Source: Cytophagales bacterium (GTDB lineage: Bacteria > Bacteroidota > Bacteroidia > Cytophagales > Thermoflexibacteraceae). Taken from it: a stretch of DNA of 64,000 bases. The notes beneath the pieces were generated by a model, which saw only the letters and a program-made list of their open reading frames with translations, had not been told where the DNA came from and did not search any database. Within the stretch, counting starts at the first letter, position 1; each line of letters opens with the position of its first letter. Location of the stretch: positions 64,001 through 128,000 of the forward strand of contig JAAFKA010000014.1 of the NCBI GenBank assembly GCA_013299115.1. Direction: 5' to 3'. This document shows, piece after piece, positions 1-64,000 of the stretch. The position numbers were made by a program, and so were the translations under genes.

Positions 1-315
1 GCAGACCAAACCCTGACTGTCAAGGTTTTGGAACAAATGAAACAAATTGGTAATAACTATCTTGGCAAAAATTACGATTTGTATTTTGGCTGGTCTGATG
101 ATAAAATTTATTGTTCTGAATTGGTTTGGAAAATTTATAATCAAACCACAGGCTTGGCAATAGGGACAACTCGCAAATTGACTGATTTTGATTTGAGTAG
201 CCCCGAAGTGCAAAAACTAATGAAAGAAAGATATGGCAATAGTATTCCTGTAAACGAAACAGTCATTGCCCCTTCCGATATATTTGATAGTTCGTTGTTA
301 GTTCAGATATGGTAG
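1..315 (+). CDS. C-terminal part of a YiiX-like permuted papain-fold (DUF830-like) hydrolase; gene starts upstream of the window
   Basis: ORF 28..315 has the CSELVWKIY motif typical of permuted papain-like YiiX enzymes. The frame is open to position 1, so M28 is probably internal. Confidence 0.45.
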   Translation, partial: ADQTLTVKVLEQMKQIGNNYLGKNYDLYFGWSDDKIYCSELVWKIYNQTTGLAIGTTRKLTDFDLSSPEVQKLMKERYGNSIPVNETVIAPSDIFDSSLLVQIW

Positions 316-426
316 TTTTATTTACCTTCAGCGAAAATATCCGAACTATTGAGAGAGAAATTGTAAGAATAATTTTATATTTGCGAATCAAAATTAAAAA
401 ACTACAAAATACGTACAAAAAATAGT

Positions 427-1920
427 ATGAGCAACGAAAAAACAGCTACTAAACCCGCAGTTAGCGAAAGTATATTCCAAAAAGTTATTTCTCACGCCAA
501 AGAATATGGCTTTGTGTTCCAATCTTCCGAAATTTATGACGGATTGGCTTCTGTTTATGACTATGGACAAAACGGCGTAGAACTCAAAAACAACCTCAAA
601 ATGTGTTGGTGGAAAGCAATGACCCAACTTAATGATAATATTGTGGGTATAGATGCTGCCATTCTCATGCACCCCAAAACGTGGGTAGCTTCTGGTCACG
701 TGGCAAGTTTTGCAGACCCTATGCTGGACAACAAAGACTCCAAAAAAAGATACAGAGCAGACCAACTCCTCGAAAAACACGCAGACGAACTGATAGCAAA
801 AGGTGAGGCTGTCAAAGCACAACAAGTGTTGGATATCATGAATGAACACCTGAAAACGAATGATTTGAAAGCCTTGTTGGACTTGATACTTGCCGAAAAA
901 ATAAAATGCCCTCTCTCCAATACTGCCAACTGGACAGAAATTCGCCAGTTTAACCTTATGTTTTCTACGCAATTAGGGGCAATGGCAGAGGAATCAAGTG
1001 AAATTTATCTCCGCCCAGAAACTGCACAAGGTATTTTTGTGAACTACCTCAATGTGCAAAAATCTGGGCGTATGAAATTGCCTTTTGGTATTGCTCAAAT
1101 TGGCAAAGCATTTAGAAATGAAATCGTAGCACGCCAATTTATTTTCCGTATGCGTGAGTTTGAGCAAATGGAAATGCAGTTTTTCATTCAACCGGGTACG
1201 CAAAAAGAATGGTACGAAAAATGGAAAGCAACACGCCTACAATGGCACAAAGCCTTGGGGTTGCCTGCCGACAAGTTGCAATATCACGACCACGTAAAAT
1301 TGGCTCACTATGCTGATGCGGCGGTGGATATTGAGTTTGAGTTTCCGTTTGGGTTCAAAGAAATGGAGGGCATTCACTCCCGCACAGATTTTGATTTGAC
1401 AGAACACGAAAAATTGTCTAAGAAAAAACAGCAATATTACGACAACGACATCAACAAAAACTATGTGCCTTATGTCATAGAAACCTCCGTTGGGGCAGAC
1501 CGTCTGTTTTTGGCTCACCTCTGCAATGCCTACACAGAGGAGCAAGGCACAGACGCAAATGGCGAAGTGAAAGAAAGAATTTATTTGAAATTTCACCCCG
1601 CCATTGCCCCTATCAAGGCTGCTATTTTTCCGCTAACCAAAAAAGATAGTTTGCCCGAAAAAGCTATGCAAATTTTCAATGACTTGAAGTTGGATTTTAA
1701 CCTCAATTATGAGGAAAAAGACTCTATTGGCAAAAGATACACCCGCCAAGATTTATTAGGCACGCCGTTTTGTATCACAGTCGACCACCAAACTTTGGAG
1801 GACAACACCGTTACAATCCGTTACCGAGATACAGCCGAGCAAAAACGTCTGCCGATTGCTGCCTTGCACAAAGAAATTGGCGATGCAGTGTCTATGAAGA
1901 GGATTTTTGAATTGTTGTAA
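427..1920 (+). CDS. glyQS: Glycine--tRNA ligase (class II, dimeric GlyRS)
   Basis: 497 aa. N-terminus SIFQKVISHAKEYGFVFQSSEIYDGLASVYDYGQNG and class II motifs (FRNEI, GADRL) match alpha2-type GlyRS. Confidence 0.9.
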   Translation: MSNEKTATKPAVSESIFQKVISHAKEYGFVFQSSEIYDGLASVYDYGQNGVELKNNLKMCWWKAMTQLNDNIVGIDAAILMHPKTWVASGHVASFADPMLDNKDSKKRYRADQLLEKHADELIAKGEAVKAQQVLDIMNEHLKTNDLKALLDLILAEKIKCPLSNTANWTEIRQFNLMFSTQLGAMAEESSEIYLRPETAQGIFVNYLNVQKSGRMKLPFGIAQIGKAFRNEIVARQFIFRMREFEQMEMQFFIQPGTQKEWYEKWKATRLQWHKALGLPADKLQYHDHVKLAHYADAAVDIEFEFPFGFKEMEGIHSRTDFDLTEHEKLSKKKQQYYDNDINKNYVPYVIETSVGADRLFLAHLCNAYTEEQGTDANGEVKERIYLKFHPAIAPIKAAIFPLTKKDSLPEKAMQIFNDLKLDFNLNYEEKDSIGKRYTRQDLLGTPFCITVDHQTLEDNTVTIRYRDTAEQKRLPIAALHKEIGDAVSMKRIFELL

Positions 1921-1930
1921 GTTTCTGGTT

Positions 1931-1960
1931 TAGCCTGTTTTGTGGCAATTAAACAGGCTA
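1931..1960 (+). terminator. Hairpin tagcctgttt-N10-aaacaggcta downstream of the glyQS stop
   Basis: A perfect 10-bp inverted repeat starts 11 nt after the glyQS stop. Confidence 0.4.
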
Positions 1961-2019
1961 AAGCCCCAATGCTTTGTTTTATAAACACTTATCTTAGTTC
2001 TCTTTTTATAAATTGGTAA

Positions 2020-2027
2020 TATATTTG
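2020..2027 (+). promoter_or_regulatory. Candidate Bacteroidota sigma-A -7 element (TAnnTTTG = tatatttg), about 40 nt upstream of the 2068 start
   Basis: The sequence tatatttg matches the TAnnTTTG consensus and sits in the AT-rich region before the nucleosidase gene. Confidence 0.3.
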
Positions 2028-2067
2028 CAAGTTTGTATTTGCAAATTCTTAACCATTCTGCTCTGAT

Positions 2068-2940
2068 ATGAAAATCGTTGGTTTTCCTAGCCATTTCAAA
2101 CTCTTTCGTTTTGTTATTCTTGTTAGTTGTTTGTGGAGTTGTTACCAATTTTCTGCTTTTGGACAGGAAAACCTACAACGCCCACATACTACAGCTATTA
2201 TTGGAGCTGTGGACAAAGAAGTAGTACTATTGGAAAAACACCTAACCGAAAAAAGTATTCATAAAATACAGGGCTTGACTTTTGTTTTGGGCAAACTCAG
2301 GGGGCGTAATGTGGTGCTCTCGAAAACAGGTGTGGGCAAAGTAAATGCTGCCATGACTGTAACTTTGCTCATTGCCTACTTTAAACCTGAAGAAGTAGTG
2401 TTTACAGGTATTGCAGGTGCTATTAATCCCAAACTGAAATTAGGAGATATAGTCATCGCTAACCAAACAGCACAATACGACTTTGGTACGTTGCTGCCCA
2501 CAGGCATACAAAATTGGGGCATGAACAATCCAATTAATGACAAACCAAACCCTGTATTTTACAAAGCCGACTCGGTGCTGCTCTTGTCGGCAGATGTTGC
2601 CATTGCCCAAATCAAATTGACCAAAATAAAAGTAGGCAAAGTATTAAAATTGCCGACTATTATTCATGGCACTGTGGTAACGGGAGATATGTTTATTGCA
2701 AGCTCTGCAAAAAACAAAGAATTAAGAGAAAAATACAAAGCAGACGCCGTAGAGATGGAAGGAGGAGCAGTAGCTCAAGTATGCTGGCAAAACAATGTGC
2801 CTTGTCTAATTATTCGCAGCCTAAGTGATGCAGCAGACGAAAAAGCCAAAGAGCATTATGACTATTTTATAGACATAGCAGCCCAAAATTCGGCAACCTT
2901 AGTTATGGCTTTGGTCGAGGATTTGGCAAAAAGAAGGTAG
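2068..2940 (+). CDS. Secreted PNP_UDP_1-family nucleosidase (MTA/SAH nucleosidase-like)
   Basis: 290 aa with a signal peptide. The GVGKVNAAMTVTLLI...TGIAGAI and EMEGGAVAQVC motifs resemble the Pfs/MtnN nucleosidase family. Confidence 0.65.
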   Translation: MKIVGFPSHFKLFRFVILVSCLWSCYQFSAFGQENLQRPHTTAIIGAVDKEVVLLEKHLTEKSIHKIQGLTFVLGKLRGRNVVLSKTGVGKVNAAMTVTLLIAYFKPEEVVFTGIAGAINPKLKLGDIVIANQTAQYDFGTLLPTGIQNWGMNNPINDKPNPVFYKADSVLLLSADVAIAQIKLTKIKVGKVLKLPTIIHGTVVTGDMFIASSAKNKELREKYKADAVEMEGGAVAQVCWQNNVPCLIIRSLSDAADEKAKEHYDYFIDIAAQNSATLVMALVEDLAKRR

Positions 2941-3149
2941 AAAGTAATAAATTACCAAGTCTTACTCAACAACTGTCTATTGATTTACACACTTCATTAC
3001 TCCAAATAAAATGGAATATCAACAAGAAACCGAAGACACTTCTGAATTGCCTCCTTTTTTTAAAACTTGGACACAACTCTATTGGTTTGTGCTAATAGAG
3101 TTTGTATGCTGTCTGCTGTTTTTTATTTGGTTGAGTGCCTGAGCAGTTC

Positions 3150-3362
3150 CTATTTTGGGCTAACCTTATCCCAAACCGCCGCCCAAAAACGGAGGGAATA
3201 ACGAGTGTCTGTGCTGTCGTTGGGGTTCATGTATTTTTTCTCGACAAAAACTTTGCCTCTTACGGCATCTACCTGCCCCTGTCTGTATGCCATGATGATG
3301 GCAAGTGCTAAGAGGAATAAAAAAACTCCTCCCCATATTCCGCGTGTGATGTTGATAGTCAT
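3150..3362 (-). CDS. Small membrane protein (hypothetical)
   Basis: 70-aa ORF with one hydrophobic helix (GGVFLFLLALAIIMAY). It overlaps an alternative-frame ORF, so it is uncertain. Confidence 0.25.
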   Translation of the reverse strand: MTINITRGIWGGVFLFLLALAIIMAYRQGQVDAVRGKVFVEKKYMNPNDSTDTRYSLRFWAAVWDKVSPK

Positions 3363-3374
3363 AATTTTTCAAAG

Positions 3375-3842
3375 TTAAACTCTGTGATAATCTCCTTGCC
3401 ACTGTTGAATTTGTCTTTTAATGGCATCAGAAGTTAAGTTATCTGAAATAGTTTTAATAACCAAAGCAGGTAATTCTTTATCAGAGGCAAAACGCAAAGC
3501 AGCAATTTGCCTCATTCTCAATTTTTTTTCCAATTCCTCAAAAGGTTGTTGGGTTAATTGATAATACCTGTACCGCATTTCTAAACGTATAATTCTGTTT
3601 TGCAAGAGCAGCCCATATTGAATACGCTGCAAAAGACTTGCTAAAATAGCCGAAAAGCCAATGAGAGTAAGAGCAACCCAAATTTTTTGTATGTCGCCAT
3701 TTTTGTTAGTAACAGCCTCAAAAGCAAACCAAACTGTCAATAAAATGCTCAGAGGCAACTGCACAAAGTGGTGCAATGGTGTCCATTTTTTGTGATTTTC
3801 GTAATTCTGAACTTGCATAGATTTTTTTATTTTTTTTGCCAC
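3375..3842 (-). CDS. Hypothetical membrane protein (2 TM)
   Basis: 155 aa with two predicted TM helices near the N-terminus. No recognisable family. Confidence 0.45.
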   Translation of the reverse strand: MAKKIKKSMQVQNYENHKKWTPLHHFVQLPLSILLTVWFAFEAVTNKNGDIQKIWVALTLIGFSAILASLLQRIQYGLLLQNRIIRLEMRYRYYQLTQQPFEELEKKLRMRQIAALRFASDKELPALVIKTISDNLTSDAIKRQIQQWQGDYHRV

Positions 3843-4294
3843 CGAAACTCCAAATCGTCAGTGAGTGTGGAATTAGGGTCAGGATTGTGTTGAAAAATGA
3901 GTTCGTTGGTAGTCAATTTCATAATAAAAAATGCTCTTTCTCCCTCTGGGTGTGCCAAGTTGAAAAGCACATTTCTCTCATCTTTAATCACCCAGCTATC
4001 TGTAGCCGAAAAAATTCCTGATGCAGGCTGTGCTGTATAAAGATTGTCTTTCTTGAATTGCAAAGTTTGGTTGGCTACTCCCCAAGAAGGATTAAAACCC
4101 AACAAATTGGTGCCATTCATGTAAATACCTTGCAAAACCCAAGCAGTTGCCATCAAACGAGTCTGTGTATCTTCTTTGGAAGTTAAAGGTGTAATGGCTG
4201 GCTCGCCTGGCTCATCGCGTTTGCAAGCACTTAGAATAGATAAGAAACCAACAGTCAAAACAACGGAAATATAAAAAACAAATATTTTTTTCAT
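3827..4294 (-). CDS. Hypothetical lipoprotein
   Basis: Start re-assigned to the internal MKKIFVFYISVVLTVGFLSILSAC lipobox signal at 4294. The upstream part of the ORF looks non-coding. Confidence 0.5.
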   Translation of the reverse strand: MKKIFVFYISVVLTVGFLSILSACKRDEPGEPAITPLTSKEDTQTRLMATAWVLQGIYMNGTNLLGFNPSWGVANQTLQFKKDNLYTAQPASGIFSATDSWVIKDERNVLFNLAHPEGERAFFIMKLTTNELIFQHNPDPNSTLTDDLEFRWQKK

Positions 4295-4438
4295 ATACAA
4301 AAATAAAAAATATTTTTGATTTCTTTGCAAATTACCAATAAATCTAATTACGAAATTATTATTTTCTATACTTTGTCCTTCCTTTGTCAAAAACTTTTTA
4401 TCTTTACATAATTTGTTGAATTTAATATATAAAAAATC

Positions 4439-4948
4439 ATGGTCGCAATCGTTATGGGTAGTCAATCTGACTTAAATGTCATGTACGAAGCTGCCGTTGT
4501 ATTAGAAGAATTGGGTGTAGAAATAAGTGTAGATATAGTTTCTGCACATCGCACACCACAAAAAATGTTCGATTTTGCACAGCAAGCCCACATCAAAGGC
4601 ATTAAAGTTATCATAGCAGGAGCAGGTGGGGCAGCCCATTTACCAGGTATGGTAGCTTCACTAACTACGCTACCTGTGATTGGCGTACCTGTGAAGTCTT
4701 CTAATTCTATTGATGGTTGGGATTCTATCTTGTCTATCTTGCAGATGCCCGCAGGTGTGCCTGTGGCAACGGTAGCCCTCAATGGGGCAAAAAATGCAGG
4801 AATTTTGGCTGCCCAAATTTTGGCAACAGCAGACGAACAACTTGCCAAAAAATTACAATTTTATAAAGAAAAGTTGGCTCAAAAAGTTATAGAAAGTTCG
4901 GAAAAAATGCAAGCTGATGGTTGGCGTGGGAAAAAAATTGGGTTTTAA
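4439..4948 (+). CDS. purE: N5-carboxyaminoimidazole ribonucleotide mutase
   Basis: 169 aa with the VAIVMGSQSD and AGGAAHLPGMVA PurE signature motifs. Confidence 0.9.
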   Translation: MVAIVMGSQSDLNVMYEAAVVLEELGVEISVDIVSAHRTPQKMFDFAQQAHIKGIKVIIAGAGGAAHLPGMVASLTTLPVIGVPVKSSNSIDGWDSILSILQMPAGVPVATVALNGAKNAGILAAQILATADEQLAKKLQFYKEKLAQKVIESSEKMQADGWRGKKIGF

Positions 4949-4965
4949 ATAAATCCTATAATATA

Positions 4966-5072
4966 AGAGACTGTCCAAAGAGGCAACAAACAAAAAATTA
5001 TAAGCATAACTATTTGCTTATCAAGTAGTTATATTGTATAAAATTCCAAAACTTTAACTTTTTGGACAACCA
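4966..5072. mobile_element. MITE-like element (family E; termini gactgtccaaagagg / cctctttttggacaacc-like; palindromic core ataactatttgcttatcaagtagttat)
   Basis: Inverted termini around a palindromic core. Related copies lie at 38771-38949 (inner part) and 46337-46452. Confidence 0.45.
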
Positions 5073-5088
5073 TCTAATTTTTTTCTTT

Positions 5089-5646
5089 ATGTTTTTATCT
5101 TTCTTGCTTTTATTCCAGAGTTTATTTGCCTATTTCGATGGACAAACTACTTTGGATTTGTTAAAACCAATAACTGCTAAAACGGTAAATGCTGTTGATA
5201 GAGTACACCCCATGCACCTCGCTGTAACGGAGATGAACTATAACCCTACTACGCAAACCTTTGAAATTAGTCATAAAATTTTCTTTGACGACTTAGAAAA
5301 GACTATTTCGGAGGCTACTAAACAAAAATTATTGCTCAATACACCACAAGAAAACCCCAAAACAGACTCCTATATTCAAAAATACTTGCAAATAAATTTT
5401 CAGGTTTTTTGCAATCAAAAACCTCAAAGTATAACTTTTGTGGGCAAAGAATATGAAAATGATGCTGTTTGGGTGTATTGTGAAATAGCTAATGTGCCTG
5501 CCAGTTTGCAATATTTGGAAATAAAAAATACTATTTTGCTTGCTACTTTTGACGACCAAATCAATTTTTTACACTTCAAAAAAGGTACTTTTTCCAAATC
5601 TTGGCGGTTTACAATTGATAATACTGTGCAACAGTGGGAGTTTTAG
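5089..5646 (+). CDS. Hypothetical secreted protein
   Basis: The ORF track starts at a TTG at 5062 inside the MITE. The ATG at 5089 (MFLSFLLLFQSLFA, signal-peptide-like) is more plausible. Confidence 0.4.
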   Translation: MFLSFLLLFQSLFAYFDGQTTLDLLKPITAKTVNAVDRVHPMHLAVTEMNYNPTTQTFEISHKIFFDDLEKTISEATKQKLLLNTPQENPKTDSYIQKYLQINFQVFCNQKPQSITFVGKEYENDAVWVYCEIANVPASLQYLEIKNTILLATFDDQINFLHFKKGTFSKSWRFTIDNTVQQWEF

Positions 5647-5678
5647 AAGTAGTTAATCTCAACGTCAGTTTCAATGCT

Positions 5679-6365
5679 TTAATTGGCATTGTAAAAATCT
5701 ACCAACGTCATGAGGTCTTTGCGTCTGCCTAATTGTACAGAGTTTTTGATAAAATAATTTTCTATTTTGGCTTGTTTATCTTGCATAAGAGCAAATATTT
5801 CGACTTTTTTTTCGTAAAACTTTACCACTTTTTGTTCGGTTTTCACAAGAAAATAATAATTATCCGTCAAGACCGAAATATTGGCAAACGGCATACCTAC
5901 CCCCATGTAGCCGTAAGTAGGTACTTGCTGCACTACTACTGTTTCTCGATTGAGCAGAGCCAACTTACCATCTGTCAAAAGTTCAAAAAAAGTAGGAGTT
6001 TCATACCCCTGCATTTTTTGGTAAGGCAAAGTAAAAAAAGTTCGTTGAATACGAACAATGGCATCTAAAAACTCAAAACTTTCCACTGTTCTTGCTCCAT
6101 AACTTTTTACTACACCGTCACCAAGACGTATCTGCACATTGTCAGTTTCCAAATTATATTTGACTAAACCTGTTAAGGTTTCGCCACTAAATAAGGTAAT
6201 TTCGCCCTCGTGCCACACATCTTTGGGGAAGGTTTGTGCCTTTGTTTGAATAAGACAATGTACAATTAGAAAGAATGTGTAAAATAAAATCTTTGGTAAC
6301 ATATCATGAAATATGAAATAACTAATTTCGCATGGTAAATTGTAAGTAATATTTTCTTTAAACAC
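5679..6365 (-). CDS. Hypothetical secreted protein
   Basis: 228 aa with an N-terminal hydrophobic signal. No recognisable domain. Confidence 0.45.
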   Translation of the reverse strand: MFKENITYNLPCEISYFIFHDMLPKILFYTFFLIVHCLIQTKAQTFPKDVWHEGEITLFSGETLTGLVKYNLETDNVQIRLGDGVVKSYGARTVESFEFLDAIVRIQRTFFTLPYQKMQGYETPTFFELLTDGKLALLNRETVVVQQVPTYGYMGVGMPFANISVLTDNYYFLVKTEQKVVKFYEKKVEIFALMQDKQAKIENYFIKNSVQLGRRKDLMTLVDFYNAN

Positions 6366-6562
6366 TTAATAGAGGTTATTACGATTTGTACCATACCCTT
6401 CAGGCTGCAAGGTCAATTAGCTGAAAATCAACGGGTTAATTTTCTATACAAAAATTATCGTAATAACCTCTAATTATCAAGTATTTTTTAAAATTATAAC
6501 TTAAGTAGTTAGACTTAAATAATCGATAATATTTCAAGTGCTAAGTATCTGATTATCAAAAT

Positions 6563-6590
6563 TATCCGACACCTCAAAGGTGTCGGATAA
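6563..6590 (-). terminator. Family C hairpin (ttatccgacacc-N-ggtgtcggataa) immediately downstream of ribH
   Basis: Perfect 11-bp stem followed by a ttttg tract on the minus strand. The same hairpin recurs at 12813-12843 and inside the CDS at 51141-51171. Confidence 0.45.
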
Positions 6591-6611
6591 TTAGGTTCAA
6601 CTACTTACTAA

Positions 6612-7109
6612 CTATTTTGTTCTGCTCTGTTCTTTTAATCCTAACATTTTTATAGCTGTAATAGCTGCCTCGTCGCCTTTGTTGCCATGTTTGCCACCTG
6701 CCCTGTCCAAGGCTTGCTGCATTGTATCAGGAGTTAAAACACCAAAAATAACAGGCTTGTTGTATTCCAGACTGACCTGTGTAATACCCATAGCAACAGC
6801 TTGACATATAAAATCAAAGTGGCGGGTTTCTCCTTGAATGACACAACCCAAAGCAATAACAGCATCTACTTCCTTTTGCTGGGCAGCAAATTGTGAGCCT
6901 AAACTTAGCTCAAAACTACCTGATACATCATACCGATTAATCAGTTCTGGGTTTGCACCATATTTGAGCAAGGTACTGCAAGCTCCTTCATATAAAGCAT
7001 TAGTAACTTCGCTGTTCCACTCGGCTACTACTAGCACAAATTTTTTTTGACCAATATCAGGCAAGTTATTAGCTGAATAGACACTTAGGTTCTTATTAAT
7101 AGAGGACAT
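6612..7109 (-). CDS. ribH: 6,7-dimethyl-8-ribityllumazine synthase
   Basis: 165 aa. The KFVLVVAEWNSEVT...GANPELINRYDVSGSFEL pattern is typical of RibH. Confidence 0.9.
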   Translation of the reverse strand: MSSINKNLSVYSANNLPDIGQKKFVLVVAEWNSEVTNALYEGACSTLLKYGANPELINRYDVSGSFELSLGSQFAAQQKEVDAVIALGCVIQGETRHFDFICQAVAMGITQVSLEYNKPVIFGVLTPDTMQQALDRAGGKHGNKGDEAAITAIKMLGLKEQSRTK

Positions 7110-7339
7110 TTTCTAATTTTGAGTTTTGTTTTTTTTAGTTTCTTTCGGCAATTAAAAAAATAATTGTAACTATTTAGCAATATTAGTGAAATTGGTAGTA
7201 CCACACAAGTAATGCTGCTTTTTTTATACAATCAACTTAGCAAAATGTTTATTTTAAATTAAACTACTATACAAAAGTTTGTAACTATTTGAAAGTGGGC
7301 AAGTTATCTATTATTTTTGTTTTGCGAACCAAAAAATAG

Positions 7340-7590
7340 TTGTGCCGACAATGGTTATTGTAGAAATTGGATATTTACACGAAAACAACGGACTACTTTG
7401 TCTGTTAATTTTTTGAAAAAATATTTTGAACAATACCTTTCTTTTAGAGAACAGCCTTTGACTTTGGAGGTCGTGAAAAGTGCCTTAGAAATTGTCGATA
7501 TTCCCGAATTACACGACAGACTAATTACAGGAACAGCCAAATTATTAGGGGTAGAATTGATTACAAATGACCCTAAAAATAACAATAGAA
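7340..7590 (+). pseudogene. Remnant of a PIN-domain (VapC-like) toxin gene
   Basis: The C-terminal segment EVVKSALEIVDIPELHDRLITGTAKLLGVELITNDPK matches the PIN-domain C-terminal consensus (D-R-xI-AaTA...L-LvT-D). The upstream frame lacks a PIN N-terminus (MVIVEIGY... in another frame, then a stop), and there is no antitoxin ORF. Confidence 0.4.
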
Positions 7591-7607
7591 ATTTGCATTA
7601 CATTTTT

Positions 7608-8804
7608 TCAGGAGTGTTTTGGAAACTTAAAAATTATTTTTTCTCTTACTTTTTCTATTGCAATATCATTAATAGATAATCTATTTTGGAAAGTATATTT
7701 TTTTGTAATCTCCTCATAATCAATTCCTTGTATTTCAAAAGGAAAAATATAATGAATAGGCAACTGCATAGAATCTGGATAGGGATTAAATCTACCAATA
7801 TGCCACGTATTGTTGCTCAGGCAAATGGTAGGCACTGCCAATGTTGCTGCCAAATGCACGCCACTGCTTTCATTGGCTACCAACAAATCTGCATATTGCA
7901 ATAAGCTCCATAGTTCGAGCAAATTAGTTTTACCCGCCAAATTTTGAATAGGTAAGTTGGGTTGCAAATCGCAAACTTTTTGGGCAATGGGCAGGTCGTT
8001 AGTATCTCCAATTAGATAAATTGCAGCCTTGTACGTATGGTGTAAAAAATTGGCTAAGGCTGCAAAATTTTCGGCTGCCCACCTTTTATGCACCTCCGAG
8101 CCACCAACAAAGAGCAATACTTTGACTTGCTTGGGAGGTAATTGAATAAAAGTGGGCAAGGTGGGCAATTTTGTAATTTCTACCACAGGGCGTTGCAAGA
8201 CAATTTTTTGTTGGAGTAAAGCCTCAAAAAATTCTTTGTTTCTATCAAATTCAAACAAGACAGCAGGCTGTGCAGGCAAAAGTTGAGTATAATAAGTATC
8301 TGCAATTTTTTTCTCTTTGGGTATAATGTTATCTGTGTTTCCCTCATTACCAATACGTTGCGTAGCTTGACTTGCATTTACAATAGCATCATCATAGAGC
8401 AATAACCTCGAAAAAGTTGGGGCAATAGCCACAGCAAAACCAGCCTTGTAAATGGCACGTTGGATACGAAAACGGTAAAAAGGATTGGTAAAAAATTGTT
8501 TGCGATTGAGCCAAAAACTACCTGCAAAATACTCATGGTCTAAGGCATCGAACAAACTTTTCCAAACCATATTACCACAAAAAAATAATTGTTTGCCTTT
8601 ATATTGGGGGCTGTTTGCAAAAACTTCTATGAAGTTTCTAAACAACAAATAATCTCCAATGGCGTCGAGGCGAATGAGCAACACTTTTTCTCCTTCGGGC
8701 TTTGGGCGTGGCAGACTCTTTGCCAATTTGTCTATCAAATGGCACATACGTACACGATAGGCTATTTGCAAACGAGTAAAAATGCTTTGGAGAAGTTCTG
8801 TCAT
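7608..8804 (-). CDS. Glycosyltransferase family 9 (heptosyltransferase-like)
   Basis: 398 aa. The LLFVGGSEVHKRWAAENFAALANFL and IGDTNDLPIAQKV motifs are typical of GT9 LPS heptosyltransferases. Confidence 0.75.
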   Translation of the reverse strand: MTELLQSIFTRLQIAYRVRMCHLIDKLAKSLPRPKPEGEKVLLIRLDAIGDYLLFRNFIEVFANSPQYKGKQLFFCGNMVWKSLFDALDHEYFAGSFWLNRKQFFTNPFYRFRIQRAIYKAGFAVAIAPTFSRLLLYDDAIVNASQATQRIGNEGNTDNIIPKEKKIADTYYTQLLPAQPAVLFEFDRNKEFFEALLQQKIVLQRPVVEITKLPTLPTFIQLPPKQVKVLLFVGGSEVHKRWAAENFAALANFLHHTYKAAIYLIGDTNDLPIAQKVCDLQPNLPIQNLAGKTNLLELWSLLQYADLLVANESSGVHLAATLAVPTICLSNNTWHIGRFNPYPDSMQLPIHYIFPFEIQGIDYEEITKKYTFQNRLSINDIAIEKVREKIIFKFPKHS

Positions 8805-8828
8805 GTAAATAGAGAGTAGAATTATTTT

Positions 8829-9917
8829 TTATAAGTCGAATTTTTTACGTAATCTTTTATGCAAAGGTTGTTCTACTGCATAGAAAAGCAAAACCGACAG
8901 GGCATTGAGTGCCAAAAACGTAAGAAAATAATAATTTTGTAGGCAAGGTAGCAAAAATCTTTCTAATAAACCTTTGTGCAGGAGATAAAATAGATAAGAA
9001 CTTTTGCCCAAAATAACCAATAACTTACTCGACAAAATTGTTTGCACAACTGTTTTTTCGGTTAGTAAACCCCACAAAAAACAGATGATAGCAAAAGGTA
9101 GTAGCCAATTATTGATACAAATTCCTGCGGGGTGCTGCAAGCCCAATGAGTTTTGCTGCTGCAAAAGAGCCAAATTGATTAGGCAAATGGCTATCAAAAT
9201 TAAGCCCAAATAAGTTTTGAAATGGTGCTTATTTGGTAGCAAAGTGGCTTGTTGTTTAAAGAAAAATGCAAACCCTACGCCTACCAAAAACTCTGCACTT
9301 CGCCCAAAAAAAGTGTGCAACCAAAGAAATTGGTAGTTGCTAAAAAAACCATAATAAATGTGTTTGGAAAAAAAAGCCACCAACGCCACGCCTATTGCAG
9401 TAAACAGCAGAAATTGCAACCAAAGTTTGATATTTTTTTGCCTGTAAAAATAAAAAATCAAGGGAGCAAGCAAATAAAAACACTCTTCTGCGGTTAAAGA
9501 CCAACTTTGCGGAATGAAAACCCCACGCAAATCGTCAAAAAAGCCATGCAAAAAGAAAAGACTCAGCAAATAAGTAGCCCAAAGTTCTTGGGTTGTCCAC
9601 GTTGGTAGATAAAAACCACCCGCAAAAGTCAAGGTCAGCAGCAGAAAATAAACAGGATAAATTCTTGCCCATCTGTTTTGTAAATAGCTTTTCCAATTTT
9701 TTGGGTCATTCCAATCCGCAGTGCCGTATTGGTAGGTTATCAAAAATCCACTTAACACAAAAAACAGCGTAACTCCTATGTGCAGTTCCATTGACAATTT
9801 GTGCAATCCTTCATATTTTACAATAAAAGGAGGTGCAAAATGGTGAACAAACACTGCATAAGCAGCTACGGCTCGCAGCCCTGTGAGGGCAGGAAAATAA
9901 GTGGTTTGGGTATTCAA
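8829..9917 (-). CDS. Acyltransferase family 3 membrane protein
   Basis: 362 aa, polytopic. The N-terminus LTGLRAVAAYAVFVHH...FFVLSGFLIT is characteristic of acyltransferase_3. Confidence 0.75.
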   Translation of the reverse strand: MNTQTTYFPALTGLRAVAAYAVFVHHFAPPFIVKYEGLHKLSMELHIGVTLFFVLSGFLITYQYGTADWNDPKNWKSYLQNRWARIYPVYFLLLTLTFAGGFYLPTWTTQELWATYLLSLFFLHGFFDDLRGVFIPQSWSLTAEECFYLLAPLIFYFYRQKNIKLWLQFLLFTAIGVALVAFFSKHIYYGFFSNYQFLWLHTFFGRSAEFLVGVGFAFFFKQQATLLPNKHHFKTYLGLILIAICLINLALLQQQNSLGLQHPAGICINNWLLPFAIICFLWGLLTEKTVVQTILSSKLLVILGKSSYLFYLLHKGLLERFLLPCLQNYYFLTFLALNALSVLLFYAVEQPLHKRLRKKFDL

Positions 9918-10093
9918 AAATAGTTGTAAGTTTTTAATTGTGAGTTTTGCAGTATAAATATATATTCTTTTTTTGTAGTTTTGCGAAAATTTTGCTTCTA
10001 TCTATGAATCTGCAAAACTCTTTGTTACCTTTGCAGCCTTAAAAGTTAGCAGTGTTTGCTGTTTTAAAAAAGTCAACTGTGTGATAAAAAGCT

Positions 10094-10736
10094 ATGGAGT
10101 TTAACGATATTTTGTTGTATAGTACCCCAGAGGGTCAGGTAAAAATAGAAGTGATTTATGAAGGGGAAACCTTTTGGCTCAACCAAAAAAGAATGGCAGA
10201 GCTATTTGGCGTAACATTGCCTACCATAAATGAGCATTTGAAACATATTTATCAATCAAATGAATTGCAAGAATCTGCAACTATTCGGAAAATCCGAATA
10301 GTTCAATTGGAAGGTAAAAGAGAAGTAAGCAGAGAGGTTGATTTTTATAATCTTGATGCTATTATAGCTGTTGGCTACCGAGTGAATAGTAGAGAGGCTA
10401 CGAAATTTAGAATTTGGGCTACTAAAACCTTAAAAGAGTTTATAGTAAAAGGTTTTGTGCTTGATGATGAAAGATTGAAACAAGGTAAAAAATTTGGTGC
10501 TGACTATTTCGAGGAACTACTTGAAAGAATAAGAGAAATTAGGGCAAGTGAAAGACGTTTTTATCAAAAAATTACAGACATTTATTCAGAGTGTAGCATA
10601 GATTATGATAAAAATTCGCAAACAACTTTGCTATTTTTTAAAACTTGCAGAGGAAGTTTACAATCAATTTAGAGTGTTGCAAGACCAGACTTATTTGTCT
10701 GATTTCGACAAAGAAATTGCAAAAATTAAAAAATAA
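10094..10736 (+). pseudogene. RhuM-family virulence-associated protein gene, disrupted by internal deletion and frameshift
   Basis: The N-terminal 192 aa match the RhuM family and stop at 10672. A different frame at 10644-10736 encodes a RhuM-like C-terminus (AEEVYNQFRVLQDQTYLSDFDKEIAKIKK*). About 120 aa of central region are missing. Confidence 0.55.
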
Positions 10737-10805
10737 CCAAAAATGTAGCTGTTTGACTGTTTTAGAACTACCAAACAGTAAAATTATCAAAATCACAATA
10801 AAAAA

Positions 10806-12719
10806 ATGGAAACATTACTCACTTCAAAACAAGTATCCAATCTGTTGCCTACCAAGCCCGACAACTTTAACAAATGGTGGCTGATAGGTTTGCTGGGCGT
10901 GGCTGCTCTTTTGTTTGTGCCTGTTTTCTCCTTATATTTTATCACTGCCGATGAGGAGTTGAGCAAAATGGGCTATTTGTTTCAAGATTTTTCTTGGGCA
11001 AAATTGCAAAAGGTCTATTCAGCCAATAACAACCAATACAATGTATTGAGTTTTGCCTTTTCGCACCTTCTTTTCAAGTGGTTTGCCTTGCAGCCAAAGG
11101 GTTATCACGTAGTCAGTTGGTTGTTGCATTTGGCAAATACAGGGCTGGTTTTTTACTTCGTTTGGTTGCTTACCCGCAGAAATATTGTAGCTGTGGCAAG
11201 TGCTTTGCTCTTTGCTTTGCACCCCACTCACGTAGAGTCGGTGGCGTGGATTTTGGGACAGGGAGAATTGCTGGCAACGGCTTTTAGTTTATGCAGTTTA
11301 ATTGCTTACGTAAATTATGTGCAGAATCACCAAACCAAATGGTTGTATAGTAGCCTATTGGCATTTATTTTGGCTGTTTCTTTCAAATTTACAGCTTTGA
11401 TTTTGCCTTTCCTCTTTTTGCTCATAGACAGAGCCACCAACCGCCACACCCAAAAAGGCTGGACAGAAAAAATACCTTTTTTGGTCATTTCCTTAGCAAC
11501 TTTTGGATTGTGGGCTATGCTCCAACTCAAAACCAACGAAAAAACTTTTTTTGGTGTGCCAGATTACAATTTTATAGATAGAATTGTATTAGTTTTTTAC
11601 ACTTTGTCGCATTATCTCCAAAAAATTTTCTTGCCCATTGGCTTGTCGGCTTTTTATCCTTATCCCGCCAAAACAGGACTATTTTTGCCTTGGTTTTGCT
11701 ATGTTTTTGCCCTCCTACCTTTGGTTTTGTTGTTTGGCTTGGCTAAGTTGCGTCAGCATACGTGGGTGTATTGGGGAGGCTTGTTTTTCTTGATAAGTTT
11801 GTTGTTAGTTTCCAATTTGTTGCCTTTGGGTGGCAGAGCATTTGCCAATGATAGACAACTTTATTTTGCCTCCATTGGTTTGTTTGTAGCTTTTGGTTAT
11901 GGTGTAGATTATTGGTTTGCCAATCAATCCAACTATTTCAAACCTATTTTGTATGCGTTGTTGGCGGTGGTTGTGGTTTTTGCAGGTTTGACTTACTTCC
12001 AAATGCAAATGTGGCAAAACGGCATTACGTATTGGAACAACATAGTAGCCCAAAATCCTGAACACTATCACGGACACCACAAACGCGGAGATATACACGC
12101 CACTACCGAAGAAACCTATCGCCAATCTATGATAGACCTCAACAATGCAACCCGAATCATGCCCGAAGACCCCGATGTTTGGAACTCACGTGCCTATATT
12201 CACCTCCGCATTGGCGACTACATACACGCAGAGGAGGATTTGAAAAAAGCCCTAAGCCTCAATCCTCGTTTTGCTATGGCTTATTTTCATTTGGCTCATG
12301 TCCACAAAGGTTATTCACGTTTTGACGAAGCATTGAAAAATTACGATTTGTCCATAGAACACAACCCCAATTTTGCCCCTGCGTATGTGAACAGAGGAGG
12401 AATTTTGTACGGCAAGAAAAATTATAGGGCAGCTTTGGGAGATTATAGCAAAGCCATAGCCCTCGATGCGAATAATGTGGAGGCTTATCAAAACCGAGGC
12501 AATACTTATTACGTATTAGGAGATGCTAATAATGCCCTCAAAGACTACGACAAAGCCCTTGCCCTCTATCCGAGCAATGCCGATGTGTTGTTTAACAGGG
12601 GAATGTTGAAAATTGCAATGGGCAAGGGCATCGATGCTTGCATAGATTTTGAAATTGCTAAAAATCTGGGCAACCAACAGGCAGGGGAGATGCTGAAAAA
12701 ATCTTGTCAAAAAAAATAA
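10806..12719 (+). CDS. Polytopic membrane protein with C-terminal TPR repeats (PMT/GT39-like N-domain plus TPR)
   Basis: 637 aa. There are about 10 TM helices, then multiple 34-aa TPR units (AYxNRG..Y....A..DY.KAL). Confidence 0.7.
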   Translation: METLLTSKQVSNLLPTKPDNFNKWWLIGLLGVAALLFVPVFSLYFITADEELSKMGYLFQDFSWAKLQKVYSANNNQYNVLSFAFSHLLFKWFALQPKGYHVVSWLLHLANTGLVFYFVWLLTRRNIVAVASALLFALHPTHVESVAWILGQGELLATAFSLCSLIAYVNYVQNHQTKWLYSSLLAFILAVSFKFTALILPFLFLLIDRATNRHTQKGWTEKIPFLVISLATFGLWAMLQLKTNEKTFFGVPDYNFIDRIVLVFYTLSHYLQKIFLPIGLSAFYPYPAKTGLFLPWFCYVFALLPLVLLFGLAKLRQHTWVYWGGLFFLISLLLVSNLLPLGGRAFANDRQLYFASIGLFVAFGYGVDYWFANQSNYFKPILYALLAVVVVFAGLTYFQMQMWQNGITYWNNIVAQNPEHYHGHHKRGDIHATTEETYRQSMIDLNNATRIMPEDPDVWNSRAYIHLRIGDYIHAEEDLKKALSLNPRFAMAYFHLAHVHKGYSRFDEALKNYDLSIEHNPNFAPAYVNRGGILYGKKNYRAALGDYSKAIALDANNVEAYQNRGNTYYVLGDANNALKDYDKALALYPSNADVLFNRGMLKIAMGKGIDACIDFEIAKNLGNQQAGEMLKKSCQKK

Positions 12720-12733
12720 GTTTTTAGGTTAGA

Positions 12734-12914
12734 TACGTTGGCAATGGCTTAGGCAGCCCCGTCCAAACCTTGACAATCGTACCTAACCCAAATAGTTACA
12801 CTAAAAAATCATTTATCGGACACTTTGAAAGTGTCCGATAAATTAAATTTTCCAAATTCATTTAGGTACGATTGTCAAGGTCTGGACGGGGCTGCCTAAG
12901 TCATTGCCAACGTA
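12734..12914. repeat. Family A palindromic element: 53-bp inverted arms (tacgttggcaatgg...ccttgacaatcgtacctaa) enclosing a family C hairpin
   Basis: A near-perfect inverted repeat is seen directly. Related copies are at 17821-18040, 22768-22860, 52581-52615 (half) and 55149-55238. Confidence 0.8.
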
Positions 12915-12942
12915 CCTGAAAACTCACAACTAAATACCGAAA

Positions 12943-13515
12943 TTGAACACAGGTAAAGTCATCATCTTTTCTGCACCTTCGGGGGCAGGCAAAACCACCA
13001 TAGTCAAGCACTTGTTGGCTACCTTACCCGAATTAACTTTTTCGGTGTCTGCCACCACGCGCAGCCAACGCCCTAATGAGGTGCATGGCAAAGACTATTA
13101 TTTTTTGACCGTAGAGGAGTTTAAGGCAAAATTAGCAGCAGGCGAATTTTTGGAACACCAACAAGTGTATGACAATATTTTTTACGGCACACTTCGCAGC
13201 GAAGTGCAACGGATACACGCCATAGGCAAACACGCCATTTTTGATGTAGATGTGCAGGGAGGTATCAACCTCAAACGCCAATTTGGTGCTGATGCCCTGT
13301 CTATTTTTGTGAAAGTATCCTCCGTAGCGGTGCTTGCCCAGAGATTAGAAACTCGCAATACGGAAACTCCTGAAAAAAAGGCGGAAAGAATAGCAAAAGC
13401 TACCTCCGAACTGCAATATGAAGGTGCTTTTGATAAAATACTTATCAATGAAGTTTTGAATACAACTTTGGAGGAGGCTGAGGGAATGGTGAAGGAGTTT
13501 ATTGGAGTTTTGTAA
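12943..13515 (+). CDS. gmk: Guanylate kinase
   Basis: 190 aa with the P-loop FSAPSGAGKTT and the SATTR motif. Confidence 0.9.
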   Translation: MNTGKVIIFSAPSGAGKTTIVKHLLATLPELTFSVSATTRSQRPNEVHGKDYYFLTVEEFKAKLAAGEFLEHQQVYDNIFYGTLRSEVQRIHAIGKHAIFDVDVQGGINLKRQFGADALSIFVKVSSVAVLAQRLETRNTETPEKKAERIAKATSELQYEGAFDKILINEVLNTTLEEAEGMVKEFIGVL

Positions 13516-13524
13516 AATACAATA

Positions 13525-13548
13525 CTTCGGGTTTTGAGAAACCCGAAG
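13525..13548 (+). terminator. Family B hairpin (cttcgggttttgagaaacccgaag) after gmk
   Basis: Stem-loop with the conserved loop ttttgagaaa. The same motif follows yajC at 47737-47770 and recurs at 17995-18014, 22453-22472 and 23014-23037. Confidence 0.5.
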
Positions 13549-13624
13549 CACCTTGTAAATTTTCAAAAAATAACAGAAACACATGGACAAGTAAGGCAAA
13601 TAAGTGGAAAATCAAGATTGGCTT

Positions 13625-14137
13625 TTAATCCACCCCGTCTTTATTCTGCAAATAAGGTTTCCAATTATCGTCATTTGCACCTGCAAACTCACGCAAAAAT
13701 ACTACAAATGAAGGTTTAAAAGGCTTGTAAGGGAGTTTTAATCCCACAGCTTCAGGTGTAAAATCTCCTTTTCTGGCATTACATTTTTTGCAGGCTGTTA
13801 CTAGATTTGTCCACGAAGTTTTCCCACCCTTAGAACGAGGGATTACATGGTCGAGGGTTAAGTCGTGTTTTGCCCCACAATACACACATTTGTTGCCGTC
13901 ACGTTTAAAGATATTTTGCCTACTCAACATCACCCCTTTGTAGGGAATATTGACATAGCTCAACAAACGGATAACTGAAGGCATCACTAAAACTTGGCTT
14001 ACCGACCTCAAAAACTGATTCTCTACTTTGGTAAGCACCTCAGCTTTGTTTGTATAAACCAATAGAAAGGCTTTTGGCACGTTGCAAACGGTCAATGCCC
14101 GATAATCTGAATTGAGTACAAGTACTTTCCGTCCCAT
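13625..14137 (-). CDS. HNH endonuclease family protein
   Basis: 170 aa with the CVYCGAKHDLTLDHVIPRSKGG...CKKCNARKG HNH/zinc-finger motif. Confidence 0.8.
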   Translation of the reverse strand: MGRKVLVLNSDYRALTVCNVPKAFLLVYTNKAEVLTKVENQFLRSVSQVLVMPSVIRLLSYVNIPYKGVMLSRQNIFKRDGNKCVYCGAKHDLTLDHVIPRSKGGKTSWTNLVTACKKCNARKGDFTPEAVGLKLPYKPFKPSFVVFLREFAGANDDNWKPYLQNKDGVD

Positions 14138-14473
14138 AAAACTTACACAGTTTAGTTGTAAAACAATTTCAAGTCATTGGATTTAACTCTGTTAGCGTAA
14201 AAAAACGAAAAAAGTTGCACAAACCTGAAAAAACATTGATTTTCAGGCTCATACAACTTTTCCTATCGTTAGTTTGCGTCTTGAAGGCTACACTTTCTTA
14301 AAAGATTTGTAATTGCTTAAAGTTAGGCAATTAGTTTCAAAAAAGCAAATAATTGGTTGTTTTTTTAGTAGAAGTAATCAACATAACTTTGGGGAAATAA
14401 ATCAGGACGAATATTTAAGTTTTCTCAAATTGATTAACTTTGTTGTGTAAAAAAATAAATACCAACTAAATAT

Positions 14474-14896
14474 ATGTTGAGGCAAAACATTACAACCATA
14501 CAAAACGAAATTATAGAAGAATTTGCTGTTTTTGACAACAAAAACGACATTTACGACTACATCATAGAATTAGGCAGAGAATTACCTGCTTTTCCAGAGC
14601 AACACCGCAAAGACGAAAACCTGATAAAAGGTTGTCAATCAAGGGTTTGGATTTATCCAACAGTGCAACAAGACCATTTAGTTTTGTATGGCGACAGTGA
14701 TTCTACCTTAGTCAAAGGATTGGTAGCCTTGATTTTGCGTGTTTTTTCTGAACAAAAACCTGCAGATATTGCACAAGTCGAGTTGTTTTTTATGGACAAA
14801 ATAGGTTTGCAGGCTTTGCTCTCCATGAACAGGGCAAACGGATTGGCAGCAATGATAAAACAAATTAAATTGTATGCAAGTGTGCTGAGTCATTAG
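14474..14896 (+). CDS. sufE: SufE-like cysteine desulfuration protein
   Basis: 140 aa with the GCQSRVW active-site Cys motif and SufE-like length. Confidence 0.8.
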   Translation: MLRQNITTIQNEIIEEFAVFDNKNDIYDYIIELGRELPAFPEQHRKDENLIKGCQSRVWIYPTVQQDHLVLYGDSDSTLVKGLVALILRVFSEQKPADIAQVELFFMDKIGLQALLSMNRANGLAAMIKQIKLYASVLSH

Positions 14897-14926
14897 GTAA
14901 TTCATTCGCCTAAAGGTGAATATACA

Positions 14927-16318
14927 TTACAACTGCCCCCATGCTTTTTCGTGGTCTATCTTTGCAAGTAGCACTTCGTAAAGGGCGGTGTAGTAGTTGC
15001 CTTGCGATTCGGTGTAGGCATTTTCGGCATGAACCACCTCCAAATTGGTGGCTATGCCTTCTTTGTATTTCACTTGCGTAATTTGCAACACTTCTTTTGC
15101 CAAGTCCAAGTTTTTTTGTTGAATTTGCAAAGTTGCCAAGCCGTTTTTTAGTAGCAAATTGGTCTGTTGTTGCTGCCAAGTAATAAGACGTTGTAGTTGC
15201 AAGAGGTTGTTATCTGTTTTGGTAGCTGCCAGCTTTTTTTGCTGAATTTGATAAGACTTTTGGAAACCATCAAATAGAGGAATTTCTACACGCAAACCAT
15301 AATTGAAAAAACCATAAAAACCTGTATTCCACAAACTGCCAAAAGACAAACTGCCATTGTTCACACCGCCATTGGCAACCAAATAAACCGAAGGATAATA
15401 TTGGGCTTTGATAGTTTGAATTTCTAAACTATTGATTTTTTTCTGTGTTTGCAAAGTTGCAAAATCATTGCGGTTGGCATGGTCAAACGAAGTAGTATTG
15501 AGATTTAAAGTATTGATTTCCAATAATTTACTTTCTATTTTTTCACTCAACGTAATGTCGTCTTCGGGATTTAAGCCCATCTGAAATTTTAGCAATGCCT
15601 TGCTCAAAACCAACAAATTTGCTAATTTTTCTCTTTCAGTTTGCAAATTATTGAGGCTTACCTCCAAACGACTAAGGTCTAATTTTTCTATTGTTCCATT
15701 TTGAAACATAGCCCTGCTTTGCAGCACCAATTCATTGAGATGAGCCAAATGCTCATCGAGCAAACGCAACCTTTCTGTATTGACCAGCACTGCATAATAG
15801 GCTCTGGACACCTGATAAGCTGTTTCGGTTTCCACTTGCTTTACATTTTTTTGTGCCAATTCGGTATAAACCTTTGCCACTTTTAAGCCTTGCAAATAAG
15901 CCCCACTAAACAATAACTGCGAAAACGCAGCGTGGGCAGTAACACCATATTGCAGTTGGAGGGCAGCAGCCTGTTGTTGATTGGCAGGGGCAGCATTGTC
16001 TATGATATTTCGGCGAAAAAAACTTTGTTGCAACGATAAATTGTCCGTAAAATTGAGTTGGGCATTGAGTTGGGGCAAAGCTATGGCTTTGGTTTCTTGC
16101 ACTTTGGCGTGGGCTATTTGCTCATCTATCTTGGCATTGGCAAGGGCAGGTGCTTGGGTAAGGGCATGGGCTATACACTGTTGGCGAGTATAGTTTTGCA
16201 AGACAAGTGGCTGATTTTGAGTAGTTTGTCCTTTGCAAACCATACCAAATGAAGTACACAAAGTTGCAACAAGCAACCAACGAAACCTGAAAAGAGGAGA
16301 AAAAAGAAAATATTTCAT
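14927..16318 (-). CDS. TolC-family outer membrane efflux protein
   Basis: 463 aa with a signal peptide and two repeated coiled-coil/beta-barrel halves typical of OEP/TolC. Confidence 0.8.
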   Translation of the reverse strand: MKYFLFSPLFRFRWLLVATLCTSFGMVCKGQTTQNQPLVLQNYTRQQCIAHALTQAPALANAKIDEQIAHAKVQETKAIALPQLNAQLNFTDNLSLQQSFFRRNIIDNAAPANQQQAAALQLQYGVTAHAAFSQLLFSGAYLQGLKVAKVYTELAQKNVKQVETETAYQVSRAYYAVLVNTERLRLLDEHLAHLNELVLQSRAMFQNGTIEKLDLSRLEVSLNNLQTEREKLANLLVLSKALLKFQMGLNPEDDITLSEKIESKLLEINTLNLNTTSFDHANRNDFATLQTQKKINSLEIQTIKAQYYPSVYLVANGGVNNGSLSFGSLWNTGFYGFFNYGLRVEIPLFDGFQKSYQIQQKKLAATKTDNNLLQLQRLITWQQQQTNLLLKNGLATLQIQQKNLDLAKEVLQITQVKYKEGIATNLEVVHAENAYTESQGNYYTALYEVLLAKIDHEKAWGQL

Positions 16319-16482
16319 AAGCCCTATAAATAAAAAAGTGCCTTTTCATTGCTAAAAAAGCACTTTGCAGAGAGAGGGATTCGAAAAACTCCGCCCACAT
16401 TCTCCAAAAAGCCGTTTTTGTTTACAGCAAACAAATAGCTAACAAAAAAACAACTTTCAAAATTTAAGCTACTTTTTATTTT

Positions 16483-17106
16483 TTAGTACATATTAAATTT
16501 TTCGGCAGTCTTCACACAATCGGCAAAGATAAAATCCAATACGCCCAGCAGTTTGTTGGCATTGTCTAAACCAAGTCCCAGCGGATGCCTATAAATAATA
16601 TTTCCGTCTAATTTGCCAAATTCCCATCCTTTGCCAATACTCACTACTGCATAAATTGGAATATCGGGGTTTTTGTTTAGCAATCTTGCCACAATAAGCT
16701 GCTTGTAAGCATCTACCCAGCCCAAATCATAATCGTCATGTTTTGCCTCTACCGTAACGAGCAAAGGTTTTTGAAACACATCTTCGCCTGTTCTATTTTT
16801 GGGGGCAACCACATAATCTGGCACCAAAATCAAGTCTTCATATTTTATTTGGGGGTGGCTATACAGTTTTGCTCTGGGGTTTCGTTTCCACGCCTCTTTC
16901 AAAATCGGAAAAATTAATGCTTCGCAAGCATAAGCCTCCCTATCGGTATTTCCTCTATTGGCAAGAAAAAAAATAATATCCTCTCTCAAATGGGCTGGTA
17001 AGACTATTTCGGGAGTAGCCTGAAAATTCATAAACTCTTGCTTTTCAACTGTGAGGTCAAAATATTTTAACAGTTTATCTATGGTTTCAAATTCGCTAAA
17101 TTTCAT
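16483..17106 (-). CDS. Hypothetical protein with a PD-(D/E)xK nuclease-like motif
   Basis: 207 aa. The VPDYVV ... VTVEAK spacing resembles the PD-(D/E)xK catalytic core. Confidence 0.4.
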   Translation of the reverse strand: MKFSEFETIDKLLKYFDLTVEKQEFMNFQATPEIVLPAHLREDIIFFLANRGNTDREAYACEALIFPILKEAWKRNPRAKLYSHPQIKYEDLILVPDYVVAPKNRTGEDVFQKPLLVTVEAKHDDYDLGWVDAYKQLIVARLLNKNPDIPIYAVVSIGKGWEFGKLDGNIIYRHPLGLGLDNANKLLGVLDFIFADCVKTAEKFNMY

Positions 17107-17379
17107 TCGTTGTTCAATTTACTGCAAGATACGAAAAATTTGAAAAAAAAGATGTAGGAAATAGAAATTTAGTAGCTGATAAATCAAAAATCCCACCAAA
17201 ATCCCAAAAAGCACACCATTTCGGTCAAGAATCCTATCAAAATCCTAAGTTCTCCCTATCAATCCTGACTAATTAGGGCAAACTTTGTAAAGAAAAAGGA
17301 ACAAAAAGCCCCTTTATAGTCAAGTTAAGGGATTTTTGGTATAGTTCCTTGCTTTACATTTGCCTAAAATACAAAAATT

Positions 17380-17661
17380 ATGTTAGCAAACCTGACCCCT
17401 GTGGAGTATGAAATTTTTATGCTATTGGTGCAGGAGCCTATGCTCACCAACAAGCAAATAGCCCTGATGAGAGAAAAGAACAAGCCAAGTGGGGTGAACA
17501 AACACCAAACCACTATTTCTGAACATACGGTTGCCTCCCATGTGCGAAATATTTTGGAGGAATTAGACATCACCAGCAGGTATTTGCTCCAGCAATACGC
17601 CATTCAGCAAGGGCTATATTGCCCAAAAAAAGGCTGTGCTTGTGTGCAAAAAAAGTTGTAA
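17380..17661 (+). CDS. Small LuxR/GerE-type HTH protein
   Basis: 93 aa. LTPVEYEIFMLLVQE...SEHTVASHVRNILEEL resembles the LuxR C-terminal HTH. It is followed by a 19-bp perfect inverted repeat at 17675-17742. Confidence 0.45.
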   Translation: MLANLTPVEYEIFMLLVQEPMLTNKQIALMREKNKPSGVNKHQTTISEHTVASHVRNILEELDITSRYLLQQYAIQQGLYCPKKGCACVQKKL

Positions 17662-17820
17662 AAAACAAAACTTTGGCAGTGGTCGATAGACCCTGCCAAT
17701 AGTTGCGTTTTTTTTAACCATCGGGGTCTATCGACCACTGCCGAGGTTAAAAAAAACAGGGCTGTATAGTCAATAGCTGTGATTTGTTGCACTTGTTTAT
17801 TGCAGACCTTTGTAAAAGTG

Positions 17821-18040
17821 TGTGCCTATACGTTGGCAATGGCTTTGTGTGCCTATTACGTTGGCAATGGTCGCAGACCTTGACAATCGTATAGGCACAC
17901 GTGTAGGGTACGATTGGCAAGGTGCAAAAGCACCATTGCCAACGTACTAACACAACAAATGTGCTTTCGGTTGCTCACAACCGAAAGTGTATTTGCGGGT
18001 TTGAGAACCCGCAAGCACGTGCTACCATTGCCAACGTACT
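17821..18040. repeat. Composite family A palindromic element (two left arms, internal hairpins, family B hairpin)
   Basis: The motifs tacgttggcaatgg (x2), ccttgacaatcgta, tacgattggcaagg, ccattgccaacgta (x2) and tgcgggtttgagaacccgca are all present. Confidence 0.7.
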
Positions 18041-18069
18041 AATACAAAAAAATTTAAACACTTAAAATT

Positions 18070-21000
18070 ATGAAAAAACATTGCTCAAAAATTACAAAAA
18101 TACTGCTCTTGCTGGCAATGCTGGCAATGACGCACACAAAGGGGTATGCACAGGCATTCATCACCCGATGGATAACCACCACAGGCACAATCACCATACC
18201 CACCACAGGCGGAGGTTATAACTATAACCTAAGTTGGACAAACCTTACCAATGCAGGCGTAGGTGATGGTAGCATAACTGCCCGAACAGGTAGCCACACC
18301 ATTATGAGTTTAGAAAACGGAAGCACCTACCAAATTGCAATAACGGGGGCTTTTCCGAAAATCTTTTTCAATTTTGGGTCAGAACGAAGTAAGATACGCA
18401 CTATTGAACAATGGGGAAGTATTGCTTGGACTTCTATGCAAAATGCTTTCAATGGTTGTGATAACCTGACCTATAATGCAGTAGATAACCCCGATTTGAG
18501 TGCTGTTACGGATATGTCGGGTATGTTTAGCAATACTTCAATTTTCAATGGCAATATCAATTCTTGGAATGTGAGTAATGTTACCAATATGGCGGGTATG
18601 TTTGGCGGGGCTTATGTTTTCAATCAACCTCTCAATAATTGGAACACAGGTAATGTAACAGATATGAGTGGTATGTTCATTAATTGTACTGCTTTTAATG
18701 GAAATATAAGCACTTGGGACGTAAGCAAAGTTACGAATATGACTTCTATGTTTGAAAAAGCAAGAAGTTTCAATCAAGATATTAGTGCTTGGAATGTTGG
18801 CAATGTTACCACTATGTTATCTATGTTTTGGCAAGCAGATGTATTTAATCAGCCTTTAAATAGTTGGAATGTTAGCAAAGTTACGACAATGAAACTAATG
18901 TTTTTCCTTGCACCAGCTTTTAATCAACCATTAAATAATTGGAGTACAAGTGCAGTTACTAATACAAGTGGTATGTTTAGTGGTGCATCTGCTTTCAATC
19001 AGCCATTAAATAATTGGAATGTAACCAATGTTACAGATATGAATGGTATGTTTAGTGGTGCCAATGCTTTTAATCAACCACTTAATAATTGGAATGTTGG
19101 CAACGTAACAGACATGAGTTTTATGTTTTCTAATGCAAGAAACTTTAATTCAGACATCACCACTTGGAATACAAGCAAAGTTACAAGTTTATTGAGTACA
19201 TTCTTTGGGGCAATAGAATTTAATCAAAACATTAATAATTGGGATACAAGCAATGTAACCACTATGGCTTCAACTTTTTGGAAAGCTGAAAAATTTAATC
19301 AGCCTCTCAATAATTGGAATACAAGCAAAGTTACAACTATGCATGGAATGTTTGCCTTTGCTACCATTTTTAATCAACCCTTAAATAATTGGAATGTTGC
19401 GAATGTAACAACCTTGCGGGAAATGTTTGTAAGTGCGGAAGCATTTAACCAAAATTTGAATAATTGGAATACGGTCAGTGTTACGAATATGGGTTCTACT
19501 TTCTGGAATGCAAAAAGTTTCAATGGTGATGTTACTACTTGGAATACAAGTAATGTTACCACTATGGGTTTTATGTTTTCAGGTGCTACGCCTTTTAATC
19601 AAGACTTAGTGAACTGGGACACAGGAAAAGTTACAGATATGACCAATTTGTTTGCAGGTACTGCTTTTAATTATAATATCAATAATTGGAATGTAAGTAA
19701 TGTAACAAGCATAGCTGCTATTTTTAATGGTGCAAAGTTCTTTAACCAACCACTTAATAATTGGAATACAAGCAATGTAACTGCAATGCGATGGGCATTT
19801 TGGGGTGCAACAGCCTTTAATCAGCCATTGAATAATTGGAATGTGAGTAAGGTAGCTAACATGGAAGCCGTATTTTATGATGCCTTAGCTTTTAACCAAT
19901 CTCTTGCAAGTTGGGATATGGGCAATGTAACAAATGCAGGATTTATGCTATTGAATAGTGGGCTTTCTGTGGCAAATTATGATGCAACACTTATTAGCTG
20001 GGCAGCACAAACCTTGCAACCAAATACAGGTTTAGGGTCGCAAGGGTTAAAATATTGTGCAGTAGCAGCACGAAATACTTTATTAGCTGCACCCAAAAAT
20101 TGGACTATTGCAGGTGATGCCCTAAGCCCTACTTGTGTACCTGTTTGTAACAATATCTACGTAAATGCAAGCACAGGCAACGATGCCAATGACGGACTTT
20201 CCAATGCCACTGCCAAACAAACTTTACAAGCAGCCTTTTCCACCGTAGCCGATGGCTGCACCGTAGTTCTCAATGCAGGAACTTACAACGAAAACGCAAC
20301 CCTCACAGGCAAATCTATTGCTTTGCTCGGCGTGGGCAACCCCACTGTTAGGCGAATAAACATGAACGGAGCAGGAAAAACCATGACCTTGACAGGGGCA
20401 GTGCAAATTTCGGAGTTGCTCAACTTGCAAGACGGCAATGTGGTGTCTAACGGAAATCTTACTTTGCTTTCCTCCGCAGCAGGGCAGGCATACATAGTCA
20501 ATAACTTGACTGCGGTAGTGATTGGAGATGTAAAAGTGCAGAGATTTGTGCCAAGTTATGCAGCAAGAACTACTACACAAGGCTACAATTATTTTTCTTC
20601 GCCTGTTTCGGGCAAAACCATTGCCGAGTTTAACGACAATGTACCTTTGGTACTCAATCCTAATTACGATTTTGTGAACACCTACGCAGGTGCTTTTCCA
20701 AATTTCTACCGATACAACGAAAACAGGGTAGTGAGTTCTCCCGCAGCCTCCAATGTTTTTGAAAAAGGTTGGGAGTCACCCGCCAGCACAGCCGAAAATA
20801 TGGAAGTAGGCAGAGGCTATATTCTCAACCTCAATTCAGGCTTAACACTTGATTTTATTGGCAACTTAAATAATGGCAATATAACCACCAATATTACACG
20901 TGGAAACGCAAGCAATTCGGGCTGGAATTTGGTAGGCAATCCCTATCCTTCGGCTCTTGATTTCAATGCTGTTTATACCCTCAATAGTCCGCAAATAGAT

Positions 21001-21942
21001 GGCTATAATTACCGCAGAATTGCCACAGGCTTGTATTCAGGCACGTGGGCATATTATGTGCAAGGCTTGCCCACAGGCACCAATGGCAGCACCAGTGATA
21101 TTGCCTTAGGGCAGGGTTTCTTTGTTCGCAAAAGTAATGTTGGCATTGCCAATTTGCAATTTAACAACACGATGCGGACTATTGCCAATCCGCAATTTTT
21201 TAGAACAGAAGACGCACAAAATACTGTTAATCAAGACATTAAAGGTTTATTGAAACTCAAAATATCGGCACAGGCAGGCAAAAAACAGGCAGATGAAACC
21301 CTTGTTTATTTCCACACGCAAGCAACCGAACACACCGATAAGGCATACGACGCACCCAAAGTGCAGTGGAATACAGGTGGTTCGCCAAATCTTTATACCC
21401 GAACCAAACAGCAAAATTTTGCTATCAATGCCTTGCCAAATCTGGAAAAAGAAACCACTATTCCGCTATGTTTTATTGTGGGCGAAAAGGGAACTTACAC
21501 CATAGAAACGATGGAAATGGGCAATTTTATTGGCTCGCCAAGCCTTGTGCTGGAAGACAAACAAACAGCTACTTTCCACCAAATTGCTACTAAACCTTAC
21601 ACCTTTGAAACTACTATAACAAATGATACCAGTCGTTTCGTCTTGCGTTTGGTGCCAGACTTTGCAGCCTTGCAGCAGCAGAAAAGGCAGACAAACGAAT
21701 TGGCTCTTTACCCAAATCCTACACAAGAGGTGCTGACTCTTGCCTTAGAAAATTCGGTAAACAGCGAGGTAACAGTCCGCATCACCGACCTCACAGGCAG
21801 GGAAGTGTTCAGCCAAAATGCAGCCAAAACAACGGACAAAGTGAGCCTAAAACTGAATGTAGCCAACCTTCCGCAGGGGTTGTATATTGTAGAAGTGGCA
21901 GGGGCGGAGTATGTGATGAGCAAAAGGTTTGTGAAGGAGTAA
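18070..21942 (+). CDS. Giant secreted protein with about 20 DUF285-type ~26-aa repeats and a T9SS C-terminal sorting domain
   Basis: 1290 aa with a signal peptide. The unit FNQPLNNWNVSNVTDMSGMF is repeated many times. The C-terminus (LYPNPTQEVLTLAL...GLYIVEV) matches the Por/T9SS CTD. Confidence 0.8.
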   Translation: MKKHCSKITKILLLLAMLAMTHTKGYAQAFITRWITTTGTITIPTTGGGYNYNLSWTNLTNAGVGDGSITARTGSHTIMSLENGSTYQIAITGAFPKIFFNFGSERSKIRTIEQWGSIAWTSMQNAFNGCDNLTYNAVDNPDLSAVTDMSGMFSNTSIFNGNINSWNVSNVTNMAGMFGGAYVFNQPLNNWNTGNVTDMSGMFINCTAFNGNISTWDVSKVTNMTSMFEKARSFNQDISAWNVGNVTTMLSMFWQADVFNQPLNSWNVSKVTTMKLMFFLAPAFNQPLNNWSTSAVTNTSGMFSGASAFNQPLNNWNVTNVTDMNGMFSGANAFNQPLNNWNVGNVTDMSFMFSNARNFNSDITTWNTSKVTSLLSTFFGAIEFNQNINNWDTSNVTTMASTFWKAEKFNQPLNNWNTSKVTTMHGMFAFATIFNQPLNNWNVANVTTLREMFVSAEAFNQNLNNWNTVSVTNMGSTFWNAKSFNGDVTTWNTSNVTTMGFMFSGATPFNQDLVNWDTGKVTDMTNLFAGTAFNYNINNWNVSNVTSIAAIFNGAKFFNQPLNNWNTSNVTAMRWAFWGATAFNQPLNNWNVSKVANMEAVFYDALAFNQSLASWDMGNVTNAGFMLLNSGLSVANYDATLISWAAQTLQPNTGLGSQGLKYCAVAARNTLLAAPKNWTIAGDALSPTCVPVCNNIYVNASTGNDANDGLSNATAKQTLQAAFSTVADGCTVVLNAGTYNENATLTGKSIALLGVGNPTVRRINMNGAGKTMTLTGAVQISELLNLQDGNVVSNGNLTLLSSAAGQAYIVNNLTAVVIGDVKVQRFVPSYAARTTTQGYNYFSSPVSGKTIAEFNDNVPLVLNPNYDFVNTYAGAFPNFYRYNENRVVSSPAASNVFEKGWESPASTAENMEVGRGYILNLNSGLTLDFIGNLNNGNITTNITRGNASNSGWNLVGNPYPSALDFNAVYTLNSPQIDGYNYRRIATGLYSGTWAYYVQGLPTGTNGSTSDIALGQGFFVRKSNVGIANLQFNNTMRTIANPQFFRTEDAQNTVNQDIKGLLKLKISAQAGKKQADETLVYFHTQATEHTDKAYDAPKVQWNTGGSPNLYTRTKQQNFAINALPNLEKETTIPLCFIVGEKGTYTIETMEMGNFIGSPSLVLEDKQTATFHQIATKPYTFETTITNDTSRFVLRLVPDFAALQQQKRQTNELALYPNPTQEVLTLALENSVNSEVTVRITDLTGREVFSQNAAKTTDKVSLKLNVANLPQGLYIVEVAGAEYVMSKRFVKE

Positions 21943-22107
21943 CTGTAGCTGCGGGCTTTAGCCCGCAGGATATTGTAGCATGGGCTTTAGCCTGTGCCAA
22001 AAAAATTGCAATGCTACCAATATAAAGTCCCTATCGGGACAAAAAAATATGGTGTGCTTTATTGCTACCAATATAAAGTCCCTATCGGGACAAAAAATGT
22101 AAAGTTC

Positions 22108-22450
22108 TTGTGCCGTTAGGCACTACATATTGGTAGAAAATAAGGAACACACCAAAATTATGTGCCGTTAGGCACTACATATTGGTAGAAAATAAGGAAT
22201 ACACCAAAATTATGTGCCGTTAGGCACTTCATATTGGTAGAAAATAAGGAATACACCAAAATTATGTGCCGTTAGGCACTTCATATTGGTAGAAAATAAG
22301 GAATACACCAAAATTATGTGCCGTTAGGCACTTCATATTGGTAGAAAATAAGGAACACACCAAGATAATGTGCCGTTAGGCACTGCATATTGGTAGAAAA
22401 TAAGGAATACACCAAAATTATGTGCCGTTAGGCACTACATATTGGTAGTA
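22108..22450. repeat. Tandem array of about 7 copies of a 52-bp unit (gtgccgttaggcactacatattggtagaaaataaggaaYacaccaaaattat)
   Basis: The period of 52 was measured from successive tgccgttagg occurrences at 22111, 22163, 22215, 22267, 22319, 22371 and 22423. Each unit contains the hairpin gtgcc-gtta-ggcac. Confidence 0.85.
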
Positions 22451-22571
22451 TTTTCGGTTTTAAGAAACCGAAATCACATAAAAAATTGCGGGCTAAAGTC
22501 CCGCAGCTACAGTAATTGAAAGCATTAAAAAACTGCGGGCTAAAGTCCCGCACTACAGAAAAGATAAAACT

Positions 22572-22760
22572 ATGAAAAAATATTTGGTAATCATCGCCTT
22601 GCTCCTCCTTGTGTGGGAGGTGCAGGCACAAGGGTTAGACCCTGTTCCGCCACCCGAACCTGTAAATGGTGTGCCTGTTGATGGCGGAATTAGTGGGCTA
22701 ATAGCAGCAGGACTGGCTTATGGTGCAAAAAAACTGCACGATAGACGGAAAAGAATGTAA
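22572..22760 (+). CDS. Small ORF: signal peptide plus Pro-rich segment plus TM helix plus basic tail (sorting-signal-like mini-protein)
   Basis: 62 aa, MKKYLVIIALLLLVWEVQA / PVPPPEPVNGVPVDGG / ISGLIAAGLAYGA / KKLHDRRKRM. It sits in a repeat-rich intergenic region and is flanked by a D hairpin upstream and a family A palindrome downstream. Confidence 0.3.
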   Translation: MKKYLVIIALLLLVWEVQAQGLDPVPPPEPVNGVPVDGGISGLIAAGLAYGAKKLHDRRKRM

Positions 22761-22767
22761 GTTTTTT

Positions 22768-22860
22768 TACGTTGGCAATGGTGCATTTTCGCACCTTGAC
22801 AATCGTAAAAAAAAATTTTCTACGATTGTCAAGGTGCGAAAATGCACCATTGCCAACGTA
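22768..22860. repeat. Family A element: perfect 40-bp inverted repeat with an A/T loop
   Basis: tacgttggcaatggtgcattttcgcaccttgacaatcgta ... tacgattgtcaaggtgcgaaaatgcaccattgccaacgta. Confidence 0.85.
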
Positions 22861-23181
22861 GAAAACGGAGCTACCAATATAAAGTCCCTATCGGGACAAA
22901 GTTAAAGTTGTAACATTTGTGCCTTTAGGCACTACATATTGGTAGAAAACGGAAACGTATCACGTGATTTTGTGCCGTAGGTCAATTCCATTGCGGACTA
23001 TCTATTGGTAGCACTTTCGGTTTTGAGAAACCGAAAGCACAAAAAAACTAAGTACAGAAGTAAACAAAAACCGTAGGCTAAAGCCTACGATACATTCTAA
23101 CGAAAAAATAAGTGCAAGAGTAAAAAACTGCGGACTGAAGTCCGCAGCTACAGTATTTTCACATTTAAACTATATACTAAA

Positions 23182-24798
23182 ATGAAAGCATTAAAATTGA
23201 TTTATCTTGTGCTATTTGTAGCACTTTTTGCGGGAGGGTGTTCTTCAACAACAAAAGAGCCAACTCCTACACCAGCAACAGGCAGTGTAGCAGTTGCTGA
23301 CTTTTCGTTCAATCCTACAACAGGCACTGCACCTTTGCAAGTGAGCTTTACAAATGCTTCAAAGCAAGCAGAAAGTTACAAATGGACTTTTGAAGGAGGC
23401 AGTCCTGCAAGTTCGATAGACAAAGACCCTGTTGTAACTTATGCGAAAGATGGGACTTATAAAGTTACATTGATAGCAATAGACAAAGATAAGAAGGAAA
23501 GTCAGCCTGCTGAGAAATCAATAACAGTGAGTGCTGCACCTATTACACCTGCCCCTGTAGCCAATTTCACGTTTACGCCAACCACAGGCACTGCCCCTTT
23601 GTTGGTAACATTTGCCAATACCTCGACCAATGCTACTTCGTTTGCGTGGGATTTTGGCAACGGACAAACCTCAACCGCAGCCAGCCCTACTACTACATAC
23701 GCCACCGCAGGTACGTATAACATCAGGCTGACTGCCACAGGTGCAAACGGACAAACCAACGTGAGGACTGCAAACATTACGGTTACTGCACCAGTGGTGC
23801 AAGCCTACACCATTAACGACAAGTGGATTACAGCTTTTAATGACGAACCAAAATCTTATCGCAATCACCACTATACTTTTGACTTAAACGAAGAAACCAA
23901 AGTAGATTTTAGTATTACCTCTTCGGTAGCTTGTGGTTTTATTGTCTATAATAGTTTGGATATTATAGAAATTAATGAAGTAAACTTTATTAATTCTCGC
24001 ACAAGGACAGGTTCGAAAGTACTGAAAGCAGGTAAATATAGAGTAGTTGCCATAGGCATTGAAGGTGCAGATGCCAATTATGTTTTGACAGTAACAGGTA
24101 AATTGGCTGCAAGACCTGCAAAAATAGAAACACAATACCAGAGAATGGTGGGTAGTTGGACTTGGTCAAACAATGACCGCCAACAAGCTATGTCTGCCCG
24201 CAATCGTCATTATGATATTGAGGTAACACAAGATACGCAAATTGATTTGATACTTACTTCTTCTCTAAATGTAAGGCTTTATATGATTAATGCTTTGGAG
24301 TTTAGAGTAATAGACGCAGATAATACCTTTAGTAAAACCATAAGGAAGTCTGTAACTGTTCGGAAAGGTAAATACAGAATAATTGCGAGTACCTACTCAG
24401 ACGGACAAGAAGCTAATTTTACCCTTGATATTTTTGGGCATTTTGCTAATGTAACAGAAATAAAATCTCTTGAGCCATTTTTCAATGGTTCGTGGACAGC
24501 TTCGGCAAATTCTCTGACTTCGCCCAATAATCCTCGCTATAATTTGGAAGTTACGCAAGAAAGTATGGTAGATATTTGGGTAAGTTCGCCAACTATAGAC
24601 ATTCGCTATGCCTTGCTTAACGAAAGAGGTGATGTGATAGTAGATTCAGGCACACGCAGCAGCAAAACTTGGACTGATAACGGTGTACTTCCCAAAGGTG
24701 TTTATACTATTGTCGTTGCCACCCGATTAGACAACCAACGAGGTAATTTTACTTTGGAGGTTTACGGTCATTTTATCAGCAATTTTAGGTTGAAGTAA
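23182..24798 (+). CDS. Lipoprotein with two PKD domains and three C-terminal ~100-aa repeats
   Basis: 538 aa with a lipobox (FAGGCSS). FSFNPTTGTAPLQVSFTNAS and FTFTPTTGTAPLLVTFANTS are PKD motifs. The C-terminal triplicated units end in NFTL(D/E)xxGHF. Confidence 0.7.
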   Translation: MKALKLIYLVLFVALFAGGCSSTTKEPTPTPATGSVAVADFSFNPTTGTAPLQVSFTNASKQAESYKWTFEGGSPASSIDKDPVVTYAKDGTYKVTLIAIDKDKKESQPAEKSITVSAAPITPAPVANFTFTPTTGTAPLLVTFANTSTNATSFAWDFGNGQTSTAASPTTTYATAGTYNIRLTATGANGQTNVRTANITVTAPVVQAYTINDKWITAFNDEPKSYRNHHYTFDLNEETKVDFSITSSVACGFIVYNSLDIIEINEVNFINSRTRTGSKVLKAGKYRVVAIGIEGADANYVLTVTGKLAARPAKIETQYQRMVGSWTWSNNDRQQAMSARNRHYDIEVTQDTQIDLILTSSLNVRLYMINALEFRVIDADNTFSKTIRKSVTVRKGKYRIIASTYSDGQEANFTLDIFGHFANVTEIKSLEPFFNGSWTASANSLTSPNNPRYNLEVTQESMVDIWVSSPTIDIRYALLNERGDVIVDSGTRSSKTWTDNGVLPKGVYTIVVATRLDNQRGNFTLEVYGHFISNFRLK

Positions 24799-25228
24799 AA
24801 AAACAAAATTTCGGCAGTTTTTTGAACTATTGGCAGGGCTGAAAAAGCCATTGCCAAAGTTCAAAAAAGCCAATGCCGAGGTTGCAGTTTTGTAACCATC
24901 AGCAGTGGTAAAACTAACGTAGGGACGAAATAGTGCAAGCTATTTTGTTCCTACGTTAGTTTTACACCAGCCTACTTAGAGAGGTTTTGCTATAAATATT
25001 TCGTGCCTAAAGGCACTAAAAGATATGATTTATAGCTATAGTAAGTCTAATACTTATTTTGTAAAGCTATTTTTTTGCGTAAATCCTGACTCTATTATTG
25101 TTTAATCTTTAAACAAAAACAGAAAAAACACTTCAAAAATTGTTTAATAAAAAAATATTTTATAACTTGCCAAGTTGCTATTGCAAACAAGCTACCACAA
25201 ATATTTAACCCAACATTCGGCATTTTTT

Positions 25229-26602
25229 ATGGATATTACCCAAAAATTTTGGTCTTTTTGCCACAAATTAAGGCATGATGGCATTGATTCGTCTGATTAC
25301 ATAGAACAACTTACTTATTTGTTGTTTCTGAAAATGGCAGACGAAAAGCAGTTGCCTGTGCCTGCGGACTATAATTGGCAGCAACTTATCAAAAAAACGA
25401 ATGGGGAACTTATCACACAATTAGATGCAACCTTGCAGGTCTTGAAAAACGAAAAAGGGATTTTAGGGCAGATTTTTGCCGAGCCAGTTTCTCGTATCAA
25501 AAATGCGGTGTTGCTCAAAGATTTGTTGAAAGAAATAGATGCTATTCAGTGGACGAAATTAGATAGTGATGTGGTGGGGCTGGCGTTTGAGGAGTTGATA
25601 GGCAGAGTAGCCAATGAAGGCAAAAAAGGGGCAGGACAATATTTTACGCCTCGCCCACTGATTAAGGCTATGATAAATGTGATGCACCCCAACCCATTTG
25701 CAGCAAAGGACTACAAAATCGGTGACGCTGCATGTGGCACGGCGGGTTTTCTCACTCTTGCCTGTGAATGGATACACCAACACTACCCCAAAGAATCTGC
25801 CGAACAAGCCGAAAAATTAGCTTATCATACATTCTGGGGACAAGAAATAGTACAAAGACCAAGACGTTTGGCACTGATGAATATGTTTTTGCATGGCGTA
25901 GATGCCAGCGAAACCATTAAGTTTGGCGATACGATAGAAAACGACCAGCTACCAAATGACTTTGATTTGATTTTGGCTAATCCGCCTTTTGGCAACAAAG
26001 GAGCTGCCCCGCTGCACCGCAAGTTTCCTGTCAAAACAAGTGATAAACAGCTTAATTTTGTGCAGTTGATAATAGAAAAACTGAAAAAAGGGGGCAAGGC
26101 TGCGGTGGTGTTGCCCGATAGTTGTTTGACAGATGACAAAGCAAAAGAAATGTGGAAATATTATTTGGAACAAGAGGAGATTATCAACTTGCATACAATT
26201 TTGAAATTACCAAGAGGCACATTTGCTGCCTATGCAAATGGTATTAAGGCTTGTGTTTTATTTTTTGAAAAGGGAAGTAAGACCGAAAATGTATGGGTGT
26301 ATGATTATAGGACTAATGTTCCTAACATGACAAAAAAGACAAGACAACTTTCAATAGAAATGTTTGAGGAGTTTGAAAAATGTTTTGTAGAAAGAAAAGA
26401 AATAGAAAGATTTAAATTATTTTCATTTAGGCAAATTCAGGAAAATTACTTTGCTTTGGATTTTAGATGGTTACAAGATGATGTTTTGTTAGATTCAGAT
26501 GAATTGCAACCACCAAAAGACCTTATCAACTATGCTCTTGATAATTTGCAAGAAGCAATGACTAATTTGAGTGAAATTTTAGAATTATTGGACAAAAAAT
26601 GA
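25229..26602 (+). CDS. hsdM: Type I restriction-modification system methyltransferase subunit
   Basis: The conserved HsdM N-terminus starts at the internal Met (MDITQKFWSFCHKLRHDGIDSSDYIEQLTYLLFLK). The NPPFG N6-adenine MTase motif is present. The ORF track begins 54 nt earlier at 25175. Confidence 0.9.
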   Translation: MDITQKFWSFCHKLRHDGIDSSDYIEQLTYLLFLKMADEKQLPVPADYNWQQLIKKTNGELITQLDATLQVLKNEKGILGQIFAEPVSRIKNAVLLKDLLKEIDAIQWTKLDSDVVGLAFEELIGRVANEGKKGAGQYFTPRPLIKAMINVMHPNPFAAKDYKIGDAACGTAGFLTLACEWIHQHYPKESAEQAEKLAYHTFWGQEIVQRPRRLALMNMFLHGVDASETIKFGDTIENDQLPNDFDLILANPPFGNKGAAPLHRKFPVKTSDKQLNFVQLIIEKLKKGGKAAVVLPDSCLTDDKAKEMWKYYLEQEEIINLHTILKLPRGTFAAYANGIKACVLFFEKGSKTENVWVYDYRTNVPNMTKKTRQLSIEMFEEFEKCFVERKEIERFKLFSFRQIQENYFALDFRWLQDDVLLDSDELQPPKDLINYALDNLQEAMTNLSEILELLDKK

Positions 26603-28176
26603 AGATACCAAAACATTGGCAATATATTTCTTTTACAGAAATCCTTGATATAATAGGAGGTTCTCAACCTGCTAAAGAGGAATTTATTGCCAATTTTCAG
26701 GAAGGATATATAAGGCTTTTGCAAATTCGTGATTTTGGAGATAAGCCTGTTCCTACTTTTGTAAGATTGACGAATAAACTCAGGTTTTGCGATAAAGACG
26801 ATATTCTTATTGCTCGTTATGGTGTTTCTATTGGACGAATTTTAACAGGTATGTCAGGAACTTACAATGTCGCAATAGTAAAAGTTATTATTCCAAAACC
26901 TTTGAATAAAAAATTTATATTTTATTTTCTTAAATCAAATGATTTTCAACAATATATAACTGCAAATGAAAGGGCTGCAATCAATGGTTTTAATAAAGAA
27001 GACTTAAATAATTTTCAAATTCCTATTGCACCATTAATAGAACAAACAGAAATCGTATCTATTTTAGATGAAATCTTTGAGAAATTTGAAACAGCAAAAA
27101 AATCTTTGGCAAAAATTCCTCGCCTATTGGCTCGTTACCGCCAATCTGTTTTAGAAAAAGCTATTTCTGGCGAATTAACTGAGGATTGGAGAGAGGAGAA
27201 TAATGTGGAGTTTGAGTGGGAGAATAAAAAATTAGGAGCTATAACTTCATTAATTACAAGTGGTTCAAGAGATTGGGCAAAATTTTATTCAAATAAAGGT
27301 GCTTTATTTATTCGCATTGGGAATTTGCAAAAGAACTCTATAAAAATAGATTTATCTCCTAATAATTTAAAATTTGTAAATCCTGATAGTGAGGAAGGAA
27401 AAAGAACATTATTAAAGCAAAATGATATTTTAATATCAATAACAGGTGATTTGGGGATTATTGGATTAGTTCAGCAGGATATTGGGGAAGCATATATCAA
27501 TCAACATATAGCATTGGTAAGAGTTAAGCCTAATGATTTCAATACTACTTATATAGCCTATTATCTTTTGACTGATTATGTTAAAATCCAAATCAACAGT
27601 TTAAAATCTGGTAATGTAAAGGCAGGTTTAACACTTAAAGATGTTTTTAATATATCAATAAATCTTCCTTCTCTACCAGAACAAACCGAAATCGTCAATC
27701 GGGTAGAAAAATTATTGAAAAAAGCAGATGAAGCCGAAGCAAAATATAACCAAGCAATGCAGATGATTGATAAATTGCAGGCATCGGTTTTGGCAAAGGC
27801 TTTTAGTGGCGAACTTTCTGAACCGCAACCAAATGACGAGTCTGTTGCTGTACTTTTAGAAAAAATAAAAACCGAAAAGGCACGTTTGGAACAGGAAAGG
27901 AAGGAATTGCAAAAGGCACAAACTACTATCAAGAAAACTATGGCACAACAGGAAAAAGTAGTAAAATCTGTTTTAGATTTTCTACGTGAATCTCCAACTA
28001 AAAGTATGACAGTAGAGGAAGCTTGGCAAGTTTCCGAATACAGAAAAAACAAAGAGGTTGAACTGTTTTTAGATGTGTTGGTTCTTTTAGAAAAAGAAGG
28101 CAAAATTAAAAGAGAGTTTGCTGATGAGGCAACAAAAATTGTTACCAAAATAACCCTAATTGAAAATGCAAATTAA
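26599..28176 (+). CDS. hsdS: Type I RM specificity subunit (two target-recognition domains plus coiled-coil spacers)
   Basis: 525 aa. ATGA start/stop overlap with hsdM. Duplicated TRD architecture with conserved central and C-terminal helical repeats (LPEQTEIV x2). Confidence 0.85.
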   Translation: MKIPKHWQYISFTEILDIIGGSQPAKEEFIANFQEGYIRLLQIRDFGDKPVPTFVRLTNKLRFCDKDDILIARYGVSIGRILTGMSGTYNVAIVKVIIPKPLNKKFIFYFLKSNDFQQYITANERAAINGFNKEDLNNFQIPIAPLIEQTEIVSILDEIFEKFETAKKSLAKIPRLLARYRQSVLEKAISGELTEDWREENNVEFEWENKKLGAITSLITSGSRDWAKFYSNKGALFIRIGNLQKNSIKIDLSPNNLKFVNPDSEEGKRTLLKQNDILISITGDLGIIGLVQQDIGEAYINQHIALVRVKPNDFNTTYIAYYLLTDYVKIQINSLKSGNVKAGLTLKDVFNISINLPSLPEQTEIVNRVEKLLKKADEAEAKYNQAMQMIDKLQASVLAKAFSGELSEPQPNDESVAVLLEKIKTEKARLEQERKELQKAQTTIKKTMAQQEKVVKSVLDFLRESPTKSMTVEEAWQVSEYRKNKEVELFLDVLVLLEKEGKIKREFADEATKIVTKITLIENAN

Positions 28177-29806
28177 ATCGGTATCTATCAAAGAATTTCG
28201 CAATCTGAAAGATTTTAAGATTGATTTTTCTCAATCTAAAACAGTTTTGATTGGACAAAATGCGTCAGGAAAATCTAATTTCTTGGAGGCTATTGTATTG
28301 ATTTTCAAGCAGCTTGATTTTTTTGATAACGAAATTAAAAAAGAACATTGGTTTGAATATGAAATTATTTATAAAATCCGAGAACATACAATTAAAATTT
28401 CAAGAAAATTAGAAAATGGAAAAGAAAAAAATGAATATAAATTTTGCAAAAGTAAAGATTTATTAGGAAACGATGTTTGGAAAGACATCCCAAAGTTCAA
28501 TGAAAAAAAAGATGAATATTTACCTAAATATGTTTTTGCCTATTATTCAGGCTTAGGTAATGGCAACCGTTTGGAGGAATATTTTGAAGAATATCAACGA
28601 AAATTTGCCGAAGATGCTATGAAAATAAAAGATGGTCGTGTGCCAAAACCACCAAGACTATTTTATGCTGAGTTAATACATAGCCAACTTTCTTTATTTT
28701 CATTTTTCATTGATAATCAGCCACTTATATTAAAATTGTTGAAAGACAACTTAAGCATTGAAGATTTGCAAACTGTGTTTTTAACCATTCAAGAACCAAA
28801 CTGGTCAACTCTAGAAAAAAAGAAAAAAGACCCTAAATTTTTTGGTAGTCAAGGGGTTGTAAAAGATTTGCTTGAATACCTGCATGATAATGTAGCTTTT
28901 GCACCTTTTAGAGATAAAATAGAAAATAAAAGCAGGCTTTGGGAGAAAAAAGGAAAGAAAACCTTAGATGTTGTCTATTTATATTTTAATGATTTCGAAA
29001 AAATTAGAAAGTTTATTCGTGATAAAACATGGACTTCTTTTGATTTTTTCCACATCTTAAATACTGCAAATGTTTCTAAACTCATTACCAAAGAAGGTAT
29101 TAAAATTCGTGTCAAGAAAAAGTATGCAGACCGTATTCTGTTTAAAGACCTTAGCGAAGGAGAGCAGCAATTATTGACTGTTTTGGGTTTAATGCGTTTT
29201 ACTTATACAGAGGAGGCTTTATTTCTACTTGACGAACCCGACACACATCTCAATGCTCTTTGGCAGTGGCAATACATGAAGTTTATTGAAATTGTATTGC
29301 AAGATAAAGACAAGGACAAAGATAAATCAAATGTGCAAGTTATTTTGGCTTCACACTCTCCGCTGACTATGGGTAGTTTGGAGAAAGAAAATGTAAGAAG
29401 GTTTATGCAGTTAAATGATAAACTTATAGCTGTTGAGCCAGATGTAAGCCCAAGAGGAATGGGTATCATAGGTATTCTGACCGAAATATTTGGTATTCCT
29501 ACTACTTTGGATATACCAACTCAACAAGATTTAGATGCCCGTAGAGAGTTGGAAAGTAGAGTATATTTTGGCGAAACACTTAATCAAGAGGATGAACAAA
29601 GCTTGCTAAAATTAAATTTAAAACTTGATAATTTAGGCTATCGTCTGATTTATCCTGACCCCTTGTATCAAAAATTTGAAATGACTTTTGCCAAAAGGAA
29701 AAAAGAAAAAGGCTTAGGGCTACCAAGCACACCAGAGGAAGTAGCAGAACTTAATAAACTCGCAGAAGATTTACTAAAAGAATTGTTTGATAACGAAAAT
29801 ATTTAA
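28160..29806 (+). CDS. AAA_15/AAA_21 (ABC/SMC-like) ATPase, Septu PtuA-like
   Basis: 548 aa. N-terminal Walker A LIGQNASGKSNFLEAI. C-terminal Walker B/D-loop FLLDEPDTHLN and ASHSPL. Overlaps the hsdS stop by 17 nt. Confidence 0.6.
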   Translation: MKMQIKSVSIKEFRNLKDFKIDFSQSKTVLIGQNASGKSNFLEAIVLIFKQLDFFDNEIKKEHWFEYEIIYKIREHTIKISRKLENGKEKNEYKFCKSKDLLGNDVWKDIPKFNEKKDEYLPKYVFAYYSGLGNGNRLEEYFEEYQRKFAEDAMKIKDGRVPKPPRLFYAELIHSQLSLFSFFIDNQPLILKLLKDNLSIEDLQTVFLTIQEPNWSTLEKKKKDPKFFGSQGVVKDLLEYLHDNVAFAPFRDKIENKSRLWEKKGKKTLDVVYLYFNDFEKIRKFIRDKTWTSFDFFHILNTANVSKLITKEGIKIRVKKKYADRILFKDLSEGEQQLLTVLGLMRFTYTEEALFLLDEPDTHLNALWQWQYMKFIEIVLQDKDKDKDKSNVQVILASHSPLTMGSLEKENVRRFMQLNDKLIAVEPDVSPRGMGIIGILTEIFGIPTTLDIPTQQDLDARRELESRVYFGETLNQEDEQSLLKLNLKLDNLGYRLIYPDPLYQKFEMTFAKRKKEKGLGLPSTPEEVAELNKLAEDLLKELFDNENI

Positions 29807-30734
29807 GCCTTTTCTGTCCATGAGATACATTGATATTTCAAAACTCACACTTCCTGCTGGTTGGTTGGTAACTGCCAATACTGCCTTAGCTACTTTGCTT
29901 ACAAAGAGCAAAAGAGAAAGAAATGACTTTATAAATTCTAAACAGTCCACTACTTGGAAAGACAAAAAATTGGTTAGTGCTTTAACCGAATTAGTTAATC
30001 CTGCAATGGAAAAATGTTGGTATTCTGAAACCAAAATTAGTGATGATTTAGATATAGACCATTTTCGCCCCAAAGGACACAATGAAAGACTATCATTTAG
30101 AACTCAATTTGAGGAGCATTTAGAAAAAAGACATTTTGAGGAGATTGATACAGAGGTTAATATGGGTTGGTGGTTTTTGGCTTTTGAACCTACTAATTTT
30201 AGAGTAGCTTCGCCCCACAGGAATCAATTACGCAGAAATAATACAAATGAAAGAGCAAAAGGAAAGTCTGATTTTTTTCCTTTGAAAAAAGGTAGCCCCG
30301 TTGCCACTAATCACTATGGGGTAGCAGACGAAATAAATTGCCTTTTAGACCCTTGTAATCCTCATGATGTAGAACTTTTAATTTTTGATAGCAATGGGGA
30401 CATTTTTAAAAATCATACAGATACATGGATAGAATGTAGAATTAATATTTCTATTGTGGTCTATCATTTAGACGAAGCAAAATTGAAAAATGGTCGCCAA
30501 CAAGTTTGGACAAATACAGAAAAATATATCATACAGCCATTAGTTGAGTTAGTAAAAGATACTTCTTTTTCTAATGAAAAGAAGTTACAAGAGGTTAATA
30601 AATTGCAAAATCATTTTTATACTGATTTTGCAGATACAAAAAGGGAGTTTTCTGCTGTTGCCATAGACTGTCTTCGCCATCATCAAAAAAAACATCCTTG
30701 GTTGGATAGATTTCTCCCCAACTTGACAAAATAA
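29787..30734 (+). CDS. HNH nuclease of the TIGR02646 / PtuB-like type
   Basis: 315 aa. CWYSETKISDDLDIDHFRPKGH resembles the retron/Septu-associated HNH family. Overlaps the ATPase stop. An alternative start is at 29820. Confidence 0.55.
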   Translation: MITKIFKPFLSMRYIDISKLTLPAGWLVTANTALATLLTKSKRERNDFINSKQSTTWKDKKLVSALTELVNPAMEKCWYSETKISDDLDIDHFRPKGHNERLSFRTQFEEHLEKRHFEEIDTEVNMGWWFLAFEPTNFRVASPHRNQLRRNNTNERAKGKSDFFPLKKGSPVATNHYGVADEINCLLDPCNPHDVELLIFDSNGDIFKNHTDTWIECRINISIVVYHLDEAKLKNGRQQVWTNTEKYIIQPLVELVKDTSFSNEKKLQEVNKLQNHFYTDFADTKREFSAVAIDCLRHHQKKHPWLDRFLPNLTK

Positions 30735-30736
30735 AA

Positions 30737-30778
30737 ACCCTCCCCCACAAGTTCCACACCTGCAAAGAAGGGTTTTAT
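30737..30778. terminator. Bidirectional hairpin between convergent HNH and sprA genes (aaaccctcccccacaag...agggttt)
   Basis: Inverted repeat in the 56-bp convergent intergenic gap. Confidence 0.35.
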
Positions 30779-30790
30779 TTACTCACTTTG

Positions 30791-33700
30791 TTACTGCAAA
30801 TTAAATCTCAACTGAATCCCAAACGAAGTATTAGTCCGTCTGAAAGAATTGGAAACATAAGGGGCATTGATAGCGTGGTCGAAATAGAACTGCAAACTTG
30901 CCCGTTGGTTAATCACGTAGTTAATCGTCGGGCGAATTTGGAGGTTGTAGTTGCCTTGTGTTACCGTACTTTCTTGAATTTCCTCGCCGCTTGCCAACGT
31001 CTTAATGCTGCGTTGGGCAGTTTTGGTATCTCTGATGGTGAAGGCACAGGCAAAAGTCAAGTCGTTTTTCAGAGTTCGATAGTTGCCCCTAATTTTAAAC
31101 GGAATTTTGAAGTTTGATTTTACAAAACCAATATTCATCACAATTTCGTTGTTTCGCAATTCGGTAACTTGGGCATTCATCATGTTCATCGCAAGTCCAC
31201 GATTCATATTATACCGCACATCTATCGAGATATTTTTGGCTGTTTTTATCCGCACACCCACCAAAGGTGCAAAACCTTCGGTGATTGTAACTTGATTCAT
31301 CACAAAAACAGGAGTCAAACGGTTGGTATTGGCATCGAGTTTGGCGAGGGGCAAGTTCTGCAAATCTATGTTTAGTCGCAACAGCGAGGGGTCTGTAAAC
31401 GCCAACGAAGATTGGTAGCCTCCTGTGCTGTACTCCGAAGTATAGGCGTGTTCTATCTGAATAGAACGGAAATAAGGTTTCAAAAACGGCAAATTCGACA
31501 AGCCGTTGTAGGTCAATTTCCAGTTTGGCAACGGAATGGCGGGAAAAGCCGACAAACTTTGGTTGCTCACACTGCTGCCACTATACGCCGCCAAAAACGA
31601 AGGAATTAACACGTCTTGGGCATTTCTGTCGTAAGTGCCTTCGGTGTTTCGACTGTCCAAACTCTGTTTTACTGTTTGGCGGTTGCGAATAAACTCATCG
31701 AACAAGGGCGAATTGTTGGCTGCATTATCTCCTGTAAACATGGTGGCTAACGAAAAATAGGTAATAGCATATTGCCCACTTCGCTGCGGTGTTTGCGTTA
31801 CAAAAGCATCGGCAGTTCGGTTATAGGTAAACAATTCTTGGTAAGTTGCCATGTTGGTTCTTCGGGCATTGACCATGAGTTGCATATCTTTCACAGGCTC
31901 AATCACAGCTTCTATCCGCAAAGTTTGGTTAGTTCCTTGCCCAAACGTATTATTTTGCAAGGCACTTTTGCCCAACCATTCTCTTTTGGCTGCGGTTTCT
32001 TTTATGGTAGGGTCTTGGCTACCAAACACAAAGCCCCAACCAGGGGAGTTGAAAGCTGAACTCATACCAAAAGCCCCCGTAGGTGTGGTTAGCACCCCTG
32101 GCAAGGCTGTATTGTTGGTTTCGGTGTAAGAGAAGTTAATTTTTTGCACCATCATCATGCCTTTGAGCAAAGTACGCATAGGGCTGCTCACTGGTTTGGT
32201 AGAGTTTTGGTCAAGTCTTTCTTTGTCTGCCACTTCTGCCAATTTCTTTTCAATTTTCTCTAATCTTTTGTCAAATTTTTCGTTTTTCTTTGCAAATTTT
32301 TCACGCACTTTTTCAGACAACAGGCTGCTGTCGGCTTGGGCTTCTGCTTTCAGGCTGTCCATTTTGGCTGCCAATCTGTCTTTGCGTCCTTCTATTCGTT
32401 TTTTGCGAGCCTCCAAACGCAATTTTTTTCCTGCATATTTCGATGGCAAAGGTTCTTTTGCCTTGCGAGGGTCGGCAACAGCTGCCAAGACTCTACTTTT
32501 TTCGTAGAGTTTTTTCATGTCGAGTTGTCCGTTGATAGCCACGTTTTGGTTGTTCAGCATATTGTTGCCCAAACTATCTGCCAAACCTACTGCACCTGCC
32601 TGCCAAGTGTAACCTGCGGTGTATTTCACATCAGAGGCAACCCAATTTACAACAGGAAACTTGTCAAATGGCAATTTGTAGGTTACGCTGGTGGTCTGCA
32701 CAAAGTTTTTGATACGACCCAAATTGAGCAAATTGTTTAATACCGAGTCTCTTTTGGTTCTGTTGCTAAAACGGTTGGCTTGTGTGCCGTCTATTTCTCC
32801 TGCGGGTTCGTCTATAATTGCCTGTGCCTGTGCCGTATAGTCTAAACGCAAACTTTTGGTAATAGACCAAGCTAATTGGTAACTTCTATTAAAAGTAAAG
32901 GCTTTTTCGTACAGGGGCAATACGCCCAAGGTGCTTAATTGCCCATCTCTCAGTTGAGTTTTCACAAATCTCCTTTCAAAATCTCCGCGTACTGTTACAG
33001 TATTTGGCAAAGGTGCAAAGTTAAAATCTTTGATAAATTTCAAATATTTGCCTTCCAAATTTTGGTTTTTCTTAAAGGGTTCTATCGCAGGCACTTGACT
33101 ATTAAATTGGTATTGCAAACCCAGTCGGGTGTTTTCTTGCTTGTATTCGGCTGTCCGCACATTGCTACTTACCCTTTCCATATAAGCAAAATTCAATGCC
33201 CAATTTTCCACACTCCAAGGCTTAGGTTTCTTTTGCCCTACTGCATTTTTGCCCACATTCTGGAAGGCAATAGTACGCATATTCATATCTTCCCGCACCA
33301 AATCGAGGTATTCTTGCCTGTTGTCTTTTGCATCGAGGGCTTGCGTGAGGGGCATATCGGGGTCAAGGGGATTGAAGTACGGAGTCAAGAGTCGTCTTTC
33401 CATGCCCAAATACATAGGAAGTCGCCAGCCCCATTTGTTGAGTCCAAATTTTTCTAATTGGATTTGCATATTGAGGTCATATTCTAAGGTGTGGTTTCGA
33501 GTTCTTTGCGAAATTTTGTCTTGAATACCTCCAAAAAATGGCGAAACATAGCGGAAACTTGCGTTTATCCTTGCCAAATCTGCCAACTGCACCTGCAAAC
33601 TTGTACGGCTTGCCCAGCCTGCTTCGGTGTTAAATTCGGCTACACGCAATTCGTTTGCCCAGATACAAACAGATTTTGGTTGCAAGTCTGCTGATTCGGG

Positions 33701-36700
33701 GTTTCTCACGCCAATCATTGCCGTTTGCACACTACTCAAATCGGGATTGCCAATGACTGTAATTTTAAATCTGCCTACAATCTCCGAATAAGGCACACGA
33801 ACAGAAAGGCGTTGGTTGTTTCTCCTCGATTTTACATCTATTAAATCTGCCGTTGCCACGTCTATTTCGTTTTCTTGAGGCCACACCACGTTCACGTCTG
33901 TACTGCCAAAAGGTGTCATTTTCAAAGGTACTTCTATTTCATAGTAGTTTTCTTTAAAGTCTGTTCCCAAACGCAAAAATGCAACCATTTCGCCATCTTT
34001 GGCATCTCTACTTTCTGCGTGCAAAAACATTTTGACCCTTTTGTAATTGACCATATCTAAAATCAAATTTTTATAGACTGCCTTTGCATCTTTTTCGGGC
34101 AAGGCATCTACGCACATACGCAAAGACTGTTCATTCAACCTTGCTTGGGTGGCTGCACCTACCAAATTCAAATCACGAGTAAAACCCGGCGGCAACATAT
34201 AAGGTGTAATAGTTCCATCGGCTTTTGGTGTGCCGTTATTGACAATATTGATAGAAGAAACACGCAAATTATTGGTTGTGGCAGGTTCAGGAGGCAAGTT
34301 TAGCCCTGGTGTTTGCAAACTTTCGGTAAAAGGTCGCCAAGGTGTGCCTACAAATTGGAAACGAGCCATACGCAAGACTACGGGCTGTTGCCAATCTGTC
34401 ATATACATACGGATATAACGTATGGATTTGAAACCATCAATAGCACCAACTTTATTCGTAAAATCACGCACAGGAATACGGAACTGATACCATGTAACTC
34501 TGTCGGGATTGGTAGCCGTAGGGTCTGTTACCACCTTGTCCACCACATAAGGGCTGTTTTCTACTTGATTGGGGCGAAGGTCTATTTTGTATTCGTAATA
34601 GCCGTCGAGGTCATTCAAGGAATTATCACGATTAAGGTCTTCGTTGTCGGGCAAAGTAGAGTAAGAGGCAGTCCCTGCATTTTCAGGCGAATTGTTTTCC
34701 ATACCATTAAAAAATTTATAACGGTCGAGGATTTTATAGTCTAATTGGTCTGCTTTGTTGCCCAAATAATAGCTGAAATTGTCGTTAGAAGGGTCATTTT
34801 GTATCTCACGATAGACATCAGGCGTAACTCTGCCTTGCACTGCTTGCAAATAATCTGTAAATTTTTGTCTTTCTACTTCGTCATTGATACCGTCCATGCC
34901 CACGTCTTGCAATGCCCTGGTGCCTGTGCCACCCGAAAAAGCATTGGTTAAAAACTGCTGTTCGGTTACTCTGCCCCATGCCGTTTCTTTTATCCTGTCT
35001 AAATTGTTGGCTTCGGTAGGCAAACCATTTTCGAAACCATGACGACTATCAGGAATTACATCTTCCGATACATTGCCCAAGTTAAAATACAATTCGCCAC
35101 CTGTCGTGTTGTTTTCGGCTTGCACCTGTCCGTTTACCAATTTGGAAATTACCCTACCATTTGTACCTCTAATAAAAGGGTCGAGCAACCAAAATTCTAC
35201 GTATTGAATGTTGATGTTATCAAAATCTACATCAGAAGTAATGCCTTTGGTAATAGCCCCAAAATTGCTGCGAGGATTTGGCAACGTACCATCAGGATTG
35301 AGCAAAGGATTGTAATTGTATTGCCCTCTTTCGTTAGGGTAGTAGGCAATGTTCATTACCTGTTCGGGCAGGTTTATCTGCATGGCATCAGGTTTTACAA
35401 TTTCGTTGAACGGAATTAACCGAACATAGTGGTTTTCTTTGTCCTCTGGCGTAATATTGGGCGGCGGACTTCCACCTGAAACAGTCTGGAAAAAAGAAGT
35501 AAAATCTATGGTGTACCAAGAAGTTTTGGCACGTCTGTAACCATATTCCAAAGGTCTGTTCGGATTAAAGATGGGTCTGAATTGGTTGGGCGTAGAGCCT
35601 AAAATCCACGTGGTGGGTTGCCTTCCTAAGTCATAAGGAATTTCGGCAGCCTCGAAATCGTCTATGAACGAAGTACCGCCATCTTTGCCTATGAGTTGGT
35701 TGGTGCTGGGCAGCAAGGCAGCCACCTCCGAAGAAAAGGTATAACTCGACTTTTCTTTGGTGCTGTATAAGGGCAATTTGTCCACCAAACGAGTGAGCAA
35801 ACGAGCATCATCTTTGCGGTGCTGCACCCCCAAACCGACCAAACTATTGCGTGTAGGCTCACTACCAATGTTCACCCTTGTTATCAAAGGTCTTTCGTTG
35901 AGGTGCATAGCCGTTGCGGTAAATCTTGTATTTTTCGACAAGAAATATTGGGCATCTAAACCAAAGAAATTGCGAGTTTGGAAACTAAACAAGTCGGCTC
36001 TTTCGTATTGTATCCTTATTTCTTTGCCCGAAGCCAACAACTCAGGTCTTAGGATATTGACAACTCCCGATTGGTAATCTGCACTAAAATCTGTACCTTC
36101 TCTCAACAACGTGCCACCTGCCGTTATCTGAATAGAACGAGGGGCAATGTTAATTCCTGGTAGGCGAATAGACGTGCCACTGGTGGAGGCTTGGAAACTT
36201 CCTTTGATAAAAAATTTGCTTTTACTTGTCAAAAGTTGTGCGTCCATTTGCGTTTTGCGATACAACTCATTGAACACATATTTTTGGCGAAATTGCAATT
36301 CTTCTTCGGGCAAAAACTTTTCGTCTAAGGTACGCCCAAAAGGTTCGAGAACAGGGAAAATGATACGCCCAAATTCGGGATATATGGTTACGGGTGCAGC
36401 CACGCCTGATGTACCCGCCAAGTTGCTTTGGTTAGCCGCCGCACCTGTGTTGCCTACCTGCGTAGTGGGGAAAGGATTGGTATTTGCCCCGCCTGTGGTG
36501 CTGGGTATGTTGTTGAAACTCGAAGGCGTAAAACTATTGGCTACACTTTGCGAACTTACCCCTGCAATAAAGTCAAAATTGCCATCGGGCTGCGGGTCGT
36601 TGTTTTGGTTGAGCCTGTCCACACCAAAAACTTGCACCAACGGCACATTTTTGAGGTTTCTGCCCTCTTGCAAGTTCGGATTGTCTATGCCTGTGAGGTC

Positions 36701-38452
36701 ATCACGATAAATAATGCGTAATTGGAAATTATCTCTACTAACTTGATTGGTATTTAAGCTATAAATATTTTTCATCATCAAATCCCAAGTCGGCAAATCT
36801 AAACGAATGGTCGAGGGTTTGAGCATTTTCATCATAATCACGTCAGTAGCACCCAAACTTTGGTATTTTTCGGTCAATTCGCCTACCGTATAGCGTTGTC
36901 CTTTGTAGGTATATTCGTAAGAAACCGCCACAATTTCGTCATTGCGGACAGGAGTTTGCAAACTGATATAGCCCAGCGTAGGGTGAAACGTAAATTCATT
37001 GGGTGCTAAACGGCGTGCTGCCCGCAATACTTCGTAATCTGTACCTTTTTCGAGGGTAAATTGTCCGTTTAAGATATTGCTAATGTCGTCTATTCCTCTG
37101 ATGCCTGTGGTCTGGTCTAATCTTTTATAAAGCAAATTGGCATCATTGGAAGCAGCCTCAAAAGTGGGGTTGCCCTGCCCTATGTTGGGGTTGTTGCGGT
37201 TAAAAGGTTTGTGATTGCCCAAATCTAAGAAAGCAGCCACATTTCGCAAACTTTGCGTATTGGCAACTCTGTTGGTAACATACACCTCCACCCGCGTAAC
37301 CTGTACGCCACTTGTAATCATAGGAATAGTCCGCAAAGAAGCCTCGTAGTTATTGCGGAAAAAATCGGCAAGGAAAAAGTGTCTGTTAAAATCGTATTGG
37401 TCTGCACGCAACTCAAATTCACGTTGTTGTCCGCCGCCACGCAATACCATGACCTCCTGCGTACCTCTTTGGTTGGCAGCAGCCATATTCACTATCAATT
37501 TGCCAAATTGCAACTTGGTTTGAATACCCAACAAATTTTGGGCACCTGTTATCAAACTATTGCTGGATTGCATATTGACGTTGCCCACGTTTAGCTCTTT
37601 TATAATGCCTGCTTCGCCACTGGTAAGGTCTGGCACGCCACTATTCAACCCTGGTACGGTGGGCAAACTGTAACTAATCCGAAAGACGTTATCGAATTGG
37701 AAAGTGCTGCGGGTGTCCCAGTTGATGTTTACACGCAACCTTTCGCCAATAGACCCCGCCAAACTCAACCGAATTTGTTGGTCGAAAAACAAACCGCCAT
37801 TGGTCTGTTGCTGCACAGGAATTTGCGGATTTTCTATGCTCTGCCACCTTCCTCCAACGTCTAACAACACCTGCCCCATGGGTTTGATGTCTATGTTGTC
37901 GCCACCAAACAATTTAGCTGCCAAAGGTGGCAATTTGTAGATAGGGACTAACCTGTTTTTGTCTTTTCCACTCAAATTGGTAGCCCCTGTAATCACATCT
38001 TTGTTTGCCCAATAACGGCGGCGTGCCGAATCGTATTTATAGCGTTGGTACTCTTGAAAAGACAGAGAACTTGGTGTTTTGTAGGGCAAAGTAGCAATTT
38101 TTTCGTTTACTTGGTAGCCTTTGCCTGTGGAGTCTAAGGTTACAGTTGTTTTTTGGGAAGGAAACGGCAAATTGAGCAAAGGCGACGACCTGCGGCGGGC
38201 AGGTGTACTAAAACCCGAATACGGAGAACCTTGTCTATCTTGCTGATAAACAGGCAACTGATTAGAAGTAGGAGGATTTTGGGGAAGGGGCAAGATAGGT
38301 GGGGGCGGAGAATCAAGAGCCACCATAGCCAGCCTTCGGTTAATTCTCTCTGGTTCAAAAGGTTTTTTTTCTACCCATTTTGCATAAGAAATACCATACA
38401 CACACACGCCACAGCAGGCAAAGAGGGCAAACCACAATTTTTTATTGAGCAT
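30791..38452 (-). CDS. sprA: T9SS outer-membrane translocon / gliding motility protein SprA (Sov)
   Basis: 2553 aa with a signal peptide. Size, composition and the N-terminal region are typical of Bacteroidota SprA. Confidence 0.85.
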   Translation of the reverse strand: MLNKKLWFALFACCGVCVYGISYAKWVEKKPFEPERINRRLAMVALDSPPPPILPLPQNPPTSNQLPVYQQDRQGSPYSGFSTPARRRSSPLLNLPFPSQKTTVTLDSTGKGYQVNEKIATLPYKTPSSLSFQEYQRYKYDSARRRYWANKDVITGATNLSGKDKNRLVPIYKLPPLAAKLFGGDNIDIKPMGQVLLDVGGRWQSIENPQIPVQQQTNGGLFFDQQIRLSLAGSIGERLRVNINWDTRSTFQFDNVFRISYSLPTVPGLNSGVPDLTSGEAGIIKELNVGNVNMQSSNSLITGAQNLLGIQTKLQFGKLIVNMAAANQRGTQEVMVLRGGGQQREFELRADQYDFNRHFFLADFFRNNYEASLRTIPMITSGVQVTRVEVYVTNRVANTQSLRNVAAFLDLGNHKPFNRNNPNIGQGNPTFEAASNDANLLYKRLDQTTGIRGIDDISNILNGQFTLEKGTDYEVLRAARRLAPNEFTFHPTLGYISLQTPVRNDEIVAVSYEYTYKGQRYTVGELTEKYQSLGATDVIMMKMLKPSTIRLDLPTWDLMMKNIYSLNTNQVSRDNFQLRIIYRDDLTGIDNPNLQEGRNLKNVPLVQVFGVDRLNQNNDPQPDGNFDFIAGVSSQSVANSFTPSSFNNIPSTTGGANTNPFPTTQVGNTGAAANQSNLAGTSGVAAPVTIYPEFGRIIFPVLEPFGRTLDEKFLPEEELQFRQKYVFNELYRKTQMDAQLLTSKSKFFIKGSFQASTSGTSIRLPGINIAPRSIQITAGGTLLREGTDFSADYQSGVVNILRPELLASGKEIRIQYERADLFSFQTRNFFGLDAQYFLSKNTRFTATAMHLNERPLITRVNIGSEPTRNSLVGLGVQHRKDDARLLTRLVDKLPLYSTKEKSSYTFSSEVAALLPSTNQLIGKDGGTSFIDDFEAAEIPYDLGRQPTTWILGSTPNQFRPIFNPNRPLEYGYRRAKTSWYTIDFTSFFQTVSGGSPPPNITPEDKENHYVRLIPFNEIVKPDAMQINLPEQVMNIAYYPNERGQYNYNPLLNPDGTLPNPRSNFGAITKGITSDVDFDNINIQYVEFWLLDPFIRGTNGRVISKLVNGQVQAENNTTGGELYFNLGNVSEDVIPDSRHGFENGLPTEANNLDRIKETAWGRVTEQQFLTNAFSGGTGTRALQDVGMDGINDEVERQKFTDYLQAVQGRVTPDVYREIQNDPSNDNFSYYLGNKADQLDYKILDRYKFFNGMENNSPENAGTASYSTLPDNEDLNRDNSLNDLDGYYEYKIDLRPNQVENSPYVVDKVVTDPTATNPDRVTWYQFRIPVRDFTNKVGAIDGFKSIRYIRMYMTDWQQPVVLRMARFQFVGTPWRPFTESLQTPGLNLPPEPATTNNLRVSSINIVNNGTPKADGTITPYMLPPGFTRDLNLVGAATQARLNEQSLRMCVDALPEKDAKAVYKNLILDMVNYKRVKMFLHAESRDAKDGEMVAFLRLGTDFKENYYEIEVPLKMTPFGSTDVNVVWPQENEIDVATADLIDVKSRRNNQRLSVRVPYSEIVGRFKITVIGNPDLSSVQTAMIGVRNPESADLQPKSVCIWANELRVAEFNTEAGWASRTSLQVQLADLARINASFRYVSPFFGGIQDKISQRTRNHTLEYDLNMQIQLEKFGLNKWGWRLPMYLGMERRLLTPYFNPLDPDMPLTQALDAKDNRQEYLDLVREDMNMRTIAFQNVGKNAVGQKKPKPWSVENWALNFAYMERVSSNVRTAEYKQENTRLGLQYQFNSQVPAIEPFKKNQNLEGKYLKFIKDFNFAPLPNTVTVRGDFERRFVKTQLRDGQLSTLGVLPLYEKAFTFNRSYQLAWSITKSLRLDYTAQAQAIIDEPAGEIDGTQANRFSNRTKRDSVLNNLLNLGRIKNFVQTTSVTYKLPFDKFPVVNWVASDVKYTAGYTWQAGAVGLADSLGNNMLNNQNVAINGQLDMKKLYEKSRVLAAVADPRKAKEPLPSKYAGKKLRLEARKKRIEGRKDRLAAKMDSLKAEAQADSSLLSEKVREKFAKKNEKFDKRLEKIEKKLAEVADKERLDQNSTKPVSSPMRTLLKGMMMVQKINFSYTETNNTALPGVLTTPTGAFGMSSAFNSPGWGFVFGSQDPTIKETAAKREWLGKSALQNNTFGQGTNQTLRIEAVIEPVKDMQLMVNARRTNMATYQELFTYNRTADAFVTQTPQRSGQYAITYFSLATMFTGDNAANNSPLFDEFIRNRQTVKQSLDSRNTEGTYDRNAQDVLIPSFLAAYSGSSVSNQSLSAFPAIPLPNWKLTYNGLSNLPFLKPYFRSIQIEHAYTSEYSTGGYQSSLAFTDPSLLRLNIDLQNLPLAKLDANTNRLTPVFVMNQVTITEGFAPLVGVRIKTAKNISIDVRYNMNRGLAMNMMNAQVTELRNNEIVMNIGFVKSNFKIPFKIRGNYRTLKNDLTFACAFTIRDTKTAQRSIKTLASGEEIQESTVTQGNYNLQIRPTINYVINQRASLQFYFDHAINAPYVSNSFRRTNTSFGIQLRFNLQ

Positions 38453-38770
38453 ACGACACGAAAAATAGAAAGTTAGGAAGTCTGTTTTCTAAGCCACAAA
38501 TGTACGAAAAAAATTATGGTAAAATGCAAAACATTTTACCAAAGTGCTTTTTTGCGTGCTTTTAACAGTTTTGCAACTTGTTTTGACCTAAAAACAACTT
38601 AGTAACGTAAAATTTCTATCATTCAACTGGTTCGTATGAAAATGTGCAAAAAATAGGAAAGCTGCATTTTACGCAACCTTCCTATCCAAAATGAAAAACC
38701 TTTGCAAAGATGAATAATAAAAACAAAACAAACAAATAGAAGAGTATTTTTTTTGGAGAGAAAGTACAAT

Positions 38771-38949
38771 AGAGTTTATGAATAATTTTCGAGAGATGAG
38801 GCTGTCCGAAAAGGCAAAAAAATGAAAAAATTTAAAATATAACTACTTGATTATCAATTAGTTATATTTTGTAATATTCCAAAATTTTGCCTTTTCGGAC
38901 AGCCTCATCTTTTTTCAAACCTCATAACAAAAATTTATTCATAAACTCT
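38771..38949. mobile_element. Nested MITE: outer family F (TIR agagtttatgaataa) carrying an inner family E element (gatgaggctgtccgaaaagg ... ccttttcggacagcctcatc)
   Basis: Perfect 15-bp terminal inverted repeats. The inner element has its own 20-bp inverted termini and a palindromic core aatataactacttgattatcaattagttatatt. It abuts the glpD stop. Confidence 0.75.
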
Positions 38950-38959
38950 AATGAGTTGT

Positions 38960-40618
38960 TTACTCAAACCTTACGGCAGCCTCATATTCTTGTTGAAACA
39001 GGGCTATTTGGTTTAGACGACTTTCCTCTGTCCAATGAAAATATTTTTGCAACTCTTTTGAAATAGGGTCTATCAATTTTTCTATGGTTTTGCGGCGAAA
39101 ATAAAGTCGTCCTGTGCGGCGTGTAAAAAAGTCGGACAAAGTAGAGCAAAGCTCATGCTGCACACAATACCAGAGTTCTCCTTTGACTATTGCTACTTCT
39201 TTGTCATTTTCGAGTTGCATAATTTCCACTATTTTGTCCATAATCATAGGCGTATTGGTGCCATAGTTATAAACCAAATATTCCAACACTTTTTTGTTTA
39301 GCCCTTTGTTGTAAGCATCTTCTATCCTTTCGTAAATGTAATCTTTCACGCCATCGGGCTTGTCGAATCTGCCACCTGTGAGGGCTATTTCTTCGGTGAT
39401 GCACTCTTTCAATGGATAGTCATATTTTTTGTTAAGACTTCGCAATACTTTGTCCACAATCCGTTGAGCCATTTTTCGGTAGCCTGTGAGTTTGCCCCCT
39501 GCTATGGAAATTAAACCCGACTCAGACACAAAAATCTCGTCTTTGCGTGATAATTCTGAAGGAGATTTGCCTTCCTCGTGTATCAAAGGGCGGAGTCCTG
39601 CCCAGCTTGAGGTAATGTCTTGTGCGGTAAGTTGCAAAGAAGGAAACATAAAATTGATAGATTGCAAGATATAACTCACATCTGTAGCTGCGGTTTGCGG
39701 GTTGTTTATGTCCTCGTGGTAGTTGGTGTCCGTTGTGCCTATGTAGGTGCTTGTGCCACGCGGAATGGCAAATAACATTCTGCCACCAGGCACATCGAAG
39801 TAAACCGACTGTTTGAGTGGGGCTTTTTCATAAGGCACGACTATATGCACACCTTTGGTGAGGTGCAATCTTTTGTTTTCTCTGGGCTTGCCTTTGTCTA
39901 TTTTTCGCACCTCGTCCACCCAAGGTCCTGTGGCATTGACTATTCTTTTTGCCCTGACCTCAAAAGTTTGATTAGTCAAAGTATCTAAGGCAACGATGCC
40001 ACAAACTTTTTGCTTGGGAGTGTAAAGAAAATCTGTAACTTGGCTGTAATTCAGGCAAATAGCCCCGTATTCGTAAGCTGTTTTCATTACCTCTATGGTC
40101 AGCCTTGCGTCATCAGTCCTGTATTCTATGTAGAGTCCGCCACCTTCTAAAATATCTGTGCGGAGGAGTGGCTCTTGCATAGCTGTCGACTCGGCATCTA
40201 ACATGATTCGTTGTTCGGCTTCTTTTACCCCTGCCAATTTATCGTAAACCCACAAGCCCACCGAAGTAGCCAACGACCCATAAGTGCCATCTTTGACCAA
40301 AGGCAACAGCATTTTTTCGGGAATTACCAAATGTGGGCAATTTTTATAGACTATTTCTCTTTCTCTGCCTACTTCCATCACCAATTTCACCTCCAACTGT
40401 TTGAGGTAACGCAGCCCACCGTGAATGAGCTTAGTAGAACGGCTGCTGGTGCCTGCTGCAAAGTCTTGTTTGTCTAACAAAGCCGTTTTTAGCCCACGCG
40501 AGGCTGCATCGAGGGCTATGCCTACGCCTGTAATGCCCCCGCCAATGACTAATACATCATATTCTTGGGTGGTCAGTTTTTCTTTAATGGCAATTCTTTC
40601 TGTATTGGTGGCTAACAT
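38960..40618 (-). CDS. FAD-dependent glycerol-3-phosphate dehydrogenase (GlpD/GlpA family)
   Basis: 552 aa with an N-terminal FAD fold VLVIGGGITGVGIALDAASRG and LIHGGLRYL. Confidence 0.9.
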   Translation of the reverse strand: MLATNTERIAIKEKLTTQEYDVLVIGGGITGVGIALDAASRGLKTALLDKQDFAAGTSSRSTKLIHGGLRYLKQLEVKLVMEVGREREIVYKNCPHLVIPEKMLLPLVKDGTYGSLATSVGLWVYDKLAGVKEAEQRIMLDAESTAMQEPLLRTDILEGGGLYIEYRTDDARLTIEVMKTAYEYGAICLNYSQVTDFLYTPKQKVCGIVALDTLTNQTFEVRAKRIVNATGPWVDEVRKIDKGKPRENKRLHLTKGVHIVVPYEKAPLKQSVYFDVPGGRMLFAIPRGTSTYIGTTDTNYHEDINNPQTAATDVSYILQSINFMFPSLQLTAQDITSSWAGLRPLIHEEGKSPSELSRKDEIFVSESGLISIAGGKLTGYRKMAQRIVDKVLRSLNKKYDYPLKECITEEIALTGGRFDKPDGVKDYIYERIEDAYNKGLNKKVLEYLVYNYGTNTPMIMDKIVEIMQLENDKEVAIVKGELWYCVQHELCSTLSDFFTRRTGRLYFRRKTIEKLIDPISKELQKYFHWTEESRLNQIALFQQEYEAAVRFE

Positions 40619-40646
40619 GAAGGAAAATTTTTGGAGTTAAGGTATT

Positions 40647-40737
40647 AGAGTTTATGAATAATTTTCGAAAGATGTCATTTTTCAAAAAAATGACATCTTT
40701 TTTCAAACCTCATAACAAAAATTTATTCATAAACTCT
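40647..40737. mobile_element. Family F MITE copy (same TIRs, different palindromic interior aaagatgtcattttt...aaaaatgacatcttt)
   Basis: The 15-bp TIRs are identical to the 38771 copy and in the same orientation. It lies directly upstream of the glpD start. Confidence 0.75.
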
Positions 40738-40851
40738 ATTTTTTGTTAAAAATTTAATGCAAATATAAAACCTCTGCACCTTATTCGTTACTAACCCTAT
40801 GATTAGTTAGTATTTTTTTTATGAAAATAGGCATCAAATTTGATTTTCTCC

Positions 40852-42927
40852 CTACCTATTCTGAAAAGCCCTTGTATATTCCAAAATCAAACATTGGAGG
40901 GCGGTGCGAATAGCTGTTTTTTCCGAAAAATCGGCAGGCAGGGCTTTGCTCACCACTTGCAGGGCAGGATATCCATGACCTTTATCTACGGCAGCCGCCA
41001 TGTTTCCACCTACGGCAAGGGCTGTAACTGTGTGTTCGTGTTTTTTGTAAAGCACCCGCAAAAAGTCGGTTTCCTTTGCCACCCAATTATATTTTTGGTA
41101 AGACGCAAAATAAACCTGTACAGTATATTCTCCTTTGTGATGCTCAAAAACTCGCAAATACGATTGGTAAGCCATAGAAGATTTTTCGCTGGCAATAGCT
41201 TGAATGGTAACTTCATACTTATCTGTACCCGATTGTTTGACTACGGTGTAGGCAAAAGTGGTGCTGTTGCGTTGAATTTTGCCTGTAAACCAATTTTTGC
41301 TGTCCGAAGTATATTGAAACCACTTTTGCCTTCCTTCGGGCTGCAACCACGTTTCGTTTTCCACTGTTTTTTGCAAGGTTAAGATTTGCTCTTTGCTGGG
41401 TGCTTCGCCAATTACATCTTGTATTACTTTTTCTTTGATATAACTTGCAATTTTTGCCCTATAAAAAGGGTCTGCAATGCGAGTTTGGAGGTTATACAAA
41501 TAGTTTTTGCCCTCTTGCAAGGTCTTAAACTTGGTTTCGTCTGCTACCAATAGTTCATAATAAAAGTTGATATTGCTGTCGTTTATCTCAAAATCTTGCA
41601 AACGGCAGTTCACTAAGGTATCAAATTCGTTTTTGAAATAAGAAAGCCACACTTCGTTGTCGTAGTTGCGTTTAAACTCTATCATTTCTTTGCTGGTGTC
41701 TATCTTATCAAAAACAGGACGTACTTGGCGGTTGAGTTCTGCCATATAATTGGCAAAGTTCTTTTCGCCCACCAAAGCCAACACTTCGGGTTTTTGTATG
41801 TCTTTGTAGAGTTTGACTAAGGGCTTAACCGAGCCACCAAAATTTTGGAGATATGCCTGCTCATCGAGGTCAAACACTTTAATATCAGGACTTTCTTGCA
41901 TTTCCTCTGCTAAGTCTTGTATGGTAGCCAAACTGCTATCAAAAGCTACAAACTCTTGCAAAGCTGCCTTGCCAAAAGTAAGCGTAGTAGAATCAACTTT
42001 GTGTGCAAGGGCAAGCAAGTGTCGCAAAGTTACGTATCGAGGCACACCTTTTTGGTATTTTTGCAAAATAACCTGCATTTTAAACTGCATTTCGGGGTCT
42101 TTTTCGGTGTAGGTATGCAATAATTTTTGCATTTCTTCGGGTTTCAGGGCAAAACGACTGCCTTGTGTGGCTTTGGTAGCCAAATATGCCCATTCAGACC
42201 TTGCCAAGTTGCTGCCCATCAGCACGTGCTTTTCTATGAGGTTGTAGTAAGTTTCATCAGAAAGTTGCATACTGCCTGTGTTGTAATAGGCTTTGGCTTC
42301 GGTCTGCCATTTCTCATCGAGATACAAGGCATCAGGCACATCTGCCAAATGTGCTACGGAGTCTAAGGCTGCTGCGGGATTTAAACCAAACTCCCAATAA
42401 AAACGTGCTAATTTTAGTCGCAACAGTTTGTTGCCTGTTGTTCTTGCCGAGTCGTAAGTAGTAAAAAACTCACGCAAATCGAGGTGTTTTTTGTCGTGAT
42501 AAATCTTAACCAAAGAAGAAACTACGGCTTGTTTCGATAATTTTTGGTGAAGTTGGCGGGCTTGCCCAAAATCTTTGTTTACGCCATAACCTCCTGTGAG
42601 GTAAATTTCGAGCAACCCACGCAAGGCTTCGCCTGTGGTGTCGGCAGGATTGGCAAGGGCTTTTTGATACCATTCTACGGCTTTTTGGTAGTCTTTTACC
42701 AAACCCGACTCCAACGGATTTGCCTTGCAAACTTGGGCTATGAACAAAGCAGCTTTTTTGTCGCCGTCTTTTGCCTTTTTCAAGGTTTCCTTGTGAGGTT
42801 TCAAATTAGGTTCTCCTCTTTTGCTTTGGGCTGCGAGAGAAAAAGTTATCAAAAGTTGCAACAAGCAACAAAATAGAAAGCAATAACGAAACATAAAAGT
42901 TGTTTGTGGATTTTTCTGTAAGTTCAA
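40852..42927 (-). CDS. Secreted protein with an N-terminal Sel1-like repeat and a large uncharacterised domain
   Basis: 691 aa with a signal peptide. The N-terminal KDYQKAVEWYQKALANPADTTGEALRGLLEIYLTGGYGVNKDFGQARQLHQKL is Sel1/TPR-like. Confidence 0.55.
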   Translation of the reverse strand: MNLQKNPQTTFMFRYCFLFCCLLQLLITFSLAAQSKRGEPNLKPHKETLKKAKDGDKKAALFIAQVCKANPLESGLVKDYQKAVEWYQKALANPADTTGEALRGLLEIYLTGGYGVNKDFGQARQLHQKLSKQAVVSSLVKIYHDKKHLDLREFFTTYDSARTTGNKLLRLKLARFYWEFGLNPAAALDSVAHLADVPDALYLDEKWQTEAKAYYNTGSMQLSDETYYNLIEKHVLMGSNLARSEWAYLATKATQGSRFALKPEEMQKLLHTYTEKDPEMQFKMQVILQKYQKGVPRYVTLRHLLALAHKVDSTTLTFGKAALQEFVAFDSSLATIQDLAEEMQESPDIKVFDLDEQAYLQNFGGSVKPLVKLYKDIQKPEVLALVGEKNFANYMAELNRQVRPVFDKIDTSKEMIEFKRNYDNEVWLSYFKNEFDTLVNCRLQDFEINDSNINFYYELLVADETKFKTLQEGKNYLYNLQTRIADPFYRAKIASYIKEKVIQDVIGEAPSKEQILTLQKTVENETWLQPEGRQKWFQYTSDSKNWFTGKIQRNSTTFAYTVVKQSGTDKYEVTIQAIASEKSSMAYQSYLRVFEHHKGEYTVQVYFASYQKYNWVAKETDFLRVLYKKHEHTVTALAVGGNMAAAVDKGHGYPALQVVSKALPADFSEKTAIRTALQCLILEYTRAFQNR

Positions 42928-43662
42928 AGATAGAAATTTTCTTTTGGTTACTGAATATTTTTTATAAATTCGTGCCTATCTTTCTTATCATTTTTGTAAT
43001 TATGACAAATAAACACCTATGGATAGTTAGCATTTTACTTTTTGCTTTCTTATCCCACTTTTGGCAACCAAGCTAAAATATTAGCTAACCATAGTTTTGA
43101 AGTTTTTTATTTGGGTGATATTGCTACCAACAAATTGCAAAAAAAATTAAAAATGCCACTTACTGTTTTGCGAGATAGTATTAAATCCCAAAATCCTGAA
43201 TCCCAAACAAAGAAAAAGTTAGAAACTAATTCACTATTGTCTGCTATTTTTGGCTTCTATACCCTGTACGCTAAGTTTTTGGTAAAATACGAAGCACTAA
43301 CTCTGCCTGATTATACAGATTACGAGTTAGAGTACAAGGTGTGTTGCTTGCTTGCAACTCAAAAGACCTAAACTCTAATTTTCTTTTCGGACAGTTTCTT
43401 TTTGCTTTTGCTTGTGAGGAAAGTCTTGTCATACAATTCCCTGATAATCAATACTTAAAAAAACAAAAAAGAGTTAATTAATTGATTTTCAATTAATTAA
43501 CTCTTTTTTGTTTTGCAAAAAGCTAAGTGATTGATTGAATGAAAGTTAAATAAAAATTGTAAAGTATTTAAAAATAAATTTTAAATTGATTTGTTTATTC
43601 AATAATTATTTAACTATATTTGTATCACAAAGTTACTCACAACCCCAAATAAGCCGTAAGCC

Positions 43663-45063
43663 ATGAACCGTTTTTATTTTCAACTCAAAGAAAATCTCGG
43701 ACTCAGTTTGATACTATTTATCGGACTTGGAGTAGAGTTTAGCAACTTTCAAGCCATGTTCTTTCGGTTTATGTCTATGTATAGACCAGATTGGGGGGCA
43801 TTTAATCACTTACCAGCTATTTTTCTAAGTGCTTTTTTGTTGCTGTGTATCGTCATTTTTGGCATTCGCCGCCAGACTACTTTGTCTTGGTTTTTGGCAT
43901 TGCTTACTTGTGTCATTTCGTTTTCGGTTTACAGTCGCATGAAACTGTCGTGGGAGTGGGAAAATATGCACGAAATTCATTTTGTAGTCATTATTTTGAG
44001 TGGAATGTTGCCCTTATTGGTTGCCTATACCACACACCAGTTGGCACGCAGCGAAGAAACGGAATATTATGCTTCGGAGGAGCAAGAAAAATTGGAAGGT
44101 TTTATCAGGGAGATTAGGCAGTTGCAAATGCAAAAACAATACAAACAACCTACACCCAAACCTCACTACGAACAGCATTTTGCTACGCCGCCTCATGCAC
44201 ACGCACATACGCACCCGCATACACAGGCTACGCACCACGCTGCTCATCAGGAAACAGCCCAACATGGGCATACAGGTCATACGGTCAATTTTTCTAACGA
44301 AGAGGTTTATGGCAAACGCAAGGTAAATTACGAGGTCAATCAAATGATTAAACCTGAAAAAATGGGTGCAGACCAAGAAGAATCGCAAGTTTGCGAGGAG
44401 TGCCAAACTTCTTTGGAAGGCAAAAGAAAAGGAGCAAAATATTGTTCGAAAGAATGTAGTTCGGTTGCTCAAAAACGCCGCAAAAACATAGCAGCCCAAC
44501 AAGCAATGCCTCCCAAACAGACCGAAAAACCTGTGATAATACGCCCAATGGCAAAAGAAGTAGCAAATGAAATGAGCAATATACCTTTTGTTCCTTCGCA
44601 CTTGCAAACAACGACTACTCAAAAAACTGCAACGCAGTATGGCAGAGTACCAGAATGGAAAGGAATTTTTGAGAGTGAAAAGCACTTGCAAAATACAGCC
44701 AATTCGCCTATTTCATCAGCTAATTTGGAAGCAAATTTAGAAACCGAATGGGTCATTGCAAACAAACAAACAACGACAAAAAATGCTGAAAAACAGATAA
44801 CTAAACCAACAAACCAAACTACAAACCAAACCAAAGAGAGGTTGAATGAAAATGTGCAACCTCTTGGCAATGACTTTTCTTTTTCTTGCGACTACTGCGG
44901 AAAAGAAACCCCAAAAACCAACACCCATAGCCGTTATTGCTCAGAGGTGTGTAGAATTGGGGCTTTAAAAACCAAACAAAGGTCGGATTTTTATGTCCAA
45001 CAAGATGAATTTGAAACGGCAGGCTTTATAGAGTGGAAAAATCCTGCCCGTATCGCCGTTTAG
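43663..45063 (+). CDS. Membrane protein with a His-rich segment and two C-x2-C...C-x3-C zinc-ribbon-like motifs
   Basis: 466 aa. About 4 N-terminal TM helices, then HAHAHTHPHTQATHHAAHQETAQHGHTGH, then CEECQ...CSKECS and CDYCG...CSEVC. Confidence 0.5.
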   Translation: MNRFYFQLKENLGLSLILFIGLGVEFSNFQAMFFRFMSMYRPDWGAFNHLPAIFLSAFLLLCIVIFGIRRQTTLSWFLALLTCVISFSVYSRMKLSWEWENMHEIHFVVIILSGMLPLLVAYTTHQLARSEETEYYASEEQEKLEGFIREIRQLQMQKQYKQPTPKPHYEQHFATPPHAHAHTHPHTQATHHAAHQETAQHGHTGHTVNFSNEEVYGKRKVNYEVNQMIKPEKMGADQEESQVCEECQTSLEGKRKGAKYCSKECSSVAQKRRKNIAAQQAMPPKQTEKPVIIRPMAKEVANEMSNIPFVPSHLQTTTTQKTATQYGRVPEWKGIFESEKHLQNTANSPISSANLEANLETEWVIANKQTTTKNAEKQITKPTNQTTNQTKERLNENVQPLGNDFSFSCDYCGKETPKTNTHSRYCSEVCRIGALKTKQRSDFYVQQDEFETAGFIEWKNPARIAV

Positions 45064-45312
45064 CTTACTGATTTGACAGACTTAGCCCTACCAATTTTTG
45101 GTAGGGCTATTTTATTTCTCGGCAATTTAAATCTGTGTACTAAGTCGGCTGATTGAAGGCAACTAAACAAGTCCATCTATTGCTTGCTAACATTGGTTAA
45201 AATTTATTTTAAATTTTTATTTACTTCTTACATAGTTTATGGTCTGCTTTATTAATTTTGGTATATTAAAGTAAATAAAAAACTACTTTTCATTCTAAAA
45301 ACAGCAACCATT

Positions 45313-46278
45313 ATGATTCTCCAAAAAGAAGAGGTTTTTAAATCATTTCATGCACTCTTGGCTGAATATGAACGAAACAAATTGCGTGTAGCCACCAAAG
45401 ACGAATTGGCAGCCAAAGCCAAAAGCAAACAACTTGTGCAAACTGTGGCAAACTATACAGCAGACAATATCCTGAAAGGATTGACCGACTTGCAAATTAA
45501 TTTCTCCGATACCATAGGCAAATGGGCAAATACTTTGCAAAGCGAAGCCCAAAAACAGGAGGAATTGCAAAAAGCTATTGAGATAGAAAAACAACGCCTA
45601 AAAGATTTCCAATCGGTGCGAACAGCAGCAGGAGCTTTGTATCTACTCAAACAAGAACACGAGGCAAAAACCGAAGCCCTTACCAAACTACACGCCGACA
45701 GACTTGCCAATTTTGAGGAGTTTACAACCAAAGAAAGGGCAAACCGCCAAACTGAACAAGCTACTTTTGAGCAAAATGTGCTTGAATTTGCTAAAAAATT
45801 GGCAAAAGAAAGGCAAAATGAAAAAGAGGAATTTCTTTATAATGCAGACAAGCAACAACAAGTGGAGAAAGACCAATATGAGGAAGCTAAAAAAATGACT
45901 AATCGAGGATTAGTAGAGGAAGAAGAACGGAAAAACCGCAACTGGACAGAAAGAGAACAATTAATAGACAAAAACAAAGCTGAACATGAACAGAATCGAA
46001 AAAAATTGGACGAATTTCCCGCTAAATTGGAGGAAGAGGTCAAGAAAGAACGTGAAGAAGCTGCCAAAGAAGCTGCGAGAGAAACCAGAGTACAAGCTGA
46101 ACTCACCGAAAAAGAAGAAACTGCCAACAAGCAAGTTGCGGAGCAAAGAATCGAGGCTCTTGAAAGAATGGTGGTTCACAATGACCTCGAAATCTCCAAA
46201 TTGACCGAACAACTCAACGAGGCTCACCGAAAAGTGCAAGACTTGTCGTTAAAGGCTTTGGAAAATAACCAAAAGTAG
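45313..46278 (+). CDS. Highly charged coiled-coil protein (hypothetical)
   Basis: 321 aa, E/K/Q-rich heptad-like sequence with no TM. Confidence 0.5.
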   Translation: MILQKEEVFKSFHALLAEYERNKLRVATKDELAAKAKSKQLVQTVANYTADNILKGLTDLQINFSDTIGKWANTLQSEAQKQEELQKAIEIEKQRLKDFQSVRTAAGALYLLKQEHEAKTEALTKLHADRLANFEEFTTKERANRQTEQATFEQNVLEFAKKLAKERQNEKEEFLYNADKQQQVEKDQYEEAKKMTNRGLVEEEERKNRNWTEREQLIDKNKAEHEQNRKKLDEFPAKLEEEVKKEREEAAKEAARETRVQAELTEKEETANKQVAEQRIEALERMVVHNDLEISKLTEQLNEAHRKVQDLSLKALENNQK

Positions 46279-46336
46279 TTAGAAAAGAAGTAATGTAAGT
46301 TTTTGGATAGTGCCATACAAGTGATGCTATCTCCTT

Positions 46337-46452
46337 AGAAGAGAGTGTCCGAAGGTCAAAAATTTGGAATTTTATAAAATATAACTTATTGAAAATCAAT
46401 TATTTATATTTTTTATTTTTTCATTTTTTTAAATTTTCGGACAGTTTCTTCT
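46337..46452. mobile_element. Family E MITE copy (termini agaagagagtgtccgaa / ttcggacagtttcttct)
   Basis: Inverted termini plus an AT-rich palindromic core (ataacttattgaaaatcaattatttatatt). Confidence 0.6.
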
Positions 46453-46674
46453 GAGCATTATAGCGGTGGTACTACCAGCTTTTGTATATGAAAAAGCCTA
46501 AATTTGTAATTATTCACACTCTAATATTTTGCTTTTTTGAGAGATTTTACCAATAAAGAATTGTATTGAAATATAGTATTGCAGAATAAAAAAAATGTAT
46601 AATTTTACAACAAATAAAATCACACACTAAGGTGGATTCTACAAAAAGTTGTAACTCATAATTTATAATTAAAA

Positions 46675-47238
46675 ATGTCTGTATCACTCAAAAAAGGGGC
46701 TTCGGTCAATTTATCTAAAAAAGAACCCAGCCTGAAAAAAATCTTAATTGGCTTAGGTTGGGAAATCAAAGCAGGCAATCAATTAGACCTCGATGCCTCT
46801 GTTTTCATGGTCAATGCACAGAGCAAAACTCCGCAAGAAGACTATTTTGTTTTTTATAACAACCTCAAATCTCCTGACGGGTCGGTACAACACACAGGTG
46901 ACAATCGCAGTGGGGCAGGTGATGATGATGACGAAATGATTTTAGCAAACTTGCCTATTATAGACGAGCAAGTTACCGATGTCATTGTTACAGTCAGTAT
47001 CCATGAGGCAACAGTGCGCAGGCACCATTTTGGGTTACTCTCAGAGGCTTATATTCGGATTGTAGATGTAGAAAAAAATAGAGAAATCTTGCGTTATGAC
47101 CTCGACGCCGAATTTGGAGGTTACGCAGATGTGGAGTTTGGCAGACTGCAACGCATAGCAGGCGAATGGCACTTCAAAGCTACAGGGATAGGAGCAAAAG
47201 AAGGCTTGCAAGGCTATGTGGACAAATATGTGATGTAA
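46675..47238 (+). CDS. TerD-domain protein (tellurite-resistance TerD family, Ca-binding)
   Basis: 187 aa. LDLDASVFMV and GDNRSGAGDDDDE are canonical TerD Ca-binding motifs. Confidence 0.85.
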   Translation: MSVSLKKGASVNLSKKEPSLKKILIGLGWEIKAGNQLDLDASVFMVNAQSKTPQEDYFVFYNNLKSPDGSVQHTGDNRSGAGDDDDEMILANLPIIDEQVTDVIVTVSIHEATVRRHHFGLLSEAYIRIVDVEKNREILRYDLDAEFGGYADVEFGRLQRIAGEWHFKATGIGAKEGLQGYVDKYVM

Positions 47239-47387
47239 TGGGCTGTTTTTTTAACCTATTAAGGTTTTTTAGAATCTTAGTAGGTTTTATTACAAAATAG
47301 TTTTTACCTTTGCCAGCAAAGTTTGCTATATGGCAAATATACAGTTTAAAAACTATTCGCCTGAAAACGAATGTACAATCAAACAAA

Positions 47388-47696
47388 ATTATGGTATTAT
47401 TACAAACAAGTGGTATTAATCCACAAATTATTAATCTGCTGTTCATTGGCGGTATGGTCATCGTGTTTTATTTTTTTATGATTCGCCCCCAGCAAAAAAA
47501 ACAAAAAGACCAAAAAGCATTTGCAGATAACCTACAGCAGGGTGATACGGTCATCACAATTGGTGGCATTCATGGCAAAATAGTGGCAACTGAAGGCACT
47601 ACAGTAGTTTTAGAGGTGGACAGAGGCGTAAAAATGAAAATAGAAAAGTCCGCTATTTCTTACGATTTGAGCAAAGAAGTACAGAAAAAAGCATAG
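47388..47696 (+). CDS. yajC: Preprotein translocase subunit YajC
   Basis: MVLLQTSG...INLLFIGGMVIVFYFFMIRPQQKKQK matches the YajC consensus. The ORF track extends upstream to 47310, but the conserved start is at 47388. Confidence 0.75.
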   Translation: MMVLLQTSGINPQIINLLFIGGMVIVFYFFMIRPQQKKQKDQKAFADNLQQGDTVITIGGIHGKIVATEGTTVVLEVDRGVKMKIEKSAISYDLSKEVQKKA

Positions 47697-47954
47697 CTTA
47701 TATAACCTCTGTAAAGATTTCAAGGTAGGTCAAGGTATGTGCTTTTGGTTTTGAGAAACCGAAAGCACATAGTTCCTAAACAATTAGGTAATTTTTTTAG
47801 ATAATTTTTATTTTTTCATTCTTTTATATTTTTTGATAATTTCTTTATACTAAATTGTAGTTGTTTGGTTGCCAATTTGCTAATCTCCACATTAAACTTC
47901 TTAGTGGCTTTTGCTATTCCCCTCCCTTAACTAAAAAAGCTTACAACTAAAATT

Positions 47955-50003
47955 ATGTTTCGTTTGGTCTTTTTGTTGGTACTTTCAACTTGTTTTGCAA
48001 ACAGCCTACATTCGCAAGAGGTGAAAAGTATGCAACCCAATTGGGCAATCAAACTGCCCTTAGATACGTTGCAAGCAAGATTTGATTTTTACCAAGCTCA
48101 ACATCGTGATTCTGCTTCGTTGTATGCTTTTGCCTTCCTCAAAGTGGCACAGACCCAAAAAAACGAGTTGCTTATGATACAGGCTTATCAGAACTTAGCT
48201 ACTTTTATGGAGATTACGGGCAAAAATGAGGAGGCAATTTTGTATAGCCAAAAAGGATTAGAAAAATTGGCAAATTTAAAAGGACAAGAGAAAAAAATAA
48301 TTGCTTTTTATTGCTTGTTGAGTATTGCTTATACCAAACAAGTATTGCCCAAACAAGCCATAAAATATGCTTATGAGGGTCATAATTTAGCAAAAAAAAT
48401 AAAAGACCCTGCAAGCATAGCCGAAACAGCCGAAATTATTGGCAATATTTATTATTTTACCTTAAAAGACTATGACAAAGCCATAGCTTTTTATACTATC
48501 ACAGCCGACTATCTTCTGAACTATGACTTCAAAAAAGCCGCAGGTGTTTCGAGCAACATAGGCAATAATTATTACCAAAAAAAAGATTACGACCAAGCCC
48601 TGAAATACTATCGCCAAAGTTTTAGAATAGCCAAAATGACCAATGATGCACAGGGTATGGGCTATTCGTCTGACAATATGGGGCTGGCTTATCGGCGGAA
48701 AAAGGATTTTCAAAAGGCTTATTACTACTTTTACGAGGGCTACCAATATCGCAAGGTGAATAACAATATTTACGAAGTAATCAATAGCCTCAACCATTTG
48801 GCACTGATAGAGGCACAGCTAAACAATTATGCCAAAGCGGAGGACTATGCAAAAGAAAATTTGCAGTTGAGCCAGACTACCAAAAACTACGACCTCATAG
48901 CCGAAGCCTTAGAAACCCTGAGCAAAATAACCGAACAGCAGAGCAAATGGGCAGTAGCTTTGAAGTGGCAGAAACAACTGTTGGCAGCCAAAGATTGTTT
49001 GGCTATTCAACAAAACACAGTGCAGTTGCACCAGTTAGCAGCCAATCACGATTTTATGCAGCAAATTAAAGAAAATGAATTGCTTAAAAAAGACAACAAA
49101 CTCCAAGAAGAAATTGTAAATGCCCAAAAACGGACTATTTGGGTCATTACACTTACAGGGTTTGCTATTTCGTTTTTGCTCTTGTTTATGTGGTATGCCA
49201 AGCAACGTGAAACACAAGCCAAACAAAATTTATTGCGTAAAAACTTAGAAATTGAGCAAAAAAACGGGCAAATAGAAAAAACAACGCAACTTTTATCTGA
49301 ACAAAATCAAGAGTTGGCACAGCTAACCGAAGTGCAAAACAAATTGTTCAACATCATTGGACACGACCTAAAAAATCCAATAGATAACTTGTCGGGGCTA
49401 TTGGATTTGACAGTGAGCAAAGATATTTCGCAAGAGGATTTTTGGATTTTAGCTGCTGATTTGAAAAAAAGCACCAGTAATGTAAAAAAATTATTAGACA
49501 ATTTATTGCTTTGGTCGCAAGCCCAAAAGAAAGGCAATGTGCTTGATATCAAAGAGTTAAACTTATATGAAATGGTAGAGGAAAAACAACAATTATTCAG
49601 TTTGCAACTTTCCCAAAAACAAATCACTTTGCTCAATCAAGTGCCACCAAAGCTGAAAGTATGGGCAGACGCAAATCATTTGCGTTTTATTTTGCGAAAC
49701 CTCCTTGCCAATGCCATTAAATTTACACACCCGCAAGGCACTGTAACCATAAAAGCCAAAAACCTTGCAAACGAAGTCGAAATTACTATTACAGACACAG
49801 GCGTGGGCATGAGTGCAAAACAGATTGAAAATATTTTGTACTTTTCTAAAAATATTTCGACCAAAGGCACGCAAGGCGAAAAAGGTACAGGTTTGGGGCT
49901 GTTGTTTTGCAAAGATTTTATAGAACTCAACGGAGGAAAATTAGCCATAACAAGTGAACTTAACAAAGGCACTACATTTTTGATAACTTTGCCAAGTATT
50001 TAG
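47955..50003 (+). CDS. Sensor histidine kinase with N-terminal TPR repeats
   Basis: 682 aa. Signal peptide, TPR units, one TM, H-box IIGHDLKNP, N-box LRNLLANAIKFT, G-boxes DTGVGM / GTGLGL. Confidence 0.8.
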   Translation: MFRLVFLLVLSTCFANSLHSQEVKSMQPNWAIKLPLDTLQARFDFYQAQHRDSASLYAFAFLKVAQTQKNELLMIQAYQNLATFMEITGKNEEAILYSQKGLEKLANLKGQEKKIIAFYCLLSIAYTKQVLPKQAIKYAYEGHNLAKKIKDPASIAETAEIIGNIYYFTLKDYDKAIAFYTITADYLLNYDFKKAAGVSSNIGNNYYQKKDYDQALKYYRQSFRIAKMTNDAQGMGYSSDNMGLAYRRKKDFQKAYYYFYEGYQYRKVNNNIYEVINSLNHLALIEAQLNNYAKAEDYAKENLQLSQTTKNYDLIAEALETLSKITEQQSKWAVALKWQKQLLAAKDCLAIQQNTVQLHQLAANHDFMQQIKENELLKKDNKLQEEIVNAQKRTIWVITLTGFAISFLLLFMWYAKQRETQAKQNLLRKNLEIEQKNGQIEKTTQLLSEQNQELAQLTEVQNKLFNIIGHDLKNPIDNLSGLLDLTVSKDISQEDFWILAADLKKSTSNVKKLLDNLLLWSQAQKKGNVLDIKELNLYEMVEEKQQLFSLQLSQKQITLLNQVPPKLKVWADANHLRFILRNLLANAIKFTHPQGTVTIKAKNLANEVEITITDTGVGMSAKQIENILYFSKNISTKGTQGEKGTGLGLLFCKDFIELNGGKLAITSELNKGTTFLITLPSI

Positions 50004-50076
50004 CATAAAGAATTTGTTTGATTACTCAGAATAACAAATTTAAAAGGTTTGTATCTAATTAGAACTACATCACAAG

Positions 50077-52077
50077 ATGCCCATTTTTCTTTATTGTTCC
50101 CTTGCCCTGCCCTTGCTTTGCTTTGCAGGTTTGTTGGTAGGCGAAAAATATTTGCAAACTCCTGTTATTCAGCGTATTGTGGTGGTGGCAAGTCTGCTTA
50201 CCCTATGCTGTTGGTTGCCTGTGGCGGGCGAGGTTTTGCTAACAAAACAAGTGTGGCAACAACCTTTTGTTTGGTTTTCAGTAGGAGATTTTGCGGTGCA
50301 TGGCTTTTGGTTTATAGACCAATTCAATGCGTGGCTTTTGTTGATAACAGCTTTGGTTTTTACTTTGGTGTGTTTCTATGCAGCCTATACAATGCAAACC
50401 GAAAAGCACCTCAACCGTTTTTTTGCGTTTTTATTTCTTTTTGTGAGTGCCATGTACGGGCTGTTGCTTACCGATAATTTGCTGGTCATTTATGTTTGTT
50501 GGGAGTTGGTAGGCTTGTGTTCCTATTTGCTCATTGGTTTTTGGTACGAAAAACCTTTGGCTGTGCAAGCTGCAAAAAAAGCATTTTTGCTCAACAGAAT
50601 AGGAGATTTGGGCTTTTTGGCTGCTCTATCGGGCGTATGGGCTGCGTGCCACACGTGGAGTTTGCAAACCATAGCCCAGCACTTTCCCAACGCAGTTGCC
50701 CTGCCTTATTGGGAATTTATTTGTTTTGGGTTGGTGGTGGCTGCCTGTGCAAAATCTGCCCAATTTCCTTTTTCTACGTGGTTGCCCGATGCCATGCAAG
50801 CCCCTACGCCTGTGTCTGCCTTGTTGCACGCAGCTACTATGGTGGTGGCAGGGGCGTATTTGCTCATCAGAATTGAATTTCTATTACCCATTTCTTTGCA
50901 TCATTTGGTTTTAGGCATAGGTGCAATTTCGGCTCTTTGGGCTACTTGGTGTGCTTGTCACCAAACCGAAATGAAACGGATTTTGGCTTTCTCTACCATT
51001 TCGCAAATAGGTTTGGTCTTTGTAGCCTTAGGTTTGGGTGCAGTGCAGGCGGCTTGGTTTCATTTGCTTACTCACGCATTTTTTAAGGCAAACTTATTTT
51101 TAATAGTGGGTTGGTTGGTTACAAATACCAAACAAAATAATTTATCCGACTTCTCAAGGGTGTCGGATAAATATTTTTTTGTTCCTTATTGCTTATCGGC
51201 AGCAGCTTTAATTGGTGTGCCTCTTACTTCGGGTTTCTTGTCAAAAGAGCAAATTTTATTGGCATTGTTCGCAAAACTTGCTACTACACCTACATTTTAT
51301 TTGGGTTTCATAGCTTTTTTGGTGGTTTGTACCCTTGTTCTCACCACTTTTTACACCTTGCGACAATTTTTTTTGCTATTTGGTCAGGAAGTTTACCCCC
51401 ACAAGGCAGGCTCGATTGTTTCTTACCCCACCCCCCACTCCTCCTCTTCTGGGAGGGGAGAAAATCTACCCCTTTGGGGTAAAAATGACCTCGAAGAGGT
51501 CAAAAATTCCCCTCCCAGAAGGGGTGGGGCAGGGGGTGGGGTTGTTTTGGTAATCAATAGTTTAGCTATAGGCACGTTGTTTTTGCCTTTTTCTCTCAAT
51601 CCTTTGGCTGCTCCTTATTTTGTAACTACACCAATAATCACTACCACCTTGCAATTATTTACGTTGTTCATTTCACTTTTTTGCATTGGTTTAGGTTCTT
51701 GGCTTGCCTACCAAAATAGGAAACCTTCCAATCTAAAAAAGAAACTTTTGCTTTGGACAGTGCAGTGGACAAACTTCGACAACAAGTATATAGAAAAAAC
51801 AGCTACTCAACTACTTTTTTCTCCTCGTCTTGCCTTGTTCGAGCAGCAAATAGTCCACCGCTTAACAGATTCCGTAGCCATTGCGGGTATTGTGCAAGCC
51901 CATGTGTTGGCGTGGGCAGACCGTCAGTTGTTAGACGGCGTGGTGCGTGGCGTGGTCTTGTTGTTAGGCAAAATAGCAACCAGCATAAGAAGTTTGCAAA
52001 ACGGCAACCTCCAACAGTCCATTGCTTGGGCTTTAGTGGGATTAATTTTATTAGGGACTGGGTTATTTTTTTTATAA
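50077..52077 (+). CDS. NuoL/ND5/MrpA-family proton-pumping subunit homologue, standalone, with two in-frame palindromic-element insertions
   Basis: 666 aa. The N-terminal 300 aa match NuoL (MYGLLLTDNLLVIYVCWELVGLCSYLLIGFWY, HAFFKANLFL). The conserved HHEQDIRKMGGL region is replaced by sequence encoded by a family C hairpin (51141-51171). A G/C-rich ~120-bp palindrome (51425-51545) adds about 40 codons. Confidence 0.65.
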   Translation: MPIFLYCSLALPLLCFAGLLVGEKYLQTPVIQRIVVVASLLTLCCWLPVAGEVLLTKQVWQQPFVWFSVGDFAVHGFWFIDQFNAWLLLITALVFTLVCFYAAYTMQTEKHLNRFFAFLFLFVSAMYGLLLTDNLLVIYVCWELVGLCSYLLIGFWYEKPLAVQAAKKAFLLNRIGDLGFLAALSGVWAACHTWSLQTIAQHFPNAVALPYWEFICFGLVVAACAKSAQFPFSTWLPDAMQAPTPVSALLHAATMVVAGAYLLIRIEFLLPISLHHLVLGIGAISALWATWCACHQTEMKRILAFSTISQIGLVFVALGLGAVQAAWFHLLTHAFFKANLFLIVGWLVTNTKQNNLSDFSRVSDKYFFVPYCLSAAALIGVPLTSGFLSKEQILLALFAKLATTPTFYLGFIAFLVVCTLVLTTFYTLRQFFLLFGQEVYPHKAGSIVSYPTPHSSSSGRGENLPLWGKNDLEEVKNSPPRRGGAGGGVVLVINSLAIGTLFLPFSLNPLAAPYFVTTPIITTTLQLFTLFISLFCIGLGSWLAYQNRKPSNLKKKLLLWTVQWTNFDNKYIEKTATQLLFSPRLALFEQQIVHRLTDSVAIAGIVQAHVLAWADRQLLDGVVRGVVLLLGKIATSIRSLQNGNLQQSIAWALVGLILLGTGLFFL

Positions 52078-52101
52078 TTGCAAACAGAGTAAGAGACTTA
52101 T

Positions 52102-52551
52102 TTATTTCTTCCTTTTCATTTCTTGCAACACCTCGCCTATTAATTGACTTTCGTAGCCTTTACTTAGCAAAAATTGGTAAATTTTCTGGCTATTGGTTTC
52201 CGTTTCGGCTTTTTTGGATGCTAACTGCATCAAGGTTTCATAATACAATTCATCGTTTATTTCAGCTAAGGCTTTGCGGATACAAGTTTCTGGAACTTCT
52301 TTTTGCTGCAATTCATAGCGAATTTTCAACTTGCCCCACTGTTTTACCCTAAATTTTCCTCCCGCAAAGGCAATGGCAAATCGTTGTTCGTTCAAAAAAT
52401 TTTCCTCTATCAATTTGGCTATGACCTCCTCTCTTTCATCTGCGGTCAGCTCGAAGGTTTGCAATTTTTCCCTTACTTCTGCATGGCATCTTTCTTGATA
52501 AGCACAAAAAGAAGCTAATTTTACGTAGGCTTGTTGAATAGTGTAAATCAT
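52102..52551 (-). CDS. recX: Regulatory protein RecX
   Basis: YQERCHAEVREKL ... three-helix repeat pattern of RecX. The start is set at MIYTIQQ because the upstream part of the ORF is encoded by a family A repeat half (52581-52615). Confidence 0.7.
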   Translation of the reverse strand: MIYTIQQAYVKLASFCAYQERCHAEVREKLQTFELTADEREEVIAKLIEENFLNEQRFAIAFAGGKFRVKQWGKLKIRYELQQKEVPETCIRKALAEINDELYYETLMQLASKKAETETNSQKIYQFLLSKGYESQLIGEVLQEMKRKK

Positions 52552-52861
52552 TGGTAAGCTGTTTAGGTGGCTTATTTTTATACGATTGTCAAGGTCTGCG
52601 ACCATTGCCAACGTATAAAAATAATCAATAAAAATAAATGTAAGATTTTTAGGAAATTTTTATTTTTTTTTATTCCTTGCAACAGAAATTTTTGAGGTTT
52701 TACCACAATTATTTCTTTTCATAGCTGGTTGAAAGAACTTGGGGACGTAGTTTTGTCCCCAAGTATGCTATGGCTGTTTTTGTATGTTGGCAAGGGTTTG
52801 GGCAACCTTAGCTTATATTTTTTGTCATTCTTCGCTACACTCAGAATGACAAAATACACTT

Positions 52862-53998
52862 TTATTTTGTGGCATCACTTACCATTTTCCACCTCGATAA
52901 GACCTTTCCTTTTTCGTCTATAAATTCTAAGATTGCCTCGCTGTTTTCGTAAAATCTCAATACGGCAAAACCTTTGCAGTTGGCTACAAACAAGGCTTTG
53001 TGCCGTTTGGGTACTGCCCTTAATTTGCTACCAGCCCCCGAAACTACAAAATATTGCTTATTTTTCTTGTGCAGTTGGAGGTTGTGGTCGTGTCCTGCCA
53101 CGTAGAGCAAAGGCACATTGCCAAAAGCACTTAACAAACCTTTGTGCAAGTTTTTGGCGTTGCGGTGCATGAGGTCGTGGCGACTTAGCCCCAATTTTCG
53201 GTAGCCCACATACAAAGAACCCAACACAGGCAAGGGCAACCACCAACGAGGATTGAAGTCGGTAAGGGGAAACAAGTGAGATTTCCACGTAAAATATTTG
53301 CTGTTGCTAATAATGGGGTGGTGGGCAGCCACCAAAATCCTTTTGTTTTGGTGTTGGGCAAGTTGGCATTGCAAATTGCTGAAAAACTCCGCTTTATTTT
53401 TGCTTGGGCAAGGACTTTGGTTGCCTTGTGGTTTTTCGTGTTCGTGAAACCACCATTCGGTGTCTAAGGGAACAACCACCAAACTGTCGTGCAGCAAAAG
53501 AGGTGCAGCATCAGGACAAGCCGAGTCGGGCAAAAAAGTGTTTCCTCTGCCGAGATATTTCTCTACATACTGCTCTTGTCGTTTGACTGCTGCCTGTCCA
53601 CCTTGCCGACTCATGTTCCAATCGTGGTTGCCCGCAATGAAAAGCACAGTGCCTTCATAGTTTTTCACTGTTTGCAGTTGCCTATTCAGGTAAGTTACAG
53701 CCTCTTGATAACTTGGGTGCAAGCTATCGGGCAAACCCGCAGGATAAATATTGTCGCCCAAAAACAACACTGCACTCTGTTTGCCACTGTTTTGCAATTC
53801 TTTTTGCAAGGTCTGCAAAGTAGGTTCATTGGCACTTGCTTTGCCTGCATCGCCTATCAAAAATACGCTGTAAACAGGTTTTTGGGTGGGTACAGACAAG
53901 GAAATGTTGCTTTTGCTGCGATACAATTTGCTCTGTTGGCAACTTGCTAACAGAAAGAAACTTGCAATGACAAGTAAAGAAGAAGAAAAATGAGGCAT
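52862..53998 (-). CDS. Calcineurin-like metallophosphoesterase lipoprotein
   Basis: GDAGK, GDNIY, AGNHDW and GHDHNLQ motifs. Lipobox start MPHFSSSLLVIASFFLLASC at 53998. Confidence 0.8.
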   Translation of the reverse strand: MPHFSSSLLVIASFFLLASCQQSKLYRSKSNISLSVPTQKPVYSVFLIGDAGKASANEPTLQTLQKELQNSGKQSAVLFLGDNIYPAGLPDSLHPSYQEAVTYLNRQLQTVKNYEGTVLFIAGNHDWNMSRQGGQAAVKRQEQYVEKYLGRGNTFLPDSACPDAAPLLLHDSLVVVPLDTEWWFHEHEKPQGNQSPCPSKNKAEFFSNLQCQLAQHQNKRILVAAHHPIISNSKYFTWKSHLFPLTDFNPRWWLPLPVLGSLYVGYRKLGLSRHDLMHRNAKNLHKGLLSAFGNVPLLYVAGHDHNLQLHKKNKQYFVVSGAGSKLRAVPKRHKALFVANCKGFAVLRFYENSEAILEFIDEKGKVLSRWKMVSDATK

Positions 53999-54179
53999 GG
54001 TTTCTGTATATCCGCCTTTAGGCAAATAGTTAGTTGTCAAAAATTATTTTAACCGCAAAGTACGCTAAGTTTTACGCAGTGTACACAAAGAAAAATGAGC
54101 TTTGGCGTGTTTTTATGCACAAAAAAGTCGTTAGCTTTTGCAGCCAACGACTTTTTGTTATCAGTGTAAACTTTACAGC

Positions 54180-54908
54180 TTATTTGCCACCAATAGGGAA
54201 ACCTAAACCAACTTGGAAACTAAATTGTGAGGTTGATAAACGTGGAGCATATTGCATTAATCTACCACCAGCATCTGCAAAACCACTACTACCTTGAAGT
54301 ACACCTGAGTTTTGCTGAATGTCATTCAAACCATGACGGTAACGAGCATCAAGAGTTAAGACTGCAAAACGCAAGTTGAAATCAACACCTACACCAGCTA
54401 ACAAGCCTAAATCTAAACTACTTGCAAGGTCGTTATTTATTTCTGAAAAACGACCTTTAAATTGTTGTTCGTGTGCATTGATATTGAATGAAGGACCTAC
54501 AAAAGCATAAGGCTCATAAACAGACAATACAGGCAATTTGAAATGCAACAATGGATTGATTTGGATGTTGTTCATAGTCCAGTCCATAGTGGTAGAGCCA
54601 GCAGAAAGATAACTTACTCTACTTGCACCACTTTGAGAGAAAGCAGCCTCCAAAGATACAGCTACCCAATCGTTAAAGCTGTATTTGGCAAACAAACCAG
54701 CTTGTAAACCTGGCGTAAAATCATTGGCTGCCCCGTTGTTTACTCTGATTCGGCTTACGTTCAGACCTGTACGTACACCTATCATAAATTTGCTTTTGCC
54801 TGTGCTGTCGGCTTTTGCTGCATCTTGTGCTTGAGCTGTGTTTACTCCCAAAAAGAATAGAGCAGCCAAAGCCACCATTAGACTAAATGTTTTAAGAATT
54901 TTTTTCAT
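54180..54908 (-). CDS. Outer-membrane beta-barrel protein (porin/OmpA-like barrel family)
   Basis: 242 aa with a signal peptide, alternating amphipathic beta-strands and a C-terminal aromatic residue. Confidence 0.65.
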   Translation of the reverse strand: MKKILKTFSLMVALAALFFLGVNTAQAQDAAKADSTGKSKFMIGVRTGLNVSRIRVNNGAANDFTPGLQAGLFAKYSFNDWVAVSLEAAFSQSGASRVSYLSAGSTTMDWTMNNIQINPLLHFKLPVLSVYEPYAFVGPSFNINAHEQQFKGRFSEINNDLASSLDLGLLAGVGVDFNLRFAVLTLDARYRHGLNDIQQNSGVLQGSSGFADAGGRLMQYAPRLSTSQFSFQVGLGFPIGGK

Positions 54909-55148
54909 GGATTGTAAGAGTTTTTCTTAGGTTTATTAATTCTAAATGCAAAATTAAGTATTAAAACGAGAATTTAAAAAAAAAAGGCAACAAAATAACT
55001 CCAAGAGTCATTTTGTATGTTACTTTCTTTGGTTTGCCGTAAAATTACAACTTTTTTTTAATTACAAAACCTCAAAAACAAAAATTTACAAAGTTTTTTT
55101 ATTTTGTTGGTCTAAAAGTCCAATTTAATAGGATTTGTAATCATTTAG

Positions 55149-55238
55149 GTACGTTGGCAATGGCTTAGGTAGCCCCGTCAAGACCTTGACAATCGTACCA
55201 CTATACGATTGTCAAGGTCTGCGACCATTGCCAACGTA
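55149..55238. repeat. Family A palindromic element
   Basis: tacgttggcaatggcttaggtagccccgtcaagaccttgacaatcgta ... tacgattgtcaaggtctgcgaccattgccaacgta. The right arm is identical to the 52581-52615 copy. Confidence 0.8.
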
Positions 55239-55284
55239 TAAACTTCAGCCGTTGTTTGTGTCCCCACAAACAAAATAATTTAAT

Positions 55285-55950
55285 TTACTTCTCCTCTGCC
55301 ACCAAACTCACATTGACCTTTACCAATTTGCCTTTTTTGTCTTTTTCTACTTTGTCTATTTTATATTTATACAAAGAAGTTTCGGAAACCTCTACGCTGA
55401 TGTCTTTGTTTTTAGACTCTTCGGGCAATGTTTTTTTCACATTGCTATAATCAGCATAAAAAATCACGTTGGTATTTGCCCCTGTGATTTGGAAAGTACA
55501 AGGCTTGTTGTCTTGAATACCCATAAACTCTATGGCTACGTGGTCTTCTACTACGCCTCTGAACACAAAAGTAACCTTGTTGTTGTTCTTTTCCAAATCT
55601 GTTACGTTAAAACGGTTTTCGTGCATATTGGTACAGTTGGTTACAGTAACCTCAAAATAGTCTGCATTGGGATAAATCGGAATGGTTTTGGTAATGCTGC
55701 CTGTGGTAAATCGAGGAGTTTTGGATATGTCCACCTTAAATTCTTGGCTGGTGTTGAGCAAAATATCGCCATTTTTGTCGTAATAGCGGATAAATGCCAC
55801 ATGGTATTGCCTATCACTGTTGAGAATGGCAATGGTAACAGTGGCTACTCTGTCGGTTTCTTGGGGTTTTTCGTCTTGGGCGTTGGCTTGCGTGCTTACG
55901 CCAACCCAAAGGCAGAGGGCAACCCAAAGTGAAGTGAATAAATTTTTCAT
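55285..55950 (-). CDS. Hypothetical secreted protein
   Basis: 221 aa with a signal peptide. No recognisable domain. Confidence 0.5.
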   Translation of the reverse strand: MKNLFTSLWVALCLWVGVSTQANAQDEKPQETDRVATVTIAILNSDRQYHVAFIRYYDKNGDILLNTSQEFKVDISKTPRFTTGSITKTIPIYPNADYFEVTVTNCTNMHENRFNVTDLEKNNNKVTFVFRGVVEDHVAIEFMGIQDNKPCTFQITGANTNVIFYADYSNVKKTLPEESKNKDISVEVSETSLYKYKIDKVEKDKKGKLVKVNVSLVAEEK

Positions 55951-56107
55951 GATTGCTTGAACAGTTATTAGTTAGCAGTTAGCAGTGGACAGTGAACAGT
56001 TACTTTTTTCACTGATAACTGATGACTGTTCACTGATAACTGTTTTTTTTATTTGCTATTATTGTGCCAATTTGTATATTTACTACCAACAACATAAACC
56101 AAACTAA

Positions 56108-57265
56108 ATGACTCCTCAAATTCAATCGAAACTACCCAAAGTAGGCACTACTATTTTTACTGTGATGTCGGGGTTAGCTGCTCATTATCAAGCAGTTAAT
56201 CTATCGCAAGGTTTTCCAGACTTTGCTTGTTCGCCTGAATTATTGGAGTTGGTAGCCCAAGCCCTACGCAATGGACAAAACCAATATGCTCCCATGATAG
56301 GCGTAGGTGTGTTGCGTGAGCAAATTGCTATCAAAACACAAAAACTTTACCACAAAACAGTCAATCCTGATACAGAAATTACGGTTACTTCGGGGGCTAC
56401 GGAGGCTTTGTTTGCTGCCATAGCTGCTGTGGTTCGCCAAGATGACGAGGTTATTATCTTCGAACCTGCTTACGATAGTTATTTACCTGCCATAGAACTC
56501 AACGGTGGCAAAGCTGTTCCTATTTCTTTGAAGGCAGAGGATTATAGCATAGATTGGCAGGCTGTTAAGAAAAGAGTGAACCATAGAACGAAGCTAATTA
56601 TTATCAATTCGCCACACAATCCGACGGGTAGTATTTTGCAAGCCACTGATATAGACGAATTGACAAGGTTGGTGCGTGATACCAATATTTTGCTCATTGG
56701 CGATGAAGTATATGAACACATTATCTTTGACAACCAAACTCACCAAAGTTTGTTGCTATACGAAGAATTGGCTACACGCAGTTTTGTGATTTCGTCTTTT
56801 GGCAAAACTTTTCACGTAACAGGCTGGAAAATAGGCTATTGCATAGCCCCGCCTACACTGACTACGGAGTTTCGCAAGGTACATCAGTACCTTACGTTTA
56901 GTTCGGCTACACCTTTGCAATATGCCATAGCTGCTTATCTCCAAAATCCTGAACATTATGTCAATTTGTCTGCTTTTTATGAGAAAAAACGCAACCAATT
57001 TGTAGAGTTAATCAAAGAAACAAGGTTTAAGATTTTGCCAACGGCAGGCACATATTTTCAACTACTTGATTATGAAAGCATTACACAAGAAGATGATACA
57101 GATTTTGCTATTAGACTAACCAAAGAATTTGGTGTAGCTGCTATTCCTATTTCGGTTTTTTATAGCCAAGATGACGAGGCAAAACACCGCAAAGTTCTCC
57201 GTTTTTGCTTTGCCAAAACAGATGAAACCTTAGCTTTGGCTGCCGAAAGACTGCAAAAAGTCTAA
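56108..57265 (+). CDS. PLP-dependent aminotransferase class I/II (methionine aminotransferase-like)
   Basis: 385 aa. NLSQGFPDF, SPHNPTG and SFGKTFHVTGWKIGY (PLP-Lys) motifs. Confidence 0.85.
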   Translation: MTPQIQSKLPKVGTTIFTVMSGLAAHYQAVNLSQGFPDFACSPELLELVAQALRNGQNQYAPMIGVGVLREQIAIKTQKLYHKTVNPDTEITVTSGATEALFAAIAAVVRQDDEVIIFEPAYDSYLPAIELNGGKAVPISLKAEDYSIDWQAVKKRVNHRTKLIIINSPHNPTGSILQATDIDELTRLVRDTNILLIGDEVYEHIIFDNQTHQSLLLYEELATRSFVISSFGKTFHVTGWKIGYCIAPPTLTTEFRKVHQYLTFSSATPLQYAIAAYLQNPEHYVNLSAFYEKKRNQFVELIKETRFKILPTAGTYFQLLDYESITQEDDTDFAIRLTKEFGVAAIPISVFYSQDDEAKHRKVLRFCFAKTDETLALAAERLQKV

Positions 57266-57304
57266 TAGTAAGTTGCTCTAAAATTTCATAAAAATTATAC
57301 ACAA

Positions 57305-57943
57305 ATGACACAAACCTTCAAAGAGGAAATAGCCAATGCAGTTACACATGGCATTCCTGCTCTGCTAAGTATCTGGGGAACTATTCTATTGGTGCAATAT
57401 GCCCAATTTCTTGGAAACACAAAACTTTTAATAGGTTTCCTAATTTATGGGGTTGGCATTTTTTTCTTGTTTACTGCTTCCACTTTGTATCATAGTGTGC
57501 AGGAAATAAACCTCAAAACCAAACTACGTGTATTCGACCATATTGGGATTTACCTCATGATAGCTGGCACTTATACGCCTTTGACTTTGGTTACTATTCA
57601 GAATATTTGGGGGACTGTATTATTAGTTGCTGTTTGGAGTATTGCTATTTTTGGCGTTGTCTTCAAGATATTTTTTACAGGCAAATATCCAAAACTTTCC
57701 TTAGCAAGTTATTTGGCTATGGGCTGGTTGGTGGTGTTAGGAGCAAAGCCCATGTTTGAGTTTGTAGAAACTAACGGTTTGTGGTTAATTTTGGCAGGAG
57801 GTATCAGTTTTACTATAGGCACTATCTTTTATAGGTGGCACAAACTGCCCTACCAGCACGCCATTTGGCACGTATTTGTGTTTATTGGTGGACTTTTTCA
57901 TTATTTTGCCATTCTGTATTATACCGTACCAATGAAAAAATAA
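57305..57943 (+). CDS. Hemolysin III / PAQR family membrane protein
   Basis: 212 aa with 7 TM helices. EEIANAVTHG and HYFAILYY are HlyIII signatures. Confidence 0.8.
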   Translation: MTQTFKEEIANAVTHGIPALLSIWGTILLVQYAQFLGNTKLLIGFLIYGVGIFFLFTASTLYHSVQEINLKTKLRVFDHIGIYLMIAGTYTPLTLVTIQNIWGTVLLVAVWSIAIFGVVFKIFFTGKYPKLSLASYLAMGWLVVLGAKPMFEFVETNGLWLILAGGISFTIGTIFYRWHKLPYQHAIWHVFVFIGGLFHYFAILYYTVPMKK

Positions 57944-58086
57944 AATGTGAATTGCAATAGTTTCATTTGATAAGGTTGTTTGCAATACTCCATAACTAAT
58001 TTAAAAACACCATTGTTAGTCTATATTTTGTAGTTTGTTACATTCTACTTATTTTGCAATAAATTACCAACTTTCAATCCCAGTCG

Positions 58087-61000
58087 ATGCCCGATATTTT
58101 TATTTCTTACGGAAGAAAAGAGAGCAAAACCTTTGCCACCCGTCTGCACGACAGGCTGCTGGCAATGGGTTATGATGTATGGTTCGACCAAAACGACATT
58201 CCCTTAGCCGTAGATTTTCAGGAACAGATAGACGAGGGCATCCGCACCACGCCCAATTTTGTTTATATCATTTCGCCACACGCCATTATTTCGCCTTATT
58301 GTGCCAAAGAGTTGCAACTTGCCTACAAATATAGCAAAAGGATTATTCCTGTGATGCACGTGGACTCGGAGTACGACAGAATACCTGTGGTTATTCAAAA
58401 ACTGAATTGGATTTTGGCAAGGGAAAAAGCCGATTTTGCCCTACCACAAGCCGAATGGGAGGCAATAGACGACTTCGAAAAAGCCTTGCTGGGCTTGGTG
58501 GCTACGGTGGAAAGCCAAAAAGAATATGTTACCAAGCATACAGTTTTGTTGCAAAAAGCCTTAGAATGGGAGAAAAATAGAAAGCAAACAGCCTATTTGT
58601 TGGTGGGCGAAGAACGAAAAGATGCCGAAAAGTGGCTACTCACCAAAGATTTTTTCGATTATGTGCAAGACGATTTAGACAAGACCAAAACCAAAGAAGT
58701 GCGGGTTTTGCCACCTTGTCGTCCTTCGGATTTGCACGCTGAATTTGTGTGCGAAAGTCGCAAAAATGCCGAAAATTTGCTTTGCGATGTCTTTATTTCT
58801 CATGCTCAAACCGAAAAAGAATTACGCAATCAGATTGTGCGAACTTTGTCGCAATACAACATTACTTGTTGGAGTCCGCAAACCGACATCAAAACAGGGC
58901 AAGATTGGGACAAAAGTGTGGAGGAAAGCATAGAGCAAGCCGACAATTTTGTGTTTTTTATTACGCCTTACACTGTCAAAAACCAATTCTTTTTGCGGTG
59001 TTTGGCTCACGCCACTTTTTACCAAAAAAGAGTTATTCCTTTGTTGGTTTTGCCCACGCCTTTTGCCGATTTTCCAACAGAAATTAGCAAATTGACCTAC
59101 ATAGACATCACAGACAACCAAAGTACAGACGACTTGCGTGATGATTTGGATAGTTTATTGACCGAAGTAAACAAAGATTCTGTTTATTATTACCAACACA
59201 AGGTTTTGTTGGTGCAAGCCCTGAAATGGAAACGCCAAAACCAAAACCCAAGTATTTTGTTGCGAGGCTATAACTTGCAAACTGCCGAAGATTGGTTGAA
59301 ATTGGGCAACAAAAGAAACCAACACCGCCCACATGGTTTGCACGAGGAATATATCAATGAAAGCATAGCCAAAAGAGGGCAATTAGCCACCGAAGTTTTT
59401 ATTTCTTACTCACGCAACGATGGCGACCTTGCCCGCAAACTGAACAATGAATTGCAACTTTACGGCAAAACCACGTGGTTTGACCAAGAAAGTATAGTAG
59501 AAGGTGTAGATTTTGGCGATGAAATACGCAAAGGCATAGACAGTGCCGACAATTTTTTGTTTATCATTTCGCCCAAATCCATTGCCTCGCCTTATTGTGA
59601 TACGGAGGTGAGTCATGCAGTCAGGTCGGGCAAACGAATTATTACCGTATTGGCAGAGCCTTTGCCTGTTGCGGTGGCAGACGATTCTAACAAATTTCCT
59701 ATTTTGCACCCCGCTTTGGCAAGGGTGCAGTGGATTGACTTCAAAAAAAGTTTTTCTACGGGCATGGGGCAGCTGCTCCGCACCTTAGAAACCGACAGAG
59801 AATATGTGCAGCAGCATACCAAATGGGGCAAATCTGCAAACGAATGGTATGAAAAAGAAAAAAGTGCAGACTTGCTTTTGCGGGGCAACGAATATGCCTT
59901 AGCCGAAGCTTGGTTGAGCAAGGTGGCAGAGGCAGAGGAAAAAGGGCAAAAAAAACAACCTCACGTTACAGATTTACAGAAAGAGTACATAGCCGAAAGT
60001 CGCAAATTGATAGCAGCCGAAAGATTGGCAAAATTGCAAACCATTACCCGTTTGCGGTTCTTGTTAGGTATGGCAGCTTTGGGTTTATTGGTGGCGGTGG
60101 CAAGCACCATTTATGCTTTCAGGCAACGAAACGAAGCCCACAACAAAGCCGTTATTGCCGAAATCAATCAATTAGTTTCGTTGGCAAGACAAGTGCAAAA
60201 CGACAATCCTGCCTTAGCCTTGCGAATAGCCGAAAGAGCCTATAAAAAAGACTCTACGGCAAGTGTGCGGGGTGTGATACGTGATATTTTGAGTGATAAC
60301 ATTTTTTACCTCAACCTCGAAGGGCATGAAGGCAGTATTTTAAGCATTGCAGGTTCTCCCGATAGCAAACTCATAGCCACAGGTGGGCAAGACAATACGT
60401 TGCGACTTTGGAATCAATACGGCAAGGCTTTGCACACCCTCCAACTACACGAAAAACCTGTTACCAGCATAGAATTTGCCCACAATGGCAACTTTTTAGT
60501 TAGTGGTAGCGAAGATGGAACAGTGAAGTTTTGGGATACCGATGGCGTATTGTTTGGCAATATAGATTTGGGAGATGAGCAAAGAATATCCAATATCGAT
60601 GTTTCGCCCAACGATACGCAAATTTTGATTTGCACGCCTTTTGTGCAGGTGCAACCAGATACCATTAGGCTTTATAGTAGCAAAGGAGAATTGGTAAAAA
60701 ACATTGGCGGACACATCGGCGGCACGTGGAAAGCTATTTTTTCGCCTTCGGGCAAATATATTTTGACTTGTGGCTTGGCAGACAGCACCGCAAAGTTGCT
60801 CGACCACGAAGGCAATTTGTTGCGAACTATCAAAGGACACACAGGCATTGTGTTGGATATTGCTTTTTCGCCTGATGAAAATTATTTGGTTACAGCAGGG
60901 CAAGATTTTTTTGCAAAAGTATGGGACAGACGAAGTGGCAAAGAAATAAGCACCTTGCGAGGACACGCAGGCACTATTTTTTCGGTGGCTTTCTCTCCCG

Positions 61001-63054
61001 ATAACAAAAACATAGCCACGGCAAGTGCAGACAAAACTGCAAAAATCTGGAACTTAAAGGGAGAAGTCATCGAATCTTTTATGATTCACTCCAAAGTTGT
61101 TACTAGCCTTACTTTCTCCGCAAACGGCTACTACCTCTTTACAGCCAGCGAAGACGGCAAAGCTGCTTTGATAGATTTGAGAGGAAATGGCAAACAAACT
61201 TTCAAAGAAAATGGCGTAAACATAGAAGGAGCTTTGTTTTACCCAACGGCAAACGAAAGCTCTACCAAAGATTCTATTGGAAATTCTACTAAAAATATTG
61301 CCAATCAATCTACTTTTTTGGTTTCTTATTCGCCACTTTCAGGCTTGCATTGGTGGGATTCTACGGGCAAAGTTCACCAAAATCTCAATAACTTCGAAAC
61401 AGTTTCTTTGCTCAAATTGTCGCCTGATAAAAAAATGTTGCTCCTTTCCGATTTGCACAACCTTATCAAAATCACCGATTTGGAGGGGAAAATTATACAA
61501 AATTTGGAAATACCAGCCCAAGAAGCAAGTGCTATTAGTTCGGTAGTTTTTTCGCCTGATAGCAAATACGTGGCGGCGGCTAACTCCGAAAAAACCATAA
61601 GAATTTGGCAAACCAACGGCAAAGGGCTAAAATTCATACGTTTACAGGAAGACGATATGCTTTCTTGCATAGAATTTATGCCCGATGGCAAACATTTATT
61701 GATTGGAGGCTTAGACAATGTAATTCGGCTGATAGACCTCGATGGCAAGATAATTAAGCAATGGAAAGGACACGACGAAAGAATTTTATCTTTGGCAGTT
61801 TCGCCCAATGGTCGTTATTTTTTGAGTGGCAGCAGAGATGCTACGGTCAGGTTGTGGGCAGTCAATGGCGGTTTGGTCGAGTTGCTCAAAGGACACAGCA
61901 GCCCCATTACTTCGGTTGCTTTTTCCTCAAACGGCAAAAAAATATTGACAGCCTCAACGGACAACACCGCCCGAATTTGGGAGTTCAACGGACAGCAAAC
62001 TCAAGTTTTTAAGCATGATGACGTGGTAAATTCGGCTGTTTTTTCTCCCGATGACAAAACTGTTTTGACAGTGGCAAACAACGAGGCAAAACTTTGGTAT
62101 GCAGATTGGCGTGAGTTTTTGTCTGCCGACAGGGTAGCCAATTTTTCTTTGGCAGAATTAGCAAAAGCTGGGGTAGTGGTTGATTTTGAGGAGTTTAACG
62201 ACCAAGAAAATGCAAAAGATTTGGTGGACGCAGCCGAATATTACACAGGAGATTATGAAAGTAACGAAAAATTAGACGAAAAAATAAAGTCTAAACACGC
62301 CAAAACTTTGTTTCAAGAAGGATTGCGAATTTTGCTCGACACTGCCCAAACTAAAATAGAAGACCAAAATACGCAACTATTGAGCAGAGCCAAAATAGGT
62401 TTTGCAGAAGCCCAAGCCAAATTGGGTGAGCCTGTAAGTATGCAGCACTTCTTGAAGGCAAAAAATGCCGAAGAGGTTACGGCTTACATCAACTTTTTTG
62501 CCGTAAAACTCGAAAAAGCTACTTCCAAGCAAGACTCCGCCTTGCAAACCAACAACTTGAATGCAATGTATGAGGTGCTAATTAAAAAAACTGAAACCTC
62601 CGAAGACCTTTACAAATTTGCCCAGCAGTTTGAAAGACAGAGTGATGATGCCAACAACGCCGAAGCAGTGATGCGAAACGGAGAAATTGCGATTAAACTC
62701 TACGAAAAACTGTATGAAATGGACAAAGACGACAACACCCGACTCTCCGTAGCCAAACTCTGTACTTCGGTGGCGGGCTACAAACTCTTAGACAAAAACT
62801 TTATAGCAGCCCAGCAGTTTGCAGAAAGGGCTTTGACTTACGACAAAAGCAGGTTATTGGCTTACACTTATTTGGCTACTTCGTCCCTGTATTTGGGTCA
62901 ATTTGCAAGGGCAAAACAAATTTATTTGCAATACAAAGATACAACTTACAACGGTGCCTTGCTCAAAGAGGTTTTTCTAAACAGCATAGAGGCAATGACT
63001 GCCAAAGGTGTGGTTTTTTCAGATATAGAAAAGGCAAGGGAGTTGTTGAGGTAA
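58087..63054 (+). CDS. Multidomain protein: three tandem TIR domains, one TM helix, WD40 beta-propeller region (about 14 blades), C-terminal helical/TPR-like domain
   Basis: 1655 aa. TIR1 (DIFISYGRKES...SPYCAKEL). TIR2 (DVFISHAQTEKE...TPYTVKNQ). TIR3 (EVFISYSRNDGD...SPYCDTEV). TM LRFLLGMAALGLLVAVASTIYAF at about 60049-60120. Repeated GH/WD-like blades (LRLWN, VKFWD, AKVWD, AKIWN, IRIWQ, VRLWA, ARIWE). Confidence 0.8.
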   Translation: MPDIFISYGRKESKTFATRLHDRLLAMGYDVWFDQNDIPLAVDFQEQIDEGIRTTPNFVYIISPHAIISPYCAKELQLAYKYSKRIIPVMHVDSEYDRIPVVIQKLNWILAREKADFALPQAEWEAIDDFEKALLGLVATVESQKEYVTKHTVLLQKALEWEKNRKQTAYLLVGEERKDAEKWLLTKDFFDYVQDDLDKTKTKEVRVLPPCRPSDLHAEFVCESRKNAENLLCDVFISHAQTEKELRNQIVRTLSQYNITCWSPQTDIKTGQDWDKSVEESIEQADNFVFFITPYTVKNQFFLRCLAHATFYQKRVIPLLVLPTPFADFPTEISKLTYIDITDNQSTDDLRDDLDSLLTEVNKDSVYYYQHKVLLVQALKWKRQNQNPSILLRGYNLQTAEDWLKLGNKRNQHRPHGLHEEYINESIAKRGQLATEVFISYSRNDGDLARKLNNELQLYGKTTWFDQESIVEGVDFGDEIRKGIDSADNFLFIISPKSIASPYCDTEVSHAVRSGKRIITVLAEPLPVAVADDSNKFPILHPALARVQWIDFKKSFSTGMGQLLRTLETDREYVQQHTKWGKSANEWYEKEKSADLLLRGNEYALAEAWLSKVAEAEEKGQKKQPHVTDLQKEYIAESRKLIAAERLAKLQTITRLRFLLGMAALGLLVAVASTIYAFRQRNEAHNKAVIAEINQLVSLARQVQNDNPALALRIAERAYKKDSTASVRGVIRDILSDNIFYLNLEGHEGSILSIAGSPDSKLIATGGQDNTLRLWNQYGKALHTLQLHEKPVTSIEFAHNGNFLVSGSEDGTVKFWDTDGVLFGNIDLGDEQRISNIDVSPNDTQILICTPFVQVQPDTIRLYSSKGELVKNIGGHIGGTWKAIFSPSGKYILTCGLADSTAKLLDHEGNLLRTIKGHTGIVLDIAFSPDENYLVTAGQDFFAKVWDRRSGKEISTLRGHAGTIFSVAFSPDNKNIATASADKTAKIWNLKGEVIESFMIHSKVVTSLTFSANGYYLFTASEDGKAALIDLRGNGKQTFKENGVNIEGALFYPTANESSTKDSIGNSTKNIANQSTFLVSYSPLSGLHWWDSTGKVHQNLNNFETVSLLKLSPDKKMLLLSDLHNLIKITDLEGKIIQNLEIPAQEASAISSVVFSPDSKYVAAANSEKTIRIWQTNGKGLKFIRLQEDDMLSCIEFMPDGKHLLIGGLDNVIRLIDLDGKIIKQWKGHDERILSLAVSPNGRYFLSGSRDATVRLWAVNGGLVELLKGHSSPITSVAFSSNGKKILTASTDNTARIWEFNGQQTQVFKHDDVVNSAVFSPDDKTVLTVANNEAKLWYADWREFLSADRVANFSLAELAKAGVVVDFEEFNDQENAKDLVDAAEYYTGDYESNEKLDEKIKSKHAKTLFQEGLRILLDTAQTKIEDQNTQLLSRAKIGFAEAQAKLGEPVSMQHFLKAKNAEEVTAYINFFAVKLEKATSKQDSALQTNNLNAMYEVLIKKTETSEDLYKFAQQFERQSDDANNAEAVMRNGEIAIKLYEKLYEMDKDDNTRLSVAKLCTSVAGYKLLDKNFIAAQQFAERALTYDKSRLLAYTYLATSSLYLGQFARAKQIYLQYKDTTYNGALLKEVFLNSIEAMTAKGVVFSDIEKARELLR

Positions 63055-63125
63055 ATAGGTTATTAAACTGTTCGAGATTGTATATTAAATACAAGTATTT
63101 AAAATTAAACATTCAAAATTATCAC

Positions 63126-64000
63126 GTGCTTTTTTCAGAAATCTTAGGCTTAGACGACCTCAAAACTACGCTGGTGCAGGCGGTGCAAAACAACCACGTA
63201 GCCCACGCCCAACTTTTTTTGGGTAGAGAGGGCACTGGCAATTTGTCCCTTGCCTTAGCTTATGCCACATATCTGAATTGCCAAAATCCTACGGAAACAG
63301 ACTCTTGTGGAAAATGTCCCTCGTGTAGCCGAATAAAAAAGCAGATAGACCCCGATTTGCATTTTGTGTTCCCGACTGCCAACGTGAAACCTCCCAGCCA
63401 AAAAGGGAAAGGAAAAGGCAAAACAGAAGACGAGGAAGAGGAAAGTAGCAATAAAAGGTATTTGAGTGATGATTTTCTCCCTGAATGGCGTAGTTTTTTG
63501 GCTACCAACCCCTATGGCAACCTCAATGATTGGGGCAAATCTTTTGGTTTGGCAGAAAATAAACAGTCTATTATTCCCGTAGATGAAGGGCGTAAAATTA
63601 TTTCCAAACTCATGCTAAGTTCGTTTAGCGGCGGTTATAAAGTGTTGATTTTATGGTTGCCCGAACTGATGAACAGCAGTGCTGCCAATGCCATTTTGAA
63701 AATATTGGAAGAACCACCTGCAAAAACTATTTTTTTGTTGGTTTCAAACAATATCAACCTCATGTTGCCCACTATTTTATCTCGTACCCAAATTGTAGCC
63801 ATTCGGCAATTTACAGACCAAGAAATTGAAACTTATCTCAAACAAAAATATCCTGCCCTTACCCAACAGGTACTACTCGAAACTTCTCTCATTGCCGATG
63901 GCAATTTGGCGGAAGCACTTCGAAAAATAGAGCAAGGACAAGGCACACAGCAAGCATTTTTGGAAAAATGGTTGCGTGCCAGCTATACCATTTACAAAGA
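63126..64000 (+). CDS. holB: DNA polymerase III delta-prime subunit (partial, continues beyond the window)
   Basis: Not in the ORF track because it has no stop. The frame from GTG 63126 reads VLFSEILGLDDLKTTLVQAVQNNHVAHAQLFLGREGTGNLSLALAYATYLNCQNP...CGKCPSCSRI...ILEEPP, typical of HolB. Confidence 0.7.
   Translation, partial: MLFSEILGLDDLKTTLVQAVQNNHVAHAQLFLGREGTGNLSLALAYATYLNCQNPTETDSCGKCPSCSRIKKQIDPDLHFVFPTANVKPPSQKGKGKGKTEDEEEESSNKRYLSDDFLPEWRSFLATNPYGNLNDWGKSFGLAENKQSIIPVDEGRKIISKLMLSSFSGGYKVLILWLPELMNSSAANAILKILEEPPAKTIFLLVSNNINLMLPTILSRTQIVAIRQFTDQEIETYLKQKYPALTQQVLLETSLIADGNLAEALRKIEQGQGTQQAFLEKWLRASYTIYK

Follow-up and report, generated by a model that had tools for sequence, protein, structure and literature searches.

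The window, that is, the whole 64-kb stretch of DNA analysed here, carries a dispersed repeat, designated family A, in all five places where an earlier note on this DNA had located it. The unit consists of a left box, TACGTTGGCAATGG, a middle of 7–25 nt and a right box, CCTTGACAATCGTA, for a total length of 35–53 nt. The left box has 13 matches in the window at up to two mismatches, against 0.44 expected, and the right box has 9, against 0.22 expected. Units were enumerated by a pattern census and with a covariance model built on 42 distinct units. Nine canonical units and one diverged copy were obtained, where chance would give fewer than one; the model retrieved exactly the nine units of the census and added the diverged copy (Table 1). 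No prior description of family A was found in the literature searched.

Table 1. Family A units, orphan boxes and the inserted hairpin in the window
Position	Strand	Feature	Score or basis
12734–12781	+	Unit, 48 nt, 20-nt apex CTTAGGCAGCCCCGTCCAAA; left arm of inverted pair	44.2 bits
12803–12851	not assigned	Unrelated hairpin ("family C") between the two units of the 12734 element	only terminator-like part here
12867–12914	−	Unit, 48 nt, left box with one mismatch; right arm of inverted pair	pattern and covariance model
17669–17704	+	Diverged unit, AACTTTGGCAGTGG-TCGATAGA-CCCTGCCAATAGTT	31.7 bits, E 5.6e-6
17829–17842	+	Orphan left box, outer bracket of composite	box match
17857–17891	+	Unit, 35 nt, apex TCGCAGA	57.3 bits
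17909–17946	−	Unit, 38 nt, apex TGCTTTTGCA, right box CCTTGCCAATCGTA	61.9 bits
18025–18038	−	Orphan left box, outer bracket, inverted relative to 17829–17842	box match
22768–22807	+	Unit, 40 nt, apex TGCATTTTCGCA	62.9 bits
22821–22860	−	Unit, identical to 22768–22807 but inverted, 13-nt spacer	pattern and covariance model
52581–52615	−	Single unit, 35 nt, apex TCGCAGA	pattern and covariance model
55150–55197	+	Unit, 48 nt, apex CTTAGGTAGCCCCGTCAAGA	pattern and covariance model
55204–55238	−	Unit, 35 nt, apex TCGCAGA	pattern and covariance model

The two inverted units of the 12734 element make up a long palindrome (12731–12917) whose arms, 12731–12786 and 12862–12917, measure 56 nt and are 95% complementary, not 53 bp as previously given. 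The region 12725–12925 as a whole folds with −77 kcal/mol (z −18). The central hairpin described for this element is indeed present between the units and is unrelated to them; a terminator scan calls it at 12811–12843. An intrinsic terminator was rejected for the unit itself, which has T-rich upstream and A-rich downstream flanks on both strands and received no call in the scan. The pair at 22768–22860 folds with −55.9 kcal/mol (z −17). Perfect 40-bp arms had been reported there, and the two 40-nt units are identical, but the full arms of the palindrome (22763–22865) are 50 nt long and 96% complementary. Its left unit begins 8 nt past the stop of a 62-aa ORF (22572–22760). The composite at 17821–18040, described earlier as having duplicated arms, does contain an inner unit pair with outer left boxes; the outer boxes, however, are orphans, and the two hairpins that complete the composite are unrelated to family A. 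The diverged unit nearby has a partial inverted partner at 17724–17748.

The single unit at 52581–52615 is flanked by 9-nt complementary sequences, TTATTTTTA and TAAAAATAA, the whole spanning 52572–52624. It lies approximately 30 nt upstream of the probable start of recX, likely an ATG near 52551, since the RecX domains begin at residue 28 and a methionine occurs at residue 21. The unit had been described as a half element overlapping the recX upstream region; the overlap with recX is an artefact of a mechanical, TTG-started ORF; such repeats can produce false ORF extensions, of which this is an example. The gene at 55285–55950 (− strand) has its stop 46 nt before the unit at 55204–55238.

Family A also occurs outside the window. 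When one genome per species was scanned, the exact unit turned up in at least 55 stretches; those listed all belong to three MAGs and hold at least 108 units. One MAG, JBIKRY01, is of a Bernardetiaceae bacterium from Lake Mendota; the other two, CANGYA01 and JAYTNF01, are of Cytophagales bacteria. The window represents a fourth species. Its gene DNA is ~76% identical to that of the MAGs and its gmk protein is 68–79% identical to those of the nearest relatives, yet the boxes are essentially invariant across the four species, whose gmk proteins share ~70% identity. Canonical units are missing from two relatives at a similar gmk distance (loci L064 and L066, 38 kb together); between convergent genes L066 carries a single diverged relative that is better paired. 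No copy was detected in the viral contigs searched. The same genomes also possess a small element that is clearly bounded by TIRs, TAGAGTTTATGAATAATT....

The window and the 55 matched loci listed yielded 117 units in 68 clusters at up to two mismatches per box. None of the clusters lies inside an ORF of at least 100 aa, though such ORFs cover 82% of the bases, and 57 of the 68 adjoin at least one gene 3' end, typically 5–50 nt beyond the stop. Units are oriented with the upstream gene in 47 cases and against it in 46 (14 and 14 for singletons alone). Adjacent units are most often in +− orientation (26 cases, 6–24 nt apart), followed by −+ (13) and tandem (11); the head-to-tail arrays have a period of 47–56 nt. 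The genes beside the clusters are unrelated housekeeping genes, with 70 Pfam families in 64 neighbour ORFs and no recurrent neighbour. An HNH endonuclease encoded in the window (13625–14137) was rejected as a partner and is treated as a coincidence because HNH does not occur among the neighbour families of other copies (25 of the 70 listed).

Each unit is predicted, by direct reading and by DNA folding, to form on its own a single imperfect hairpin, and the folding expected from the earlier note was borne out. From the bottom up, the stem opens with a foot of 4 bp, TACG/CGTA, followed by a bulged T in the 3' arm and by a 7-bp stretch, TTGGCAA/TTGACAA, whose centre is a G·A mismatch. A second bulged T, in the 5' arm, precedes GG/CC, above which lies an exchangeable apex comprising a stem extension and loop. 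The + strand folds as DNA with −8.0 kcal/mol (z −4.8) and its complement with −5.6 kcal/mol (z −2.4). In the alignment of units 99% of the cells pair, compared with 28–36% when the partner column is slid, and four pairs display changes in which both sides are altered. The foot is ACCG/CGGT in six CANGYA copies, which form a subfamily, and the apex pair C-G of TC..GA becomes G-C in TGC..GCA. These compensatory changes in foot and apex support the pairing of the stem. The irregularities are also conserved and have not been repaired: G8 is found in 113, A27 in 114, T12 in 110 and T31 in 102 of the 117 units. TA is present at both ends in 111.

The apex falls into discrete classes, namely TC-GAA-GA (50 copies), TC-GCA-GA, TGC-TTTT(C)-GCA, TCT-TTTT-AGA and a 20-nt class (CTTAGGCAGCCCCGTC..), with TC-GAA-GA or TC-GCA-GA the commonest. 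The dominant class depends on the genome: TCGAAGA in JBIKRY (32/61) and CANGYA (17/28), TGCTTTT(C)GCA in JAYTNF and TCGCAGA in the window. The middle had been described as self-complementary in some copies. In the short-middle classes the apex does prolong the stem and close with a loop, but the top of the 20-nt class pairs weakly (z −1.1). The more stable + strand bears C(GAA)G or C(GCA)G at the hairpin tip, and GNA triloops closed by C-G reportedly form unusually stable DNA mini-hairpins (work of Hirao, Yoshizawa and colleagues in the 1990s). The stable triloop tip is a hint, not proof, that folded single-stranded DNA is the relevant form of the unit.

Known structured RNA was rejected as an explanation. 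There were no Rfam matches at gathering score in the window, and permissive searches returned only sub-threshold matches to eukaryotic miRNA-precursor hairpin models on both strands, a mere reflection of a long hairpin. No Rfam family accounts for the copies. An outward promoter from the TTGACA of the right box was also rejected, as no suitably spaced −10 is present, and promoter-like sites in the scan were not in excess (33 against 29.7 expected).

The sequences on either side of a singleton complement each other and vary from locus to locus. Perfect runs average 4.4–5.8 nt, compared with 0.9 nt in shuffled pairings, and the complementarity reaches 15/15 nt. Examples are L007 1840, L034 6734, L047 7742, L027 2967 and the unit at 52581 in the window. 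For most singletons, the unit forms the exact centre of a palindrome peculiar to its locus. Doublets lack such complementarity between their outer flanks. Instead, they resolve as an aL-unit-aR module with a second module, X-unit-X', at the junction of the first (L012 4137–4252, L020 7406–7531 and L055 1605–1730). Direct repeats of 3–8 bp flank 1 of 34 singletons (4 bp, the chance level) and 0 of 31 doublets, and a TA duplication would be indistinguishable from the palindromic TA ends of family A. A/T-rich palindromes are common in these genomes, with 59 having stems of at least 9 bp in 436 kb outside units, and insertion at the centre of longer palindromes has been noted for some REP families (PMC3733652). 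Two explanations can be offered for the complementary flanks: units land in pre-existing A/T-rich palindromes, or insertion copies a flank in inverted orientation.

Occupancy differs at orthologous sites, in line with the check on insertion polymorphism proposed in the earlier note. At L019 (JBIKRY) one unit sits within the apex of a second, and the orthologous intergenic region of L031 (JAYTNF) has no unit. The unit of L010 sits exactly where L028 has a perfect hairpin of another repeat family, ATACTTTCCAAGTCT..AGACTTGGAAAGTAT, which occurs at five further loci. An identical 35-nt unit follows the gene at 55285–55950 and its L034 orthologue (window 55204, L034 6734). In the window a second unit stands beside it to form a pair and in L034 it is single, and the surrounding spacer DNA cannot be aligned. 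That two species share an identical unit behind orthologous genes may be due to selection for a host function and not to transposition. Some singletons resemble doublets that lack one unit (L054 compared with L055). Orphan boxes, decayed copies (17669–17748) and these deleted-looking doublets round off a picture in which units are gained, duplicated and left to decay. The orthologous-site comparisons, a metagenome scan with the metallophosphoesterase gene and gmk synteny yielded no precise empty site; the metagenome scan returned distant relatives only (identity ≤61%), and synteny around gmk is not conserved among relatives. It is the distribution of the copies that suggests mobility of family A.

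Taken together, we consider family A to be a REP-type hairpin repeat spread in trans by an enzyme specific for single-stranded hairpins, with a probability of about 0.68. It is best read as a new family of the REP/BIME class, in a clade for which little is known of these repeats. Like REPs, whose imperfect palindromes measure ~20–65 nt, it is a hairpin-forming palindrome with many dispersed copies, extragenic sites and inverted doublets or clusters. The REP/BIME part of the earlier REP/BIME/MITE-like proposal is supported by copies elsewhere, fold, extragenic position and occupancy, while the MITE part is disfavoured because direct target duplications of at least 3 bp are missing, singletons are only 35 nt long and tandem arrays occur. 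An enzyme working in trans would recognise both the sequence and the structure of the unit in folded single-stranded DNA. The leading candidate would be a RAYT-type HUH Y1 transposase, as in Bacteroidetes subclasses 2.6 and 2.4, although a RAYT specifically is a tentative assignment, at somewhat less than even odds. Such an enzyme would have copied units into intergenic DNA, favouring A/T-rich palindromic spots just beyond gene ends, and singletons, inverted pairs, tandem arrays and hairpin-in-hairpin nests would be the outcome. The lack of orientation bias, combined with a conserved asymmetric hairpin, fits recognition at the DNA level. Extrahelical bases and mismatches let Y1 enzymes and integron integrases distinguish the strands of a hairpin. 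A secondary host use, for example mRNA 3'-end protection, is plausible and would be compatible with the REP reading.

Three results argue against full REP membership. No unpaired GTAG/GTGG or CGTC tag precedes the hairpin in the aligned units, where the TACG foot is base-paired and the upstream sequence is variable. None of the REP types of the Bernardetia litoralis subclass 2.6 genes occurs in the family A loci. Lastly, the RAYT or IS200-like transposase that the earlier note proposed to look for did not emerge, as no Y1/RAYT or IS200-like ORF was detected in 523 kb (the window and ~460 kb of related loci). This search combined tblastn with E. coli RayT and Salmonella IS200 TnpA, whose sequences served as leads only, with a scan for the HUH...YxxNP motif. 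Pfam analysis of 30 window ORFs found no transposase, nor was one seen for the 64 ORFs beside units among the 25 of 70 families listed. The missing Y1 gene is weak evidence since RAYTs are usually single-copy and 523 kb is a small part of four genomes.

Characterised REP elements are recognised as folded single-stranded DNA by RAYT, an HUH Y1 transposase related to IS200/IS605 TnpA (PMC6006769). The REP/BIME/REPIN systems of E. coli and Pseudomonas (PMC6006769, PMC3116915, PMC3733652) resemble family A in being short, imperfect, dispersed extragenic palindromes that often lie just beyond gene ends and form inverted doublets folding into long hairpins. Both also form clusters and tandem arrays, have a dominant variant peculiar to each genome and persist for long in related species. 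Family A differs in that it lacks the unpaired 5' GTAG guide tetranucleotide, having a paired TACG foot, and has no RAYT in the DNA searched; it has a longer stem with a fixed mismatch and two bulges, and a modular apex of 7–25 nt.

RAYT subclass 2.6 (Bertels group 5) occurs chiefly in Bacteroidetes, where its genes are bordered by "atypical secondary structures" (Quentin et al. 2018, PMC6006769, Table S1); Flexibacter (Bernardetia) litoralis has three subclass 2.6 genes (PMC6006769). These structures share with family A the phylum and a non-canonical hairpin with internal irregularities. One subclass 2.6 REP, that of Planctomyces brasiliensis, alternates between GAA and GCA triloops on a short top stem (PMC6006769), as family A does. 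The "double-foot" REPs of subclass 2.4 start (5') with a tetranucleotide whose complement closes them at the 3' end (PMC6006769), a paired foot that is closer in form to the TACG...CGTA of family A. However, the subclass 2.6 and 2.4 REPs listed are unrelated to family A in sequence, and their foot is GT[AG]G rather than TACG. The CGTC REPs of Bacteroidetes are mostly head-to-head dimers with no dedicated transposase adjoining them (Di Nocera et al. 2013, PMC3733652). They match family A in phylum, inverted dimers and lack of a neighbouring transposase, and some of their families lie within longer palindromes. Family A does not have their stem of 8–9 bp, loop of 4–5 nt, unpaired CGTC tag and CCA-like tail (PMC3733652).

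A rather unlikely alternative is that family A is mainly a structure selected by the host, such as an mRNA 3'-end protector, a weak terminator or a protein-binding site, with little or no transposition today. Purifying selection would then keep the sequence, and the binder would be a nucleoid or regulatory protein. The position of most clusters just beyond a stop is consistent with such a role, as are boxes that are near-invariant in species ~24% diverged in coding DNA and the identical unit after orthologous genes in the window and L034. At the L010/L028 site another, perfect hairpin sits in the position of the unit, as if a hairpin were required, and the relative that lacks the family, L066, has one diverged, better-paired version between convergent genes. 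But neither strand has a T-tract after the hairpin, and the scan does not call the units terminator-like; the unit is asymmetric, yet shows no orientation bias relative to transcription; and stability alone would not select a conserved mismatch and bulges. Genome-specific dominant variants, tandem arrays, nested copies and orphan boxes also speak against a host structure, as does the absence of the family from equally close relatives. The half-sites had been suggested as possible protein-binding sites; the case for double-stranded binding there is weakened because the spacing of the boxes varies from 7 to 25 nt.

The complementary flanks raise a further possibility, which we consider unlikely: family A spread by a non-classical mechanism, not of the RAYT/GTAG kind. 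In one form, an enzyme picks the apex of pre-existing A/T-rich hairpins, which would explain why singletons occupy the centres of palindromes. In the other, insertion itself makes the inverted flank copy, for example by snap-back priming from the folded unit, which would equally explain the complementarity; we know of no description of inverted flank copying by insertion for bacterial repeats. If such a mechanism were true, the swappable apex and the conserved G·A mismatch and T bulges would be the recognition code of a new hairpin-specific enzyme.

It is improbable that family A consists of MITEs of a DDE transposon, for example of the TA-duplicating IS630/Tc1 type, with the 14-nt boxes as TIRs and a full-length mobilising element elsewhere. 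The TA ends would fit a TA target duplication around CG...CG, each box is an imperfect inverted repeat of the other, the inverted pairs of 90–180 bp are of MITE-like size, and another TIR-bounded small element exists in the same genomes. Bacterial MITEs such as Correia/NEMIS and the IS630-type elements with TA duplication are likewise small, non-coding and palindromic and carry TA at both ends. Against this, the TA ends belong to the palindrome and direct flank repeats of 3 bp or more are at the chance level, and no direct duplication extends beyond the TA; singleton flanks are complementary rather than direct. A 35-nt singleton is far below the usual size of a MITE, and head-to-tail arrays with an exchangeable apex are traits of REPs and BIMEs. 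No parent transposon was seen, and no transposase was seen beside the 68 clusters, among the Pfam matches listed, or in the scanned window ORFs.

attC sites combine a variable centre with conserved boxes at the ends and conserved extrahelical bases, and Neisseria DUS form inverted pairs beyond gene ends. Although family A recalls the former in all three features, including extrahelical bases that distinguish the folded strands, and the latter in its inverted pairs beyond gene ends, it is very improbable that it represents attC-like sites of an integron-type tyrosine recombinase or DNA-uptake sequences in inverted pairs, as direct reading finds no GTTRRRY/RYYYAAC core in the boxes, units of 35–53 nt are much shorter than attC, the neighbours are scattered housekeeping genes with no cassette arrays and no integrase nearby, and the boxes, unlike uptake sequences, never lie within genes.

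To our knowledge, work on REP/REPIN systems has been confined almost wholly to Proteobacteria. The literature consulted on Bacteroidetes records only the "atypical secondary structures" beside RAYT genes (PMC6006769). Family A provides a clean, information-rich example from Cytophagales, with two invariant 14-nt boxes, fixed irregularities and a swappable apex in at least four species. The invariance of a structured 14+14-nt code across genera and the palindromic embedding of the units are its noteworthy features, and they make the family useful for finding the cognate enzyme, for studying how hairpin repeats choose their targets at palindrome centres and for following persistence across genera. 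The repeats also break short-read assemblies of this organism: the recovered Logan contigs of the window genome stop a few hundred bases or less from the repeat-rich intergenic tract that lies upstream of 23182.

The variable middle (apex) of family A, a REP-like hairpin repeat with a left and a right box, consists in its 48-nt units of the 20-nt sequence CTTAGGCAGCCCCGTC (middles at window 12748-12767 and 55164-55183). This sequence is also found beyond family A units, for example near 795-815 in L007, a locus from a related genome (TTCGCTTAGGCAGCCCCGCCTAAAGGCGAA). Within family A units it occurs in both orientations, as in the middles TGCTTTTGTACGGGGCTGCCTAAG. Its presence outside the units and its use in either orientation within them suggest that this 20-nt sequence is a separate small module that entered the apex. 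A relative lacking canonical family A carries a single copy of a version that is diverged and better paired, and this copy may be an ancestral or a decayed form of family A.

Several more families of perfect palindromes are present besides family A in the MAGs that carry it: ATACTTTCCAAGTCT-N3-AGACTTGGAAAGTAT, AAACCTTACAAGGTTTT..., AGAACTAACATTTCT... and CCCCCTCTCCA..TGGAGAGGGGG. One of them holds a site orthologous to that of a family A unit. A further family, common to the same genomes as family A, consists of small MITE-like elements with inverted ends (TAGAGTTTATGAATAATT / AATTATTCATAAACTCTA) around an internal hairpin that differs from copy to copy.

The GC-rich palindrome in the NuoL-like ORF is read in frame (...YPTPHSSSSGRGENLPLWGKNDLEEVKNSPPRRGGAGGGVV...), and is therefore an in-frame intragenic palindromic insertion. 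Hairpins resembling it (CCCCTCCC/GGGAGGGG) were found in L002, L005 and L009.

The array of 52-nt period belongs to a repeat family other than family A. Its units comprise two small hairpins, of GTCCCGATAGGGAC and GTGCCGTTAGGCAC types, with ends CTACCAATAT, and related repeats (GTGCCGTAGGCAC) were found in L009 and L026. In the window the array lies between the gene for a DUF285/T9SS protein and a 62-aa ORF. The product of this ORF resembles a signal peptide joined with nothing in between to a sorting tail of PEP-CTERM-like make-up: a proline-rich motif, a hydrophobic stretch and a basic end. A family A pair begins 8 nt after the stop of the ORF.

Features in the window and at numbered loci (L) of related genomes
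Feature	Location	Description
Small element, TAGAGTTTATGAATAATT / AATTATTCATAAACTCTA	window 38767-38953, 40646-40738; L005 5317-5401, 7094-7177; L008 4478; L009 4420	
GC-rich palindrome	window 51425-51542	35-nt arms, 86% complementary; within NuoL-like ORF 50077-52077
52-nt array	window 22014-22352, 22871-22945	
62-aa ORF	window 22572-22760	MKKYLVIIALLLLVWEVQAQGLDPVPPPEPVNGVPVDGGISGLIAAGLAYGAKKLHDRRKRM
Diverged family A version	L066 16483-16519	TACGTTTGTTAAGG-CTTTATAAA-CCTTGACAAACGTA; between convergent genes
Perfect palindromes	L015 6636, L019 7487, L028 ~2500, L029 2866, L040 4559, L044 4073, other loci	
HNH endonuclease (HNH_5)	window 13625-14137 (-)	stand-alone, 170 aa; just downstream of gmk
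RhuM/Bro-N family protein	window 10094-10672	
TIR/WD40 protein	window 58087-63054	1655 aa; two TIR domains, WD40 repeats

The HNH endonuclease gene lies about 700 nt from the family A element at 12734-12914. Because no HNH gene was found beside other family A copies among the 25 neighbour families listed, it is probably unrelated to family A. The TIR/WD40 and RhuM/Bro-N genes are possibly related to defence or to mobile elements.

Follow-up and report, generated by a model that had tools for sequence, protein, structure and literature searches.

Short hairpin repeats that lie outside genes and occur in many intergenic copies are known from E. coli and Pseudomonas, where the REP, BIME and REPIN sequences, together with the RAYT proteins, form the so-called 'REPtrons'. 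The REPs of E. coli also have roles in mRNA stability and in termination-type regulation. Another kind of system is provided by the IS200/IS605 elements and the gene-less PATEs. The TnpA proteins of IS608 and ISDra2 bind subterminal hairpins in single-stranded DNA, and the end of IS608 is made up of 19 nt, the hairpin and 10 nt. To our knowledge, canonical IS200/IS605 transposition makes no target duplications. In the TIRtrons, the Y1 genes (TIRYTs) lie within longer inverted repeats, some of which contain self-complementary tracts, and the repeats are also dispersed as dimers and clusters (Di Nocera et al. 2013). A Bacteroidetes element, the BrickBuilt MITE of Porphyromonas gingivalis, is reported to be an intergenic element with a spacer-less tandem minisatellite (Klein et al. 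2015, PMC4596501).

Here, a 52-bp tandem array is described which we read, with a probability of roughly 0.7, as the product of local amplification: a gene-less cluster of the module that makes up the subterminal ends of widespread Y1 (HUH) IS200-like tnpA genes. It lies in a window, i.e., the whole stretch of 64,000 nucleotides that was analysed, from contig JAAFKA010000014.1 of a Cytophagales bacterium. The first-pass annotation had counted seven near-identical 52-bp units, and this count holds. Tandem Repeats Finder (TRF) reported 22109-22448 with a period of 52, 6.5 copies, 96% matches and a score of 624, and the repeat search gave seven in-register copies (at 22108, 22160 and onwards up to 22420) with an eighth copy at 22917. 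The array is entered as follows.

22110 to 22448, plus strand: array of units B1-B7 (repeat searches; covariance model R1, 72-75 bits, E about 1e-16)

Each unit consists of a 5-bp hairpin, GTGCC-GTTA-GGCAC, a 3-nt spacer, the 10-mer ATATTGGTAG and a 25-nt linker. The array contains seven cores and six linkers, and it stops exactly after ...GGTAG at 22448. It is in the 'left-end' orientation, the one that modules have when they precede a rightward tnpA. Eight occurrences of the 27-nt core GTGCCGTTAGGCACTACATATTGGTAG were counted with up to one mismatch, against none expected in shuffles; for CTACCAATAT the count is 13 (0.14 expected), with 11 of them inside 22014-22945. The 14-nt hairpin and the 10-mer are invariant in all seven units. 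The units differ from one another only at position 16 in the spacer and at positions 39, 47 and 50 in the linker, with unit 5 additionally carrying a caagataa variant; the single-base variants noted earlier (tacat/ttcat/tgcat and gaacac/gaatac) are correct. The linkers of the array are 96-100% identical. In folding predictions, each unit forms the hairpin along with an outer ACCAA/TTGGT helix, with z of about -5 on both strands.

The model R1 was trained on other genomes, and the window's units score 72-75 bits with it. With up to 75 bits, they are well-preserved copies of a conserved module and show no decay. The earlier suggestion of a hotspot of MITE decay pointed in the right direction but put the wrong name to it. 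Seven units, a copy number that rests on one assembly, make this the longest array among 1.14 Mb of fetched loci, in which 477 singles, 32 doubles, six triples, three quadruples and one quintuple were counted. When other assemblies were sought for a comparison of copy number, short Logan contigs broken off at the repeats were all that was found (L121-L124, from SRR9948924/26/30). These carry identical flanking genes; L124 ends at about 22041, and L121-123 start at about 23014. As the short-read contigs stop at the outer edges of the mosaic, the modules act as assembly breakpoints.

The mosaic to which the array belongs is laid out as two inverted units, the seven direct units, a 62-aa ORF, a 100-bp palindrome, a head-to-head pair and a decayed unit. 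The following features were identified in and near it.

22014 to 22040 (A1) and 22065 to 22091 (A2), with a linker at 22041-64, plus strand: inverted, diverged copies of the unit (R1, 64.4 bits)
22871 to 22897 (A3) and 22919 to 22945 (B8), no strand: head-to-head pair forming a 75-bp palindromic doublet (R1, 32.5 and 46.6 bits)
22972 to 23011, plus strand: B9, a decayed unit that ends in CTATTGGTAG (repeat searches)
22763 to 22865, no strand: palindrome with 50-nt arms, 96% complementary (inverted-repeat search; R1 at 22827-22899, 32.5 bits)
24940 to 25018, plus strand: diverged solo module in the next intergenic region, CTATAAATAT-TTC-GTGCCTAAAGGCAC (R1, 30.6 bits, E 1.3e-5)
22452 to 22473, no strand: AT-rich 9-bp hairpin TTTCGGTTT-TAAG-AAACCGAAA, directly after the array, with a second copy at 23015-23036 after B9
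21942 to 21968, plus strand: GTAG-tagged short palindrome of a second repeat family, ACTGTAG-CTGCGGGCTTTAGCCCGCAG (repeat searches)
22486 to 22510, 22533 to 22556 and 23128 to 23151: further GTAG-palindromes, with a variant at 23071-23093 (repeat searches)

In the R1 scan, module copies within the window were confined to 22014-23011 and 24940-25018. Three flanking elements of about 33 bp, at 22012, 22063 and 22869, had been noticed earlier and thought to be related to the array through the 10-mer. They are indeed present, but their relation is not limited to the 10-mer. Each is a diverged, inverted version of the complete unit, sharing 22 of the 27 core positions and having a related linker, and the change of the hairpin from GTGCC/GGCAC to GTCCC/GGGAC is compensatory. 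A1 and A2 follow the pattern CTACCAATAT-AAA-GTCCC-TATC-GGGAC, which is the 'right-end' orientation, and the outer hairpins of A2 and B1 face each other across 18 nt. The degenerate units noted further downstream were also recovered, as a copy with 97% identity at 22917-22949 and the decayed copy at 22972-23011. In the palindrome at 22763-22865, which lies directly 3' of the stop codon of the mini-ORF, the arms contain GTGC-ATTTTC-GCAC stems that resemble the inner hairpin of the module. Read together, the palindrome and A3 look like the core of a gene-less element with its right half.

The GTAG-palindromes (GTAG-CTGCGGGCTTTAGCCCGCAG) have 8-bp stems of the classical kind, are confined to the mosaic within the window, and on the minus strand take the form of a hairpin with a T-run. 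Their features would suit canonical REPs of a class 2 RAYT. Another observation is a collinear cassette that occurs twice, at 22405-22575 before the PID-CTERM ORF and at 22965-23185 before the PKD gene. Its order is module, AT-rich hairpin (TTTCGGTTTTrAGAAACCGAAA), GTAG-REP, GTAG-REP, AAACTAT and start codon. The duplicated cassette indicates a segmental duplication or a recombination between repeat clusters.

A collection of species-representative genomes was searched with the pattern CTACCAATAT-N3-GTSCC-N4-GGSAC, which allows mismatched stem combinations, and at least 120 loci were found in at least about 75 genomes; in addition, the stems covary. The 27-nt core is present in Bacteroidota, Ignavibacteria, Balneolaceae and MAGs labelled Planctomycetaceae, and the matches listed include Flavobacterium, Dysgonomonas, Azobacteroides, Lentimicrobiaceae, Saprospiraceae, Chitinophagaceae and termite-gut MAGs. 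The top genomes hold at least 13 (from one MAG), at least 10 and at least five loci. For the source genome, the breaks of short-read contigs at the modules point indirectly to dispersed copies. Many copies (L002, L019, L031, L042, L105, L111 and others) come from MAGs, of termite-gut or other origin, that bear the labels Planctomycetaceae or Thermoguttaceae. Either these contigs are mis-binned or the family reaches beyond the Bacteroidota/Ignavibacteria group. In Roseimarinus sediminis DSM 28824 (L110:1-1500), there are at least four tandem copies of a unit of about 318 bp, each with a pair of left-type and right-type modules. A search of 2.9 million viral contigs for a phage vehicle gave only two matches.

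Nearly all loci show a larger module, in which an inner hairpin is followed by about 24 nt, TTTT-CTACCAATAT, N3 and an outer hairpin. The part common to the genomes is a core of about 32 nt only, the linkers being lineage-specific. Of the 94 aligned modules, 70 have C-G and 24 have G-C as the central pair of the outer hairpin, and none has a mismatch there. The neighbouring pairs also covary; the stem covariation score was 0.183 against 0.082 in shuffles and was exceeded in none of 500. Among the non-Watson-Crick cells of the core stems, G.T was counted 41 times on the ATATTGGTAG strand and seven times on the other. This asymmetry comes mostly from one stem position and may be inherited rather than independent, so that it hints, weakly, at one folding strand.

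In other genomes, the modules stand inverted about tnpA. At locus L098, an inverted module pair brackets a 153-aa ORF that matches Pfam Y1_Tnp (1.6e-30). The protein passes the NCBIfam model transpos_IS200 (82.8 bits, cut-off 55) and fails REP_Tyr_transpos (32.9 bits, cut-off 80). Its motifs, DHVH/WQ/YIKNQEKHH with the YIKNQxxHH signature, are those of the TnpA-Y1 subclass 1.2 of Quentin, Siguier, Chandler and Fichant (2018). The closest solved relatives of this 153-aa TnpA are the TnpAs of ISDra2 and IS608, and the structure of the E. coli TnpA-REP is not among the PDB matches. The family comprises at least 8000 clusters at 90% identity and is very conserved.

The association was assessed in 80 metagenomic loci that were picked by the protein alone, blind to the motif. 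With up to one mismatch, the 10-mer was found in the expected orientation upstream of tnpA in 39 of 77 cases, mostly at -55 to -70, and downstream in 32 of 78, at +45 to +60. In the wrong orientation it was seen five times upstream and eight times downstream, the chance level being about 0.005 per flank. With a profile HMM, the module was detected upstream in 48/76, downstream in 54/78 and on both sides in 33/74, and in the wrong orientation alone in 0 and 3; about one-third of the tnpA flanks have no detectable module. Read toward the gene from either side, the order is outer hairpin, N3, ATAT(T/C)GGTAG, a linker of about 23 nt, the inner hairpin GTCCCGTAGGGAC, GAyATAT and the start or stop codon. 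In many cases the unit of about 50 bp is repeated two to five times per tnpA end. Three to five such tandem units per end are found at some tnpA genes (L130, L125, L140, L163 and L192), with five upstream and four downstream at L130, and the array of the window is therefore the extreme of a normal feature.

Around the motif loci, tnpA was near in six of 120 among the matches listed (up to 8 kb fetched); most modules are gene-less. The two ends of an element carry the same 10-mer variant in 14 cases against four. The identity of TnpA sequences is 0.686 within and 0.677 between 10-mer variants, a marginal difference (p about 0.05). A tnpA on a Bernardetia megaplasmid, 54% identical, has the same layout with different compensating stems and with ATATTTGTAG; this megaplasmid and a Persicobacter plasmid are the only plasmids found with reasonably close tnpA homologues. 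When terminal inverted repeats (TIRs) with target duplications were sought around the tnpA-bearing copies under two criteria, 12 hits against about five and seven against 3.2 in shuffled controls were obtained. These hits proved to be palindromic artefacts, and no duplication is detectable there.

The picture is different for bounded, gene-less module pairs. TIRs with duplications of fixed length were seen in such carriers of four other genomes, with differing termini and lengths.

L018, L044, L094 and L095 (Dysgonomonas sp. 521) and L085 (Saprospiraceae MAG): MITE-like carriers, bounded module pairs
L001-L117 (Azobacteroides MAG WRGA01) and L084 (JAIROD01): MITE-like carriers, bounded module pairs

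The carriers of Dysgonomonas and the Saprospiraceae MAG are about 211 bp long, with perfect 5-bp target duplications in six of seven copies. Those of Azobacteroides are about 400 bp long with duplications of about 8 bp, and the carrier of the termite-gut MAG JAIROD01 has an 8-bp duplication. Three different sets of termini were found (ATGCGAATCAAGGGTTAAAT..., AATGATTATCGGAT... and GTATCTATTCAG...). No TIR or target duplication was seen around the array or the doublets of the window, and the 20-nt terminus of the Dysgonomonas type was absent beside the window's modules. Mechanistically, the duplications on gene-less carriers are truly puzzling, and they allow two readings: either the carriers were moved by other transposases, or subclass 1.2 works differently. 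With its conserved subterminal part and variable termini, the layout resembles IS200/IS605 logic more than DDE logic.

How, then, does the module compare with the systems described so far? It is like the REP/RAYT systems in that short extragenic hairpins are repeated in many intergenic copies, stand inverted about a single small Y1/HUH gene, form inverted doublets and clusters, carry GTAG and far outnumber the gene. It differs in its protein, which is of class 1 (Y---Q--HH, IS200 model), whereas the RAYT is of class 2 (Y---NP). Moreover, its stems are only 5 bp long and its basic end has two hairpins; its GTAG is not at the hairpin foot but ends the 10-mer, 9-13 nt 3' of one hairpin and about 23 nt 5' of the next. 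Long head-to-tail arrays occur in the module family, in contrast to what was described by Di Nocera et al. The closest protein relatives, the solved ones included, belong to the IS200/IS605 group (IS608, ISDra2). These elements and their gene-less derivatives, the PATEs, share with the module subterminal hairpins whose true termini are poorly conserved and lie some 20-40 nt outside. The geometry of IS608 (19 nt, hairpin, 10 nt) is similar to that of the module, with an arm of about 25 nt, the hairpin and a 13-nt arm. The ends of these insertion sequences are, however, co-oriented, without inverted repeats or duplication, whereas the modules are inverted and tandemly reiterated, and their gene-less derivatives show 5- or 8-bp duplications. 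Most TIRYTs are of subclass 2.1 with a GGGGWSAS motif; the motif is absent from the modules, and the protein class differs. BrickBuilt, compared here by its description only, has a 23-nt unit, is species-restricted and is not reported to be linked to a Y1 transposase.

The window resembles an ordinary chromosome of the Bacteroidota type. The upstream neighbour of the array is a DUF285 protein of 1290 aa that has a T9SS sorting tail, and downstream follow a PID-CTERM mini-protein, a PKD-domain protein and then a type I R-M system and a Septu pair. Other parts of the window hold genes for an aminoacyl-tRNA synthetase, a nucleoside phosphorylase, glycosyltransferases and T9SS cargo, as well as defence genes. 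The genes that flank the array are all on the plus strand, so it is probably co-transcribed. No rep, par, integrase or transposase genes were found in the 64-kb window, and tblastn for tnpA across it gave no match; with no tnpA within 64 kb, the array is non-autonomous. At the gathering threshold, Rfam 15 had 0 matches in the whole window, and at E<=10 over the mosaic there were only miRNA/snoRNA-type matches to the 100-bp palindrome, strong but spurious. The tRNA/tmRNA scan found nothing, and the sigma-70 promoter scan showed no enrichment. The terminator-like matches are the 5-bp hairpins and the GTAG-REPs on the minus strand.

Some further features of the region were recorded. The product of the 62-aa ORF (22572-22760, plus strand), which is wedged between repeat clusters, consists of a sorting signal only. 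It has a signal peptide and, at the C-terminus, VPVDGG...TM...KKLHDRRKRM, and it matches NCBIfam PID_CTERM (42.4 bits, cut-off 26). The assembly index held no gene with exactly this product. The mini-ORF was also considered as a recurrent cargo between modules and was rejected, as no homologue was present in any fetched locus. The defence island at 25175-30734 (plus strand) comprises type I R-M methylase and specificity subunits, followed by PtuA (482 bits) and PtuB (200 bits) by PADLOC; the adjacent minus-strand ORF of 2553 aa (30791-38452) has no PADLOC match. The 75-bp repeats reported by TRF at 18844-19128 are coding DUF285 (BspA-like) repeats outside the non-coding mosaic.

Several other explanations of the array were weighed. 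It is conceivable, although unlikely, that the modules belong to the interior of ordinary MITEs, which one or more DDE-type transposases with staggered cuts would mobilise, the Y1 gene being a passenger or regulator and the array a minisatellite in a broken MITE. The bounded gene-less elements, with their terminal inverted repeats and perfect 5-bp or roughly 8-bp duplications, are what such an origin would leave behind, and BrickBuilt shows that a minisatellite can occur inside a MITE in Bacteroidetes (PMC4596501). The conservation, however, runs the wrong way, as termini and duplication lengths vary by genome and the subterminal modules are conserved, which is the reverse of DDE binding sites. 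Recognition of the IS200/IS605 type uses subterminal hairpins, and conserved subterminal modules fit it. The modules are, in addition, bound in position and orientation to tnpA in a sample picked blind to the motif; the module arms enclose no other ORF, a non-exhaustive look beside the copies revealed no DDE transposase gene, and the window's array itself is without TIR or duplication. A fault of assembly, whether in the copy number or in the whole array, is very improbable. It is true that the mosaic is where short-read assemblies of this organism break off (about 22041 and 23014), but a genuine multi-copy repeat would cause such breaks as well. The units also carry distinct combinations of variants, unlike a simple loop artefact, and independent assemblies hold arrays of three to five units with an equal period.

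Retention of the array for a function in the host's RNA or DNA is compatible with an origin from the transposase, but as the explanation of the array it has slim prospects. The stem-loops could stabilise or terminate the DUF285 mRNA or tune the PID-CTERM ORF, or the array could supply small RNAs or antisense promoters. Probable co-transcription with the plus-strand genes, the folding of every unit with z of about -5 on both strands, and the presence of one cassette before both neighbouring ORFs would suit such roles; so would the minus-strand linkers, each of which carries TAATTTTG, which we take to match the Bacteroidetes -7 box TAnnTTTG. The 5-bp stems are, however, poor terminators, because they lack proper T-runs, and both the linker with the -7-like box and the outer helix are lineage-specific, not conserved in the family. 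The multi-hairpin small-RNA reading offered by the first-pass annotation is neither supported nor excluded: no Rfam family was found at the gathering threshold, and the miRNA-like matches below it are spurious. The same annotation had proposed a satellite or an iteron-like protein-binding array. Binding of a protein was well conceived, most likely of a Y1/HUH transposase and not of a replication or partition protein. Regular tandem units, each with a small inverted repeat, do recall an iteron or a centromere-like site, and sopC of plasmid F has 12 repeats of 43 bp. But the chromosomal context effectively refutes this possibility, with 64 kb free of rep, par or plasmid genes, housekeeping and defence genes as neighbours, and a module dispersed in many chromosomes beside a transposase gene. 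A CRISPR array had been excluded earlier and rightly so, as the whole 52-bp unit repeats without spacers, and the ORFs scanned include no cas genes. The array is a REP/BIME-like selfish repeat cluster, and not an iteron array, a CRISPR array or a known small-RNA locus.

For this transposase-linked cluster, the following course of events may be envisaged. Where the DNA is single-stranded, as on the lagging-strand template, the short GC-rich hairpins would extrude, and we infer that they are bound in this form by a transposase supplied in trans, from a tnpA assumed to lie elsewhere in the source genome. The invariant 10-mer may be the determinant of recognition or cleavage, by analogy with the subterminal hairpins of IS608 and ISDra2 and the cleavage sites beside them, and with the GTAG-tagged REPs of the RAYTs. 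The array presumably grew in place, either by slippage or unequal recombination between units or, alternatively, by repeated transposase-catalysed strand transfer beside a unit that ends in its own target (...GGTAG). Growth in place would explain why the units are homogeneous within an arm and different between arms, and it is suggested by the 96-100% identity within an arm as against 72% between arms. The effect of the array on its host is probably that of neutral to mildly regulatory baggage, like that of the REP/BIME clusters.

The survey of Quentin et al. (2018) lists subclass 1.2 without REPs and describes its genes as low-copy and lacking the properties of insertion sequences. For a REP it required a stem of at least 7 bp and GTAG/GTGG (GT[AG]G) within 0-2 nt 5' of the hairpin foot; modules whose stems have 5 bp and whose GTAG is distant would have escaped such a search. 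As this one phylogenomic survey found to cover subclass 1.2 lists no REPs, the association of the module with the transposase appears undescribed. No description of this repeat family was found among the papers searched, and full-text searches for the 10-mer gave chance occurrences only, mostly primers. The feature is of a known general kind, the transposase-associated extragenic hairpin repeats, in an apparently undescribed variant.

A bolder proposal, which we regard as possible but doubtful, is that the subclass-1.2 Y1 proteins are the hub of a phylum-wide REPtron-like system with a module of its own (5-bp hairpin, N3, ATATTGGTAG). The enzyme would act on a one-hairpin unit of about 52 nt that ends in its own target, and it would thereby build head-to-tail arrays unit by unit. 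Symmetric action on both strands of inverted ends might also yield MITE-like derivatives with target duplications. If true, this would be a mode of HUH transposition undescribed for IS200/IS605 or RAYTs.

The modules break short-read assemblies of Bacteroidota, and their annotation would help. An odd satellite becomes a member of a large, apparently uncatalogued repeat system that is tied to a conserved HUH transposase. If the enzyme acts on the modules, they would offer a compact single-stranded recognition unit for the biochemistry of HUH enzymes, and the genomes that carry them would harbour, nested within, a second and independent lineage of REP/RAYT-like replicators.

Follow-up and report, generated by a model that had tools for sequence, protein, structure and literature searches.

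A four-gene operon combining a Type I HsdMS methylase core with a Septu PtuA/PtuB pair

Gene content and boundaries of the operon

Within the window, by which we mean the whole 64-kb stretch of DNA analyzed, four co-directional plus-strand genes occupy positions 25229-30734: hsdM (25229..26602), encoding a Type I N6-adenine DNA methyltransferase subunit of 457 aa, hsdS (26599..28176), encoding a Type I specificity subunit of 525 aa with two target-recognition domains, ptuA (28166..29806), encoding a Septu-type ABC ATPase of 546 aa, and ptuB (29820..30734), encoding a Septu-type HNH nuclease of 304 aa. This confirms the four-gene unit described in an earlier sequence-only reading. The genes are tightly packed, each junction being a short overlap or gap. 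The hsdM stop and the hsdS start share the sequence ATGA at 26599-26602, as that reading had noted; the two junctions that follow require revision. Its 17-nt overlap between hsdS and the ATPase gene presupposes a TTG start at 28160, whereas the ATG at 28166, which gives an overlap of 11 nt, is better supported by an exact 546-aa database match (P0001), identical-contig gene calls, and the profile alignment. The placement of the ATPase stop within the HNH reading frame was an artifact of extending that frame to a TTG at 29787. The ptuB start at ATG 29820 is backed by a PADLOC profile match that begins at residue 12, an exact 304-aa match (P0160), and the gene callers, and given that this start lies 13 nt past the ptuA stop, the two genes do not overlap.

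Downstream, ptuB converges on sprA (identified via SprA_N), and a hairpin at 30734..30776, flanked on both sides by T or A runs, lies between the two stop codons. The hairpin claimed to end the unit does exist and passed a minus-strand terminator scan, but it folds weakly (-10.9 kcal/mol, z -1.3); it is likely a thermodynamically weak terminator shared by ptuB and sprA. The upstream boundary, between a PKD-domain gene and hsdM, consists of two very stable hairpins (24795..24985; arms of 26 nt at 24908-24933 and 24940-24965, inverted repeats I1 and I2), which fold as RNA at -86.6 kcal/mol (z -12), have a sequence unique within the window, and are probably the terminator of the gene upstream of hsdM.

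Identity of the encoded proteins

HsdM matches the Pfam models N6_Mtase (E 2.8e-59) and HsdM_N (E 2.3e-11), the PADLOC profile MTase_I (E 3.1e-138), and, in the PDB, the M subunits of StySJI (E 5e-75) and EcoKI (E 2e-62). It contains the AdoMet-binding motif I (DAACGTAGF) and the catalytic motif IV (NPPF), the latter of which is retained in 78/78 full-length HsdM proteins of related loci. HsdS matches Methylase_S (Pfam) in two stretches (E 3.3e-30) and the PADLOC profile Specificity_I (E 1.3e-82), and its residues 2-430 align with residues 5-454 of the 464 residues of EcoKI HsdS. Judged by these matches, the two proteins have all the parts of a Type I methyltransferase core predicted to mark host DNA at a bipartite site, namely the N6-adenine methyltransferase domain and NPPF motif in HsdM and two target-recognition domains in HsdS. 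The SF2 helicase-nuclease HsdR, which a Type I restriction-modification (R-M) system also includes, was not found within the 64-kb window, as the sequence-only reading had claimed: ResIII and HSDR_N domains are absent from the ten largest other ORFs, and a tblastn search of the window with eight HsdR proteins from related loci yielded a best E value of 0.15.

HsdS extends past its canonical end in a C-terminal tail (27919..28173, plus strand, approximately residues 441-525) that has a conserved signature across 70 HsdS proteins linked to ptuA; a search with a profile built from these linked tails also located the tail at the C-terminal end of HsdS proteins encoded at independent loci. The AF2 model of the tail (pLDDT 80.6) has a helix-strand-three helices-hairpin topology, that of a winged-helix domain mounted on a long helical segment, and its fold matches, to the winged helix-turn-helix domains of MarR, PadR, and Fur, are weak (E 0.03-0.2). 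This type of tail is also found as a stand-alone small ORF immediately ahead of either ptuA or a gene for a PtuA-PtuB fusion. We propose that the tail may be an adaptor or regulator linking the methylase core to PtuAB; however, it also precedes other cargo, a Schlafen/AlbA_2 and HATPase_c_4 protein (locus L087), so the tail may belong to the HsdS lineage and not to PtuAB. The related operon to which this locus belongs (L087/L088) holds that other cargo in the same slot.

PtuA matches the PADLOC PtuA profile PDLC00293 over its full length (residues 3-546, E 6.7e-145) as well as the Pfam models AAA_15, AAA_21, and SMC_N of ABC/SMC-type ATPases. Its Walker A (GQNASGKSN), signature (LSEGEQQ), and Walker B (LLDEPDTHL) motifs are retained in 80/81 relatives, and its sequence similarity to solved PtuA chains is weak (E 4e-8 to 8e-4). 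PtuB matches the PADLOC PtuB profile PDLC00343 (E 1.4e-59) and has seven invariant residues (K65, C66, H81, P84, K85, N126, and N135) followed by a C-terminal helical domain. A sequence search of the PDB gave no match for PtuB; in a fold search of the PDB using its AF2 model (pLDDT 92.5), the best eight matches are all PtuB chains, among them 9vh1_F, 9nnb_J, 8eea_G, and 9e90_B (probability 1.00). Profiles, ABC motifs, and the predicted fold of the directly downstream HNH protein identify the pair as PtuA/PtuB of Septu, recognizable rather than anonymous. Assignment to retron-type Septu was rejected: with the NCBIfam model NF041760, PtuA reaches 64.1 bits where 500 are required, the HNH protein reaches 18 where TIGR02646 requires 52, and there is no reverse transcriptase in the operon.

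Linkage across relatives and the position of HsdR

From genomes, metagenomes, and viral contigs, we collected 168 loci that encode relatives of the window PtuA, with identities of 32-57%; these loci represent at least 12 phyla and include Methanosarcina. Wherever the upstream sequence suffices, the end of hsdS meets the start of ptuA (median overlap of 4 nt), the exceptions being a small number of loci in which hsdS is truncated or an insertion intervenes, and ptuB follows ptuA. The four-gene order, whose recurrence in related genomes the sequence-only reading had proposed to check, holds in part: ptuA relatives occur only beside hsdS/hsdM in these loci, on several plasmids, and in an E. coli island, but the side of hsdM varies, this gene being found either upstream of hsdS or downstream of ptuB. 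The pattern that reading had named as evidence for coincidental adjacency, in which the pair or hsdMS stands apart, was not seen in our search from the PtuA side. Every fetched locus has the pair linked to hsdS and hsdM, not in a stand-alone two-gene arrangement, and, as far as gene order is a guide, this counts against the autonomy of PtuAB.

The hsdS-ptuA-ptuB segment is kept while its surroundings recombine: hsdM switches side, hsdR is variable, and both PtuB subtypes and target-recognition domains are swapped. In a clade in which all loci are HsdR-less, PtuA, PtuB, and HsdM are 95-97% identical and the HsdS tails 79-94% identical, and the target-recognition domains of HsdS are 10-40% identical; this turnover suggests that DNA specificity still matters. 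Shuffling of these domains could also be neutral import from HsdR-containing relatives. Pairwise identities of PtuA and HsdM are weakly correlated (Spearman 0.19).

An EcoEI-type hsdR gene (ResIII and EcoEI_R_C) is present at 27/80 genome loci and 27/80 metagenome loci, where "HsdR-less" is judged at the locus or on the scanned replicon and not for the whole genome. In 54/54 HsdR-containing relatives, hsdR lies upstream on the same strand, and in most it is directly adjacent. The ATPase/HNH pair had been said to sit where a restriction subunit would be expected; given that hsdR is found upstream of the module in these relatives, the pair does not occupy the HsdR position, and, because approximately one-third of the loci also carry HsdR, PtuAB is no simple HsdR replacement. 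The closest relatives of the window module (L006-L009 and L108) are all without hsdR at the locus. The HsdR-less form moves independently, being found on the Roseomonas plasmid p546-4 (no HsdR in the whole 64 kb scanned), on a V. vulnificus conjugative plasmid (approximately 65 of 70 kb scanned), on Pantoea pEuc2, and in an integrase island of E. coli MB06233.

Comparison with known systems and possible function

Type I HsdMS and Septu PtuAB are known kinds that are here combined in one unit across approximately 170 loci, mostly without hsdR, and our literature search found no paper describing an HsdMS-PtuAB unit. Septu (Doron 2018; E. coli structure 8EEA) has the same succession of an ABC ATPase and an HNH nuclease whose C-terminal domain is helical; however, the characterized proteins are very distant in sequence from those of the window, as the weak PtuA and absent PtuB sequence matches in the PDB illustrate, and canonical Septu is a stand-alone system of two genes, whereas the window clade is found only within an hsdS/hsdM operon. 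Retrons co-opt PtuAB (PMC12819146), and in retron-Septu (retron Ec78/Eco7, type I-A) a separate sensing module controls PtuAB (PMC12819146, PMC12673091), although the partner there is a reverse transcriptase with msDNA and here a Type I methylase core. PrrC of EcoprrI (and RloC) resembles the window module as an ABC-type NTPase-regulated nuclease obligately linked inside a Type I hsd operon, but PrrC is a single chain that includes an anticodon-nuclease domain, and its gene lies inside a complete system, flanked by hsdS and hsdR. A PrrC-type assignment was rejected, since the window module consists of two separate proteins with an HNH nuclease, has no flanking hsdR, as is usual in its relatives, and no PrrC model appears in the top 25 PADLOC matches listed.

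Ronin (HsdMS and RonA; Silas et al. 2023 preprint) likewise comprises hsdM and hsdS without hsdR and a tightly linked non-HsdR effector; its effector, however, is a membrane toxin of 61 aa, and Ronin is restricted to E. coli and relatives, in contrast to a module with PtuAB as effector that occurs in many phyla and with HsdR at roughly a third of loci. The window does have hsdMS without hsdR, but its tightly packed operon holds PtuAB and no small transmembrane ORF, and Ronin was rejected. MADS, an HsdR-less methylation-based system with HsdM-like, HsdS-like, and AAA/ABC ATPase genes (bioRxiv 10.1101/2023.03.30.534895), was also rejected: the PADLOC profiles mad2, mad5, and mad3 match the window proteins weakly, the NCBIfam values are 92.5 versus 720 for MAD2, 38.8 versus 420 for MAD3, and 63 versus 400 for MAD5, and MADS has eight genes of which MAD6-8 are mandatory, whereas the window operon has four genes and none of MAD6-8. 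The family TIGR04435 ("restriction system-associated AAA family ATPase") and the PDC-M01/M62 candidates share the hsdM-hsdS-ATPase-partner layout, which is likewise found HsdR-less on plasmids (Hymenobacter pHsw2 and a Priestia plasmid). The window ATPase scores 124.7 bits against the TIGR04435 cutoff of 300, which places it in a sister family; for the partner protein there, the best matches are to the PDC-M01B/M62B profiles, those to PtuB profiles being weak or absent, and the neighboring HsdS is without the winged-helix tail.

Between the two possibilities raised by the sequence-only reading, an orphan M+S methylase with an unrelated defense pair or a functional link, the comparative data favor the link, and the pair itself proves to be Septu. 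Judging from conserved gene order, we consider it likely that PtuAB is functionally coupled to HsdMS, and PtuAB probably depends on the methylase instead of being a mere neighbor. Conserved linkage could also stem from co-inheritance of an old embedding event. More tentatively, our preferred interpretation is that hsdM-hsdS-ptuA-ptuB may be one integrated defense module with optional HsdR. The HsdMS core would provide PtuAB with sensing and specificity, a role comparable to that of the retron in retron-Septu; the winged-helix tail of HsdS would tether or regulate a PtuA oligomer, and HsdR would be an add-on. The use of PtuAB by retrons, site-specific plasmid restriction by a K. pneumoniae HsdMS that has no HsdR (PMC12456054), and MADS serve as precedents. 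In the least certain step, the core would find target sites in unmodified incoming DNA and license PtuA-gated cleavage by PtuB, resulting in HsdR-independent, methylation-dependent restriction or growth arrest; we are cautious about this trigger, which we rate as a serious possibility short of an even chance.

A less probable explanation is that the core acts as a guard or decoy in the manner of PrrC or Ronin. HsdMS would keep PtuAB latent until a phage anti-restriction protein of the Ocr, ArdA, or Stp type binds or disables the core and frees PtuAB for tRNA or DNA cleavage and abortive infection, such that HsdR-containing loci would combine restriction with a backup and HsdR-less loci would be pure decoys. 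This explanation draws on the same obligate linkage as the integrated module, and the presence of HsdR at about a third of the loci recalls the prr locus. PrrC occurs almost exclusively within Type I R-M, which holds it inactive (bioRxiv 10.1101/2024.01.29.577857), Ronin is an HsdMS without HsdR whose toxin is set off by ArdA and Ocr (bioRxiv 10.1101/2023.04.06.535777), Ocr triggers PARIS and other ABC-ATPase/nuclease pairs, and a phage trigger frees retron-bound PtuAB, with tRNA-Tyr being cut by Septu (PMC12819146, PMC13096335). However, a decoy needs no new DNA specificities, yet the target-recognition domains change fast in the all-HsdR-less clade, and a RonA-like small toxin is absent from the operon. 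Characterized Septu and retron-Septu are partner-released abortive tRNA or DNA nucleases, which a guard fits at least as well as restriction does.

We find it unlikely that two independent systems are simply co-inherited, with an autonomous Septu pair that entered a Type I hsd operon on one occasion, shares its promoter and mobility, and has no need of HsdMS, the HsdR-less hsdMS then being an orphan methylase. Defense genes embedded in Type I R-M are common and may be selfish, PADLOC classes the pair as ordinary PtuA/PtuB, and both the other cargo in the slot of L087/L088 and the weak PtuA/HsdM correlation are in keeping with such a history; against it, Payne et al. report embedding in Hma for only 0.7% of Septu systems. 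In addition, the hsdS-ptuA overlap is conserved, and across approximately 170 loci, with PtuA identity down to 32%, the hsdS-ptuA-ptuB junction is interrupted in rare cases only, by an insertion or by truncation of hsdS, despite hsdM relocation, hsdR loss, and the swapping of PtuB and target-recognition domains. An ordinary Type I R-M system with hsdR elsewhere in the genome and Septu as passenger cargo is very improbable: Type I hsdR genes can use their own promoter and be separate from hsdMS, and 64 kb of this genome was examined, but hsdR is upstream on the same strand, and mostly adjacent, in every relative that has it, the closest relatives are all without it, and one plasmid scanned in full has the module but no HsdR.

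Orphan methylase is the usual label for hsdMS genes without hsdR, and Septu is regarded as a stand-alone two-gene system. If this PtuAB clade does depend on the methylase core, both annotations would be wrong in many genomes, and the integrated module would be the second case, after retrons, of PtuAB plugged into a separate sensor. HsdMS-PtuAB would then be a concrete candidate for HsdR-less restriction and the winged-helix tail of HsdS a testable adaptor candidate, for which the available E. coli copy (strain MB06233) makes the experiment straightforward.

In its boldest form, which we regard as doubtful, this proposal would make HsdMS-PtuAB a widespread self-sufficient R-M system in which PtuAB, docked via the HsdS tail, does the motor-nuclease job of HsdR as a second kind of Type I effector. 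Such an effector could be the nuclease behind the HsdR-less "Type I-like" R-M of K. pneumoniae NUH66, in which HsdMS without an identifiable HsdR restricts plasmids in a site- and SAM-dependent manner and the nuclease is left unidentified in the paper (PMC12456054). That paper describes McrBC and HsdMS only; a related enterobacterial locus in our set (L054) has T6SS genes upstream, not McrBC.

A four-gene unit with a divergent PtuAB pair

The unit of interest was recovered by ORF calling on the plus strand at 25229–30734 of the window. HsdM (25229–26602; 457 aa) contains HsdM_N and N6_Mtase domains and an NPPF motif and is strongly similar to solved Type I M subunits. HsdS (26599–28176; 525 aa) contains two Methylase_S stretches; its residues 2–430 align with nearly the whole length of EcoKI HsdS, leaving ~90 extra residues at the C terminus. 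The third gene (28166–29806) encodes an ABC/SMC-type ATPase that PADLOC identifies over its full length as PtuA (PDLC00293, E 6.7e-145), and the fourth (29820–30734) encodes a protein without a single Pfam match that PADLOC identifies as PtuB, an HNH nuclease (PDLC00343, E 1.4e-59).

The sequence-only reading saw hsdM and hsdS overlap as ATGA, and the junction sequence bears this out; the two downstream junctions have been revised. Three lines of evidence (exact matches in the database, the genes called on identical metagenome contigs, and profile alignments) place the start of ptuA at the ATG at 28166, where it overlaps hsdS by 11 nt, not 17 nt, and that of ptuB at the ATG at 29820, with the ptuA stop 13 nt upstream of the HNH gene and not within it. 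The hairpin said to close the unit against the convergent sprA gene (30791–38452, minus strand) does exist but is weak. Two very stable hairpins (−86.6 kcal/mol, z −12) occupy 24795–24985, between a PKD-domain gene and hsdM; one has 26-nt arms that are 92% complementary, and they are unique within the window. A sigma-70 scan, which does not cover Bacteroidota promoters, returned 28 sites versus 23 expected. The G+C content is 0.29–0.35 inside the unit versus about 0.38–0.45 nearby, and this drop is the sole sign of foreign origin; a search around the unit for flanking direct repeats or a tRNA gene as signs of insertion found neither. Upstream genes encode a DUF285-repeat protein of 1290 aa bearing a T9SS sorting tail (18070–21942, plus strand) and a PKD-domain lipoprotein (23182–24798, plus strand), which together with SprA indicate a Bacteroidota host. 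Farther along, a 1655-aa protein (58087–63054, plus strand) that carries three TIR_2 stretches (E 9.7e-69) ahead of numerous WD40 repeats may be a TIR-based defense or signaling protein.

By sequence, the window PtuA is weakly similar to solved PtuA chains, and PtuB has no match in the PDB. The predicted model of PtuB is confident (pLDDT 92.5), and its best eight structural matches are all PtuB chains, from retron Eco7/Ec78/Ec83 and from the Septu system of E. coli. The HNH residues H81, N126, and N135 and a KCWY.E...DHFRPK motif are invariant among relatives, and in PtuA the Walker A, signature, and Walker B motifs are all retained. Based on these features, the pair is a divergent but genuine PtuAB module, the ATPase–nuclease pair of Septu systems. 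PtuB falls into two sharply different subtypes that have been swapped between modules with PtuA proteins 80–85% identical; in two pairs of loci (L059 and L069, L035 and L058) the PtuA sequences are 84–85% identical and the PtuB sequences just 25–32%. In one locus (L089 7378–9603) the pair is a single 741-aa PtuA–PtuB fusion, preceded by a separate ORF for an HsdS-type winged-helix tail.

Linkage to hsdS and hsdM with and without HsdR

Loci encoding PtuA relatives (32–57% identical to the window PtuA) were fetched with an alignment of such relatives, 168 in all: 80 loci in species-representative genomes, 80 in metagenomes, and 8 in viral contigs. Wherever upstream sequence suffices, the end of hsdS meets the start of ptuA with a median overlap of 4 nt, except in a few loci that have an insertion or a shortened hsdS (L055, L176, L147). 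The ptuB gene follows next, again with a median overlap of 4 nt, and hsdM is found immediately upstream of hsdS, the arrangement in the window, or immediately after ptuB. Hosts include Bacteroidota, Bacillota, Actinomycetota, Pseudomonadota, Chloroflexota, Cyanobacteriota, Acidobacteriota, Planctomycetota, Spirochaetota, Desulfobacterota, Nitrospirota, and Methanosarcina. The layout was identical in two look-ups that began with PtuB homologs. The adjacency of PtuA–PtuB to hsdMS is not chance. The hsdS–ptuA–ptuB core holds together amid free recombination around it: hsdM switches side, PtuB subtypes are swapped, and the target-recognition domains of HsdS are exchanged.

The gyrB gene is directly upstream of the module in Burkholderiaceae, Chloroflexi, and Undibacterium (L062 5328–7823, L050 5927–7921, L106 357–2852), three lineages that are unrelated, a hint of a site used repeatedly for insertion. 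Fic/DOC genes, once together with VbhA, adjoin the module in E. coli, Pantoea, V. vulnificus, and Hymenobacter (L090 10841–11458, L091 13089–14618, L094 4591–5670, L107 1154–2793).

A full HsdR (ResIII, EcoEI_R_C, HSDR_N) is encoded in 27 of the 80 genome loci and 27 of the 80 metagenome loci, upstream on the same strand and mostly directly adjacent. Of the 54 genome loci whose flanks reach 5 kb or more on each side, 37 have none, and the large upstream genes in these are unrelated to it (GyrB, TraG, ArdC, peptidases, transposase). The window belongs with the HsdR-less loci: neither Pfam on its ten largest ORFs nor tblastn with eight HsdR seeds found an HsdR-like gene in the 64 kb, in agreement with the sequence-only reading. 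Every locus in the window's own clade (L006–L009) is likewise HsdR-less, as is L108. HsdR-less and HsdR-containing loci are interleaved in the PtuA tree, implying many losses or gains of hsdR. The HsdR-less module moves on its own. It is carried by Roseomonas plasmid p546-4 (no HsdR in all 64 kb scanned), a V. vulnificus F-type conjugative plasmid (no HsdR in about 65 of 70 kb scanned), Pantoea pEuc2, and an integrase island of E. coli MB06233 (WP_270359127/125/123/120), where RefSeq names the pair "AAA family ATPase" and "hypothetical protein." On p546-4 a gene for a MarR-family regulator overlaps the start of the module's hsdS (L092 37946–38428).

A winged-helix tail on HsdS

All linked HsdS proteins are extended at the C terminus by a segment (about residues 441–525 in the window protein) that bears the signature L..LK...A..LW..S...ID.FY.ELK and is predicted to form a winged-helix domain preceded by a long helix. 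A fold search with this tail returned generic, weak winged-helix matches only, which allow no family assignment. A profile of the tail locates it at the HsdS C terminus in loci outside those used to build the profile, and in some operons the tail is its own 80–125-aa ORF right before ptuA or the PtuA–PtuB fusion; in the protein database the profile matches short fragments and small ORFs only. It is absent from HsdS proteins beside ATPases of the sister family TIGR04435. We propose that the tail may serve as an adaptor or a regulator. In a related hsdR-hsdM-hsdS operon (L087/L088 7001–8721), the tail is a separate 83-aa ORF followed by a Schlafen/AlbA_2 and HATPase_c_4 protein in place of PtuAB.

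Probable coupling of PtuAB to HsdMS

In its linkage the module is like PrrC, which nearly always sits within Type I restriction–modification systems and is controlled by them, and unlike ordinary Septu, of which just 0.7% is embedded in Hma according to Payne et al. For this reason we consider it likely that PtuAB is functionally coupled to HsdMS. That the two are independent systems inherited together seems unlikely.

As to the trigger, we tentatively prefer a restriction-like one, in which the DNA specificity and methylation of HsdMS would still count without HsdR. Within a clade whose members all lack HsdR, the PtuA, PtuB, and HsdM sequences are 95–97% identical and the HsdS target-recognition domains only 10–40%, and NPPF is kept in 78 of 78 full-length HsdM proteins; this divergence and retention suggest that specificity and methylation still matter. 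A restriction-like trigger fits the HsdR-less, methylation-based restriction described in K. pneumoniae NUH66 (PMC12456054) and is consistent with MADS, which is also HsdR-less and methylation-based. A guard or decoy trigger of PtuAB is also plausible, only slightly less favored than the restriction-like one and not exclusive of it; it has support from PrrC, in Ronin (an HsdR-less HsdMS with the toxin RonA), in Ocr-triggered ABC-ATPase systems, and in retrons that restrain PtuAB until a phage trigger comes. That an hsdR at a distant site in this genome serves the unit is quite improbable.

The components (the M and S subunits of Type I systems and the PtuAB of Septu) are already known, as are embedding in restriction–modification systems, guards of such systems, and retron co-option of PtuAB. 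In the searchable literature we met no account of this unit, in which a Septu clade is tied to hsdS/hsdM, HsdR is optional, and HsdS has a winged-helix tail; standard tools would label it "Septu" together with an incomplete Type I system. The E. coli copy makes experimental testing easy. The enterobacterial relative L054 has T6SS genes upstream, not McrBC as in NUH66, and so shows no link to that locus. MANTIS (Gao_RL), which is related to BREX, is a distinct system. TIGR04435, which curators named "restriction system-associated AAA family ATPase," shares the layout of the module. On two plasmids (L096 4908–10845, L097 3786–9562) it occurs as hsdM-hsdS-ATPase-partner with no HsdR, and the partner matches the PADLOC candidates PDC-M01B and PDC-M62B.

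Follow-up and report, generated by a model that had tools for sequence, protein, structure and literature searches.

Results

In the 64-kb stretch of DNA analysed here (the window), four genes follow one another closely on the forward strand in the order hsdM-hsdS-ptuA-ptuB. The first, hsdM (25175..26602, with a probable start at ATG 25229 and a product of 457 aa), encodes a type I N6-adenine DNA methyltransferase, as identified with Pfam (N6_Mtase 2.9e-59, HsdM_N 2.3e-11) and PADLOC (MTase_I 2.6e-138), and carries motifs I (AACGTAGF) and IV (NPPF). It is followed by hsdS (26599..28176), encoding a type I specificity subunit of 525 aa with two target-recognition domains; Pfam Methylase_S matches it in two stretches (3.3e-30), and PADLOC Specificity_I (1.3e-82) covers aa 2-432 only. 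Outside the canonical HsdS models lies an extra C-terminal tail (~aa 436-525; 27904..28173, forward strand), composed of a Lys/Glu-rich linker and an unclassified ~60-aa domain, possibly a winged helix. The tail had no significant match in Pfam, and its single-sequence structure prediction was of poor quality. The set is completed by ptuA (28166..29806) and ptuB (29820..30734), which encode an ABC/SMC-type ATPase of 546 aa and an HNH nuclease of 304 aa, respectively. Overlaps of 4 nt (ATGA) and 11 nt join hsdM to hsdS and hsdS to ptuA, and a 13-nt gap separates ptuA from ptuB. GC content is 33.5%, versus ~40-42% in the flanks, and ptuAB forms the 3' half of this tightly packed, low-GC, horizontally acquired operon. 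A GC-rich hairpin with a 19-pair stem (30734..30776) separates the stop codon of ptuB from that of the convergently oriented sprA and is likely a bidirectional terminator closing the operon. A preliminary description of this DNA had placed ptuAB within a restriction-modification locus, which holds with regard to hsdM and hsdS, but no hsdR was found across the 64-kb window. Likewise, the cassette and the neighboring genes scanned contained no reverse transcriptase, and Rfam gave no match in the window.

The same description had recognized a Septu (PtuA/PtuB) module in two forward-strand open reading frames, 28160-29806 and 29787-30734, and both frames, as well as all of the motifs it quoted, were located. 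The best PADLOC matches of the two proteins are the PtuA and PtuB models, end to end (PDLC00293, E 6.7e-145, 482 bits, residues 1-544 of 546; PDLC00343, E 1.2e-59, 200 bits, residues 1-300 of 304). Since the N-termini MxIxxV of PtuA (alignment A2) and MRYID of PtuB (alignment A1) are conserved, the true starts are almost certainly ATG 28166 and ATG 29820; the reported overlap of ptuA with ptuB arises only with a mechanical TTG-start frame and gives way to the 13-nt gap. All on the forward strand, ptuA encodes a Walker A motif (GQNASGKSN, aa 30-38, 28253-28279), an ABC signature that is invariant in alignment A2 (LSEGEQQ, aa 329-335, 29150-29170), a Walker B motif (LLDEPDTHLN, aa 354-363, 29225-29254) and an H-loop region with an invariant H397 (ASHSPL, aa 395-400, 29348-29365). 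The Walker B assignment made earlier stands, while ASHSPL, initially read as the signature, is the H-loop. Pfam AAA_15 (1.1e-21) and AAA_21 (2.6e-21) match as had been anticipated, and SMC_N as well, whereas solved PtuA chains are only distant sequence matches (phmmer 4e-8 at best). PtuB presumably docks on the C-terminal domain of PtuA (~aa 450-546; 29513..29803, forward strand), where it binds in the solved Septu and retron-Eco7 complexes (PMC12640716).

PtuB carries KCWYSE (aa 65-70) and DIDHFRPKG (aa 78-86; 30051-30077, forward strand), the latter being the previously noted D-x-D-H-F-R-P motif. H81, N126 and N135 are invariant in alignment A1, and the H-N-N active site is intact. Used as a single sequence, the protein matched none of the solved PtuB chains; the family profile reaches them in both protein halves, and an AlphaFold2 model (pLDDT 90.5) retrieved as top Foldseek matches PtuB chains only (9vh1_F, 9nnb_J, 8eea_G), from Septu and from retron Ec78/Eco7. 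The suggested TIGR02646-type nuclease match is present but weak (18 bits vs a cut-off of 52). PtuB is indeed longer than typical, by 40-90 aa over the solved chains (215-266 aa) rather than by about 100, at 304 and not 315 aa, and this is ordinary within its subfamily (262-320 aa). Most of the surplus is an insertion inside the HNH core (~45 aa, at roughly aa 87-160), with small N- and C-terminal additions. The additional C-terminal domain that had been suggested at aa ~200-315 is not supported: the HMM and the family span the full length, the surplus comes from insertions, and the C-terminal helices align with canonical PtuB (profile positions 168-242 align with residues 106-179 of solved PtuBs).

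It is highly improbable that an ATPase-nuclease pair of another kind (Gabija, PARIS, OLD or RloA/RloB) has been mistaken for Septu. Weaker PADLOC matches of PtuA to AriA (85 bits, 2e-24), GajA (64 bits, 3e-18) and mad3 (1.8e-16) do exist, as expected among related ABC ATPases, but at no more than 85 bits they lie far under the full-length 482 bits of PtuA, and the partner is an HNH nuclease with a PtuB fold, not a Toprim nuclease. The PADLOC scores, the PtuB profile and Foldseek all reject such an identity, and we assign 28166-30734 with high confidence to a Septu-type PtuAB pair.

The window pair belongs to a widespread PtuAB lineage, which lies directly downstream of hsdS in every one of the ~80 related genome loci examined. 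The gene order among these loci is M-S-A-B or S-A-B-M, mostly with 4-nt overlaps, and the hsdS-ptuA linkage occurs in Bacteroidota, Pseudomonadota, Chloroflexota, Actinomycetota, Bacillota, Acidobacteriota and Methanosarcina. Plasmids of Pantoea and Roseomonas and an island of E. coli also carry the cassette. PtuA identity across linked loci is 33-56%, indicating deep divergence, and flanking genes are never common to loci. No lineage members without hsdM/hsdS were seen, except for one decaying locus (L033) and contig-truncated loci. Across the relatives, ptuAB is an invariable component of an hsdS-ptuA-ptuB unit, coupled in translation, rather than a chance insert, and the word "embedded" in the preliminary description fits it only in part.

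Presence of hsdR was scored in 55 loci, those flanked on both sides by 3.5 kb of sequence or more; the inspection covered 64 kb of the window genome and ~20 kb per related locus. The gene was present in 16, always directly upstream, and absent in 39 (~70%). The closest relatives of the window (L005, L007-L009) lack it as well. Where kept, HsdR is EcoEI-type, with ResIII, Helicase_C and EcoEI_R_C domains; its distribution on the PtuA tree is patchy, and one locus (L062) has a 55-aa HsdR remnant. This gene thus appears to be dispensable and to have been lost repeatedly, apparently with no decay of hsdM and hsdS after the loss; the HsdM NPP[FYW] motif was intact in 70/70 loci checked. Near-identical cassettes without hsdR can differ wholly in the HsdS target-recognition domains, or in the PtuA C-terminal domain plus PtuB. 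In one such pair (L069 and L071), PtuA and PtuB are each 96% identical, HsdM 97% and the tail 85%, against just 27% for the HsdS body, and specificity exchange appears to be still ongoing in cassettes that lack hsdR. In other exchanges among relatives, PtuB was swapped along with the 80-100 C-terminal residues of PtuA, the remaining PtuA being ~95% identical.

The HsdS tail (~85 aa) was carried by 80/80 HsdS ORFs directly upstream of ptuA, the ORFs to which this count is limited. Its divergence tracks that of PtuA (Mantel rho 0.61 overall; 0.80 and 0.66 for the two gene orders taken separately), and the co-divergence of PtuA and PtuB is looser (rho 0.58). We propose the tail as a putative adaptor to PtuA.

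Discussion

The pair shares with Septu type I (E. coli complex PDB 8EEA; Doron 2018, Li 2024) the two-gene design of ABC ATPase and HNH nuclease, full-length PADLOC matches and the PtuB fold, and the exchange of the PtuA C-terminal domain and PtuB as a unit in the window lineage fits the binding of PtuB there. It differs from that system in its sequence distance from solved PtuA and PtuB and in the ~45-aa insertion, and whereas Septu type I stands alone, the window lineage always forms one transcription and translation unit, hsdS-ptuA-ptuB, alongside a type I methylase. In retron type I-A, or Septu type II (Retron-Eco7/Ec78, Eco4/Ec83), PtuAB likewise directly follows a separate sensing module, and the retron PtuBs are the closest solved structures to the window PtuB. 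The upstream partner here, however, is HsdM/HsdS and not RT-msDNA, no reverse transcriptase is present, and PtuA scores 63 bits against the cut-off of 500 for the retron-type PtuA model NF041760 of NCBIfam. The curated NCBIfam family TIGR04435 ("restriction system-associated AAA family ATPase"), which holds ATPases in restriction loci, shares the C-terminal half of PtuA (aa 316-464), and because the score of 124.6 bits is well under the cut-off of 300, we consider PtuA a relative and not a member.

Among systems built on type I components, the classical type IB enzymes (EcoAI/EcoEI family) have HsdM and HsdS like those of the window; ptuAB inserted after hsdS, the HsdS tail, and the lack of hsdR in the window and ~70% of related loci set the cassette apart. 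PrrC-EcoprrI, at a type IC hsd locus, also places an ABC-ATPase-based nuclease right after hsdS; it occurs almost nowhere but in type I loci, and its function is linked to that of the type I enzyme. PrrC, however, consists of one polypeptide that includes an anticodon-nuclease domain, while the window nuclease is a separate HNH protein, hsdR is frequently absent, and the type I family is another one (HsdR in the PtuAB lineage, where present, is EcoEI/EcoAI-like). MADS of P. aeruginosa combines a type-I-like methyltransferase, an S subunit, an ABC ATPase and a nuclease without HsdR, and discriminates self from non-self through bipartite-site methylation. Its models are matched by HsdM, HsdS and PtuA of the window (mad2 3e-54, mad5 2e-48, mad3 1.8e-16), but MADS has eight genes, and the cassette lacks the defining mad6-8; the MADS nuclease, Mad4, is of the Toprim/DUF4276 and not the HNH type, and the window scores lie far under all cut-offs of the NCBIfam MADS models.

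As the lineage always sits behind hsdS, usually with no restriction subunit nearby, the comparison suggests that the four genes act as one unit, and PtuAB is probably coupled functionally to HsdM/HsdS. The support for this is comparative throughout, the core genes mad6-8 of MADS are missing from the cassette, and standalone Septu works without a methylase, which makes independence a legitimate default. A type I operon may once have received an ordinary, self-sufficient Septu and passed it on ever since; HsdM/HsdS would then belong to a normal type I enzyme or be a methylase in its own right, incomplete or orphan. Type I, BREX and Hma loci often house defense systems that work by themselves there (Payne et al. 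preprint), standalone Septu requires PtuAB alone, and shared descent plus linkage suffice for adjacency and co-divergence. All 80 loci may even stem from one ancient insertion, and the co-divergence of tail and PtuA could come from DNA adjacency alone, given that the recombination breakpoints are located within the target-recognition domains. We nonetheless regard independence as rather unlikely, given a link that is universal across phyla, two gene orders and a PtuA identity of 33-56%, that was kept while hsdR was lost repeatedly and flanking genes were never in common, together with hsdM/hsdS that stay intact after this loss and an extra tail in every linked HsdS. Less probable still is a complete classical type I enzyme with hsdR elsewhere in the genome and Septu as an embedded passenger. 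Type I hsdR is often under its own promoter, and the gene could lie beyond the 64 kb inspected here and the ~20 kb per related locus, but when present in the PtuAB lineage it sits immediately upstream of the cassette, 39 of the 55 adequately flanked loci are without it, and some cassettes without hsdR sit on plasmids or mobile islands, so that every change of host would require them to find a matching hsdR from the same family.

If the proteins are coupled, they may also act as a PrrC-like guard, in which HsdM2-HsdS would silence bound PtuAB until phage anti-restriction proteins (e.g. DNA mimics such as Ocr and ArdA, or Stp-like peptides) hit the methylase core. The released or activated PtuAB would then destroy DNA or tRNA and abort the infection, the methylase being bait in loci without hsdR. 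The type I enzyme silences PrrC, an ABC-ATPase-linked nuclease located just after hsdS almost only in type I loci; retron Eco7 PtuAB is a toxin in a sensor complex that is released on damage and depletes tRNA-Tyr; hsdS preceding translationally coupled ptuA-ptuB resembles an antitoxin-toxin order; and R-M-S-A-B loci would make sense as a first line plus backup. Guarding nevertheless seems to us a rather unlikely role: full exchange of target-recognition domains between nearly identical cassettes without hsdR would serve no evident purpose if the methylase were only bait, the tail, with its long charged linker, would fit tethering better than conformational signaling, and the model has no known trigger.

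We tentatively favor methylation-gated restriction over guarding as the form of the coupling, with a Septu effector joined to HsdM/HsdS in a restriction-like manner that may do without HsdR. There is precedent for both halves of such a design: PtuAB can be recruited as a portable effector by other sensors, retron Eco7 being an example, and in MADS, type-I-like M and S subunits work with an ABC ATPase in methylation-based self discrimination without HsdR. In the proposed mechanism, the HsdM2-HsdS methyltransferase would recognize a bipartite DNA target and methylate the host genome, while the extra C-terminal tail of HsdS would tether a PtuA oligomer, which in turn would hold PtuB through the C-terminal domain of PtuA, an arrangement known from solved Septu complexes. 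Encounters of the methylase complex with unmethylated targets on incoming DNA would then license the ATP-gated PtuAB nuclease to cut. The favored mode would be restriction-like, as in MADS, and HsdR, where it occurs, would add a further arm that the lineage may lose.

Results

A Septu pair within a type I methylase operon

Four co-oriented genes, recognized through ORF calls and domain searches, occupy positions 25175-30734 of the plus strand in the order hsdM, hsdS, ptuA and ptuB. The first two have the features of a type I methylase, with HsdM (probable start ATG 25229) matching Pfam N6_Mtase (2.9e-59) and HsdM_N and retaining intact catalytic motifs (AACGTAGF and NPPF), and HsdS (26599-28176) matching Methylase_S in two stretches (3.3e-30) and Specificity_I (1.3e-82), consistent with two target-recognition domains. 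They are followed by ptuA (ATG 28166 to 29806), encoding an ABC ATPase of 546 aa, and by ptuB (ATG 29820 to 30734), encoding an HNH protein of 304 aa. The genes are tightly packed, with a 4-nt overlap (ATGA) between hsdM and hsdS, an 11-nt overlap between hsdS and ptuA, and a 13-nt gap between ptuA and ptuB; the overlap of the last two ORFs in the preliminary description disappears once the ATG starts indicated by the conserved N-termini of the PtuA and PtuB family alignments are used. Between the operon and the convergent sprA gene (minus strand, 30791-38452) lies a strong hairpin (30734-30776), and a PKD lipoprotein gene is found on the other flank. The GC content of the operon is 33.5%, compared with approximately 40-42% on both flanks, and the operon was therefore probably acquired horizontally. 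The same locus is also present in four metagenomic contigs. SprA, the PKD lipoprotein and a sorting domain of type IX secretion suggest that the host belongs to the Bacteroidota.

The assignment of the ATPase and nuclease to Septu, previously proposed from the sequence alone, was upheld by profile and structure searches. PtuA matches Pfam AAA_15 (1.1e-21) and AAA_21 (2.6e-21), as well as SMC_N, and aligns end to end with the PADLOC PtuA model PDLC00293 (E 6.7e-145, 482 bits, residues 1-544 of 546), whereas the competing PADLOC models of other ATPase-nuclease pairs (AriA, GajA) and mad3 score 85 bits at most. With these scores, and with an HNH rather than a Toprim partner nuclease, Gabija, PARIS and OLD systems were rejected. 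The Walker A, signature and Walker B motifs are invariant across the PtuA family alignment, and every motif quoted earlier is present where expected. Of these, ASHSPL, taken for the ABC signature, is the H-loop, the signature being LSEGEQQ. PtuB likewise aligns with nearly the whole of the PADLOC PtuB model PDLC00343 (E 1.2e-59; PtuB residues 1-300, model positions 1-281 of 283), and H81, N126 and N135 are invariant in its family. It is an HNH protein of the PtuB type, as had been suggested, but its score against TIGR02646 itself is low (18 bits, cut-off 52), and no Pfam domain matched it. Adjacent and co-oriented in a single operon, the two genes form a Septu pair by sequence, by fold and by operon structure. 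The call is right, and in itself ordinary.

PtuB lacks an added C-terminal domain

The greater length of PtuB had been attributed to a possible extra domain at aa ~200-315. PtuB is indeed longer than the solved PtuB chains, but its length is normal within its own family: the best-scoring matches listed from 748 homologs at E <= 0.001 almost all have lengths of 262-328 aa and align over most of their length, and conserved positions (KCWYSE, DxDHFRPK, GYWxLAF, NYR, GKxxFFPL, LLDPC, YHL, EFSAVAIDC) reach the C-terminus. The family profile matches the solved chains in two places, the HNH part (profile 39-85, chain residues ~18-67) and the C-terminal helices (profile 168-242, chain residues 106-179), so that both halves of the protein are canonical. 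The extra length is mostly a ~45-residue insertion within the HNH core, which is also the least confident part of the AlphaFold2 model (pLDDT 90.5, pTM 0.88 overall), and the rest consists of short N- and C-terminal additions. Since all significant Foldseek matches of this model in the PDB were PtuB chains, from retron Ec78/Eco7 and E. coli Septu 8EEA (probability 1.0, target TM-score 0.56-0.60), the additional domain was discarded.

ptuAB is linked to hsdS across phyla

Linkage was surveyed in 80 genome loci encoding PtuA relatives at 33-56% identity, plus a Hymenobacter locus holding the closest named PtuB. The set spans Bacteroidota, Pseudomonadota, Chloroflexota, Actinomycetota, Bacillota, Acidobacteriota, Planctomycetota and a Methanosarcina, and in essentially all fetched loci ptuA directly follows an hsdS. 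The position of hsdM varies, either upstream (M-S-A-B) or after ptuB (S-A-B-M), and the junctions between hsdS and ptuA and between ptuA and ptuB are typically 4-nt overlaps. Clustering of all neighbors of the related loci revealed no further conserved partner gene. In the sole locus in which hsdS and ptuA are separated (L055), an ORF of 424 aa (7401-8675 of that locus) that contains an HNH-like CxxCNxxK motif lies between them, and the HsdS of this locus is also the only one without the C-terminal tail described below, as judged by a tail HMM. In a Leptospiraceae MAG (L006, 7009-10011), hsdM and hsdS form one 1000-aa ORF directly upstream of ptuA, which is either a true fusion or an assembly frameshift.

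Mobile DNA carries several of the hsdR-less cassettes. One is on the Pantoea eucalypti plasmid pEuc2, and another is on a Roseomonas plasmid, where ptuB is missing from the gene table and an unannotated gap occupies its expected place. Five more (L005, L013, L015, L024 and L045) belong to conjugative or integrative elements that also encode TraG/VirD4-type coupling proteins, ArdC anti-restriction proteins, Fic or integrase, so that in Bacteroidota the cassette travels on mobile elements. A homologous M-S-A-B cassette with no adjacent hsdR is also found in E. coli MB06233 (NZ_CM129883.1, 3,569,302-3,575,001), in an integrase/RadC/Fic island beside ygbA-hyp; its PtuA and PtuB are 34% and 32% identical to those of the window. 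The chromosome of this strain is rearranged relative to K-12.

A C-terminal tail on HsdS accompanies PtuA

All 80 HsdS ORFs that precede a ptuA carry an extra C-terminal tail of ~85 aa, located beyond the canonical HsdS models (~aa 436-525 in the window) in which a Lys/Glu-rich linker leads into a conserved block of the approximate form (I/L)L..L.....(L/I)....(L/V)W..S.....ID.FY..LK. Pfam searches with nine tails gave no significant match, winged-helix hints being non-significant, and no match was returned when the 95-aa tail was used in a word-indexed homology search, or when plasmids were searched by tblastn with a consensus-like tail. Exhaustive phmmer against 1.8 billion representatives, too insensitive to map the occurrence of the tail, gave nine matches, eight of which are the C-termini of proteins of 332-550 aa, most of them ~500-550 aa. 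Single-sequence structure prediction was poor over the tail (pLDDT 44-79).

In Mantel tests of pairwise divergence over 70 loci, PtuA correlated with the HsdS tail at rho 0.61 for all loci (0.80 within M-S-A-B and 0.66 within S-A-B-M) and with its partner PtuB at rho 0.58 (0.60 and 0.50). The corresponding values were 0.20 (0.55 and 0.52) for PtuA and HsdM, and 0.61 (0.64 and 0.33) for HsdM and the HsdS body. These correlations indicate that the tail travels with PtuA. Such co-divergence would be expected of an adaptor, yet plain linkage would give the same result.

hsdR has been lost repeatedly

When 23 HsdR proteins of the related loci were used as tblastn queries, no hsdR was detected in the 64-kb window, and Pfam scans found no ResIII or helicase domain among its other ORFs of > 460 aa. 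Among the 55 loci with flanks of 3.5 kb or more at each end, hsdR is present in 16 and absent from 39; where present, it encodes a protein of the EcoEI/EcoAI family (ResIII, Helicase_C, EcoEI_R_C) and lies immediately upstream of the cassette. The nearest relatives of the window locus (L005 and L007-L009) all lack it and are flanked by housekeeping or conjugative-element genes. Large ORFs near hsdR-less cassettes, considered as possible extra components, were unrelated proteins (PFOR, PPDK, MacB, H+-PPase, GyrB, a TonB receptor, ArdC, TraG and a peptidase), and a search of them with a relaxed HsdR HMM uncovered no hidden helicase. On the PtuA tree, loci that carry hsdR are intermixed with loci that lack it, and one otherwise hsdR-less locus flanked by gyrB (L062) retains, directly upstream of hsdS, a remnant of the HsdR C-terminus, 55 aa long (8002-8157 of that locus), which is the footprint of an hsdR deletion; together these point to repeated loss of the gene. 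The HsdM catalytic motif is intact in all 49 loci without hsdR and in all 21 with it.

Two modules are exchanged between near-identical cassettes

Comparison of closely related cassettes revealed replacement at two places. In four pairs of hsdR-less cassettes (L069/L071, L047/L071, L059/L078 and L026/L054), PtuA and HsdM are 85-97% identical and the HsdS bodies only 27-30%, implying recent exchange of target-recognition domains in otherwise near-identical cassettes; in L069 and L071, for example, PtuA and PtuB are each 96% identical, HsdM 97% and the tail 85%, with HsdS bodies at 27%. At the other end of the cassette, L059 and L071 share ~95% identity over PtuA aa 1-430 and <= 16% thereafter, and their PtuB proteins are 25% identical. 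Joint replacement of the final 80-100 aa of PtuA and of the entire PtuB is seen in this pair and in L035/L058, L040/L046 and L015/L080, the alternative versions being 16-32% identical. This pattern indicates that the effector end is swapped by recombination, and agrees with PtuB being known to bind the C-terminal domain of PtuA. Such swapping points to an arms race at the effector end.

Other features of the window

A tandem array at 22057-22524 holds ~8-9 copies of a 52-nt unit containing the palindrome TGTGCCGTTAGGCACT, with related copies at 22012-22097, 22869-22949 and 24986-25022, one of them just upstream of hsdM. A CRISPR array was ruled out, as the entire unit is conserved and spacers are absent; the array looks like REP- or MITE-type intergenic repeats, and no Rfam family matched these repeats or any other part of the window. 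A near-perfect 50-nt inverted repeat (22763-22865, 96% complementary, 3-nt loop) sits in the gene-poor stretch between a DUF285 gene and the PKD gene. The former (18070-21942, plus strand) encodes a 1290-aa protein in which six DUF285 repeats are combined with a C-terminal sorting domain for type IX secretion; it is unrelated to the cassette. In the 1655-aa product of a further plus-strand gene (58087-63054), three TIR domains precede long WD40 beta-propellers; it is possibly an NLR-like or TIR-based defense or signaling protein.

Discussion

A single Septu instance is routine, and current tools would label this one as Septu beside an incomplete type I system. Judged from the sequences compared here, however, a whole PtuAB lineage appears to be hard-wired to a type I methyltransferase, with the link kept after loss of the restriction subunit. 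Earlier work has already described Septu embedded in larger systems and genes frequently embedded within type I loci (Payne et al. preprint); in a limited search of the open-access literature we found no description of an obligate hsdS-ptuA-ptuB lineage, of its frequent lack of hsdR, or of the HsdS tail.

In Septu, PtuA assembles into a hexamer whose C-terminal domains bind two PtuB, and the nuclease is inhibited by ATP. Standalone Septu uses PtuAB to nick DNA; in retron Eco4 PtuAB cleaves ssDNA, and in retron Eco7 it depletes tRNA-Tyr and is kept inactive by the RT-msDNA complex until that complex is destroyed by a phage nuclease (PMC12640716). Retron-Septu (Septu type II/retron type I-A) was rejected for the window, where the upstream genes are hsdM and hsdS and Rfam gave no match; no reverse transcriptase is encoded by the cassette or by the neighbors scanned, and PtuA scores 63 bits against NF041760 (cut-off 500). 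MADS systems also combine type-I-like M and S subunits with an ABC ATPase and without HsdR, sorting DNA by methylation of bipartite sites, and their S-subunit gene could be deleted only together with the methylase or the ATPase gene. The detection model of the MADS authors makes mad6, mad7 and mad8 mandatory; these genes are absent from the four-gene operon, which was therefore not assigned to MADS, and its matches to NCBIfam MAD2, MAD3 and MAD5 reach 92, 39 and 63 bits (cut-offs 720, 420 and 400). Membership of TIGR04435, a restriction system-associated AAA ATPase family, was also dismissed (124.6 bits over the C-terminal half only, cut-off 300).

We consider it probable, from comparative evidence, that HsdM2-HsdS and PtuAB are functionally coupled, forming one unit that would be able to work without HsdR and would be joined through the HsdS tail. 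The contrary view, that two independent systems are simply co-inherited, would account for the Mantel correlations as well as an adaptor does; set beside the tail on every HsdS that precedes a ptuA, and the persistence of the linkage across phyla and after hsdR loss, it seems to us doubtful. An hsdR elsewhere in the genome could complete a conventional type I enzyme with the intact methylase, and the searches reported here covered the window and the neighborhoods of its relatives; given that hsdR, where found, is immediately upstream of the cassette, and that 39 of 55 loci lack it, we regard this as quite improbable.

As to how a coupled unit may act, a restriction-like mode, with PtuAB licensed by unmethylated targets, is slightly favored, if tentatively, because specificity domains are still exchanged in hsdR-less cassettes and the methylase is catalytically intact. 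Ranked next, and rather unlikely in our estimation, is a guard of the methylase core resembling PrrC, an ABC-ATPase nuclease that is likewise encoded after hsdS and is silenced by its type I enzyme. The likeness of the window pair to PrrC is limited to genomic position, and PrrC itself was rejected as an identity, being one polypeptide that joins an ABC ATPase at its N-terminus to an anticodon-nuclease domain at its C-terminus, whereas the window has an end-to-end PtuA match and a separate nuclease.

On balance we lean toward reading hsdM-hsdS-ptuA-ptuB as a self-contained, HsdR-free 'type I methylase-coupled Septu'. In this four-gene reading, the previously undescribed HsdS tail would dock the PtuA oligomer, the methylase would provide sequence- and methylation-based discrimination of foreign DNA, or a bait for anti-restriction proteins, and PtuAB would supply the nuclease; diversification would proceed by swapping HsdS target-recognition domains on the one hand, and the PtuA C-terminal domain with PtuB on the other. 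If true, this would be a third way to arm the PtuAB effector, after standalone Septu and retron-Septu, and a second family of type-I-like restriction without HsdR, after MADS. The lineage-wide architecture is plausibly a new variant. If the coupling is real, the cassette would offer a simple four-gene system in which to study Septu triggering, with a native copy in E. coli, would show how a generic ATPase-nuclease effector plugs into a DNA-methylation sensor, and would account for many of the 'orphan' type I M and S pairs found in genomes and mobile elements.
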